DNA of 64,000 nucleotides from Owenia fusiformis (GCA_903813345.2 CAIIXF020000001.1:14694001-14758000), one strand, 5' to 3'. Positions 1-64,000 are shown, counted from the stretch's first letter. The notes: generated from the sequence alone by a model not told the origin. Made by a program: numbers and translations.

Positions 1-1084
1 ATCGTCTTCAGACATTGATGGTACGGGACAAGTTTCACAGAGATACAAAATCTTAAAACATGTAAAAAGTGTGATTACAAACCTCAAGCGAAAGAAAATG
101 CGATTTTTATTATTAACCGTTGATTAAAAACGTTTGATGATCACCTTTACTTGAGTGAATTGCCAAAGTGCGCGATCGGCGATCGGCGGAGCTTCTGTTT
201 GCATACATGAAAAATCAAAATAAAGAAGGGCCCTAATAATGGGCAATCTTAGGCCTACATGAAGATAAAAAAGACGATATGATTCAATGATATGATTTGA
301 CACAACGTATACGTAATTAAATCTCGGCACATGAAAAATACAAAAGTTTACTTTTAACTTACATCAATACTTAAAATAGCAGGTAGATGAGGCGATAATT
401 TAATTAATAGTTAGTTATTTTGCGATCGACCGCGGTTGATTTAGCACGTTATTTACGGTCTTTGTACTAGGCCTATAGACGTCCTTGATTCTAAAAGACT
501 GTGGGACGCTAACTTTAGTGGAAGTAATTCATACCGATTGACTTATATTCAAAATCAACTAACTACATTTGATTTAGCAAGGCTAAACCCCATTATCCTG
601 GGAATCGTCTTTATCTTTGTCGGATCATTCAGGTGAGAAATTTATGACGTAATTCAATTGTTCTCTCCGCCAACTGATGGAATTGGATGCCGGTCTTTTC
701 TCAAAATACAAGGTACTTTGACTGAATACTGTGACTACAATTTTTGTAATCTTTTTACCAAAAACTAACATAAGCATAATAATATTCCAGATAAAAAAAT
801 GTGGAAATTTTAAAAAAATCTATCGAGCCGTTTTTCTGTAAATTGAGATCTCCTGAGAGTAAAGTAAGTTTATGGTTTTCCCATAGGATTACATGTTAAA
901 TATGACAATATAAGCAGCATAGGCTCCTCAAAAATACGACCTTTGAACCTTACTTACTATATCTCAACTTACTTTTTCTGTTTAAAATTTCTACAGCATA
1001 TGTACACCACTTGTTTACATACACTGTGCGATTTTCAGGAAATTCTATCGAGGATTTTTTTTGGCTGACGGACCAGGTCCCACC
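1..1084. mobile_element. Right end of a probable non-autonomous TTAA-targeting (Kolobok-like) DNA element; left end not found in the window
   Basis: Ends ...GGACCAGGTCCCACC followed by TTAA (1085-1088), the same CC-TTAA terminus as the complete elements at 9647-10050 and 32071-32615. The left boundary is not established. Confidence 0.4.
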
Positions 1085-1089
1085 TTAAA

Positions 1090-1290
1090 CCTCTTATATT
1101 TTGATGCTTCTCTGCCATGTTAATTCTGAAAATATAACATGGCGAATAGACTTCAAATCATAAGTGGGCACAGGCTTATTGCACTAAACACTAAATAATC
1201 TGAAATATACAAATGTCATTTGTGTGCAATATGAATATATTTTTCGATATATGCACAATAGTCTTATTAGATTTCTTATTTGTCAGGTTC
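1090..1290 (-). repeat. Partial reverse-orientation copy of the MITE at 39494-41471
   Basis: cctcttatattttgatgcttctctgcca and atatacaaatgtcatt...gatttcttattt are reverse complements of sequence at about 41120-41315. Confidence 0.7.
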
Positions 1291-1802
1291 AACTGATTGC
1301 CTTTGAAGCAGTGTAACAGACTGTAAGGTGCTACTTTTAGCTATTTTTCAGTCACATTTTCAGAGAGCTGAAAAAGTTATTTCATCATGTTTAATGTAAT
1401 TCTGGACAGTTTACATTGTGATCCTGGTCATGTATATGATATGTGGAACTAGTTAAACTGACTGGATGTCAAAATAGAACATAAAATTATTATTTTTAAA
1501 CCCAGCATGGTTTTGTCACTTCCTGTTTTGTCATTTTCTGTGTGAGACCTAATTTATTCTCTATATTGCAATTCCAATGGAGCTACTCAGAGCTGACTTT
1601 GACTTCTGTCAGCTCGGAAGAGTAAGTGCAAGGCATGGAAAATTCTTCTATATTGTAATCATAAGGTCAACCTATTGTGATCTTCTCTGGACTTTTGTCC
1701 TGGCACCAGATAATAATTAGTACAGATAGACAGATGCACAGGATGACAGCTGGGTCTGTCTTCTATTTTGGATCAACAAGAACATTTTGAATCTTTACTC
1801 AC

Positions 1803-2021
1803 ATATTGTTTCAGTTCATCCTCAGTGCCCTTGAAAAACTTCTTCTCGTATTCGTATCGAGTCATTTTTGTCACAACTGCAGCTGTTTTTGGGTTAAATG
1901 CTGACTGATCCCCATTTTGGAATAAATTTCTCCTTGAGAAGTGTCCATACACGGACACTTGCAAGATATTTTGACAGTTTTGGACATTTCCAATGGTTCT
2001 AATTAACCTGTTATGCCACAT
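1803..2021 (-). CDS. NADK2: First coding exon of a mitochondrial NAD kinase 2-like gene; further exons not found in the window
   Basis: 73 codons from ATG 2021 to a phase-0 GTGAGT donor at 1802. FNPKTAAVVTKMTRYEYEKKFFKGTEDELKQY resembles the recalled NADK2 N-terminal block FRPSRVVVVAKTTRYEFEQQRY..SEEDLKQL. The preceding leader is Arg-containing and acid-poor, like a mitochondrial presequence. Confidence 0.75.
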
Positions 2022-2497
2022 TTCGTAAGCTTGGTATACTATGGTTTAGTAGACATAATTATATTCAGTAAACGTTGCCTTCAAGTGGGAATATTCCAGA
2101 GAATTCACCGAAACATTTAATTTTTGTTGACAGGGATCGCCATCTTGACCTCTTTCTGAAATTGATAGCGAGTTTGACCTATATAATAAATCCGTTATTT
2201 CGTATGAATTTCATTTATCTAGGAATCAATGATTTTAGTACTAATTGAAAATGAGTTGTAGCTAATAAATCAAAACACATGCATTCATTTGGTTACTATA
2301 TATTTTAAGAAAATATAAGTGAGCTAGTGAGTTTTGTATCAATCTTTAAAAAATACGTAAATAAGTTTAGAATGGTTTAGTAGCTAGCACCTGTAGGCTG
2401 TCCACGAAACATTACTTTTCTCTAACAGCTGCTTTCTTACAATAACTATGATCCTGTTCCGATAGTGTTTGATCATTGGTAGTGATTTACTCCCAAG

Positions 2498-8968
<6,471 letters not shown>

Positions 8969-9646
8969 CAAGCCCCTTCCATTTAGAATCTGAGGAGGGG
9001 ACATGGGTATCCATGCTGCTCCAACATATATTTTGGTTATGGGGAGGACAGGGGGTTGGGATTGATGGACAACTCAACTCATCTGACCAACAGTGCAATC
9101 TACTTCGCCATGTTGCAATTACATCAATACATTCTTAAGACTTTTGTGTCACAATGTTCTCAGATTACATTATACAGCATATACTGTGAACAAAGGACTC
9201 AAATTTAAAATGTGTCTTGATGGAAGCAGTGAGATGGAATTTGATATTGAATGGATGGAAGTTTATATTGAATGTGTTAATGTCATTGCAAGAGATACTG
9301 ATAGAAACACAAATTGACATCATATAAAATTTTAATCAAGTTATATTTATTTCATGAGTTTCATCATTATGGTTTTTGGATCACAGTTGTTATATTTTTG
9401 TTATAGCCTATATGGCTATACATGTACAGTATAGGTCTATTAGGCCTTATTTCAGTAAATAAGTGTCTAAAAAGTAAAAAGAGTGGTGCCTAAATAAGTA
9501 CTCAACGATTACAGGAGCCTAGAATAATATAAATGTTCACTTGTCTTTAAAGAGTGCAGGCTTCATTGAGTAGAATTTGTTGAATGGGTATTGTTTAATT
9601 TATATGTGTTTCTTTTGATTTTATCAAGTAAAGGTTTATATCTTAA

Positions 9647-10050
9647 GGTACAGCTGGAAAATAACATTTTGGTAAAAAATTGTTATACCTGTACATGTTA
9701 TTTTCTGGTGCAAAATAAAGTATGAAGGCATGTGTCAATTTCCTTGCTTTTTTCAGGAAAGTATCATTACATTGTCTTCTTTTAGAATATCTGGTAGGAG
9801 TTCAATGGGTACTCCTGGAAATTCTTATATTTCACACTTTCTATTTTTCCAAATTTTCTTTCAAAGTTTCCAGACAACACAGGAGCTACCATTGACCTGT
9901 TTCCAGGTTTACTAAAAGAAGACAGTGTAATGATACTTTCCTGAAAAAAGCAAGGAAATACACCCATGCCTTCATACTTAATTTTGTACCAGAAAATAAC
10001 ATGTGCAGGTATAGCAATTTTTTACCAAAATGTTACTTTCCAGCTGAACC
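9647..10050. mobile_element. Fold-back MITE with TTAA target duplication (Kolobok-like)
   Basis: TTAA-GGTACAGCTGGAAA...TTTCCAGCTGAACC-TTAA, with inverted arms of about 135 bp. Confidence 0.85.
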
Positions 10051-10548
10051 TTAACTGCTTCCGTCTATAATCATGGAGTTACAGAGTGTAAGTCTACAAC
10101 AAATGCTGTATTATTAAGCTTTATCTTATTTTTTGCTTCAGAAACTTTCTTCATTTAGTAATTCCTAGGTGATTTTACATGAAAAAAATGAAATTTTGAA
10201 TATTGAGTCTATTCAAATAATTCAAGCCATCAAGTTTGGCTCTTACATGCCTCCAATATTATTGTTTATAAACTGTAGTGCATGAGTACCAAAAGGTTAC
10301 CTTACCTGTACTGTGATATATGTAAATGTGTAGATTTAGTTATTACAGTCTGACACTGTATATGCCATGCATGTTATTTGTATACTCGTATGTAATGTAA
10401 AACATGGCTCTGTTAGAGTTCTGACACAAATTGTTCAACTCCTGGATGGAAAATGTGCCTAGTGATTAAATTATTAATTTTGCATAAAAGAGTACTTGAT
10501 TTGAACACATGTTTTACTTTGCACTTTCTTGCCCATGAGAATACAATA

Positions 10549-10725
10549 CAGTTAAACCTGTCGAATCCAAACACCACTAACACTAGCTCGAAGTGTTTGG
10601 ATTAGCCAATGTTTACATTGCAATGTCTCTAACATGTGAGTCAATGGGAAAATTGGAACTGAGAAAAGTTTTCTCATTGAGAGGTAGCCAGATTAGAGAA
10701 GTGTTCAAATATATAGGTTTTCCTG
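10549..10725. mobile_element. Short TA-flanked CAG...CTG MITE (Tc1/mariner-like)
   Basis: taCAGTTAAACCTGT...ATAGGTTTTCCTGta. Similar remnants start at about 33786 and 49249. Confidence 0.5.
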
Positions 10726-11439
10726 TACAAGGCCACTTAAATGTTAAGGCAATCGTCATCTGTTAAAATGACTCAGACACGTTGCCCAATGTGTCCATGG
10801 AAAACGTTTGTTGTATTCTAGCCAGCAATATGCATGTGAATTTATTTCGTACTGTACACACATTGCTATGCTGTTTATATGAAATTGATGATTTGATGCA
10901 GTATTAAACGAAGGTGCAATCTAGTACTTGCAATTTGATAATGCTGTGAACCAAAGTGGAAGAATTCTAGGGAAGAAATATTTTAGTGATGACTACTTAT
11001 TATTTTATTACCATGAGAATGTATGATGGAAGGTATGACAAATGACAAAAGAAATAAACATGCATGGATAATGTAAGAAAAACTTCATTAAAAATTTAAT
11101 CAACAAAAAAGCATAGATCATTTTCATATTCAACTGTTCATGACAACCATGTTTCATAATCAAACAAAAATGTTGTTGTCACAAAACATAATTTAAGAAA
11201 GTACAATTCATCTAGGTCATCAATTTTGCTTTATTTATTTTGCTCTTAAAAAAGACAATTTTTTCATTGTATGCTTTTGTCTACATGTGTCTAGTACCTT
11301 GCTTCTACGCTATGGCATGGAGTCAAATTTTGGCATTGTATAACTCTTAAATACATTGATGATGATAAACCTTGTGCTGAAAAATGATTTCTAAGGACAC
11401 AAAACACAAAGATTTATTTATTGTTTGAAGTTACTTGGT

Positions 11440-11590
11440 AATGCTGTGGTCACAGTTTCTCCAATTTTCAGTACTGGCGCCAAGCCAATGAGTAATTTGT
11501 TCAGAATTGCATTCAGTTTTGAGCAAAATACTCATCGCATCTGACTGGTGCCAGTTTTGAAGATCGGAGAAAATGTGACCACACCATTAG
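11440..11590. repeat. Inverted-repeat hairpin element
   Basis: aatgctgtggtcacagtttctcc...ggagaaaatgtgaccacaccatt. Confidence 0.65.
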
Positions 11591-14500
11591 TCAAACATCA
11601 TGCTGTCACTATATTTTTGATTTTTGCCATAAGTTGAATGCTTTGATGATGACAAACCTTTTTAGGTTATACAAAAATGACATAAGTACACAAAAATCTG
11701 TTTTTTGAATTTAATGTCAGTCATGCATCATGTTGTTACAAAATTTTATTTTTGAGATAAATTGCATGCTACTTGTATTACTATGGCAAAAACTACGCTA
11801 AATTGTCATCTTTCATTCCATTTTTTTATTTGAAGAATTAAATTATCAACTTGAAAAAAGTCAATGTTAAAAGATGCAATGATGTTAACAAACAGAATTT
11901 GTCCATAAAGTGGTATATGGCATAAGCATACAATTAGTATGTGATAATATAACATTTAAACAGATGTCATAAATAACATGTTGGCTCTATCAGTATTGTA
12001 CAAAATAATGGACTTGGTGTGTCATGTATCTGGAATTATTTTACAAAAGCCTATGAAATAAAATAAAAAGAGAAACAGAAACATTTAGCTTTACTTATGT
12101 CTTTTGTAGAAATCATGACTTTTTGACTAGAACATCACTGGTACCCTTTTGGCATTAACAAATACATGACCTTGACCTTCTGATAAATCTTGACCTTCCT
12201 TTGGCTCAAATTGTCAATGGACCATATAAGTGCAAAAACACTTAGCACTCAAGTAAGGTAACCTATGAATGTGAACTTGACCTTGACCCCATTGAAGAGA
12301 CTTGGATTTTCAGTTTGGATCCAATATGTTAATCTTTCAGGGGATTAGTTTATGTTCAATGAATATGGACCAGTTAGGGCCACAGGGTAATTGAGAATAT
12401 TTATTTTATTTACAAAGTATGAAAATGAACAATCAAACTGTGTGATACATGGCGCAACAATTTATTAATCCGTGTAGTCTATTAAGTGAAGGAAATATCA
12501 AAATAACATCAAATTTCACCAATAGATGGCAAGCCTAAATAATCCACTATTCACGTATTATCGCCCAATAATAAGATGGTTCTTTGTTCACTTATTTCTG
12601 CACTGACGGACAAAAAGTTTGAGAAAACAAGTTTCCGATGGCTTTCAAGGTAAGTATCTTTGTTCATCATTAATTTAAATTATTCAAGGAAGCAAAGCAG
12701 ATACATTTAGTGATTTCGATCACCGATTTACATCCGAAAAATGAAATGGAAAAGGGGACGTGAAAAAGATCATGTCCCTGAAAAACACCTCAAAGGAATC
12801 CAACAATGTTGATGAAATAGAAATTTCATAACATTTTGTTTATTAGGGAAATTCACTATGTTATATTACTTTTATTTAGTGACACAACTTTTTATAAGAT
12901 AAACAAAGTGATATTGTTACAGTAATAGACCATTAAAAGTGAATAATTAAATTTTTGCATCTAGAAAAATATGGGGTTTGTATGTTGTAGTTGACCTTTT
13001 TTCTTGTTGACCTCGCTTAATATTCCCTTTCATTTATTTCAGTTACCATTTATATATCCAAATAACAGAATACAATATTAACAATAAGTGTTTTGTTGGA
13101 ATAATTTTTTGTGTTTTGATCTATAATATTAAATCCCTAATTAGGTATGTGTTATTAGTTCTAGTTTGTACCAGTTTTCATAATTAGGCTATTTGACAAA
13201 TGAAATATGAAAGCAAGCACCTGTCTAATATTTCAGGAGATATTAGTAAAAACAATAAATACTTCCAATTATACATAGATCCACGATTTAGAAAAGTGTT
13301 GTTTTATATTCAATTTCCTTTCTTTCATAAATCCAATTGTGAGGTTGTCTAAGGTCAAAGGGTGCAATATTATTGATCATTTGTTTAGTTCGTCAGATTT
13401 AGTGTTTCTTGTACGGAAGATATAGTGCCACAAACAAAAGAGGTCAAGAGTGAAATGTTTGTTTTGAAATATTTGAAAGAAGCTAGCTCTATACAATAAA
13501 AAATGACTTATGTTTTTGTTCACCAGTTTCCTTTCAATAAATGGTTGGTTTTTTAATTGGCATTTCTGTTAGGAATGATGTCAACATTTTAGTGCTGTCC
13601 TGAAAACATTCATTGTCATAATATTATTACATATAAGACATTACCCATTCCATAGGGTTTCTCTTGAAAGCCCATGCCCATTCCTTCCCAAAAATCATAA
13701 TTGAATATATATCAATTTAAAAAAATTAAAGTTGCTAAACTTTAAACCAACATGATTATAATATAATTTCACCCCCTCCAATAAGCTGTAGTTTTTTGGT
13801 GTATATTGATACATTGGTCTTTCCTGTTACTCTTAAATACAGTGTCTGTAAATGTATACATATATATATATATTTTATTTATTGCTGCAAATATTCAATA
13901 TGGTCAAGGCTCATATAATTGCCTGCAGGTGTGGTTCCACATGGATAATTCACAAAGTTTAATTGTATGCTTTTTCTGTATGGAGGTTTTAATGCACTAT
14001 ACTTCTTTTTTTTATATCAGTTGGTCAACCTGCACTGCATTTATATTCATAGAATTGGTACTTCTCTTATTTGAATGGGTATGGAACATGGTGACCTATA
14101 TACACACTAGAGCTTCTTCATAGTTAGCCACTCGGCGTTTACTATGATCACTCTTGATCACTCAATACTGTGGTGAACAATAAAATATGTCATTTTGTTG
14201 AGTTGAATACCTGTGCATCAAACAATATTAAGAAGCACATGTATTCATTGAAAATAGAATATGGCACATGTTCTATTATTTACTGTTAACATTCCTCATT
14301 TCTAGATCTTCACTTATGTTTTTATTGCCTTTAGTGTGAATGGGTACCACCATGAATTCTCTAGAAACTGGGGTATATGGCATAAGGATACACTGGGCAA
14401 AATGCCAGTCACATGTACAGTAGTCACATGTAGGACATAGATCAATCATAGAGTGATGAATATGACAGGGAATCATAATGACTGTTATTCAACTCGTTGC

Positions 14501-15007
14501 CATATGGACATAAGTTGATGATGATTTATAAAATTGCTACTTGATTTCAAATTTACCCTAATTCTCTGTTTGCCGCTTCTGTCACACATGTTTTTATTCA
14601 CTATCACTATGAAAGTAGATGTTTCTCTTACAATCAAGGAAGAGTAAAGATATAAAAGTATGGTTCAAACAATACAAAGTGAACAATCACCAACAAACAG
14701 AATTGATTGAAATTATGGACGTGCATCAATATACTGACCTTTGTATGTGACTTAAGGTTTAAGCACCCCTTTGTTGTAGTGAATGCATATCTTTCCATTT
14801 TGACTGTTGGTCATTCACATCTGTGACAGGAGAAGAGTGGTTGTTCAAAGAATTTTCACCATAGTTTTGAAAATCTCTACCAGAGACTAAGACTGTTTGT
14901 GGCTCATTTAAAAATCTAAGGCACATGGTGACTCAGCACTTTGGGACAACTAACTGAATGGTAAATTGTTTTCTAGGATTTAAGAAATTGCCGTTAGAAA
15001 GAGCAAA

Positions 15008-18000
15008 ATGGCTGATGGGATTGATGAGGATGCTGTTGTGCCACATAATACAACCCCAGAGGGTCGTGGGAATGATGAGAGTGATGTGGTAACATTCAAC
15101 ATGCCCCCTGAAGTAGAATTGAAACCCTCTCAGGTTGATAACACTAGACTAGGTAGGTTACTTCACTTAGATTAGTGGTGTAAAAGTTATGGAGAATTTT
15201 GGGATGTACATAAATATGAATAAATGCGAAGAATAACTACATTCTGCACATCTACATTACATGCATTATAAAGAAAAAATGGCAATTGGTCAAATAGTAA
15301 TTTGGTCAGAATGGTAACTGTAATACAGTCTGGATTGAAAAGGTTTTAAACTGATTTGAACTGATTTCACCATTTAGAATACTGTACTTAGTAGTTATCA
15401 AACTTTGTTTATTGTAGGAGCTTGGTGCAAATACTCAATACCAATTGGCTGTAGGTTTGGTCCTTTTGTTGGAGAGAAGGTGAAGACATTACCAAGCAAT
15501 GTGGACACCCAGTATGCATGGGAGGTAAGCACAAGGAAGGAGGATGCTCACTCAGGGGTTTCACTAGAATTTATCACAACAGTCTAAATAAACGAAAACA
15601 ACAGGCAAAATTAATGGAAATCATAAAGAATGGGTATCGATATGGCGAACTTTTTGAGCACACGTTTCTCTTAAACCAGTCATCCAAAATTTCTGAAAAT
15701 CTTACAAATTGTCAATCTAATGGCCATCTTTTGAATGGTAACAATATAATTTGAAATATAAAATCAAATACTGACTATAAAATACTAGCATTTGTACTTG
15801 CAGACAGGCTACAGTTAGTAATTGGGAAACTTATTAGTTTACACCAAACTGCATATATAAATGGTAGATACATTGGTAACAGTTGCCGCTTAGTGTTAGA
15901 TATTTTTGAGTATTTTAAAAATAATAACAAAGGGCAAGGATCAATTCTATTTTTAGATTTTACGAAAGCGTTTGATTCTATTGAATGGAACTTCATGTTT
16001 GAAACTTTAAAAAAATTCAATTTTAACATTAACATCATCAGATGGCTTAAATTATTATATACAAATCCATTTATTAACATTAAACAAAACGGATGGCTAT
16101 CACATAATATTCCAATGGAACGCTCATGTCGGCAGGGCTGCCCCGTTTCTGCAATTTCATTCATATTATGCTGTGAAGTTATGTCTTTGAAAATAGTTCA
16201 AAATAGAAAAATAAAGGGTATAGAAATTGATAACACAGAATATAAAATTTCACAATCAGCAGATGACACATCATTATTTATCAAAGATAAAGCATCCATA
16301 AGTGAAGCATTAAAAACTATAAAACAATTCTCGAAATATTCAGGACTTCAACTAAATTAAAAGTAAAACAGAAGGAATATGGCTTGGAACCAATCGTACT
16401 TTTGAAAAAAGAAAATATTAATTTTACAGATGAACCTGTAAGATATTTAGGCATATATATAGGTCACAATGAACATAAATGTTATGATTTAAATTGGAAT
16501 GAGAAAATAAATGACCTTGAAAAAATTCTTGATTCTTGGAAAAAAAGACACCTTACCTTATTTGGAAAAATCACTGTTATAAAATCTTTAGCTATATCAA
16601 AACTTATCTACTCAGCATCAATTTTATCTTTTAAAGAAGAAATTATAAAGCGAATAAACAACTTGATATTCAACTTTTTATGGAATGGCAAGAAAGACAA
16701 GATTAGGCGAACTATTATGATAAACAATATAGACAATGGGGGTCTAAATATGCTGGATTTAGAATCACAGCTAAATGCTCTTAAAGCTGTATGGATTACC
16801 CGTATATACGACAAAATCAATATGTTTAACAAAATTCCATACTTTTATTTTGACAAACTTGCTCCAAGTTTGGATATTTTGTTAAAAATGAATGTATTTT
16901 CTAAAGACCAGCTTGAGGGATTACCTATTTTCTACAAACAAGTTTTGAAAGCATTCAATAGCTGTAAAGATCTTGATGAAATAAAAAATCTGAAACACCA
17001 TGAAATAGTCCAGCAAACCATATGGAATAACAGATTATTTCAATTAAAAGGCAAACCACTTTTCTTTAAATCTTGGATAGATAGTGGTATTATTTATGTC
17101 AAAGATATTATCATTCGAAATGATTTTTTAAATGTAAACTATATTCTAGAAAAATTGAGAAATAAAATAAATTGGATTTCAGAATATTTTCAAGTCTCAA
17201 TTGCAATGAAATCAATAAAAAAAATCATTAACATAGAACAAGCAAACTTCACAAATATATCAAGAAAACTCAATTTCAAAATAAAAAATGTCCAATTAGA
17301 TTTTAGAGGCCAAAAATCCAATTTCTTTTATAACATATTGAAGAATAAAAAATCTGAAAAATGGTTTGTCTCAAAAAAATGGGAAAGAGATTTCTGTATA
17401 ACAAATCAATGTAAAATAGATGAAATAAATTGGCAGAATTTTTTTGTTAGCAAGATCATCAAAATTAAAGACAAAAAAGTTGCCAATTTTAATTTCAAAC
17501 TAATTAATAACATACTTCCTGGGTTAACTGACTTATTTATCTATGGTATAACAAATTATTATCATTGTAGTATTTGCAATCACTTATGTGATTTGAAACA
17601 TATTCTTTTTGAATGTTGTTTGTCAAAGGATATATGGAAATTTATATACAACACATGTGGTCTCAATATTTCGTATAGAAAAATAATAATTGGTTATAAT
17701 GGCCAAGACTCTCAAACTAATTTTCTGAATTATTTTACAAGTATAGTTGCTTACAGCATTTACAAATCCTATATTTTAGAACTGAATAGTAAAGAACAAA
17801 GAACATTTGAAAAGATACTTTTTTATGATAAAATATGAAATTAATTGTAGAAAAAATGTGTATTATTGTTCCAAATGGAATTTATTATCCAAACTACTGC
17901 AATGAGATTATGTAAACCTGTTTTTATAAATCATGTACTGTCTATATATTTAGTAAATGAATGAAATAAAGACTATTTTAAAAGAAAAAAACAAAACAAT

Positions 18001-21000
18001 ATAATTTGAAATAGATATACATACTTTCATCTATATTGTTTTAAAAAACACATCAAACACTTGTTTTGTCCTTGGTGTTATGTTTCCAGAGTGAAATGAA
18101 ACATCTTTCCGAACCTCATTGGAATAAAACGACATAAACACAACATGTTTAGGTCTCTCAATATTGTAATTGTACAAAGGAAATTTTGGTTGATTTTAAA
18201 AAAGTATCTTGTTAATGAAATAAAAGGGTTTTCTTGATTTTTATCTATTTTGGGGAGATTTTGTTTTAATTTTTTGAATACTTTTTTAAAATCAACCAAA
18301 AATTCCTTTGTATAACTTTAATATTGAGAGGTCTAAAAACATGTTATATATGCTATTTTGTTCCAACAAGGTTTGGAAAGACATTTTATTTCATATTCAA
18401 GATTTGGTAGAAAGGAGCAAAAACAATTGCGATAAAAAAAACAAAAAATATTAACAAAAACAGTTATATAAAATATTTCTAAATAATTTTCGCATTAAAT
18501 TGTTGTCAATCAGTCAACATTATATAAAATACCATGATTTTTTACAGAATGTTTTCAATGATTGGTTTAAGAGAAAAACATTGTTGAATTCAGTTCTCCA
18601 TATTGATACCTATCCTTTAACATGGAAAAGTTGAAATGTCCCAAAAATAGGCGATGTTGTGAAAACAACTGGTGAAAATTGCCTGTTGCCAATTGCTAAT
18701 GAAACGCCTGCTCACTAGGGTTTATGACTGTGTATATTAATGAACATTGTGAGATTCTCCCCCTAAATGGTCAACTTGCATTGGGAATAAATTCCAAGTC
18801 CCTTTTGAAATTTTCATCTCAAAAATTAGTCACATGTGAAATCTTGTCTAAAGATTTTTAGGCAAACTTTCTGAGCAATTTATTTTAAAGTTGAAATCAG
18901 GAATTTGAAACATCAATTTTGAATTTTCTGTCCCAAAATGTTATCTCAATATCACAAGGAACAATTTTATGAAAGAATAATACATGTACATAAAAAATTA
19001 TTTAAAAATTTCTAGCATCAAAAATTCAGTATGCTATTCAGACTTTTATTTAGTCTGTCAACTGATTGATTTTTAGATTGAATATATTATATACTTTAGT
19101 AGATAATACTTGAAAAATTCAATTGATTTTAGAAAAATGAAAAAAGTAGCTAAAATCTGCAGCGCAGAGTTTGAAATTTTGGATAAGATGAGGCAAAAAT
19201 GTAACAATGGAAATTGAACAGTGAAAATGACTTTAAGCAAAAGAGAAATGTTGCATTGAATGAAAAACCTATAAGCTTATGTAGTATTGTACTTTGTAAA
19301 GCTTCATAATAAAATGAACAGATTATAAATTGTTGCATCTATATACACAGATACTGTATTGATAGAACAATAGTTATATAGCATATTATTGTGTTTTAGA
19401 TCCTAGACAAAAGGAATAGAACTGTACTATATTACCTCAACGCCAGCAATGCCAAGAATGCAAATTGGATGCGACATGTCAACTGTGCACGCTACTACGA
19501 GGAACAAAACCTTGTTTCGATACAAGAGGGGAAGCAGATATTCTATAAAGTTATAAAGGTACAGAGCATGACATCTAAAGAGTCAATAAAAGATCGTATA
19601 CTGTATATTTTATAACATGGGGTCTATGGACCATCTCCCCAACTTATAAATCACATTTTCAAAGAAAATTAAATTTTCAAAGTTGAAAAACATTCTTTAA
19701 ACCACATTTTAGATGTAATTTTACATGTAGATTTCAAATATGATACCACTTTGACAGAATTTTGAATTTTAATGACATAAATCAAGATTATTTCTACTCG
19801 CATCTAGTCTATTTGTGTCAATTATACATTTACATGTATATAGGCAGCATAATATCATCATAAATGTAACATTTGCTATTTCAAGAAAATATAAGCCTAC
19901 CAGGCATCTCAAAATTTGATAATTTTGACTCAAGCTGTAGTGTTTGGCATTGTGTGTATGTAAAGCAAATTTAAGGTATAGATTACCAGACCTCCAATGA
20001 ATTGAAAGTTTTGGCCCAATCTGTAGTGGCTGACATTGTCTGTACATATAGCAATATTTAGGTAGATCACCTGGCATCTCAAAAATTGACATTTTGACCC
20101 AATCTCTAGTGTTTGATATTGTCTGCATTCATATCTTAGCTTTATTTACATTTTCCAGAATATTAACCCAAATGAGGAGCTGTTGACATGGTATGAGAAA
20201 ACAAACATCAAGGGTGCTTCAGTATCTGCTGAGAAACCTGACGATGTAGAGAATGATGTTTCAATAGCAGACAATTCCATAGAAGTAGGGGAGACCTTAG
20301 ATAATAACACAGTTGATTCTGATGATACTATAGTTGACAACCCTCCACCAACCACACTGATTGACAACAAACCAGAGTTGCCTAAGCCAAGAAAACGAAG
20401 GAAAAAGGTTAAGCGGTTAACACTGAAGAACAAACGTAAAAGACAAATAGACAAGAATAATGTTGACAGTAATACTACTGATAAATACTCAGATGTTAAA
20501 GACAATGGAAATGTAAGGAAAAGAGTACGAAAGAAAAGAGGAAAATTATTACGATTAAAAAATCTAAACATTGAATCCAAAGTGGCAGCTAAACCATTAC
20601 ATGACTCCGGACCTAATAGAAGACTGACTCGCCTGCAGGTTTTGTCCAAGAAGAAAAAAGGAAAAGTTGACTTACAGCCTAAACACTTAAAAAGCAAAAC
20701 ATTAGACATGATCTCAAGGGACAAAACGGCTCAGCAGAATGATGATGGATTCTATACCTTTCAGTTGCTAAGACAACATATAATTAGAGATCGAAAAGGT
20801 AAACCTGCATATAAATGCAACATTTGTCAGTTGGTATACAGCTATATTCACAGTCTGAAACGTCACTTCATACGCAACCACATAAACTATAAATATGTCA
20901 GTAGCAATGACAGGATTCAATGTAATCTGAATATAGAACTATTAAAGAGTATGGGTAGAAATCTTGAAACAGGCACACCTCTGAAGAAGCATACTCCAAG

Positions 21001-24000
21001 CCAGAAGGATACCACCAAAATCAACTCTGAAACTACAAAGATCTCAAGTAAAACGAAGCCAAATGCAGTAGAAGAAAGTGCAAGCAAGCCCCGGAGTAGA
21101 GGGGACCAACGAGGAAGTGCCAGTCTACCTGACCTATACTGGTGCAATATGTGCAATAAACTTTTCCATACTCTTGACAAACTCAAGGTAACTAATTCTA
21201 ATTTATTTATGTGGTAAAATGTCATTATGACATGACCTTGTCATGGTTACCTTGGTAATGGTTTTCTGTATTTTAACTGTTTGCTCAATGCAAAAAGATT
21301 TATTTTAAAATATATGTCAAATATATATATATAGAAATAGATGATTCAGAATCTATTTTGAAAAATTGCTTTTACCTTGTTTTTACCATCCTCCGAATGC
21401 AAAGCTCCAGACATGAAGGAGGTATGAGTTCTGGAGGCCTGTGTTTGGATGATGTTATCTGAACCACTCTCACCTTTCCATATGTATAATATTTTACTTT
21501 AGACTCATTCAGCAGTACACCCGTCCATGACCCTCCACCCATGTCATAAGTGTGGCCTCAAGTTTCAGAGACAGAAGAACCTCTTCAAACATCACCTTGC
21601 AGTGCACACTGGTTTGTACTTTCTCAGATTTGCAAATTAAGCTTAAGTTTTCCACCAGTGCTTATCTGATCGTCCCAAAGTTTCCTTTTCTTGCCTTTAA
21701 TAGCAATTTTGCAGTTTTCCTTCAATTTGACATGTTTTGTTGCGTTCTACAGTAAAATAGAAAAGCCTAGTCACCCAGTTATTTTCCCTATAAATCTGTA
21801 AAACAGAGAATTAACTTGTAGAGAAATTTTATATTAATGTTTGACATGATACTTATTAATAGAGATAATAATATTTTACATAATCGTACTGTAAAAACTG
21901 TGTCTATGCTTGAATATAATTAAGGCAAACATTACTTATATCTTCATACAAATACATGTACCGGTATGTATTCTACTTGCACTGTGCATGTTTTGAAAAT
22001 ACTAATCCCCGAGGCCCCAATGTGAAAGTGACACAAGTACATAATGAATGAAATATCTGTTTTATTATTCATATATATTCCTCACTCTCGAATTTGGTCA
22101 TCACAGTAAGCTAAATGAGTAGTATGTGTTTGAAATACAGCTTCTAATTACATTACTTCCCCTTTAGATATTGAATAGGATAAACATGAGTTGACAACAC
22201 ACGCAAATTTAACCATTCAAACTTTGCAGAGGGATTTAAGACAAAGCCCAATTGGTTACATTAATATATAATGAAAATCATACCCCATTGTTCAGTTGTT
22301 CCTCCTTTCTAACATAATATATTTACAAGATAGCAATTTTAACAACAGTTTTGACTTTTTTGATTCAGGTGAAGCAGAAGAAATGGAAGTCACTCCTCCT
22401 CCAAGGAATACCTCTGTGTCCAATGCCTCCACCCCCAGGACTGGCACCCCAACAATAACAAGGACAGGCACACCCACAATCTCAAGGACATCAACACCCA
22501 CAAACCAAACCATTAAGAATGGTTCGACTAAATCTGGTAACTCTTCAGCTAAATCAAGCAAGAGATATAGTGCTACCTCTGCATTGTTAGACAATATGGA
22601 TGTTTATGGTGAGGATGAAGCCGACAGCTTTAACTGTTATAATTGTGGGCGATCCTTCCCTAACCATAGCCTCATGAATAAGCATGTCATAAAAGGCAAG
22701 TGTAAAAATGCTTCATATACTAGTTCAGGATCTCATAGTAGCAATTCAGGTTTTATGTTTGCATGTACCGTTTGTAAAAACAGGTTTCAAAGCTATGCTA
22801 TTATGTGTCGACACAGGCGCAATGAGCACCAAGTAGCTCCCAATGTAATAAGTGATGTTGATGTACTTGACTCTGATTCTAATAGTGCTGTACCCGCATC
22901 TTTCAACAATGAACGTTTAGATCTAGATCAGAATACTGCTTACTTTGCCAGCATACCTAGGGGTGTTGCAGAGAATGTTAGGTATTTCATTGATGGTAAT
23001 CAACAAGCTTTGAACCAACGTGAAATCTGGTTTAGAGAGGATGTACTAGCCATTGAGCATAAAGACAATCAGTCGGATGATGTGAACAGTATTAATTGGG
23101 AAGGTTATAATTTATTGAATGAGTTCACACCTGCTCAGATCTATGATGCATTTACAAATATGGAGATATCTGTTGGGAACTGTGCTCCCACACCCAGTGC
23201 ATTCACTGGGCATGATTACAATACACTGGCTGAGTCTGCTCAGTTTACATGTGCAGTATGCGGATGGGTGTTTCAGAGGAACAATGATTTCTGTCTACAT
23301 ATGGAAGTTCAACATGGCCTTGTAGCTCAGGAACAAGTTATTGATCAAATAAAAGAACAGGAAATTGCAAGCAATGATATTCAAAATGCAAACTTTGAAT
23401 CTGATGTTGTTCAGAGTAAATTCAGAGAAACTTGCGATCATGAATCTGAAATAGAACAAAGTATTCAAAACAATGCTGAAGAGAAAAAATGTAAAACTGA
23501 GAGACAAGTTACACACCCTGAGAAAGCTACAACCAGATCAAGGTCATTGGATAAAATAGAAGGAAGAAAACTTTCTGATGATTCAACGAAAACACGATCG
23601 AGATCACTGGAAAAGCCTGAATTGATGTCAAGGCACCAAAGTAAGTTCAAGGCTGAAACAACAGTGAGTAAATCTGAGGAAATTTATGTTTCAGTGAGAT
23701 CAAGATCTAAAGAAAAATCTTCACCGTCTAAAGGAAAAGAAGAAAAATCTGACATAAAAAGTGAGACAAGACCTGAATCTGTAGATAATCTTGACTTGGG
23801 GTTGCAGGAAATGCCAAAAACTAGATCTCAATCTTTACAAAATAAACACAGGGCTTCTTCTGTTGAAAAATCCACACGAGCAAGATCACTTGAGAAAGAA
23901 TATGATGCTAGTAGAAGGACCTCAAAGCTTAGAAAATCCAAATCTTCAGAAAATCTAACTGATGTTTTCACATTAGAGGATAAGGAAATTAATTCTAGAT

Positions 24001-27000
24001 CATTAGGGGGTACACCAACAATGGAATTAGCTTATGATAAATCCAAACGTTTGACCAGGGCTATGAAAAGGCTACGAGAAGACATAGTGGCTACTAAAGA
24101 AAAACATGAAATACCAAAGACTCGTTCAGCTGCCAGACGCATGTTTAACCATGAAGAGAGAAAGAGTTTTGAAGGCTTATTGAAAGAAAGGGATGTTAAA
24201 CCAGTAAAAGAGCCTGAAAAGACAAATGAATGTGACGGTGATCGATGTGATAAGATATGCATGGAAACAAGTGTTTCAAAGTTTGTCTGTCTTGTCTGCA
24301 GAAAAGACTTTTATGATGTCACATGTATTAAAACACATAATTGGCTGGTCCACCCAAGGCTACACTGTACATTTATGGAACTTGAGAAGAACCAGTGGGA
24401 TGTCCCCTTCTACCAACCTAATGCTCCTAAACATGGAGGAGATATTGATATAGCAAAGGAAAGCACGGAATCAGAAATATCATTTAAATCTCCTAAGCAA
24501 GCATTTGTATGTACCAAGTGTGAACATATGTCAGAATCAATGGACCAGTTTCATGTGCACATATTACAATGTGCAGGGGACAGCACAACCATTGCAGCCC
24601 CAATACCTCAAGAATATGAAGCAGTCGGAAAAACCAAAGGGAAACGTCATGGCAGTGCTAAGAAAATAAAGCGTCAAGAATATAAAAGAGGAAAATATAA
24701 GTTGAATAGATTAGATGCTGATGATGAGGAGGATGAACCTTTACTTGAAACTGTCACACCACCAAAGGCAACAAAACCATCTAGTACACAGAACAAGCAA
24801 ATGAGTGATGAGAACAAGGAAAATAAAGGTAGTGCTCAAAGTCTTGATAAAAAGCAGGAATGGGTTGCGGCAGATATGCCAATCTGCTGGGTATGTGGAA
24901 AAATTTTTGCTGGAAAAAAGCAATTCCGAAGACACAAAACTCAAGCAAAGCGATGTTTTGAAACGAGAAAGAAGTCAAAAATACAGAATCATAACCCTGT
25001 TAGAACAAAGAAAGGAGGGGCAATATTATACCAATGCGGATTTTGCCAAAGAGAATTTGCCTATGAGGGATATTTTCTGAACCATATTAAAGTATTCTGT
25101 TCCAAAAGAAAGGAACTGCTAGCCAATAGCAAAAGGCATGCTGAAGAGTTTAGGAAAATGAATGAAAATACCCCAAAATTAGTATCGAAAAAAGAAGTTC
25201 CATCCCCAATTCAAAGGAAAGCTAAACCCAAAAACAGAAATCACAAATGGAGTTCATGGTACAGAAAGAAACAAGCAAGAGATGTAAAAGAAAAGGAACT
25301 TGAGAAAGAAAAGGATATTAAGATTGCTAAAGATCAAGAAACTGTTAATAAAGTTGAAGTGAGTCCAAGTAATTCTGATGATATAAGTCTTGCAGCTGTT
25401 GCTAGAAAAACAAGACAACACAACAGAATGGACAATATTTCAAAAATAAGAGAAAATTTGATGCGTCAGTCAAAGCGATTATCAGGATTAGCTGCAAAGA
25501 GACTTCGAGATAAATCATATGATGATGTGATTAAAATGGTAAGTGAGGGTCAACTTGCTAAAGAACCATTTGCGGTTAAATCAACTGAAACACATGCTCC
25601 AAAGACAAGGGCTATGGTGAAGACTCGGTCTCCAAGTAGGACTAATAAGCTTGTGGAGGAAATTCCTGTCACGCATTTAAAGAAGAGAAGGTCTGACAAA
25701 CCTAGAAAAGTTTCTCACGTTAAGAAAAATGTGATTGCTCAAACTGTTCTCAGGAGAGTAAAAAGACGCCGCAGAACTGCACTTACCTTAGAAGGTCATA
25801 GAAGGAAGAGAGAAAAAATGAAGAAAAAGGAGGTTCCTAATAGAAGCAGTGTCATTACAGATATCATAGATGAAGTGGCTAGTGGTAAAATTAAAATTAG
25901 CCCCACCACCCAGTATATGAAGAAACTTATAGATGACAATGAACAGACAAGTAGACTTAAGTCAGATGATATCACAATTGAACAAGATCAGACTCGTACA
26001 GATATACCTCAAGACCAAGCAAAAATACCTCTAAAATCTACGCCAAGTAAACGAAAGTCAAAAATGAAAGCAGCCTTAATGAAGAAGAAAATTGGAAAAA
26101 TGAAAAAGAGTCTCAAGACAAAGAAAATAACCCAGATGTTCCAATCAAAAAAATCACTGAGGGACAGAAAACAGAGAAAGGTTCCAGAGGAGTGTATCCC
26201 AACTCTTATTCCAGATGGCATGCATAAGTTGCGTCCAAGGAGAAAGCTTCACACGCCAGACAAACCACCCATTTTACAACCAGCTTTGAAAGATATGCAA
26301 CATCTAAAGCAAACCAATGTAGAGATACAAGAAATGACAGAACCTTCAAATGAATTAATAGTGCAAAAACCTGAGGAAAGGATAAATAGACTGACCAATG
26401 ATAAAATCCACCTGGAAGTTGGTGACATTGATACGATCAAGCCCACCTCAGAAACTCATATTAAGGAAGAAGTTGAAGCCTCTAAAATTCCATTGGCAAC
26501 TATTGGAGCTGTTAAAGAAATAACGTTGTCTGAAAGTAAATCAGTAAATGAATTTGAAAAGGATTTTAAGGATCAGGTATTAGTTTCTAAAATGAAACCA
26601 CCAGAACTAAAAGTGAGAAGTGTTGTTGAAAATGTGAAATGCTTGCCAAACACAGGGATCATTCCTGATGGTGAGCAGATGCTTACAGAGTTACCTAAAT
26701 ATCCTGAGAAAAAAACAGTAACTCAAGTCGCTGTCACTGGTTCAACAACTCCCAAGAAAGATGTGTGGACAATATCTATCAAAACCAAAACCAGGCCTAA
26801 TAGAAGATACAGGCCTAAATCAACTGCAAAAACAAAAGTGGATTCTGTGGAGGAAAAAGGAAACAAAGACTCCAAGACTGATGATGGGACCAGCGATAGT
26901 ACAAATATTGCACCTCAAATCTGTAGTAATCAAGATGAGTATACAAATATAGGAGAAAATAACACTCAATCTACTGAGAATGATTCTCTAGCTATACCAG

Positions 27001-30000
27001 ACTTATATCCAGACACACTAACATCAAAGAAAAAGTCAGGTACAATACGTCTGGCAAGAAGAAGAGCAGTTGATAGTATTACTGCTGGTCTGCTTGGTGA
27101 ATCTCTTGATGATGACATAGATGCTCCTATTGTTTTTCCCATAAAGCGAAAGAGCAGGAATAATGGTTCTAAAGTTACAAAATCTGTGGAAACCAAACAA
27201 AATAAAATGCTCAAAGGAACTGTTTCTGATGAAGAAGCTAAATCTAGAGAGAAACATTGCCCACCGACTAAACATGAAAATGAAATGTTTGAAAAAACTA
27301 TGCTGCCAGAAGGTGAACTTGTGAATAAAGTAGAAACTAAATCTGATGGGATCAACAAGAAGAATTTAAGTTCAAATAAATTCCAAAAATTGAATGCTGA
27401 TATACTAAAAAATAAAAAACAACATGATCATCACAATAAGTTCTCCAAGTTAACAGAGTTACATATTGATGTACATCAGTCGGGGGATCATAATGAGTTT
27501 CATGGTAGCATGATAAAGCAAAATGACAGAATAAGGTCTCCTATAATTTCACCCTCTAAAAGGTACATTACAATTAATTCAACAGATAAGATTAGTCCTG
27601 AGGAACATGAGCCAGGCCCAAAGTATGTTTACACCAAGAAAACAACCAAAGTGAGTGCACCCAACACTCCAGATTTGTTTGAGGACTCTGATCCATACAG
27701 CTTCTCAGAAAAGCAAAGTGACATAGAAAAGTCACCTGTTATATCACCTTCTAGACGATATCATACCTTAAATTCAACAGGAAAGGTTAGTCCTAAGGAA
27801 AATGAGTCAGGACCAAAATGTATGTACACCAAGAAAATGACCAAAGTGAGTGAGCCAAACACTTCAGAATTAATGGCAGACTCCAATCCATACAGCTTCT
27901 CAGAAAAGCAAAACGACAGAGAAAAGTCACCTGTTATTTCACCTTCTAGACGATATCATACCATTAATTCAACAGGAAATTTTAGTCCTAAGGAAAATGA
28001 GTCAGGACCAAAATGTATGTACACCAGGAAAATGACCAAAGTGAGTGAGCCAAACACTTCAAAATTGGTAGAAGACTCTGACCCATTTAGCTTCTCAGAA
28101 ACAGAAGGTAGAGGATGTTCTCCTCTTGGGAAATATAGACATCTGGAGCATCTGAAAATGAATGACAAGGAAAGGAGAAACATGGCAACTGTTATCAAAG
28201 AAAGTTTGTCTAAATTTGACAAGAATAAATCACATAAGAAGGTTGAATGCCCATCTAAGGAAGGCACCAAATGTGTACCATCCAATGTAAAAGACACTTC
28301 CAATCAAGATGTCACCAAACAGCCACCTATAAATGAACATAAATTAGTGCATTCAGCATCTATTAGCAATGTAAGTGATACAGAAGCTAATTCAAACAAA
28401 CAGCCACCTATACAAGAGCATAGAATAGCACATACAACTGTACTTAATGTTGTTACTGACACAGATACGAAAACAAACACAAGTTATAATGCCAAAAGTG
28501 GTGAATCCTCATCAACACAGTTATCACCAATTGTATTGTATCATAAGGAGATGCTTCAAAAGAGAATACGTCATGACTTAAAGAGACATAACATAAGGAG
28601 ACAAAGTGTTCCACCGAGTGTGGGTAATAAAGCTGAATCAGCATGGAGGGAGCCTTGTACTAAAAAACCTAGTCTCAATTCAAGTGAGAAACAATCCAGA
28701 GTAGAATCTCCTTCACCCCCTGTTTCTGTACCATGGAAACAAGTGCTCAATTATGAAACAGGTAAACTAGAAGATGAAATATCAGCATCTGATAGTCCAA
28801 CAATTACATTGAATGAAAAGACTGGACTTCTAAATGTTGAAACATCTTCTCTACCTGCACAAGCAATACCATCGAAAACTGTTACCAAACCATCAGATGC
28901 TGTAGTACAACCAAGTGATCTTGTATACATGTACCAAGCTCCAAAAGTGTCTCCCAGGGAATGCTCCATTTCATCTACTGGTAGAGTTCGGACCAAAGCC
29001 GAGAGAAAACAGATGCACTGGCTGTTACAAAACCAAGATAATGCTCAGCTCCAACAAATATCAGATGTAAATACAAATGAAATACCTCAGGTTGTTGCTT
29101 TAAATGATGATGTTGATATAGACCCAGCCTTTGATGATACCAAAACAAGGGTCGCCAATTCACATGATGACACAAGAGGGAGGAAGCACAAAAGAAAACA
29201 TAACACAAAAGCAAAACAGGTGACTAAGCATTCTAAAATGGATAAATGTCATTCTGCAGCATCGGAAATACCTACACATGGCAATAAAACAGACAATGGC
29301 AGTGCTGAAGAAGAAACTGTTGGCGTTCCAGTGGATTTGAAAGATGACAATATTAAGAAGGATGAAGAGTCACTGGTGAGCCCAGCTTTATCGGTAGAAA
29401 ACAACTGGGAGACTACACATCTTCAAATGCTCACTAGGCATGAAATCATGTGGCTGAATAATCAATTAGACAGTAAAGAAAAACCTGAAGAAAGAAAAAA
29501 GGCTGATGGTATCAATTTGAATAGAAAAAAGGCTCCTGCAAAGGTTGAAAAGACTGTGAAAAGACAAACTAGTTTGAAGAAAACAAAGCAAAGCAAGCAG
29601 AAAATTACAAAGATGTTTAAACAAAAGAAACCAAAAAATAGAAGTATTCATGATAAAACTGAAAAGTCAACCAAAACCTTTGACATAATTGAGGAAAATG
29701 TGAATCGTATAAATGCAGCTAAGAAAGATGGTGCTTCTGATCCAATAAAGGCTGCAATAGAATCTGGAGTTGAGTCATACAATAAAGATCATGTAAAAGA
29801 AAAAAGAAAGCCAAGGATAATGTATGCAGATTCAGACGATGAGGCACCAGTTTATAGAAATATATTTGAGATCACTACTGTTGAAGGGAAAAGAAGAAGA
29901 TCTAAGCCCAACACTGCTATAGCTGAAGATAACAAACTTGCAAGACGCTTGGAACGCAATATGTGGAAAATGATCAATGACACAGACAGTGATGGAGATC

Positions 30001-30284
30001 GGAAATCTAAAAAGAGAATGAAGAAAGTAACTAAGAATAAGAGAGTTGAAAGTATAAACAGTTTAAATTTAGCTTCAAGTGAAGGAGAGGAGTTTGGTAC
30101 AAAAATGGATAAAAAGCATAGTGCTAGTGAAAGTCATGGAGTTGATGAGAGTCATGGAAAATGTACTTGTACTTGTGAAGATTCTTCTGTAGTGTTAGAT
30201 ACTACTGACAAAGACATGGATTCAGTGTCTATATCCTCAGGGGAAACTATCATAAATACTGATTTAGTTCAGACATCATTATAA
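15008..30284 (+). CDS. PRDM2: PRDM2/RIZ-like PR/SET-domain zinc-finger protein, 6 coding exons, about 3154 aa
   Basis: Exons 15008-15152, 15418-15524, 19400-19558, 20159-21187, 21503-21611, 22369-30284 (9465 nt, frame continuous; the last junction rebuilds an HTGE linker). PR domain EVELKPSQVDNTRLGAW..FGPFVGE..YAWE..NWMRHVNCARYYEEQNL..IFYKVIKNINPNEELLTWY. Ten dispersed C2H2/C2HC fingers. PRDM2-like blocks VAENVRYFIDG and CTKC...FHVHILQCA. Confidence 0.85.
15627..18616. mobile_element. Kolobok-like MITE interrupted by a LINE
   Basis: Imperfect TIRs AGAATGGGTATCGATATGGCGAAC / GTTCTCCATATTGATACCTATCCT-TTAA. A second copy starts at 63108. Confidence 0.8.
15759..17994 (+). mobile_element. 5'-truncated L1/Tx1-clade non-LTR retrotransposon (RT plus C-terminal CCHC), frameshifted
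   Basis: RT motifs NTDYKIL, LDFTKAFDSIEW, RQGCPVS, SQSADDT (the Y/F of the YADD motif is replaced by S), YLGI; C-terminal CSIC..DLKHILFEC; frameshifts near 16355-16400; AATAAA at 17965 and an A-rich tail; 19-bp TSD aacaatataatttgaaata at 15740-15758 and 17995-18013. Confidence 0.93.
19615..19772. repeat. Dispersed repeat; second copy at about 46132-46290
   Basis: Both share catggggtctatgg..., aattaaattttcaaagttga and tttacatgtagatttcaaatatga. Confidence 0.75.
27534..28100 (+). repeat. Three tandem 195-nt (65-aa) coding repeats within the PRDM2-like last exon
   Basis: SP(I/V)ISPS(K/R)RY...D(S)(D/N)P(Y/F)SFSE occurs three times; aagtcacctgtt at 27729 and 27924. Confidence 0.92.
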
Positions 30285-31741
30285 ATCTAGCTGATCCAAA
30301 TGTGTGCTTTAACAACTTTAACATGAGTGTTTATATTTTGTTCTTTGCATGCTTGTACATGTACATTATAAAAATATTCTGTGTTGTGACCATATGCAAG
30401 CAATTGACTATGATACTGTATATAATTTACATACATAGTTCCATCTTGATAGCATTAGTATTTCCTCCTAAATGGAATTTGTTTTGGTCAAAAAGAGAAC
30501 TTTTCCATTAAATCAATTTGCCATATATTTTGATTATGATATTGATGTGCAGCTTAGGACTGAAGTATGTCTATAGCCATAATGCTTCAAGTCTGTAGGC
30601 CTAGGCAACTGAATGAGAGACAGTCTGCTTATTTTAATCATTTATCAATAAAGATTTGTATGTGTAATGTGTGTTGTAACTTAGCCTATTGTAGATTGGT
30701 AGAATAATTCTGTTTGCTTTGGATAGATCACTTTTTACATGTATTAAGAGTTTTGTTTTCAATTCTTAGTTAAGTAGTAACTAGTAAAAGGACAGATTCC
30801 TTTCATTTCATTAATTCTTAAAGGTAGACAGAATGTTAACGCAACAAACAAAAAAGGTTTAAATTATATGTCATCATTTATTATCCACTTTGTTTATTTT
30901 AGACAAAAATATTTAATTATATGAGTATTTATAAAATGATAACATTTGTAAAATAAATTAATCTAATAACAGAATAACAGTACAATGTAATATAGTAAAA
31001 GTTATCTGTCAACCATTCTAAATAAACAAACGTAAATTAATCCTGTCTTTTAAAACAGGATAATATTAATAGTGTAATTGCCATCAAAATGTTGTTGTAC
31101 AGTAAAATGAAAAAATGAAATGGGATAATGATATAAGTTAAACAGGCTAACATTTCTAACATACAGCTAAAATGAAAATGACTCTATGATCCATTTTCAT
31201 GTGACATTTACCATGGGCATGATTTTCAGGCTGTATGTATTGTTTTGTTCTTCAATTGTTACCCTAGTAATTCCCCATTATGCCAAGCTCATAATTGTAA
31301 ATTGAAATGCAAAGCAAAAATGTAATCCAAACTATATTTTTATCATTTGTGTTATCATTAAACCTGGTACTGTAAATCTATTTAAATATTGTGGATTTTG
31401 TAAATACTTGTATGGATAGTAAATATTCTTAGAACACATTAAGTAGCCTACTTGTAGTTGTGTTTAGATTGACAACATGTAATTACTAATTATAATCACT
31501 AAACATGAGTGGATAATCATTATCATTTGTCTTTTATTGTAGTAAATATTATTTTCAACTTGGGAGCATAGAAAACTTATTTATAAAATAAAGTGATTAA
31601 CTTTAATTATTTTGTTCTGTACAGTACATGTTGGGAAAAAAAGCTAAAAAACTGGAAGTTTTATGGACCATCATAACTAAAACATCACATTTCCTGTGTA
31701 TACTTTGTCTCCTGTTTGCACATAAAGGTAAATACTTGTCA

Positions 31742-32009
31742 TAGTAGAGAGGATTCACAACTCATTTATAGCAAATTTATTATTTCCGTGTAACTTAAGA
31801 AGCTTTTGATTACGTCATCATTTATTGCGCAGCTCTATACATCCATAAGTGTGATATTCTTATAAATCTTCACCCACACAACGTAAGAATATCACACTTG
31901 TGAACATATAGAGTTGCACAATAAATAACGACGTAATTAAATACTTCATAAGTTATACGCTATGCGGGAATAATAAACATGCTATAAGTGAGTTGCAAAA
32001 TCTCTACTA
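31742..32009. mobile_element. Palindromic MITE-like element
   Basis: tagtagagaggattcacaactcatttatagc...gctataagtgagttgcaaaatctctacta, with inner arms gtgtgatattctta / taagaatatcacac. Confidence 0.7.
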
Positions 32010-32070
32010 ATTCATTGTAATTACAAAAGCAGCGAGTGGTAACAAGACTATACCCCAATATTGCATTTAA

Positions 32071-32615
32071 GGTAGAACTTCACTGTCCATCAACTATTTT
32101 TCTACAATTCAGATTTTCTTGACTTGAAAAAATCTAGGTGAAGGATATACTTATGCACAAGTAAGTATAAGTAAGTAGGCCTATAACAAAAAAATATGTG
32201 AAAATTGGAAAGATTGATCGTTTGGTCATTTCTAAAAAAATGTTTGAATTAACATTGGTTTCAATGAGGAAAGGCATTTTTTAAAATAAAATAATTGCAT
32301 AGCCTAATTCAGATTCTCTTTATAAAACTTGTGATCATTCTCAATGGGAAACCAAAAGTATTTAAAAAATATTTATGAAAATTCACTGTCTGGATCTTGA
32401 GAAAACAAAAATAACTCTGTTATTCCATTGCATATAATGACTCATATTGCCAAAAAATCTCTTGATAGATCAACATAAGTGTGCCATGCGACATTTGATA
32501 AATTGGTGAAATATTTCAAACAAACAAGTACAAGCCTATCTATGTTTTATTCAGTTTTCGTTTTTGGCATCAGAGATGCATGTATTGACTGTGCAATGAA
32601 CAGTGAAGTTCTACC
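32071..32615. mobile_element. Kolobok-like MITE with TTAA TSD
   Basis: TTAA-GGTAGAACTTCACTGT...ACAGTGAAGTTCTACC-TTAA, a perfect 16-bp TIR. Confidence 0.85.
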
Positions 32616-34257
32616 TTAAGGATTGGTTTAACAAATCAGTTAAGGCAAAAGAAAACCCTAGTTTCTGGTCATCCCTATGTTCACCAGGCAATCACTGTTT
32701 TAACACAATTAAGTGTAGCAGACAAAAAACACATACATGTATTTACGCATTTGATAGAATGCTAGTAGAATTCTTGGGTAATCTGTACAATATTTATCTG
32801 GCATGTAAAGCCAAACCCAGGATTTTGATGAGGATATAAGTTGGCAAACTTTTCAAATCCATCAACTTCAAATAATGTCAGATTAAGAACAAATATTCTT
32901 AAAATACTCTATATTACACTTAGTTAGTATAAGTAAAAGAAGGGGAAATGTGTATGTGCCCTTTTTAAGTGACCTTACAGTATGTGTCATTTCCACTAAA
33001 TAAGGCCAGTTAGAAAGAAGCTGTAATTGGATGTACATATCAGGTTCTTCTATCAATTTGTCAATATTACATGATTCTTACAACCATCAATAACAATATT
33101 TTACAAATATTACAGTATTGTTTAGACATGATTCACAATGAAGAAACATCTTATTTAACACATCACATTATGTTATTATAGCCTACTGTAAAAGTAGCAA
33201 TTCTTTAAGATTAATTTTCGTGATCTTACCAATTTTTGAAAATTAAAATTTTTATTGATTTGGTCAAATAAAAAGTCATGATGAAATTTATTTGACCTTA
33301 TTTGACAGATATATGGGCAGAGAAAAGTATTTTTGCAAATTTGTATACAAATAGGGTGCTATTAACTGATTAATAATTTTTATCAACACATAATTCCATG
33401 CACATAAAAATTCCTACTTTACAGTAAGCTATACTACGTTCACATATGCATGTAACAAGCTTAAAACTATCAAACAAGGCATTAACATGCAAAATATCAC
33501 CACACCTACCATTTGTTACACACTGAACACCAACCAACCAACACCAACTGCCAAACACCATCCGTAAAAATGTTTGAGACTATTAATAATAATATGTCAC
33601 CAGGTGGACTTGAAAATTATAAACCTTCTGAAATCTGAAAGTTTTTAAACCATCCATCAGAAATAAAAAGTTCTACCTTCCATTTGGCATTCATGAGCAA
33701 GAGCAACCCATTTGCCTCATGATTTTATTGAATTATTTTGTCAAAACTTTTTCTCATTGGATTCAGATTACATTTAATGTTCATACAGTAGAACCTGTGT
33801 AAGAAGAACACCTTCAGCACATCAAAACATTATACCACTTGGGAAGTGTTTCACTTATAATCGGTAATGGAGGTTTAGTATAACGTGTAATAGGACTTTG
33901 AAATGTTGTGGTGTTCTTTTACAGGTATTACTGTTACTATTGAACATGTTGAATAATCCAATCAGACCATTTGGGTGGCTTATGCCTTCCTAAGAGTTAG
34001 GTAGGAGAGTCTGAACATATTAAGTGTTTCCTGATCACATTTCATTTTCATTTGGCACTAAACACACAGTCGTAAATTAGACAAAATGAGTTGAGCGCCA
34101 TAGTGAGGGAGGATGTGATTGCTTTTTTCCCCCACTCATTTTGTCTAATTTACAGCCGAGAAACAGCTGGATGAGGACACAGTTTCATCTGATTCATTGA
34201 GAGTGTACTCTGAGTCATCCTGTCTGAACATACAGACATATAGTGTCTCAGTCCTGA

Positions 34258-37200
34258 TCATATTTCATTTTCATTTGGCATTATACAGTTGGATGATGAC
34301 ACAGATTGGTCTGATCCATTGAGAGTGTTTTCCAAGTCATCCTGTGTGAAATTTTGTATGTCAAATTGTCCAGTCTCTTCTCCTAAAGCAACCATCCCAT
34401 CCTGTATAACATCTAGGTGATCCAAGCTCACTCTAAAATCACTAAAATTTGACCCATTGCTGGATAATGGTGATGTGTCAAGATGGTGTGGCTGTGTCTC
34501 TGATAAAGGAGATGTGTCAATGATGAGATTTCTACTAAAATCAGGTTGGTTCATAGCGAGAGATGTTATATCATTAAGATGGGTTCCACTCAGAGGTGAC
34601 CTAGCAAATCCTGTTTGTCCTGATTTGATGAGTGGTGTGTTATAGGTGAACACAGTCTGAGCTCCTTTGACTGGAGATGTATCATATGGCTCTAGAATCA
34701 CCTCTGCATTCTCATTACTTGGGAATTCATTGACAGACATATGAATATGAGACTCTGATGCACTAGAGGTATCACTGTGAATATCTAACTGATCAATATT
34801 TGGTAGATTCGGTTCAAAGCTTGGCACATGTACATTTTGGCTGTCAGTTGTTTCACATGTATGCTGTGGACTATGGTTGTTTTCAGCTGCTACAGCTTGG
34901 AGGTGAACAGTGCTACCAGTGGATGTTGTCTCACCTTCTTCCTCAACTTCGCAGCAGTTGTGCATCAAATCAGGATTACGTGAGCAGAACCTGGGGGTAA
35001 GAAATGTATTTTTTAATAATCCATTTATTCAGTTGAAATTTAGATTAAAATAAAAGCTCTGCAAGTCCAATGCAATACCTTGATAAAACTTTGTTTCTCT
35101 TATTTCCTCTTTCTGTTTTAATCTAGAAACTTACAGTAGCTTATAAAACATGCAAAATGTCCACACCTGTCAATTGTTACAGTTGCCGACCACTGAACAC
35201 CAACTACCAAAAGCTGAACACTAACCGCCATAGGCCTAGGTTAACTACTGTAGTAATCCATACATAAAATTCATACATATGTATGGATTGCTACAGTACT
35301 TAACCTGGGCCTATGCTAACTGCCGAATACCATCCACCCGTGGTGATGACATAAAATGATAACTATAAAGGCATTTAAAGATTGGATGGATTTTCGCTAT
35401 CAATATCGTTCTTCCAACTCAAAGGTTTTACTATTGTCATAACATCATTGTAATAACTTCAGAGCTTCCAATATTGCAACTACAATTTCTCTAACTTCTA
35501 ACATTGTTTAAATTTTTTCAACACATCAGCTCAGGCAACAGGTTAATTGCATAACAATATTTCATACCATTTGTCTGGAAGCTCTGATGTATTGACTCCA
35601 GGGGGCAACTTCCTCCACTTATTGCAGAGATCACATTGCACCCAGTTACTGTGGAACACTAAGATGGGGTACCTCTGACGGAAGGCACTGTGCCCAGCTT
35701 GGTAGTGATGGGAATGGGTCTTGCGACGTTTGTAAGAGCGAGTGAGCTTTGGAAGCTGAAAAACAAATGACATTATTTTAATGCATGAAAATATTTTTGC
35801 ATGATGACCTTGAACAGTTGAAAGTATGATTTCTGTACAAAATTTAATTTTGATCAATACATGAATGACAATACAGTTTCAGTATCAACTGCATGAGATG
35901 ATCATAATAGAGATGCATTAACAAAATATTTGATAGTTTTATCAACAACAAAAAGTATTGCTGCAAGAATCTAATTGGGATACAATATACAAACATTAAT
36001 AACCTAATTGGTAATGCCACATAATTTTGAAGCATTAAAAAATCATCTTTTGTGATAAGTAGGAAAAAAGAATTAAACTTAAACCTTGCGCTTGAGTTTG
36101 GCTCTAGGTCTAAGTCGACTGGGCATTGGCTCTATGAGGTCAGCTTTTAGCTTCTTTCTTACACCTCCATACTTCCAGTCTGGATTTTCCCGTCTTCTTT
36201 CAGCCATCTCTTCTATGAACTCCTCTCTGAAGATATGAATTACATCAAATTATGGTTAGAACTTTGTTCCATACCTGGTTATGATGAGCTTATTGGTTCA
36301 TCTTGCAGGTTGATATAAGGAGACAATTTGACTTTAAGCCACTACAAAATGTTTTCAGAACAAAATTATTTTTACATCATCAGTCATGTCTGTATGAGTG
36401 GTTTTATTTTTTGATCATATTCCTTTTAAATCTTACTCAAATGGTCTCTTCTCTTTGTCAGATAACTTTCTCCACTTGGATCCCAATATTCTGGATATTT
36501 CTCTGTTATCCAAGTTTGGGTGCTCTGTGGCAATGTCTTTGCGGAACTTGATAGAGAATCTAATGAAGCCATTCTTGGGTCGTTTAGGATCAACTGTTTG
36601 GAATAAACAGAAAAAGTGTCAAAAAGCAATGACAATGGACAACGAATATTGTCATGAAGTATTAAGCAGTAGTTTGATTCACTTCCATATTCAGATATTA
36701 GTTCTTTAAAGTTGAATTTTCTTGTCAACATCACAAAATATACAAATTGAAATAATTCAATTTCCATATTTCAATTACATGTACTGTATTTACAAACAAT
36801 CCATTTTTCAAATTTTTTAAAGCTACACTAATCTTTGAATATGAGCATAAGTGTTCATAGTATAAAGGATGATTGAGATGTTGTACCTTAAGGCCTACCT
36901 GTGTCTGAAGCATATTCTAGAGGGGAATGTGTGATAATGGGATGGTTCCAATGTCCCATCAAGGCTTGCTTGATCTGTTCTTGTACTACATTGATGAAGT
37001 TTGCAGCTTCATCTAACACAGTTTCCTATAAATGAAAGCAGACAGTGAAATCAAAATAAATCTAGAAAGGTAGGTACTTATCTCAGAACAATACTGATCC
37101 AGCATGTGCACTTTCTTCAGTAAATGAATCACAAATGAATACTAATTGTGCAGCCATTCATAAACTATCATGCAGATTTATGATAAAACTTTCCATCAAC

Positions 37201-38790
37201 TAATAAGCATATTTAATATATTGTATGAATAAATTCTACTTGATGTAATAACTCATTTACCTTTGTTATTGGAGATATGTTTGGTATGTATGGGATATTG
37301 CACCTTGCCTTTGGTACTAATGTATTGCGAAGTCGTGTTATTGCAGATTGACTTTCTATGTCCCTTTCTTCAAGCTGCACCTAAAGACAAAAAAATAAAA
37401 CATTTCTTTGTTAATATCAAATGAAATTGATCTTCCAAGATGCCTAAAAATTAGGTGACAAATGCAAGAATAAAGTTACAGTATACTTATATGGAAATGA
37501 CCATGAGTCCATGACACATTTATGCTTCATAATCAAACAAAAAAGTTGGTGTCACCAACTTCGTTTAGAAAACATTTTGATCCCTATGTTCAGGAATAAG
37601 AGAGTGGGTGAAAAAGAGACCATCAGATTTTTTAAATTTGCACACTGTAAAGTTAAAAAATTATAATCAATTTTAAGAAAATAAAAATCTTAATCACCAT
37701 CTTCAATTTTTTGTATATTTTGTCTCTATGTATTCACAAAAATGTGATCGGCACCAACAATGATGCATCTGATGCAAGCACAATACAAATGTGTATCACA
37801 TTGTATTAAAAAAAACAATAGTAGATTCCTTCCTTACCTCAGTAGTTTCATTTCCTGTATGTAAGTGGCCAAATTCTTCATCAACAATCACATATGGGTG
37901 ATGCTCAAGTTTGATATTTTGCTCACTCTTTGGATCATATGAATTAGTAGATGCTGCCTCTGCAATAGTTGGAGATGGAAAACTTAAATCTAGAGGACAT
38001 TTAGCTGCTGCTACTGGAGCTGATGCATCCAGTCCACTGTCCTGACTCTCAGTCTGGTCTGCTTGTCTGCCATCAACTGGATCTGTGGGACTATAAGGAC
38101 TGCAGTCCAGTTGGGACAGTTCTTTGAAAAAATCCTCCTCACCAAAATCATCATGCACATCATCTGCTGTAGCTTCTGCCTCTTCTGGCGCTGTTTGAAT
38201 GGGATCTAAAACAAAAGTCTGTAAGCAGTAGATGTTTTCTTTCCACCACCCTCCAAATTTCAGTTCAATACCATTGAAACAGCGACCCCTGAGACGTAAG
38301 AGCAAGTTGTAACAGCTCAGCTGTGGTGGGGTGACTCTTATGGCTCTAGTAGAGCATCACCCCCCCCCCCCCCTCTAACCAAACCAGTCTGACCCATTTT
38401 TTTATTAGTCGAATCTGAAATGCCATAGATCTACAATGTCAAGAGGAGACAGTGGTGGATCCAGGGTAGGGATGCGTGCCCCCCCTCCCTGGGCCAGAAA
38501 GGTTTTAACTTCTTTCAAGTGTGATGAGATGACGGAAATGCAGAATCAGCTCATTCTAGCGAAATGCATGTCATGGACAGAACAGTGGTTGAATTCTACA
38601 ATCCATGCTTTGGGATTTAAAGTTAGTAAAAAGACTGTTACTATTTATTACCAGGTGACTGACATAATGGCCATGAATTTATCTGAACTGCTGACTCAGC
38701 CAGTGACTGACACTGACGCACCTGAAACACATTCTTTAGACCAATGTTTAGACACCTACCGTTTGCGCTTTGCCATTCTGTTTGCTCCAT
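34258..38790 (-). CDS. Putative transcription/chromatin regulator with HLH-like segment, HMG box and CW-type zinc finger (MEIOSIN/BHMG1-like architecture), 8 exons, about 621 aa
   Basis: Exons 38790-38760, 38205-37838, 37380-37261, 37025-36899, 36593-36437, 36226-36085, 35755-35568, 34990-34258. All introns are GT-AG with matching phases (1866 nt). HLH-like: [145 protein letters not shown]. The first exon is the least certain. Confidence 0.85.
35229..35315. repeat. Short near-perfect intronic hairpin
   Basis: cataggcctaggttaactactgtagtaatccatacat / atgtatggattgctacagtacttaacctgggcctatg. Confidence 0.75.
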
Positions 38791-39110
38791 TTTATACTAC
38801 AATGTGTCACAATACTTTATCGCAAACATATTAAAAGGATAAATCCGTGCAACAGCTATAAATAAAGATCATGAGAGGATAGACATGTCTACAGCCAGAA
38901 GGGCAGACGACGCTAAAATATGGGTCATGACAAACAATGTATGTTCTGATATTACACTTTGAGACAAATACACATAATAATCATAATATATTTTGAGAGT
39001 ATAACCTTTTTTATAAACTTTGATAATAGCATCTCTTATAATAGAGACGAAATTGAGATTACGAGAAGTGAAAGAAACTAAACGAGCTAATCTTAGATAC
39101 AGTCTGTCAC

Positions 39111-39138
39111 AATCACGTGACCTGCATTCAAAATGGCG
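39111..39138 (+). promoter_or_regulatory. E-box/CLEAR-like TCACGTGAC plus YY1-like CAAAATGGCG overlapping the TRAPPC5 start, within a divergent promoter
   Basis: aatcacgtgacctgcattcaaaatggcg. The same motif pair recurs at 62107-62138. Confidence 0.45.
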
Positions 39139-42100
39139 TCAACACAGAAAACAAAACCGAGTGTTTTGGATCGTCCTTTGAGCAAGGGCAAATCAGAGGT
39201 ATGCATGGTTTTTACCACTTGTTCTGTTAGTTTTAATTAAACATAGCAACGAAGATTAATTATACTTATTCATTTTTCAGATCAACCTGAGCACGTTTGC
39301 TCTATTGTTCTCTGAAATCGTGCAATATTGTCAAAATAGAGTGGCCACAGTTCCTGAACTCCAAAATAAGTAAGTCATTCATGGAATGTATAGATCACAG
39401 GCACCTAAACAGATAGTAGAATGGACTGAAGTGGCTATTTCCTTGGTACACAGACAGTGAGGGTGGATTTTCTTTTCGGAACATCTACACGTACTACAGC
39501 CCATTTCACTGGAGACCCTATCTGTTGCAAGACTTATGCCTGGCACAACCGTTACTTAGTTTGCACAAAGCTATCTCCTGAGAGATAGCTTTGCATATGT
39601 TGATATTCCCAGTCCTTTATAAAGGTCAAGAGGGGGAGAAACCTCAGGGTTCAAAAAGATGACATTCACTTATAATGTAATCTGTATTGAGATGACATCG
39701 TCGCTGATTGGTTTAGCGAGTCAATCGTTGATTGGTTTAAAACTAGGTCAGTTTGAAAACTTTGAAAACCAGGATGGAGAAGAGGGGGAGAAACCCCAGG
39801 GTCAAAGATGACATATGCTTATAATGTAATTCTGTATTGAGATGACATCGTTGCTGATTGGTTTAGCGAGTCGATCATTGATTGGTTTAAATCTAGGTCA
39901 ATTTAAAAACTTTGAAAACCAAAATGGAGGGTAATTACTTCCGGGAAAGGAGGTGCGCGAAGGAGGAAATCGTATGTCATCAATTGAATCGTGGGGTTTT
40001 ACCTCCTCTTAAGATGGAGGGAAGTATAAATATACATACTTCCGGGAAAGGAGATGCGCGAAGGAGGAAATCGTATGTCATCAATTGAATCATGGGGTTT
40101 TCCCTGCTCTTATAAAGGTCTTTTTTAAAAATGTAAGAAATCTTGGAAACATTTACCCCACTTCAGTCGATGCATAACATTCTAAAGTATCATTTTTCTA
40201 ACCATATCGAGCTAGCTGGAGTCGGGAGACAGGGTAATTGACGAAAAATGTTGAAGAGTTGATAATTTTCAAGATGGCTTCTCAGGAAGTTGGGTATTGC
40301 GCATGCGCTTCCATGCCATGAGATTTCCGCTTCCAGTTACACGTATGCGCATAGGCAAGACTTCCTGGTCAGACATGGAAAATAACAAGTTCCAAATAGA
40401 TTTATCATCAATTATTTTTGTCACTTCCTGTTTTGTCATTTCCTGTTAAGTATCATGGCACCTTAAGCCTGATATGACAGTCAAAATGGTTGCAAGGCCT
40501 GTTATGACTGTGGTAATGTTAGAGCCTGATATGACCGTAACAATGGTTGCAAGGCCTGTCATGACTGTGGTAATGTTAAAGCACAATATGACCATGAAAA
40601 TGGTTATATAATTGATATTTAGTAGCATGAGAATACTGTTATGAAAAATTTCATCGTTTATCTACCTTAAATATGTAAATCTAGACTAGATCTACTACTA
40701 CTACTTTAACTCATAATTCATTTTCACAAACTATAATTCTAATCTCATTCAATAACGTGAACATTGTCACGGCCATATCAGGGTTTAACATTACCACGGT
40801 CATGATGCGCCTTACAACCATTGCCACAGTCATATAAGGCTTTGATATTACCACGGTCATGACAGGCCTTGCATAATTATAGCATTGTCACGGTCATATC
40901 AGGCTTTAACATTACCATGGTCATGACAGGCCTTGCAATATAATATAGCATTGTCACGGTTATACCAGGCTTTCACGATAACAATACCACGGTCATGGCA
41001 GGATCCTTGCGAAACTTAAAAACACTTAATAACATGGTGTCGGTTGTGCCAGGCATAAGTCTTGCAATAGATAGCATGTGTTTCACTGTTTTATTTCGTC
41101 AGTAGATCTAGAACCCCAAAAATAAGAAATCAGGAGACCATTGTGCAATAATACATGGAAAAGTATATTCATATTGTACATGAATGACATTTGTATATTT
41201 CAGATTATTTAGTTTTTAGTGCAATAAGCCAATGCCGTCTTGTAATTTAAAGGATTTCAGCCATGTTTATCTTTTTGAAAATACTATGGCAGAGAAGCAT
41301 CAAAATATAAGAGGCCACATACTTTATTAGCCAAACTAGAAGCAATCCAAGACATACAAATGTCATAATATGAACAAAAGGAATATATTTTTCCATATAT
41401 TATTGCACAATGATTTTTTGATTTCTTTTTTAGGTTTTACTGACGAAATAAAACAATGAAATGGGCTGTAGTATGTTCTGGTGCCTTTGGTTTACAGTAT
41501 GCTATATATTATGCTTATAATTATTATACTTTATGGCTTTCATGACCAATTATGGCAATTATGAAACACTTATTCCCCATTGTGTTATAGGGCCTATATC
41601 AAAATGTACCTGCACGACCACGACCAGTGTCTATGACAGCCCAGTTATAAATCCTTACGAACCTACCGCCCTGACCTTTTCTCAACCAATCAGCGAACTG
41701 GAAGGAACACTCGCTAAATGCATACTCATTAACTATACGATGACATCAGAAGAAATGATCAAACATAGAAATTCATCTGTATTTCGAAGACAAATTCTGA
41801 TTGGCTCAGTGAGCTCAGAGATTTATTGTAAACTGAAGAAGTGAAGACACTGCTCTCTTTTAAGTAAGGAAGTCGAACAAACACAAAGGGCACCTGAACA
41901 CCTCTCCATTCCATCCTTGGCTGCAAGAGTTTTGATATACTGTACTCCCAGTATTTTCCGTGTGCGATTTAGTTTGGCCTAAGGGATCGATTAGGCGAAT
42001 GTTGGTCCATCCATTGAGCCATCCGTTGGTCTGTCTGTTTGTCCGTCTGTCAACATTGGCCGCACAAATTACTGTAAAACTGCTATTGTTTTAAGCCAAA

Positions 42101-44886
42101 TCTACATTCATTCTATGTATATTCATTTACTTATAGCTTATTGTTTAGTATGTTTACAAATGTCTTATTTTATGCATTATTCAGGTTATCAGAGATGGGT
42201 CAGCATGTTGGGGTCAAAATCTTGGACATTATTCTCATTAGGGAGAGAGGCTTCAAGCGAGAAGTGAAACTTTTAAACATGCTTCTATTCATCAAGTCAA
42301 ATGTTTGGAAGGTAAGTTACAAAGAAGTATATAGGACCATCTGGGTCAGTTACTCCTCCAGCCCTTCTCTCAAGAGAACAGTTTGCTTTAAGATATCAGA
42401 TTGACTTTCTGATTTGACTCTCATATATCTCCAAATTCGATCCCAGCTTTATTTCTCTGAAGATGCAAAACAGTTGGATACTAATCCACAGTTTCCACAC
42501 CCATCTTAAAATTGTATGAATCACATTTATTTTTTATTTAAAGTAATAATGCACATGTTATATGGTTTCTATTCTCTAATTTTGTATACAATGAACAAAT
42601 TCAAAATTCACAAGTTGAAATACGAATATATGCCTCAATCATTGGCAAGTACTGTAGATTAGGTTAATTTGGCGCTACTTAATTTGGTGATTTTGCCATT
42701 TTTGGCATATTCGCGGCTATTTAATTTGGCGGATATGAAAAAAAATTTAATTAACTTACGTGTTGTTTGCGAATTACCATGTAAATGGGCATGTTTGGCT
42801 ATATATGTTCATTTTTTCTTTTGAGGACCACTGGCGATATTCACCACATTTGTACATTTTTGTGAGATCATCCTTTACATTAAGCACCTCGATCGATGCT
42901 GCTACTTTACTGCGCTTTTCCTTTTTAGTTTTTGAGTATTAATGAGTGACTGACCAGTTCTGAGGCAATTTATGAGAGACATTTTTTCATATTTTTGGAA
43001 AAAAAACTAAACTGGAAGTGACCTTAATACACTGGACGAAATACCCTAGATAATTCCCGGGGATCATTCTAAATTTTGGCGAAGATTTATATTGGCGAAT
43101 TTTTCAATTTCACAAAATTAAAGCGTGCGCCAAATTAACCCAATCTACAGTACCCAGACATTGGATATAATGGATAATATTTGAGGATATCTGTATTTAT
43201 TTATGAGCATTGCTATACATGTATTTATGTTTGATTTATTTTCAGTCTCTGTTTGGAAAGGAAGCTGACAAACTAGAACATGCAAATGATGATGAAAAGA
43301 CATGTATCTTTTTACAAAAATATTAATACAAATGAGAGATAAATGGAAATAATTTTTGATTTGACAAAACAAATGGGCTTAATATTTGTTGTATTGATTC
43401 ATTAGAGTAGAGGGACTCAATGTATGCCTTCCTTTTACGACAATTAACTACATGGACAACATTGCCTCCTTTGTTCTCTACTAGAATGAAATGACATCTT
43501 TTTAATTTTATTGAATAAAAATCTAAAATGTTCTTTGAAAGCAATACAGCATTCTTTCCACCATTTATCTTTGGGGACAACAAATTGCTAATTTATTGAT
43601 TTACAGTAGATTCAAACATATCACTTCAGTTCATGAAGTTGGAAGAATTTTGATAAGATTTGATATTGACAATCATAAAAATTTCATTTTAAAGGCAACA
43701 GCCAGCATAAGAATGAAGACTGATGATGTTGTATTCCTTGACAAATCTCAGATTACATAATAGAAAAAGAACCTTTAGTGAATAAATTCATATCAGTGCC
43801 TAAGGATAAAAGTAAGTTTTGACAGAATACTTGTATAATGTTTGCATAATTGAAAATAGTATTTATTATGTCACCACCAGAAGTGATGACATTGTTATAG
43901 TCTCCAAATTTTTCTGCATCTGTAACAAATGGCAGGTGGTGACATTTTGCATGTTAATGCCTTGTTATCTATTATTACAACATCATTGTGTAGCAAGAAT
44001 AGATATAGTGTATGTACAGTGTATTAAAAATAGTACAATTCACATAATCTACACCTCCCATCCTGTTTGGAGTAACTTCATCACATTCACATCAATGTGC
44101 AATGTTTTCCTCAACAAAATCTGACCCCTGATAAATAACAATAATTTGTGACATAATTACACATTGATATTTGATCTAAATACTGTAGATTCTATGAAGC
44201 TTCGCCAGTTAGTAGCATAATGAGAGAGTCACAAGAGCTTGATGCAAGACTAGCTATAATAACTTGTCAACTGACATGTTTCTCTCTTCCAGGTAGCCTT
44301 AATTGTGCAGCATTTACAGCTGGTATCATTGAGTCCATTCTTAATGGATGTAATTTTGTAAGTATAATTAAACGAACTAATTGTCAAAGAATTGATTCAT
44401 AGACATTCAAAAGATACTGTATAATCGCACCTAATCTGAAAAATATTTTTATTTCTTTGGCAATGTTAAAATTGTGGCATCCTCCTTTAGTAGATGAGAC
44501 ATAATAATTCTTATTTGTATCTGAAAAATGTCATTAATAATACTAAGATCAAGAGAAAACCCCTTCCTTTATTATGTGTGAACTATGGCTTTGTCAGTTA
44601 TACATTTGCGAGAGACTTTGAAAGGATAAAGACAAAGGGGGCGTGATTATCGCGATGGACAATGTACATGATATTGGAAGCTTATATTCCCAAATTTTTA
44701 TCAAAATTCTATCTAAATTCAGATATATTTGTAAAAATGATTGCTGACAATCAAATGTAATAAAATGAATTATTTCTTTCTTTTTAGCCTGCAAAGGTAA
44801 CAGCTCACTGGCATAAAGGGACAACATTTATGATCAAGTTTGAAGAATCAGTTATTATAAGAGATAAAGCCGTTGAAGGCAGATAA
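39133..44886 (+). CDS. TRAPPC5: Trafficking protein particle complex subunit 5 (Trs31), 7 exons, 187 aa
   Basis: Exons 39133-39198, 39281-39369, 42185-42311, 43246-43303, 43752-43811, 44293-44357, 44788-44886 (564 nt). Motifs: VLDRPLSKGK, FALLFSEIVQYCQNRV, LFGKEADKLE, FISVPKDK, LNCAAFTAGIIE, FPAKVTAHWHKGTT. Confidence 0.97.
39494..41471. mobile_element. TA-flanked MITE whose left TIR is split by a second element
   Basis: taCTACAGCCCATTTCACTG[insert]TTTTATTTCGTCAGTA ... TACTGACGAAATAAAACAATGAAATGGGCTGTAGta. Confidence 0.85.
39512..41080. mobile_element. Non-autonomous DNA element with 8-bp TSD and subterminal inverted repeats (Zisupton-like), copy 1
   Basis: TSD tttcactg at 39504-39511 and 41081-41088. 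Ends GAGACC-CTATCTGTTGCAAGACTTATGCCTGGCACAACCG and CGGTTGTGCCAGGCATAAGTCTTGCAATAGATAG-CATGTG. Contains internal tandem repeats. Confidence 0.85.
42652..43150. mobile_element. TA-flanked MITE
   Basis: taCTGTAGATTAGGTTAATTTGGCGC...GCGCCAAATTAACCCAATCTACAGta. Confidence 0.85.
43304..43751 (+). other. Probable U12-type (minor spliceosome) intron in TRAPPC5
   Basis: 5' site GTATCTTTT; branch-like TTCCTTGAC at 43734-43742 just before the AG; no polypyrimidine tract. Confidence 0.75.
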
Positions 44887-47509
44887 CCCTACTAGGAGGA
44901 ACATGACAATGTCTTGGCTTATCATTTGCAATCAACTGAGTGAAATGAAATACAGGACAAATATTGCAGTTGCAATTTAAAAAGGTGGCGACGGAAGGAC
45001 TCTCATGAAGGAATGTGTTTCTAGTGAATGGAGCTATTTTGGAAGTGTTCATTGTGACTAATTTTGTGATAGATTGTACTTTTCAACAAAAGAAAGGAAT
45101 TTCAAGAAATGGGAGTGACAAGAGAATTGAACATTGAAAGATATCAGTGCTTTCCGATGATGTTTGTCCCTTAGGCTTCAGAATGAGTTGAAACCAAGTA
45201 ATACTTGTATTATATTTAATGTAAGCATTTGTAACAAAATAAAGGATGTTTTTGTATAAAAGTCTAAAAATTCTGTTGGAAACTATTATTATCCCATTGA
45301 TCTGCTGGAGAAGGATTTTCACTATGGTTGCTCTATTAAAACCAAACTTTATATGCTGATGCCTAGTAAGAGACATGATGATGGCCTCTGATTTCAAAAT
45401 GGCTGCCATTTTCCCTGCTCTGAAAATTGTAATTTTTAGCTTTAAATTTTAAATACTGGTTATCTGATCTGCTGATTTGCTCCACCTTTTATTGACTATC
45501 ATGTTATGATTACACTGGCATAGGACCTTTGTTTAAGAAGGAATTTCCAGTATGGTTCAATATTTGAAGCAAGGTGGGCATTTTGTAATTTCTGCACAAA
45601 CGGATTTATCGTGTGTCATAATTTTAAATCTGACCAATGTGAATAACAAGCTGTAGCCAAAATCCTAGAAAGGAGGGAAGTATTCATTTTCTAAAAAAAG
45701 ATGGCATTTATTAGATGGGAAATACAGAACATGAAAACTTACCAGTGTACATGTGAAATCAAAATACAAGATTTCATATCACCATCTGTAACAAAGCCCT
45801 TGGCTGATTTTGAGAAAACTGATTCATATAAAGTCAACAAGACAACGCCAAGTACAAACAAAGTCCATAATTGCAGATGTAAAGTATCAAACTCAAAAAC
45901 TCAGATGTGAGTAGGTAATTACGAGTTTCACCACCAGGTGGCTCGTTCGGGTCAGATAGCATGGCGGGTATAGTAGAAAGTTTCTTTTAACTTAGATTTT
46001 TATCTGTTTTAGTGGTTCAATTTTCATATCACCCTTGCGTATCTAATAGTTATGCAAATTAAAATATGTCCAGTAAAAGAAAATGTTACCTTTCCAATAC
46101 AAGAAAAGATATTTCACTTTTTGTGACTTCATGACATGGGGTCTATGGGGAATCTCCCCGAACTGGAAGATTTTCCAAAAAAATTAAATTTTCAAAGTTG
46201 ATAAACAATTTTCGAAACAATATTTCTAGATGTAGTTTTACATGTAGATTTCAAATATGACATCACTTTGCCTGACTTTTGAATATTTAATAATCAAACA
46301 TAAATTATAACATGTAGCCCAAATCTCCTGGTATTTCATGCCCTTGTAAGAACATTACATCACCCATTGATTATGCATCAAATCCCTGTTGTATGGATAA
46401 GCTAGTTAAAATAATTTCCTATTCATATGGGATATATTAAACTAGATGTAACAAGAGTATTGCCTTCAAAATACAACAACAAAGAAAATATGAACTTAAA
46501 TACAAAATATGTATTTCCAACATAAATTACAACAATATGCATCCATTCATGAACTTAATTGAACACATGCACAGTCAAAACAACAGTTAATAGTAATTAT
46601 ATAAGTATAATTGACAGTTGGCATCGTTTTTGGCATTTTGTTATACCACTCACTCCGAGACATTTTAGACAGAACATCTTACTTAAAAAATTACAAGCAA
46701 CAGAGTTAAGTCTGAAGATCTTGTAACTACCAACATGCATGAAGGTAGTTACTGGAATACTCTCAAGGAAAAGAAAATGATATGTTTTACAATGTTAACT
46801 TCTCAATGTGATGAGTTTATGATTACTGTTTAGCTTAGCTGACAGCAAATCTGCCTAAATGTTAAACAAAATTTATTGGTGAAAACTTTAAAAGATTTAA
46901 ACATTAAACTGTCCCTTGTACACAAATGACAAAAGTGTAAGCATTTTTAATGATGGGCTGGTTTTTAAAATTAGAAAAATAGCTATGATATATTTTGTGT
47001 CATTATACTGTTACATGACATCAAGCAACCAACAGTTTTCCATTTTCCTGATCAGACAATATCACCACTGTGCTGCTACCCCACTAGTAATCTAGTATAC
47101 ATGGATCAAATAACTTTCACCTATAATGCTTTTACAAAGCAATTTAACATGGATGAACTGTGATTACAAACTGCCATTTTACTCTGGGAATTTACAACTT
47201 GGTCAGAGTAAAAAACAAGCATTGACTTTACAAAGTCCAAATTTTAAAATTGTACTCCTGATTAGACAAGCAATGTTCTAAGTATGTTTTTCAGAATGTT
47301 TTTAAACATTTTCCTTCATTTCACAACGAAGTTTGGTTAATACATGCCTGGTGCAAAATATTAACAATGGGTCCTGGGGAATTTCCCCTCCACGTCCCTC
47401 ATGAAGCATCAAGCTAATGTAACAATTTATAGTAAATCTTGAACATACAATGGTACTTCTGGTGCAAATGTCCACACTTCCATCACTGCACAAGATCCTG
47501 AACATGTTG

Positions 47510-50500
47510 TTACTGCTGTTGAGTTGAGTTACCATTGTATGTTGACATATCTTCATCATCATCCTCCGAGGAAAACCTGTGGATATTTCCTTCTCTTCTA
47601 CTCACACCAGATTGTTTTCCACCACCAGGTCTTTTGTAAGCACTAAAAATCGATTAACACTATTGGATTAATTACTGGTTGAGATAGGGAGAAAGGAACA
47701 AATGTTTAGTTAACTAGCCTTGCCCAAATCGGTTTCTTTCACTTATCTTGATTTCTATTATGACCGGCGGTAATAATTCAAGATCAGATTAGTAAAAAAT
47801 ACCGACTTGGGCAAGGCTAGTAGTTAACCTACTAGAGAAAAATTTTCAGTTTGGGACTGGGGATGTCTTAGACGATCAACCTCTTAGACTTATGTGCTAT
47901 TTTACTCTGCCATGAATGAACCTTCAGAGGATTTATTTTAATACTTAGATTATCCTTTAAGCTGATCTAACATCTGATCTGAGCTGATCTAATTTTAGAG
48001 CAAGAGCCAATGTGAGTTTTTCAAAGATGGTTAAGATTCTAGTGTTAAGATGATTACAATTAGAGTTCATAAATTTTCTTTAAACCTCTTTTTGATGGTT
48101 ATTTTGAACAATTGCTTTGCTTATTAGAATGAATAGTACATTTGTAAAACTGAGTCAATGTCAAAAAAACTTAGTGAAAGCTTATATTCAAAGAAGCTTA
48201 CTTTTGTTGTGTAGTTGTAGGTTCACTACTAGGAGAAGACTGTTGCTGATTATATGCTCCTCGAGGGGATGGTGGGGCACCAAATAATAAATTTGTAAGG
48301 AATGTCCATATTGCAATAAAAGGTGCCAGTAGTATCATGAACCAGCTAGATGTTGATGTAGATTTTGAAACTGAAGTATTGCCAGATCCCTGTAAATATA
48401 AAACATAAGAGAGCGATCAGTATATAACAAGGTTTGGTAATCATAGTTTCGATCATTCCAGTTAATATCTCCTTGGACCAGGCTGTCAGATTCATTCGCC
48501 AGTTGGTTCAATTATAGTGGGATCAAATCTTTGTTCATTTTGGACTACATTCCAACTAATAATTGATGTTTCTTTATCAGACATCAAGAAAATCTATTCG
48601 ACCCAAAGACCCCCATTCACCTCTTGAAGTCAGGGTATTAAAATCAATCAATCACTCCAAGGAAAATGGTATAAATGGGAACAAGAGCTACATGCAGTAG
48701 ACATTATTGGAATTCCTACACCCAACTTAATAGGTCTCCTGCATCTCTGAGTGCACTATACTAAGGTTATGTTATAGTCATTAAATAAAAGAATTAGAAA
48801 CAAACCGGTAAAATAACGATGGCTGCTGATGGAGCAAGTTGCAGATCTAATAAGCTCTGGCTCATATCTCCTTGTGTGAATTCTCTTCTTGGAAAAGTGG
48901 TTGCCATGGTGAATTGTGGTATTCTGTTTTGAATTTGCTGGAACAAACAATTTTGTAATATTGGTTTTACTTAAACCATTGATTTCATTATTTACCAACA
49001 CAAAACTACAACCCCTCCCCTTTTATATTTTGAACTGCTGAGTTAGGCTATGCTTCTATATGTGATGAAAATAGATTGGTAACTTAGCGAGATATGTCAT
49101 ACGAGTTTCATAATTGTTGGTCAAAATTTCAGAATTTGAATTGGATTTGAAATTCAGCCCAGTTGCCAAGCTATTTTTCCATACATGTAGTGCTGTCACC
49201 AGGGTGCTAAATCATAATTTGACATGTTTTCTTCAAATTATCTCAATACAGTGAAACCTGTCTTAGTGAACCCCTCTCTCTCTCCATAGGTGTTCAATGT
49301 GCACAGGTTTTAATATTTTCAACATGGTATAGCCCAGATTGCTGTTATCCTGAGACGGATAAAAAATTAGCTGGTTTGGTTGGAAGTTACCAACTCTGTG
49401 CCTTTGGGCTGGTATTACGTGCCACCATGCTACCTCAAACCAAGATAACTAAGAAACAGAATGTGTACCTACCTCGGCTATGAAATCTCTAGCTGTTGAC
49501 AATGGCTGACTGGAGGGAAAGTTCTGGTTGACTGAGGATCCATCTGGTAACCTGAATTGTAGTCGAGCAGTTTCTCTAATGGAAAATAGAACATACATAA
49601 TCAATGTTTCAAAGTGAGTCTGCTTTAATCATATTGCATAATTGACATTAAGTGTCTTTGATTGCAGTTTCATTAGTTTCTAGGACCTTATCATACTTAT
49701 GAACCAATATATTTTAGTAGGTTCATAAGTGGTCTTTGAATGTACTTTCATGCATATCTGGAAAAAATATCAATTGTCTCAAAAGTAAGGAAGTCAAGAA
49801 TTTGTCAAGTTGGAGAGAGAAGTCGAGATAGTAATATTTTGTCACTGGAGAAGACTAGAATTTTAAGTAAAAATAAAAATGACCTTTCTCTACTGACTTA
49901 AAGGAATATTCCTGGCCAGACCATTTCTCTCCTAATATGGTAGCTTTAACCATATATATACTTTCCATATTTAGCAAAACAGGGAAAAATGTTTTGATAT
50001 GGTCAATATTGATCACATGAAAATGTAGTGCCGAATTCCAGAAGGCTGCCATCTTTTAATATTTCACTCAGGACGTGATGTCATCGACTCTCAACTTTGC
50101 ATATAACACTATAAGGAGCTATTAGGAATTACAAAACCAGCTGAATATTCTTTTTCAATTTTGTCTATGATTTAATCCTTCTAAAATTCTCTTCTTTTAT
50201 TCTAAGCTGACAAGCTCTGAACATATTTTTGCGCATAAAGTAAGGATCACTTGTCTAGAAGTGATATTGTGCTATTTTCCTATACTGTTATATGCATGGT
50301 CATGAAAGTTGAGAGTCGATGACATCACTTCCTGAGTAAAATCTTAAAAGATGGCAGCTTACTGGAAATGAGCACTTCATTTTTGAATTATCATTATTAG
50401 TGGTCGGACTCGCCTGAAAATCTCCACTCGAGTGGGCCATGAAAAACCACGATTTTACTCGCGATTTGACTTAGTTGAGTTACTTCCGGTTTCAGTTTCC

Positions 50501-53500
50501 CAAGTAGCGGCAGAATTCATCAATTTGATCAAGTCTTTCAAGTGCCTCTATACTTTTTATTGTCTAAATCGTATTGCACATCCCTATAGATCGTTAAAGT
50601 TCACCCCTAGTCCCCTATAGATAGTAAAACTTACCAGATAAATAGTGAAAACAAACTTCGTCAATCCATAAAGTTCCAGGATGCACCGCGGTAGACAAAT
50701 TTTAAAATTCCCGGCTGTTGGATATTCCCAGAATGCATCAAACCGGAAATGAAACTTTGGCATAAAAATAACGAACGCAGAATAAAATCCAAGTATGTTT
50801 GTCTTCCGCACATGGCATTAAATAGAAAATAAGTTGTATTCTATACAGATTAAGCAGAACATTACAACTATAAGCACGAGAATTGCAAATAGGAGAGACG
50901 AATCGCGAGTCAAGGTAAGGTGAAAACGAGTGAAAAATATTTTTTTGGTAAAAATTTCAAATCGTGAGTTCAAGTTTTCAACTCGATCAATTGATTTTTA
51001 GGACAAATGCGAGTAAAACTCGAGTACACGAGTCAGTCTTCCAACCACTAATCATTATTGACTATATCAAAACATTTCCCCATGTTTTGCTAAACATGGA
51101 AAGTATATATATATATGATTATAGCTATCACATCAGGATAGAAAAGGTTGGCCAGGAATGTTCCTCTAACAATTAATCTAACCCTAACTCTAGTGAGCAG
51201 AGTCAACATGCTTCACTGAATTTAAAATCCTGCAATACCTTCTTTTTGCCTGGTCTATGGCTGATGTAGCCTCCTCATTGGCCTGCCTCGCCTGCACTCG
51301 TTCTTGAATTTCTTTCTCCTTTATAGACTTCTCTTTGGCATATTTTTCACTTCTCTCAGCCCTGAAATTAACGAATACTAGATATGTAGCAAGTCCCATA
51401 TCTCCTTATAAATAGCACTACATTGTATGTTTGCAATTGTATAGAAATAAAACATAAGTATATACTATTCTATACTATAATAAATTTGTCAATGGTCATG
51501 TTAATACCTATCTCTAGCAATTTGTGCTTTCACTCGTTCTCTGGCAAGCCTGGCATCCTCTTTATCTTTCCGTAGCTGTTCTTTAATGTCATTCTGTTCT
51601 CTGTCCCGTTGCCACTCTCTCAGTTTCCCAACACTTTGTCCTTGCTTCCTACGCTCAATCTCTCTCTGCTTTGCTTCCTCTTTCTCTTTGAGGGCCTTTT
51701 CTGCTTGCTTCTGTTGAATCAACTGTTTTGCTCTAAAAAACATTTCGCATCACTTTTGATCGCAAATGATTTTTTGTTAAATGATACAATTGGCCAAATT
51801 ATCAATGGATTGAATTGGATTTTTGACAGGTCTCAGTGTTTTCCCCCAAAATTTTCAACTGGGTGCAATTTTCAAGTCTGAAAAAATCGACGCCCACTAC
51901 ACCCGCAATATCACCCACCGCAAGTGGGTCCTTACTTCACTCATTTTGCAAATCAGAAGTTGGAGTGCAGGGTGCTAATTTGGGGGCCTTTGGTTTCAAG
52001 TAGAGGGCCCCCCCTGGTAAAAGTGACATGGGGAGATCACTGGGTCTTTTGAGAGTCACACTGTTAACTCTTAAATATCTTTTCATAGTGAAGAGCCCTA
52101 TATTGTGGTTCAGCACAGAGTAAATGATTGCCCATTGGGTGTTGATCAATCACAGATAAGGTAAAATAATTCCATCAAAATTAGTTTAATAAATCTGATA
52201 AGTTAAACATACAATTTGCATTTATAATGTATGCCAATCGGTCAAAACATTTAATATCACATGAATAATCTTTACAAATTTGGTTTAAAATCAACAAACC
52301 TTTCAACCTTCTCTTCTTTACTTAATGCAGATGCTTGACTTTGTGTTGGTTCTGTTGTATCATCTGCAGGAGGTGATTCAGCACTATTAGCTACTGGGGT
52401 AGTGGCAGCATCTGCAGAAGCAGCCTCTACAGGTGGAGTTACGATGTTGTCATTTGTGGGAGGTGATATGTTTGCTGATGATGTAGTAGGGGGACTCTCA
52501 ACTTGCTTTGAAGTGGTATCAGGGGGAGTCTGAGCAGTAGCACTAGCACCAGAAGCAGTTTTCTGAGATTTGAACATCTGCAAGTAAAATAATAATTTTT
52601 TAAATGAACGTCTAAGATGGGTCCTTCTGTACTTCTCCACTAAACATTCATTGTGGTATGGATTAGTGCAAATAAATGTAACTTTAAGGAAATGAAGGAT
52701 GATTTAATTTTGAATAGTGACTCAGGTTTTAATGAGACAAAATATAGAAATGATACGAGGTGACAAAATTGATCCATCATGATGCTTTCTTATCAAAATG
52801 TTAAGTTCTTGAAGTTGTAATTATTTTGTGACTTAAAATATATTAATCCTGTTCCTTATGTATTCAATTTCCCAATGAGATTCTACACTAATTTACTTCA
52901 TAAATAGTCCCCATACCTGGATACAGACTTTACCTACCTCACTGACATTCCTCAGTTTTTCAAGTAGAACCTTTGGTTCTAAAAACCCAGCAAGGACCTC
53001 TAATGGAACACCATTCTCACCAATAAAGTAGCAAGATGGTACAGTTAATACTGGATCTGAACCATTGTTAAGAAAATCCTATTCAATATTTTCCCCATTT
53101 ATTTATTTTTTTTTATTTTTATTTATTTATTTATTCATATATATTTCAACATCAAATGTACAGTAAACGGGTGACACTTCTCGTGTATATTCCCGTGTTT
53201 ATAATCATGAAATGTACAGATTGGGGATCTGCTTGTGTGATGAATGCTACTATCTATGTCTGACTAAGAATGTGTCATATAATGCCCACTATGGTTATCT
53301 GAAATTGATATTATTGATTGATAAAATATTTTTTCAATTCTTTTTTCATAATAAAAATACTTCCAGATGATGTTATTTCAATAGGTAATGAATTCCAAAT
53401 TGATGGTGCAGTAAAAGATATCAAGGCTTCACCATAATTTGTTCGAATTTTGGGTTTGTCATAGTTTACCCTATTTCGGGTGTTGTAAGCATGTCTCTCT

Positions 53501-56500
53501 TGGATGGTACTGAAGAGGTTTGGAAAAATTTTATGATAATTATGGAGTTCATTAATCCATTTGTACATGAAAATGCATTTCAACTGCTTATTAATATCAA
53601 ATATATTCAAAATGTTCAGTTGTTTGAATAGGGGAAGGGAATGTGCTCTGTAGTTACTGTTTGTTGCAATACGTGTAAATTTTTTCTGCAAAATATGAAG
53701 GGAGTTTAACAAACCACTACCCGCTTCACCCCAGATAAGATTGCCATATATCAAATAAGAGTAAATAAGGGAATAATAGATGCTTAAGAATGCTTTATCA
53801 TTTAACAGTTGTTTGACCCTATATAGAATACCAATGGTTCTGGAGATTTTAGCATTAACGGACATAATATGACGTTTCCAGTTTAAGTTTTGATCAATTG
53901 TAATGCCAAGAAAATTAATGCTATCAACCTGCTGAAGCTTCTTTTTATTAAGATAGATGTTTATGTTATTTGCATTATATCTTTTTTGACTTGAGGTGAA
54001 AATAATATATTTTGTTTTATCCGCATTAAGGGATAATTTATTAGTGATAAGCCACTCCTCTATTAGTTTTAGTTCAGTATTGAGAATATCAGCAAGTTCA
54101 GTTAGATTTTTACCTTTTATCAATTAATTGGTATCATCCGCGAATAAAACAAAAAACAATCGTGGAGAAGAAAGGTAAATGTCATTTATGTACAGAATAA
54201 AGAAAAGTGGTCCAAGAATTGAACCTTGAGGGATTCCACACGTGATAAATTCAGGCTCAGATAAGGTATTGTTGTAAAATGTTTTCTGAATTCTGTGTGT
54301 AAAATAGCTTTTTTTGTATAAATTTATATTTAATGAATTCATTGATATTTATTAAACATTCTGATTAATAATAATTATAAAAAAAGATCTAAATTTAAAA
54401 ATTTAAAGAGGCAATGAGGACTGTAGAGAAAATAGGAAAGTTTTTTTCATTTTTTCTGAGCTAATGACAAGGCAATATTTGGTTTAACATCTTCTTTGAC
54501 ATACCTATTTTCTTAAAATGTATGGATAAATTATCAATTGTAAGAAAAAGTGTAAATTCAGTTCAAAGCTTCAAAAAGGGGACTTCCACTTTTATATTTT
54601 TAAGATCCACCATGTTTCAAGAGGAATATCAGCTAAAATAATGTTTATCTAAGGGGTTTCTTTGTAGATAATAAAAATAGATGTTAGTCTTGATGAAATA
54701 TCCAAACTTAAATATATTTTGACACTGGTCTATGATCGTTGAATGACCCCTCTGCACTAATTATTGCACCTTTAAACATACTGGCCATACCAGTATTAAC
54801 TTCATTTTCACCCTATTTGCCTTATAATTTTTTATTCAAAATGAAGTGATGATTTTTCTGAAAAACTTAGATTGCCTAGATCTAATGTTTTGCCAGTAAC
54901 GATTTTATACTTTGAAACATGAGAATTTAATGCATGCAACCATGGAAAATTTAAGTCATTGATGGTTAAATATGCAAATCTTTTAAAATCTCATGAAAAC
55001 CTGGACTTCAATGAGATTTCAAAGCAATAGACAAATGCTCTATTAAACAAAGGATACAAATCTGACAGAACTGGGCAGATCCTTCACTGAAACAAGAAAA
55101 TAATAAAATCATTTCATTTATTTACATCAAGTTCAGTGATTGGTAATGGTGATTCTCACTTTTATGATGCAATTATAGAAAAATAAAAAACAAATCTTAA
55201 CTTAAACTATGGCTTGGGATATTATATAAATGTATATAAAAGTATTTAAAAGCTATCAATATTTGAGAAATCGTGATATAATTCCAGAATCCTGCTCTTG
55301 ACATTCTCAATCCTTCAAAACCTTTGTTCTGCAGGAATGTTATATGCAGTTCTCCAACTTCTTAGTAGATCTACATGTACCTGTTTGCTTGTAGCTTAAG
55401 TCCAACACATTGTTTTTCACATCTTTCAGACACAGCCTCATCTTCCCATGTTTTGTCCATATTCTTTGATATATCATCCACACCTGAAGCAATATATAAC
55501 AAAGATAAGAATTTTAATTTATTTGGAAAAATATATATATTTTTGTCCTTTAAGTGACTTGAGCCCCCCCCCATAACAGGCCTGTTGCAATATACATTGA
55601 AACCTGTCTTATTCAAATGCCACTGGCCAAAAGCGTTGGAATTGGCAGGTGTTTGGATTGGCAGGTGTTCACAATTTAAAGTTCTTTAACATGCAAGTAC
55701 AGTATATGGTAGCTTAAAAAATTAGACTGAAAAAACTGTTGAATTGAGATAATTAGAAAAAACTTATTCCTCGTTCACCAGCCATTTCAAAGATACTATA
55801 CATGTATTTAGAATATTATGTGAGTGGTAAATTATAACTAAATGAGATAAGTTAAACATATCAGCTTGAATATGAAATGTCCCGATGGCTGAGTAAGAGT
55901 AAGTAAGAGTGTTTTGATACTTCATAGAAAAATTATAACTGCGTAAACTCTATATTATTTAAAGCATTATAATTTTGTCAGTTGAATGAAAATGTAAAAA
56001 TCATATAAATCTGCATATTGCATTCATTTTTCCATAAACTGATTTAAATGGCATATTTTTCTGCAGTTTGGGAGAGTTATTTTCGGCTATTTTCGTTGTT
56101 CAAATGTTTATTCCCGAAGTCAAATGTATTTTCTGAGAATGCGACGCCACTCCAGATGACATCACATCAGAGATTACCGAGAAACACCATGACGTTTCTT
56201 TAAAATCCTGTAGAAACAATAAGAACGTTTTGTTAGGCTACGAGATCCTTTACTTTCATTGGCTGTTTGTTGCGATGTGACGTAATATGAGCGACGAACA
56301 ACACTGCCAGTTACCAAAGCACTCCATTATCTTTACCATGGGCTTTCAACTAGGCCCATGTCTTTACAGTCTGAAAATTTGAAATAAATGTCCCGGCGGA
56401 AAATTCGATTTTAAAGCATCAATAATGGATATCATGCAACCATTCGAACTAATACATAAAGATTACAGGGTAAATATTGATCGCTCAATGTTTGAGAGAT

Positions 56501-59500
56501 GGAAGAGATAAAGCTCAGTGCAAGCATCATATTTTTGGGTGGTCATTTTTTGATATAGCATTTTTGGTTTATGTCTTATCTTCCCATTTATTCTTTGAGC
56601 CTACTACCAATATGGGGCTGGATCTGGCTCCAGATCTGTGACGAACTCCAATGCAGTGTCTCGGTATAGACACTGCGGCGGGCAGATGAAGCATTAAATC
56701 CCCAAAATTTGGGGAAAATTGTTCCCCTTTTCATCGCATATGTGGTCAATTTTCACACAACTTATAAAATACGTAAAGGCTAGAGTACCGACAATTGTCG
56801 GTACTCTAGACTCTGATGTGGTGGCACGCTAGAGGACCGACAAATAAATTGTCGGTACGGGAGATATGCTGTGTTTACATGCTAGAGGACCGACAAATAA
56901 TATTTTTGATTTTCAAATTTTCTGGCGCATGCGCAATGCGCGGGAGGATATTTCAGATATCATACGGATATTTGGGAACAAGTGCAAAACCCGGGGAGGG
57001 CATTAGCCATGGTTACCCGGGGATTACCAAACCCAGTCAAAAAATGGTAGCCAGGGAACAGGGAATGGTAGTAAACGTTGAAAACGCAATAAAAAACATG
57101 AACAAGTAAGACGTGAGAGAGCTATTAATGCAGAGTAAACAGCTATATATATTCTAAACAGACAGGATATTTCTCCTGAGCCGATCAGGCGTAGAAAGTG
57201 GCGTTTGCTACCCATTAGATAGAAGAAAATAGCTAGAATGTTTTTTATTTGAAGCTTAAAGCACAATTTTTGATGGACGTTGCATTTGGCTCCCTTAGTT
57301 AATGGCCACGATTCCATCTCGCATGAGAGAGCTACCAAATGCAAAGTGAACAGTGATATATTCCAAATGAGATATTCTCCTGTGCCTTGGCGTAGCAAGG
57401 GTAGAGATCGACGAAGGCCAACGCATCCCCTCCCCTAACTGTATATATCGGCGACCCATTAGATAGAACAAGAAAAGAGCTTTAAAATGTTTTTTAATTG
57501 AAGTTTGTAGGACAATTTTGATGGAAGTTGAATCAATTTTTGTCGAAATAAATTATGGCTACAGGTACGATTCCATACTGCAAAAGGAGCACTATGCCGG
57601 TCCTGTCAGGATTCGAACTCGGGACCGGGTGTGTTCGAGTCGTGCTCGCTAACCACTAGGCTACCAGTGATGAGGTTATTTCTAAAGGTAAAAGTAGTGC
57701 ATTTATTTATGAAATTGTCGGCTCTCTAGCAAAATCACGTAGGAGCCACTTGCGTACCGACAAATCGGTTCTCTATCTGGCACTACTAGGTGACGATAGA
57801 GTGCCGACAATTGTCGGTACCCCAGCAAATACCCCTGGACAGCCTCCAGTACCGACAATTGTCGGTCCTGGAGCCACTCCGTATAAAATATGTATTCATG
57901 AATGTTCCCCAAACATTATTTTGTCAAAAATATTTCAAAATTATTGAAATATGAGAAGAAATCATCGCGGAAAGAATTCTGAGTAAAAGTTGTGTTAATA
58001 ATAGTTTACCGCAACTGTTGTTTATTAGTTAAAGGGGCAATAAGGCTTGTAGAGTGAAAATTGGAAAATTTTAACTTTTTCTGAGCTATCAAGGCAACCA
58101 TTGGCTTAACATCCTCTTTGACATACCTATTTTCTTAAAATGTATGGATAAACTATCAATTTCGGCATTAAAAAGTGTAAATTCAGTTCAAAGCTTCAAA
58201 AAAGGGGACGTCCACTTTTATATTTTTAAGATCCACGATGTTTCAAGAGGAACATAGCCCTCACCCAACCATGCCGGACATCAACATCACCCAAGAAGGA
58301 GTCCGGAAGATGCTTGAAGGCCTGAACCCCAACAAGGCTAGTGGCCCAGACTCAATACCATCTCGAGTCTTGAAGGAGCTGGCATCTGACATCGCCATGC
58401 CGCTCACACTAATCTTCCAGCGGTCACTAGATCAAGGCAAAATACCAGCTGACTGGAAGAAAGCCACAATATGCCCCGTCTACAAGAAGGGTGAACGATA
58501 CAAGGCCTCCAACTACAGACCAGTGTCCCTTACCTGCATATGTTGCAAGCTTGCTGAACATCTTCTAGTTAGCAACATGATGCAGTTTCTTGAGACCAAT
58601 GGGATCCTGTATGACTTGCAACATGGTTTCAGGAGTAAGAGGTCATGTGAAACACAACTTGTCACCTTTTTCCATGACCTTGTACTGGCGAATGACACTA
58701 ATCACCAGACTGATGTCATAGTGATGGACTTTGCAAAGGCATTTGACAAAGTATCACATCGCCACCTGCTTTACAAACTCCAATACTACGGTATCAGAGG
58801 TCAGGCCAACTACTGGATCAAAGACTTCCTGCAAGCAAGAACCCAAAGAGTTAGTGTAGATGGAGTGACATCGGATGAGGCAGCTGTAACATCAGGAGTC
58901 CCCCAGGGGACTGTCCTCGGTCCGATCCTCTTCCTCATTTACATTAACGACTTACCTGATGTCCTGCAACATAGTACCTTGAGGCTTTTTGCAGATGACA
59001 GCATCATTTACAGACAAGTTGATTCACCACTCGATGCAGCATTACTACAAGAAGACCTTAATGCTGCAGTAGCCTGGGAAAATCAATGGCTGATGCAATT
59101 CCACCCAGACAAGTGCACTGTGCTGTCGGCAACTGGAAGACGAACACCTGCTGTCTCCATCTACAACATGCAGGGACATGCCCTCAAACAGGTATCGTCT
59201 GCAGAATATCTTGGTGTTACAGTGCAGGCAGACCTTAAGTGGAACCAGCATATTGCTAAATCCATAACCAAGAGTAACCAGCTCCTTGGCATGCTGAGAC
59301 GTCATTTATGGAAAGCTCCTCAACATACTAAGCAGACTGCATATTTCACCCTGATTAGACCAAGGCTTGAATATGCAGGCTGTGTCTGGGACCCTTACAC
59401 ATCAACCCAAAAACAAGCTCTGGAGATGACCCAGCGAAGAGCAGCACGGTATGTCATGAATGACTTCAACCGTGTTAGCTCTGTCGGTGCTATGCTGTCC

Positions 59501-61852
59501 AAGCTACAATGGGAGTCTCTGGAGCAGAGAAGACAACAACAACGGCTCACCATGCTCTATAAAATCAACAATAGCCTAGTTGGAATTCCCAAGGACCAAT
59601 ATCTTGAACCCCCCTCCCACAATAGACCCAGACGATTACAAGTAACTAACAGCCAAGCCTTTGTCCGTCACAGATACAACAAAGATGTCACTTTGCAGTC
59701 TTTCTTCCCAAATACAATCAGGGAATGGAACTCACTTCCAGAATCAATAGTGACAGCGGGAACATTAGAAGGCTTTAAAACCACGCTGGGTTCTTACTAC
59801 CAAAACCCCATTCCTTAACTCTTACTGTTGTGTAACTGTTTTTAAACCGATTTTAACTTTACCTTTTACTCTAACACTGTTTTTATCTTTTACTATGCAT
59901 ACTAACCCGCGATGTAGTAATCAGTAAATGATTGAATCGTGTACTATGATGATGATGATGATGAATATAAGCTGAAATAATGATTATCTAGGGGGTTTCT
60001 TTGTAGAAAATAAAAATAGATGTTAGTCTTGATGAAATATCCAAACTTAAATATATTTTGACACTGTTCCATGATCGTTGAATGGCCCCTCTGCACTACT
60101 TGTTGCACCTTTAATACGCGCAATTCAACCAATGAAATTGTCTAAATTTTACAATCACGCGACCTGAGCATGGGACTAGAACCAATCACGTCAGTTGTTT
60201 ATTACGAAGTTACCATGCTTACGGTGAGATACCTGACTGCCGCAGTGATATATCACTGCACGCGAGTTCGCATCTGTGAATGTGGGGTTGATTTCACATA
60301 CTATCTATTGCAAGACTTACGCCTGCCACAACCGTCACCATGTTAATCAGTGTTTTTTAAGTAGCGCAAGGATCCTGCCATGACCGTGGTAGTGTTATCG
60401 TGTAAGCCTGGTATAACCGTGACAGGCTGGTATAACCGTGACAATGCTGTATTCTATTGCAAGGCCAATCATGACCCTGGAAGTGTTATCGTGGAAGCCT
60501 GGCGCGACCGTAGCCTTTATTGTGGTTTATAAGCGAATGTGAATATTAATGTATAGTAGTAATTTTGATTTTGACATGATTAAGGTAGTTAAACACCATG
60601 ATCATAGTATTAGACTGTTTAATTGTAATTAGGATCACTTAAAATTGTTAAGGATATTCCTGGCATTAATGTCATACATATTTACTAGTCATTGCAATAC
60701 ATTATAACGGTCATAGTAGAACTAAGCCTAAATCTCTATATTACCACCCTCATACCTGGCCTTGCAATACTATATTACATTGTCACGGTCATACCAGGCT
60801 TTGCGATCCCATAATACATTGTCATGGTCATGCCAGGTTTTCAAATACACATTGTCACGGTCAATTATAGCAATCATAAATTTCTACATCACCACTCTCA
60901 TACCCGAACTTGGAATACTATATCACATTGCCATGGCGGTCATACCAAGCCTTGCAATACTATATTACATTGCCATGGTCATACCAGGCTTTGCGATCCC
61001 ATAATACATTGTCATGGTCATGCCAGGTTTTCAAATACACATTGTCACGGTCAATTATAGCAATCATAAATTTCTACATCACCACTCTCATACCCGAACT
61101 TGGAATACTATATCACATTGCCATGGCGGTCATACCAAGCCTTGCAATACTATATTACATTGCCATGGTCATACCAGGCTTTGCGATCCCATAATACATT
61201 GTCATGGTCATGCCAGGTTTTCAAATACACATTGTCACGGTCAATTATAGCAATCATAAATTTCTACATCACCACTCTCATACCCGAACTTGGAATACTA
61301 TATCACATTGCCATGGCGGTCATACCAAGCCTTGCAATACTATATTACATTGCCATGGTCATGCCAGGCTTTGCAATACATATTGTCACGGTTATAGCAG
61401 TCCTAATCGTAAATTTCTACATTACCACTCTCATACCTGAACTTGCAATACTATATTACATTGTCACGGTCATGCCAGGCTTTGCAGTACTATATTACAT
61501 TGTTACGGTCATACCAAGCCTTGCAGAACTATATTACATTGTCACGGTCATGGCAGGCATTGCAATATAATACAGCATTGTCGCGGTTATACCAGGCTTT
61601 CACGATAACATTACCACGGTCATGGCAGGATCCTTGCGCTACTTAAAAAACACTGAATAACATAGTGACGGTTACGCCAGGCGTTAGTCTTGCAACAGAT
61701 AGGGTCTCGTTGATTTTCAATATCATGAAAAAAAATCTGCCTGCTTTAGAATTATTTCATATTGACTCACCTGTAATATAGACAATAATCAATGACTCTG
61801 TAGATTTTGCATGACTGATGGCGTCTGGAATAGAGCCCTCAAACCACTTCAT
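47510..61852 (-). CDS. UBXN4: UBX domain protein 4 (erasin), 11 exons, 504 aa
   Basis: Exons 61852-61771, 55483-55381, 55086-55058, 53056-52938, 52577-52300, 51732-51508, 51361-51239, 49575-49473, 48937-48806, 48389-48202, 47642-47510 (1515 nt, frame continuous). MKWFEGSIPDAI start, YPVLTVPSCYFIGENGVPLEV, coiled coil, UBX ARLQFRLPDGS..TFPRREF..LAPSA, hydrophobic membrane segment, C-terminal TYNGNSTQQQ. Confidence 0.95.
47714..47820. repeat. Short inverted-repeat element
   Basis: ctagccttgcccaaatcggt...accgacttgggcaaggctag. Confidence 0.7.
49902..51165. mobile_element. Palindromic Kolobok-like MITE carrying a nested element
   Basis: ttaaAGGAATATTCCTGGCC...GGCCAGGAATGTTCCTctaa; long inverted arms including atgtcatcgactctcaacttt / aaagttgagagtcgatgacatc. 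Confidence 0.75.
50398..51050. mobile_element. hAT-like MITE with TAG...CTA ends and 8-bp TSD
   Basis: TSD atcattat at 50390-50397 and 51051-51058; termini TAGTGGT / ACCACTA; CpG-rich subterminal ctcg/cgag motifs. Confidence 0.8.
53097..54315 (-). mobile_element. 5'-truncated L2/Crack-like (CR1 group) LINE with an in-frame stop
   Basis: CGIPQGSILGPLFFILYINDI, LFADDTN then a stop at 54126-54124, continuing in frame WLITNKLSLNADKT, FLGITIDQNLNW, AHSLPLFKQLNIL; (AATA)n-like 3' tail near 53097-53135. Confidence 0.9.
54407..54771. mobile_element. Kolobok-like MITE, uninterrupted copy (365 bp)
   Basis: ttaaAGAGGCAAT...ATTGCACCTttaa; colinear with the split copy at 58033-60110. Confidence 0.85.
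56780..57875. mobile_element. Probable non-autonomous element with palindromic ACCGACAATTGTCGGT subterminal arrays and internal direct repeats
   Basis: Palindrome or half-sites at about 56787, 56836, 56889, 57756, 57804, 57851; direct repeat acccattagatagaa at about 57210 and 57454. Exact ends and TSD are unresolved. Confidence 0.55.
57595..57668 (-). pseudogene. tRNA-like sequence (pseudo-tRNA or SINE head)
   Basis: A-box TAGCCTAGTGG and B-box GAGTTCGAATCC at tRNA spacing; acceptor and anticodon stems do not pair convincingly. Confidence 0.55.
58033..60110. mobile_element. Kolobok-like MITE split by a LINE
   Basis: ttaaAGGGGCAAT...GTTGCACCTttaa; both halves match 54407-54771. Confidence 0.85.
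58257..59962 (+). mobile_element. 5'-truncated CR1-group LINE with an uninterrupted RT ORF and (GAT)n tail
   Basis: ORF 58238-59818: KASGPDSI, NYRPVSLT, QHGFRSKRSCETQL, DFAKAFDKV, SGVPQGTVLGP, LFADD, YLGV. GC-richer than its flanks; tail tatgatgatgatgatgatg; imperfect TSD gaacata / gaatata. Confidence 0.93.
60295..61708. mobile_element. Zisupton-like non-autonomous element, copy 2 (opposite orientation)
   Basis: TSD gttgattt at 60287-60294 and 61709-61716. Ends CACATA-CTATCTATTGCAAGACT and AGTCTTGCAACAGATAG-GGTCTC. Inverted arms longer than 120 bp. Confidence 0.87.
60762..61560. repeat. 190-bp tandem array (three near-identical units plus diverged ones) built from about 35-bp subunits
   Basis: ttgcaatactatattacattg at 60762, 60952, 61142, 61332. 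Confidence 0.92.
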
Positions 61853-62519
61853 GTTGCTGTGAATAGACGAAAATTGATAAAATCAAAGTAACACGTATAC
61901 TTTGCGAGTTTGTTTTTGTTGCGAGAAGCAGCGAGAGGTCAAACGTGATAGTACGAGAACTTCCCTAGTTTGGCAATAATAATGAATTTTATAGTAAATC
62001 CATTTTGATTTATAAATCTTTGTATAGTAATGATGATAACAGATATAAAGTTATGGGATATAAATGCAGAACTTTGTATGAAAAACTGCATTTGAAATAT
62101 TTATAAAATCACGTGACATGGTCCGATCAAAATGGCGATTGACAATGACATATAAAAAAGCAAGTGCGATCGAAGTACAAAATAAGAATTATTCAATTTA
62201 TTGCGTTATTTTGACTTCGCAGATCAATTTGTGAAAGTAGCCAGTGAAGACTCAGTTAGTTTGAATGACCTTTTCAGCTGCAAGTTGAGCTCGCTGGTGT
62301 AGGTATGCTCTTTTCTCTACAAATTTACATAATTTTCTTCAAATCTCAATCTGAAATTGATTGGAAATTGAAAATAATGAAAATCTTCAAAATGAAATTA
62401 GACTTGAAAATCAAATAAGACACCACATGCAAAATATTTAAGCAAATATCATACCACATGTGCTGGAACCATGCACCATCCGAAATGCATAGTGATAGGG
62501 ATACTGAATTATATAATCA

Positions 62520-62900
62520 TTATCATAGGCGGAGGTTAGTACTATGATTTACTTCCTGCGAAAGATATGTGGATTTTGATATAATAGCTTTCTCACGGCG
62601 CACTTGAACAGCTGAATAATAGGGCACTTCAGTCAGAGAGCTGAAGTGTAACGAACCAGATGAAAACAACATCCGGTCGTAACTGATTGAAAAGGGTAAT
62701 CCCATTTCTGATACCACTGTAATGACCCATCGGGGAGTTGCAGTGTAACGAGCCAGATATTAGACTTGAAAGGGAGTGTGCTAAATCCAATGCCTGCCCA
62801 GTATGGGAATCGAACCCAGGACCTTCCAATCTTGAGTCAGATACTCTACTACCCCTGAGCCATAAAGACTCTAGCCACTACAACTGAGGCTGTAGTAGCG
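62520..62900 (-). mobile_element. tRNA-derived SINE-like element; boundaries approximate
   Basis: Minus strand reads TGGCTCAGGGGTAGTAGAGT...CCTGGGTTCGATTCCCATACTGGGCA (A and B boxes), followed by a body with two tg.agtgtaacga.ccagat repeats. Confidence 0.6.
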
Positions 62901-63107
62901 ACTTCCTTTCGAAGGTCATTACGTAATCACTGCAGGGTCCCTGGCAGTTGACAGATTTGGTTCAAATTTAATAGGCTTATGCCTTATTAAGGACCTCTTC
63001 TGGAAAAGGAATTTTCAATATGGCCACTCAATTTTAATTGACATCCATTTTTTGTAAAAAATGGAATCTTTGATAACTCAAATACATCGTTGACGAATTT
63101 GGTTCAA

Positions 63108-64000
63108 AGAATCGGTATCGATATGGTGAACTTTTTGAACACACGTTTCTCTTAAACCAGTCATGAAAAATTTCTGAAAATCTTACAAATTTTCAATTTA
63201 ATGGCAATCTTTTGAATGGTAACAAGATAATTTGAAATAGATATACATACTGTCATCTATATTGTTTTAAAAAACAGATCAAACACTAATTATTTTGTTC
63301 TTGGTATCATGTTTCCAGAGTGAAATGAAACATATTTCCGAACCTCATTGGAACAAAATGACATAAACACAACATGTTTAGGTCTCTCAATATTGTAATT
63401 GTACACTGAATGAAATTTTGGTTGATTTTAAAAAAGTATCTTGTTAATGGAATTAAAGGTTACTGTAAAACAGGTAATTTTGACACTGGGAAATTTTAGC
63501 GATTTTTCAATTTTAGGGGGTTTTAGCGCGGGAAATTTTAGCGAAATGAAGATTAATCTTTAAAAAATCAAATTAGAGAAATGCATTAGAAATTTTATCA
63601 TTTATGGCAGAAGAATGAATAACGGACATGACAGAGGAATTATCAAAATGTAAGACTTCTAACGCACATGGTATTGGTCCAAACTTCTGTAATCTCATCT
63701 GACTAATCACAAAATCACGAAAGATTGAAAGGAACATAAGATTTAAAAATATTTACCTTTTTCAAATTACAAACCGGAAGTCGAGCACTGAACGAAAAGC
63801 TCCTTAAATACAAGTATTCATGTAGTTTCCCGGGAATTTGCAAATTTTAGCGCCCGGTTTATTTTAACCCCGGTTTATTTTAGCGAATTGAATTTTTAGC
63901 GAAACTATAGCGATCGCTAACAATTACCCCTCGCTAACAATACCCGTTTTACAGTATTCTTGATTTTTATCTATTTTGGGGGGATTTTGTTTTAATTTTT
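63108..64000. mobile_element. Second copy of the 15627-18616 MITE, running off the window
   Basis: Colinear with 15627-15758 joined directly to 18014 onward. Confidence 0.88.
63463..63954. mobile_element. TA-flanked MITE nested in the 63108 element
   Basis: taCTGTAAAACAGGTAATT...AATACCCGTTTTACAGta, with subterminal ttttagcg repeats. Confidence 0.85.

What the first reader, a model, noticed from the sequence alone, without database searches (positions are those of the whole stretch)
34258..38790. Hidden gene joining HLH, HMG box and CW zinc finger: candidate invertebrate MEIOSIN/STRA8-type regulator with a built-in histone reader
Seen: eight exons splice in frame to about 621 aa, with an acidic N-terminus, an HLH-like segment (37380-36899), a full HMG box (36593-36085), a complete four-Cys CW finger with the cage tryptophans (35755-34940) and an acidic tail. 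The HLH and HMG exons are missing from the ORF track or shown in the wrong frame. Established: the HLH+HMG combination is rare and characterises the vertebrate meiotic initiator MEIOSIN (BHMG1), partner of STRA8; CW fingers (ZCWPW1, MORC3/4) bind methylated H3K4. From memory, MEIOSIN's HMG box has NGFI like this one, not the Sox-type NAFM, while DNR-IS-ILG and PDWK recall HBP1/CIC/BBX. Inference: this may be an undescribed germline or meiotic-entry factor coupling DNA bending, dimerisation and H3K4me reading. I know of no named protein with all three domains.
Basis: partly seen in the sequence, partly recalled or inferred. Interest (0 to 1): 0.88.

Follow-up and report, generated by a model that had tools for sequence, protein, structure and literature searches.

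The report
Conserved HLH–HMG–CW transcription factor gene
This is a real, transcribed annelid gene from an unstudied family found across bilaterian animals; the family joins a dimerisation helix pair, a Sox-like DNA-bending box and a MORC3-like reader of methylated histone H3, and it may be the missing invertebrate relative of the vertebrate meiosis starters MEIOSIN and STRA8, which I could not test.

Summary
Eight GT-AG exons on the minus strand join in frame to 621 aa. The window is Owenia fusiformis. The gene is already deposited as an unnamed, partial 446-aa protein that shares exons 3-8. RNA reads confirm junctions E5-E6, E6-E7 and E7-E8. Pfam confirms a full HMG box and a full CW finger. 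The CW is 58% identical to MORC3's and keeps both cage tryptophans.

The HLH is real for the family. Amphioxus members pass Pfam's threshold, and the family profile hits 29 (b)HLH chains among 31 PDB hits. In Owenia itself it is very divergent: 7.1 bits when left out of the profile.

Orthologues with the same order of domains occur in nemertean, molluscs, brachiopod, millipede, hemichordates and amphioxus. All are uncharacterised. No vertebrate member was found.

I could obtain no MEIOSIN or STRA8 sequence, so the MEIOSIN/STRA8 link rests on architecture, complementary distribution and two weak leads. The tissue of expression is unknown. My verdict is a new variant of a known kind, interest 0.65.

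The parts
38760..38790 (-). Exon 1: start codon and first 10 codons ([10 protein letters not shown]), phase-1 donor GT
   Evidence: The deposited protein P0001 begins with the same ten residues. No junction reads were listed for this intron.
37838..38205 (-). Exon 2: acidic, probably disordered N-terminal region. P0001 uses an alternative internal acceptor at 37959.
   Evidence: Open frame and AG acceptor. RNA depth of 1.4 in run X12 over 37933-38274. 23% D+E. pLDDT below 50. No significant similarity to amphioxus or Haliotis N-termini.
37261..37380 (-). Exon 3: acidic stretch where a basic region would sit, then HLH-like helix 1 ([12 protein letters not shown]) and a loop
   Evidence: The leave-one-out profile aligns P0001 residues 56-102 in register. 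AF2 with the HLH alignment gives a helix at 2-28 of the 68-aa stretch.
36899..37025 (-). Exon 4: HLH-like helix 2 ([22 protein letters not shown]) and a short linker
   Evidence: Helix at P0001 residues 95-114 with pLDDT 64-82 in the full-length model. Helix at 37-67 of the stretch. The family profile hits bHLH structures.
36437..36593 (-). Exon 5: HMG box helices 1-2 ([10 protein letters not shown]...[16 protein letters not shown])
   Evidence: Pfam HMG_box 4.1e-17 on this exon alone. Junction reads to exon 6. pLDDT 94-98.
36085..36226 (-). Exon 6: HMG box helix 3 (NPDWKY) and the conserved basic extension [16 protein letters not shown]
   Evidence: Completes HMG_box positions 1-69 of 69 in P0001. 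The extension is nearly invariant in the family. Junction reads to exons 5 and 7.
35568..35755 (-). Exon 7: basic linker and first half of the CW finger ([14 protein letters not shown]; both cage Trp, Cys 1-2)
   Evidence: Pfam zf-CW 7.3e-10 on this exon alone. Alignment to MORC3 CW. Junction reads to exons 6 and 8.
34258..34990 (-). Exon 8: second half of the CW finger ([19 protein letters not shown]; Cys 3-4), a long acidic tail rich in S, T and N, and the TGA stop at 34258-34260
   Evidence: RNA depth of 2-4 in X12 over 34171-34854. pLDDT 35-45 in the tail.

Best explanation
The locus is a genuine, spliced, low-expressed protein-coding gene of the annelid Owenia fusiformis. It is the annelid member of a conserved, so far undescribed bilaterian family of nuclear factors.

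From N to C the protein has:
- an acidic disordered region;
- a divergent helix-loop-helix without a basic region;
- a Sox/SRY-class HMG box with a conserved basic C-terminal extension;
- a MORC3-type CW zinc finger;
- a long acidic, Ser/Thr-rich disordered tail.

Most likely mechanism: the HMG box binds and bends DNA in the minor groove in a sequence-selective way. The CW finger docks on the methylated Lys4 tail of histone H3, so the factor is held preferentially at H3K4me-marked (promoter) chromatin. The HLH pairs the protein with itself or with another HLH protein. The acidic tails recruit co-activators.

Shown here: gene structure, transcription, domain identity, conservation of the histone-cage residues, and conservation of the architecture across phyla. 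Inferred: DNA binding, H3K4me binding, dimerisation and the activator role. The biological process is not established. A germline or gametogenesis role akin to MEIOSIN/STRA8 is the leading guess but is untested.
For: Gene model: seven GT-AG introns, in frame, 621 aa. The deposited protein has the same exons 3-8. RNA junction reads support E5-E6, E6-E7 and E7-E8, with strandedness fitting the minus strand.

HMG box: Pfam HMG_box 69.6 bits against a gathering score of 25.4. The nearest solved boxes are SRY/SOX2/SOX9 and CIC. The predicted structure has pLDDT 94-98 and matches Sox17, Sox9 and SRY bound to DNA with target-normalised TM-scores of 0.77-0.85. The residues aligned to SRY's KRPMNAFIVWS read [11 protein letters not shown], keeping the Asn and the Phe-Ile pair.

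CW finger: Pfam zf-CW 60.5 bits against 27.5. It is 58% identical to MORC3 CW, with rmsd 1.2 A over 48 columns to the MORC3-H3K4me3 complex 5svx. W271, Q273 and W280 of P0001 align to MORC3 W410, Q412 and W419. A review passage names W410 and W419 as the cage and W410 and Q412 as beta-sheet hydrogen-bond partners. Both Trp are kept in 23 of the 26 family CW domains I aligned.

HLH:
- 3 of 3 amphioxus members scanned pass Pfam HLH (23.3, 21.9 and 21.8 bits against 20.7).
- 6 of 22 members hit HLH at E<=1.
- A profile of 12 family HLH stretches finds 29 (b)HLH chains among its 31 PDB hits, the best being USF1 at 1.7e-5.
- Clade-left-out scores are 11-43 bits for the other clades and 7.1 bits for Owenia.
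- AF2 on Owenia's stretch, given the alignment, predicts helix 2-28, a loop, and helix 37-67 at mean pLDDT 72.

Family: the same domain order (HLH, HMG, CW) appears in Lineus, chiton, oysters, millipede, hemichordate and amphioxus. The HMG-plus-linker tree puts all 25 family rows in one clade (100/99), apart from 3 Sox-type rows.
Against: - Owenia's own HLH gets no Pfam HLH hit at E<=10. Against a profile of the other 13 members the full protein scores only 2.7 bits, and 6 of 2000 shuffles reach that.
- In the full-length model helix 1 is short and of low confidence.
- There is no basic region in Owenia; the stretch before helix 1 is acidic.
- The fold searches with the HLH model gave only generic helical hairpins.
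- No binding of DNA, of histone peptide or of a partner was measured.
- The CW was lost or degraded in scallops and octopus, so CW reading is not indispensable to the family.
- Only about 35-46 reads per roughly 12 million were laid, and the tissue is unknown.
Confidence: 0.6

Rival explanations
1. The family is the invertebrate pro-orthologue of vertebrate MEIOSIN (and perhaps of its partner STRA8). It acts in germ cells to switch on the meiotic programme. The ancestral factor carried an H3K4me-reading CW finger that vertebrates lost.
For: - Same rare order of domains: N-terminal (b)HLH, a long disordered linker, then a C-terminal HMG box. Mouse MEIOSIN has its bHLH at residues 10-70 and its HMG at 484-534, and STRA8 has a bHLH plus an HMG-like domain (passages of PMC13637641). 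In this family the HLH-to-HMG gaps are 102-484 aa in amphioxus, hemichordate and bivalves.
- Complementary distribution. The family was found in amphioxus, hemichordates, spiralians and a millipede but in no vertebrate. MEIOSIN orthologues are reported from vertebrates only, and the authors state that they did not look at more distant species.
- The ESM feature search lists a chordate 'meiosis initiator protein' cluster at 0.83, fourth among the sets shown. That is a lead only.
- A 2013 paper reports an amphioxus reciprocal-best BLAST hit of human STRA8 at 8e-9 (passage). A B. floridae v1 model of this family is named 'BHLH domain-containing protein'.
Against: - No MEIOSIN or STRA8 sequence could be obtained, so there is no alignment, no tree and no profile comparison.
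- By HMMER the family's HMG box is closest to SoxB/SRY-type boxes. The only non-family single-box proteins among the best 150 hits are 3 Sox-type proteins.
- The domain descriptions of MEIOSIN that I read name no CW finger.
- I do not know whether the amphioxus STRA8 hit of 2013 is this gene.
- No germline expression was shown.
- HLH plus HMG could have been assembled twice.
Confidence: 0.3
2. It is a lineage-conserved Sox-like developmental or somatic transcription factor unrelated to MEIOSIN. The HLH+HMG resemblance is convergent, and the CW finger simply targets it to active promoters.
For: - The HMG box is nearest to SRY/SOX2/SOX9 and CIC.
- The ESM neighbours at 0.88 are LEF1-like and HBP1-like clusters, both somatic factors.
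- The reads come from RNA runs of unknown tissue.
Against: - The family forms its own clade, far from the 3 Sox-type rows (branch lengths 2.6 and 4.7).
- It is 42% identical to SRY over the box, and the Sox signature RPMNAFMVW reads RPKNGFIRF.
- No Sox, CIC or HBP1 protein has an HLH or a CW finger, to my knowledge (recalled).
- A strictly testis-specific 'sry' gene of a freshwater snail might be a family member. This is an unverified lead from Table 1 of PMC13023353.
Confidence: 0.35
3. In Owenia the 'HLH' has decayed into a plain helical linker. The Owenia protein works as an HMG+CW factor only, without HLH-mediated pairing.
For: - No Pfam HLH hit.
- Leave-one-out scores of 2.7 bits (whole protein) and 7.1 bits (stretch alone).
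- No basic region.
- A Pro-rich 17-residue loop.
- Low-confidence helix 1 in the full-length model.
Against: - The weak match lies at the expected place, 17 residues upstream of the HMG box (22 in Lineus, 47 in chiton).
- It is in register with the family's L..L...P and A..[YF]I motifs.
- Only 6 of 2000 shuffles reach its score.
- Helix 2 is predicted at pLDDT 64-82 without help from a good alignment.
Confidence: 0.25
4. The eight-exon model is a chimera of two neighbouring transcription units (exons 1-4 and exons 5-8).
For: Junction reads were listed for only 3 of 7 introns, all within exons 5-8.
Against: - The deposited model joins exons 1-8.
- All phases match.
- HLH, HMG and CW occur in one predicted protein in Lineus, chiton, oysters, millipede, hemichordate and amphioxus.
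- The exon 2-4 bins have RNA depth in the same read orientation.
Confidence: 0.03

Closest known systems
MEIOSIN (BHMG1 / Gm4969), vertebrate meiosis initiator
   Same: An N-terminal (b)HLH and a C-terminal HMG box separated and flanked by long disordered regions (mouse bHLH at residues 10-70, HMG at 484-534; passages of PMC13637641). The bHLH serves partner binding rather than being the core activity. The phyletic distribution is complementary to this family's.
   Different: The descriptions of MEIOSIN that I read name no CW finger. Sequence relatedness was not tested here because no MEIOSIN sequence was obtainable. MEIOSIN is known only from vertebrates. Expression and function of the Owenia gene are unknown.
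STRA8
   Same: A bHLH followed by an acidic (Glu-rich) region and an HMG-like domain; it pairs through its bHLH. An amphioxus reciprocal-best BLAST hit of STRA8 was reported in 2013.
   Different: STRA8's HMG-like domain is described as putative, whereas this family has a canonical HMG box at Pfam 59-70 bits. No CW finger is named for STRA8. I could not check whether the 2013 amphioxus gene is this family.
SRY/SOX HMG boxes
   Same: They are the nearest solved HMG boxes: family profile 60-62 bits to SRY and SOX2, with 40-45% identity and target-normalised TM-scores of 0.78-0.85 to SOX2, SOX9 and SRY on DNA. The Asn and Phe-Ile positions of SRY's KRPMNAFIVWS are kept.
   Different: The signature reads RPKNGFIRF instead of RPMNAFMVW. 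Identity to SRY is 42%. The family forms a separate clade. It has HLH and CW domains and a conserved [10 protein letters not shown] extension that Sox proteins lack.
MORC3 / MORC4 CW zinc finger (H3K4me3 reader)
   Same: The CW is 58% identical to MORC3's, with rmsd 1.2 A to the MORC3-H3K4me3 complex. Four Cys and the residues equivalent to W410, Q412 and W419 are conserved.
   Different: No GHKL ATPase or any other MORC domain (no such Pfam hit). Here the CW sits 32 residues after an HMG box.
CIC, HBP1 and BBX HMG boxes
   Same: CIC scores 58.6 bits, HBP1 51.3 and BBX 40.5 against the family profile. An HBP1-like cluster is an ESM neighbour at 0.88.
   Different: No AXH domain, C1 domain or other family-specific domain. 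None of them is closer than Sox.
ZCWPW1 (CW + PWWP, meiotic reader of PRDM9 marks)
   Same: It uses a CW finger to read H3K4me3 in germ cells (recalled). Its CW scores 55.6 bits against the family profile.
   Different: It has no DNA-binding domain and has a PWWP domain. Its CW is less similar than MORC3's.

Membership tests
HMG-box proteins (Pfam PF00505) | A full three-helix HMG box scoring above Pfam's gathering score | tested here: met
   69.6 bits against 25.4, profile positions 1-69 of 69. pLDDT 94-98 with three helices at 142-157, 163-176 and 179-199. 22 of 22 family members hit.
CW-type zinc finger (Pfam PF07496), H3K4me-reading subclass (MORC3/4, ZCWPW1/2) | Four zinc-binding Cys plus the two cage Trp (MORC3 W410 and W419) | tested here: met
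   60.5 bits against 27.5. Residue-by-residue alignment to MORC3 with the Cys and both Trp conserved. The cage residues are named in PMC10612106 (passage). rmsd 1.2 A to 5svx. Binding itself was not measured.
Helix-loop-helix (Pfam PF00010) | HLH profile match above the gathering score (20.7 bits) | tested here: not met
   Owenia P0001 has no HLH hit at E<=10. The family does better: 3 amphioxus members pass (23.3, 21.9, 21.8 bits); Lineus scores 16.6, an oyster 17.1, a hemichordate 16.3 and the millipede 13.0, all below threshold.
Helix-loop-helix (family-level homology) | The Owenia segment is homologous to the HLH of its orthologues, and that HLH resembles solved bHLH domains | tested here: inconclusive
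   The profile of 12 stretches (Owenia included) finds 29 (b)HLH chains among 31 PDB hits, the best at 1.7e-5. Owenia left out scores 7.1 bits (stretch) or 2.7 bits (whole protein), and 6 of 2000 shuffles reach that. AF2 predicts helix-loop-helix at pLDDT 72 with the alignment. The fold searches were non-specific.
bHLH DNA-binding class | A basic region N-terminal to helix 1 | tested here: not met
   In Owenia the preceding residues are [12 protein letters not shown], which are acidic. Amphioxus has a basic stretch, ERLYRRHSALRKDFMRKQ.
MEIOSIN / BHMG1 orthologue group | HMG and bHLH domains group with vertebrate MEIOSIN in a phylogeny or profile comparison | not testable with these tools
   No MEIOSIN sequence was returned by any search. 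The only trace is an ESM cluster name at 0.83.
MEIOSIN / BHMG1 orthologue group | An N-terminal bHLH plus a C-terminal HMG box in one protein | tested here: met
   The order HLH then HMG holds in Owenia and in 15 further family proteins. The MEIOSIN layout comes from PMC13637641. Owenia's HLH is weak (see above).
MEIOSIN / BHMG1 orthologue group | Expression at meiotic entry in germ cells | not tested
   The RNA runs that were laid are of unknown tissue. The Owenia ovary and testes data of PMC9977687 sit in supplements and a repository that I could not open.
SOX family | An HMG box at least 50% identical to SRY with the RPMNAFMVW signature (criterion recalled) | tested here: not met
   42% identity to SRY and 45% to SOX2 over 69 columns. 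The signature reads RPKNGFIRF. The family forms a separate clade.
MORC family | A GHKL ATPase module N-terminal to the CW finger | tested here: not met
   No HATPase_c or MORC hit in P0001 or in any of the 22 members.

The most novel reading that the evidence does not exclude
The bilaterian HLH-HMG-CW family is the pro-orthologue from which vertebrate MEIOSIN arose, and possibly STRA8 as its duplicate. The ancestral animal meiotic-entry factor would then have read H3K4 methylation directly through a MORC3-like CW finger, a module later lost in vertebrates, scallops and octopus. Invertebrate meiotic initiation would be controlled by a single self-contained DNA-plus-histone reader.
Probability: 0.3. 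Interest if true: 0.9.

Novelty: new variant of a known kind. Interest (0 to 1): 0.65.

Why it matters
Each of the three domains is well known. Their combination in one protein, conserved from annelids to amphioxus, carries no descriptive name in the databases searched (only 'uncharacterized', 'hypothetical' or automatic labels), and my paper searches found nothing on it.

It would be a compact example of a transcription factor that must see both a DNA motif and a histone mark.

A 2026 paper on MEIOSIN states as open when the MEIOSIN-STRA8 axis arose, and says that more distant species were not examined. A bHLH+HMG gene in amphioxus, hemichordates and spiralians is the obvious candidate. It makes that question testable with an alignment, a synteny check and gonad expression data that already exist for Owenia. 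How meiosis is triggered in most invertebrates is, to my knowledge, unknown (recalled).

Tried and rejected
1. Getting MEIOSIN or STRA8 sequences. None returned such a protein, so no HMG or HLH tree with MEIOSIN, HBP1, BBX, CIC or TCF could be built.

2. The exhaustive search used a profile without an intact CW (scallops plus annelid fragments plus window exons 5 and 6, alignment A3) to avoid crowding by MORC proteins. Its best-150 list was instead filled by 120 proteins with two or more HMG boxes.

3. Complex prediction of two copies of the Owenia HLH stretch gave no verdict (score 0.02, alignment not used).

4. Foldseek with the HLH model gave 3 rows, all with E above 7. VIA-align against 48,161 chains gave a best Z of 7.5, all generic helical hairpins, with no bHLH among the 50 shown. 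Two-helix models are too simple for these tools.

5. The ESM Atlas search with amphioxus P0010 gave no usable hit.

6. The look-up of sequencing runs listed no holder on record as RNA. X1 and X2, guessed to be RNA, cover introns and behave as DNA.

7. The N-terminal acidic region shows no significant similarity to amphioxus or Haliotis members (E of 1.5 or more).

8. Paper searches for six orthologue locus names gave 0 papers. The search on zf-CW, HMG, HLH and germ was swamped by clinical 'hMG' and 'HLH' papers.

9. Earlier findings of this scan: three look-ups, nothing.

10. A 'sry' gene with strict testis expression in the snail Bellamya could be a family member or a SoxH gene. I could not tell and did not use it as evidence.

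Full report
**1. What is in the sequence**

On the minus strand of 34258-38790 there are eight exons: 38790-38760, 38205-37838, 37380-37261, 37025-36899, 36593-36437, 36226-36085, 35755-35568 and 34990-34258. All seven introns begin with GT and end with AG. The joined reading frame is 1866 nt, giving 621 aa and a TGA stop.

Two domains are cut by introns and become whole only after splicing. The HMG box spans exons 5 and 6, and the CW finger spans exons 7 and 8. Scanned alone, exon 5 gives HMG_box at 4.1e-17 and exon 7 gives zf-CW at 7.3e-10. In the spliced deposited protein they cover Pfam profile positions 1-69 of 69 (69.6 bits) and 1-46 of 47 (60.5 bits). Chance does not produce this.

**2. 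Source and public record**

The translation of exon 5 is 100% identical to a deposited protein, P0001, of Owenia fusiformis ('unnamed protein product, partial', 446 aa).
- P0001 has the same exons 3-8 and the same first ten residues.
- It joins exon 1 to an acceptor inside exon 2 at 37959, which leaves out 82 acidic residues.
- It ends 93 residues before the stop codon.

**3. Transcription**

Of the four runs I laid, X1 and X2 cover introns and behave as DNA. X12 and X13 are RNA-seq raw reads of 2026, of which about 6% of each run was read.
- 46 and 35 reads were laid, mostly on exons.
- The first mate is on the + strand, as expected for a minus-strand RNA in a stranded library.
- Junction reads are 36437|36226 (3 in X12, 1 in X13), 36085|35755 (3 in X13) and 35568|34990 (3 in X13), all with CT..AC ends.
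- The four upstream junctions had fewer than three reads and were not listed.
- Reads also lie in 38446-38616, inside intron 1, so the 5' end is not settled.
- The tissue of these runs is not known to me.

**4. HMG box**

Against solved structures the family profile scores as follows:

| Solved HMG box | Bits |
|---|---|
| SRY, SOX2 | 60-62 |
| CIC | 58.6 |
| SOX9 | 57.6 |
| SOX30 | 52.7 |
| HBP1 | 51.3 |
| BBX | 40.5 |
| HMGB1 | about 31 |

The AlphaFold2 model has pLDDT 94-98 over the box. It matches Sox17, Sox9, SRY and Sox2 bound to DNA at target-normalised TM-scores of 0.77-0.85 with 37-45% identity.

The stretch aligned to SRY's KRPMNAFIVWS reads [11 protein letters not shown]. The Asn and the Phe-Ile pair are kept; these are, as I recall, the base-contacting and intercalating positions of SRY. 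Sequence-selective bending is therefore the likely activity.

A conserved extension, [15 protein letters not shown], follows the box and is nearly invariant in the family. I read it as a basic tail or nuclear localisation signal, which is an inference.

**5. CW finger**

P0001 residues 269-316 align to the MORC3 CW without internal gaps apart from two residues. All four Cys are kept, and W271, Q273 and W280 sit opposite MORC3 W410, Q412 and W419.

A review passage states that W410 and W419 form the cage and that W410 and Q412 make the beta-sheet hydrogen bonds. It gives MORC3-CW a Kd of 0.6 uM for H3K4me3 (PMC10612106, passages).

The model superposes on the MORC3-H3K4me3 complex 5svx at rmsd 1.2 A over 48 columns with 58% identity.

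Across the family, 26 of 29 proteins have a CW hit, and 23 of those 26 keep both Trp. Lottia has lost the first Trp and the two scallops are degenerate. Two octopus proteins and one truncated gastropod model have no CW.

**6. HLH**

This is the weak point for Owenia and a solid point for the family.

Evidence at family level:
- Six of 22 members hit HLH at E<=1.
- Lineus scores 16.6 bits, below the gathering score of 20.7.
- All three amphioxus members I scanned pass: 23.3, 21.9 and 21.8 bits. One old B. floridae model is named 'BHLH domain-containing protein' by UniRef.
- A profile of 12 HLH stretches (alignment A4, Owenia included) hits 31 PDB chains at E<=10, of which 29 are (b)HLH proteins: USF1 at 1.7e-5, TAL1 at 2.6e-4, then USF2, MyoD, ID1, TCF4, Twist and MITF among others. 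The other 2 are an antiporter-like protein.
- The family HMM also picks up HLH segments in two proteins that were not used to build it, a hemichordate (6e-4) and a millipede (5e-5).

Leaving each clade out of the profile in turn gives these scores:

| Clade left out | Bits |
|---|---|
| Oysters | 32-43 |
| Scallops | 25-43 |
| Amphioxus | about 23.5 |
| Chiton | 17.7 |
| Lineus | 11.0 |
| Owenia | 7.1 |

Evidence for Owenia itself:
- P0001 gets no Pfam HLH hit even at E<=10.
- Against the whole Owenia protein the 13-member profile scores 2.7 bits. Six of 2000 shuffles reach that.
- The match is at the expected place and in register (L..L..P, loop, A..FI).
- Owenia has no basic region.
- In the full-length AF2 model helix 2 (residues 95-114) has pLDDT 64-82, and helix 1 is short and of low confidence.
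- With A4 as the alignment, the 68-aa stretch folds as helix 2-28, loop, helix 37-67 at mean pLDDT 72. That result leans on the orthologues.

**7. The family**

Searches found proteins with HMG box, conserved linker and CW in:
- Lineus (nemertean);
- Haliotis, Lottia, Pomacea, Nucella, Babylonia and Gigantopelta (gastropods; a truncated Batillaria model has the HMG box only);
- Liolophura (chiton);
- Solemya, Crassostrea and Saccostrea (bivalves);
- Lingula (brachiopod);
- Chamberlinius (millipede);
- Ptychodera and Glandiceps (hemichordates);
- three Branchiostoma lineages.

Scallops have a decayed CW and octopus has none.

The HLH lies N-terminal to the HMG box in 16 proteins, with gaps of 17 to 484 residues. 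The gap from HMG to CW is always short, 12-43 residues.

A tree of the HMG box plus linker puts all 25 family rows in one clade (100/99), apart from three Sox-type rows. Inside the clade, hemichordates, amphioxus, oysters with scallops, caenogastropods and octopus each group together, as expected of orthologues. Deep nodes are unresolved, and the millipede sits on a long branch.

No vertebrate, tunicate, echinoderm, insect, nematode or cnidarian member was seen. The searches are limited by shared words or by the 150-row list.

**8. The MEIOSIN/STRA8 idea**

From passages of Shimada et al. 2026 (PMC13637641):
- STRA8 has a bHLH (17-84), a Glu-rich region and an HMG-like domain.
- The two proteins bind through their bHLH domains.
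- MEIOSIN orthologues were traced through vertebrates down to hagfish.

The architecture and the complementary distribution make this family the natural candidate for the pre-vertebrate counterpart.

Two further leads:
- The ESM Atlas lists a chordate 'meiosis initiator protein' cluster at 0.83, after LEF1-like and HBP1-like clusters at 0.88. All are under the 0.9 mark, so they are leads only.
- Rodriguez-Mari et al. 2013 report an amphioxus reciprocal-best BLAST hit of human STRA8 at 8e-9 (PMC3769385, passage). I could not tell whether it is this gene.

Against the idea:
- No sequence comparison was possible.
- The only single-box non-family proteins in the best 150 of the exhaustive search are Sox-type (a tunicate, a pipefish 'Sox-14-like' and one unnamed) at 67-74 bits. 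MEIOSIN's box is therefore not obviously closer to the family than the best Sox boxes.
- No CW is described for MEIOSIN.
- Expression is unknown.

I put this reading at about 0.3.

**9. Mechanism proposed**

The protein is a nuclear factor that recognises a DNA motif through the HMG box and bends the DNA. It is stabilised on H3K4-methylated nucleosomes by the CW finger, it pairs through the HLH, and it activates transcription through its acidic tails.

Gene structure, domains, cage residues and conservation are shown. All binding and the activator role are inferred.

**10. Limits**

They may already answer the expression question.
- Complex prediction gave no verdict.
- Fold searches on the two-helix model were uninformative.

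Noticed in passing
window 19400-30284 (+): The neighbouring gene on the other strand looks like a PRDM-type zinc-finger gene. It has PR/SET-like exon pieces (19400-19615 with NWMRHVNCARYYEEQNL; 20117 onward with NPNEELLTWYEK), then C2H2 fingers, then a single open exon of 2669 codons (22275-30284). Pfam gives only sub-threshold C2H2 hits. The giant exon explains the AT skew of 0.29 at 24-30 kb. The PRDM assignment rests on motifs recalled from memory.
   Followed up: partly
window 35197-35367 (intron 7 of the gene): Depth in the two DNA-like runs rises to 18 and 46, against about 14-18 in most flanking bins. Reads have loose ends at 35280 and 35317, and RNA reads also fall here. This is probably a repeat or transposable-element insertion.
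   Followed up: no
window 37420-37590 (intron 2): RNA reads lie here in both orientations, with loose ends at 37520-37554, and DNA depth is raised (29.6 in X1). This is another repeat inside the gene.
   Followed up: no
window 38446-38616 and 38788-39100: There is RNA depth inside intron 1 in the gene's read orientation, and opposite-orientation reads lie upstream of exon 1. This may reflect an alternative 5' exon or an unspliced precursor, plus a divergent neighbouring transcript.
   Followed up: no
window 58181-59815 (+), also 15755-17835 (+) and 53314-54123 (-): The first ORF is a reverse-transcriptase ORF (RVT_1, 2.2e-31). The other two long ORFs have no Pfam hit and may be decayed retroelement pieces.
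   Followed up: partly
P0193 (B. floridae, 1341 aa) and P0189 (B. belcheri, 1416 aa): The long amphioxus gene models add a DUF4587 domain (about 62 bits) downstream of the CW finger. This is probably a fusion with the neighbouring gene in those annotations.
   Followed up: no
P0097 (millipede Chamberlinius, 660 aa): The millipede member carries a weak MATH/TRAF-like match (about 18 bits, below threshold) N-terminal to its HLH. This is either a gene-model fusion or a lineage-specific addition.
   Followed up: no
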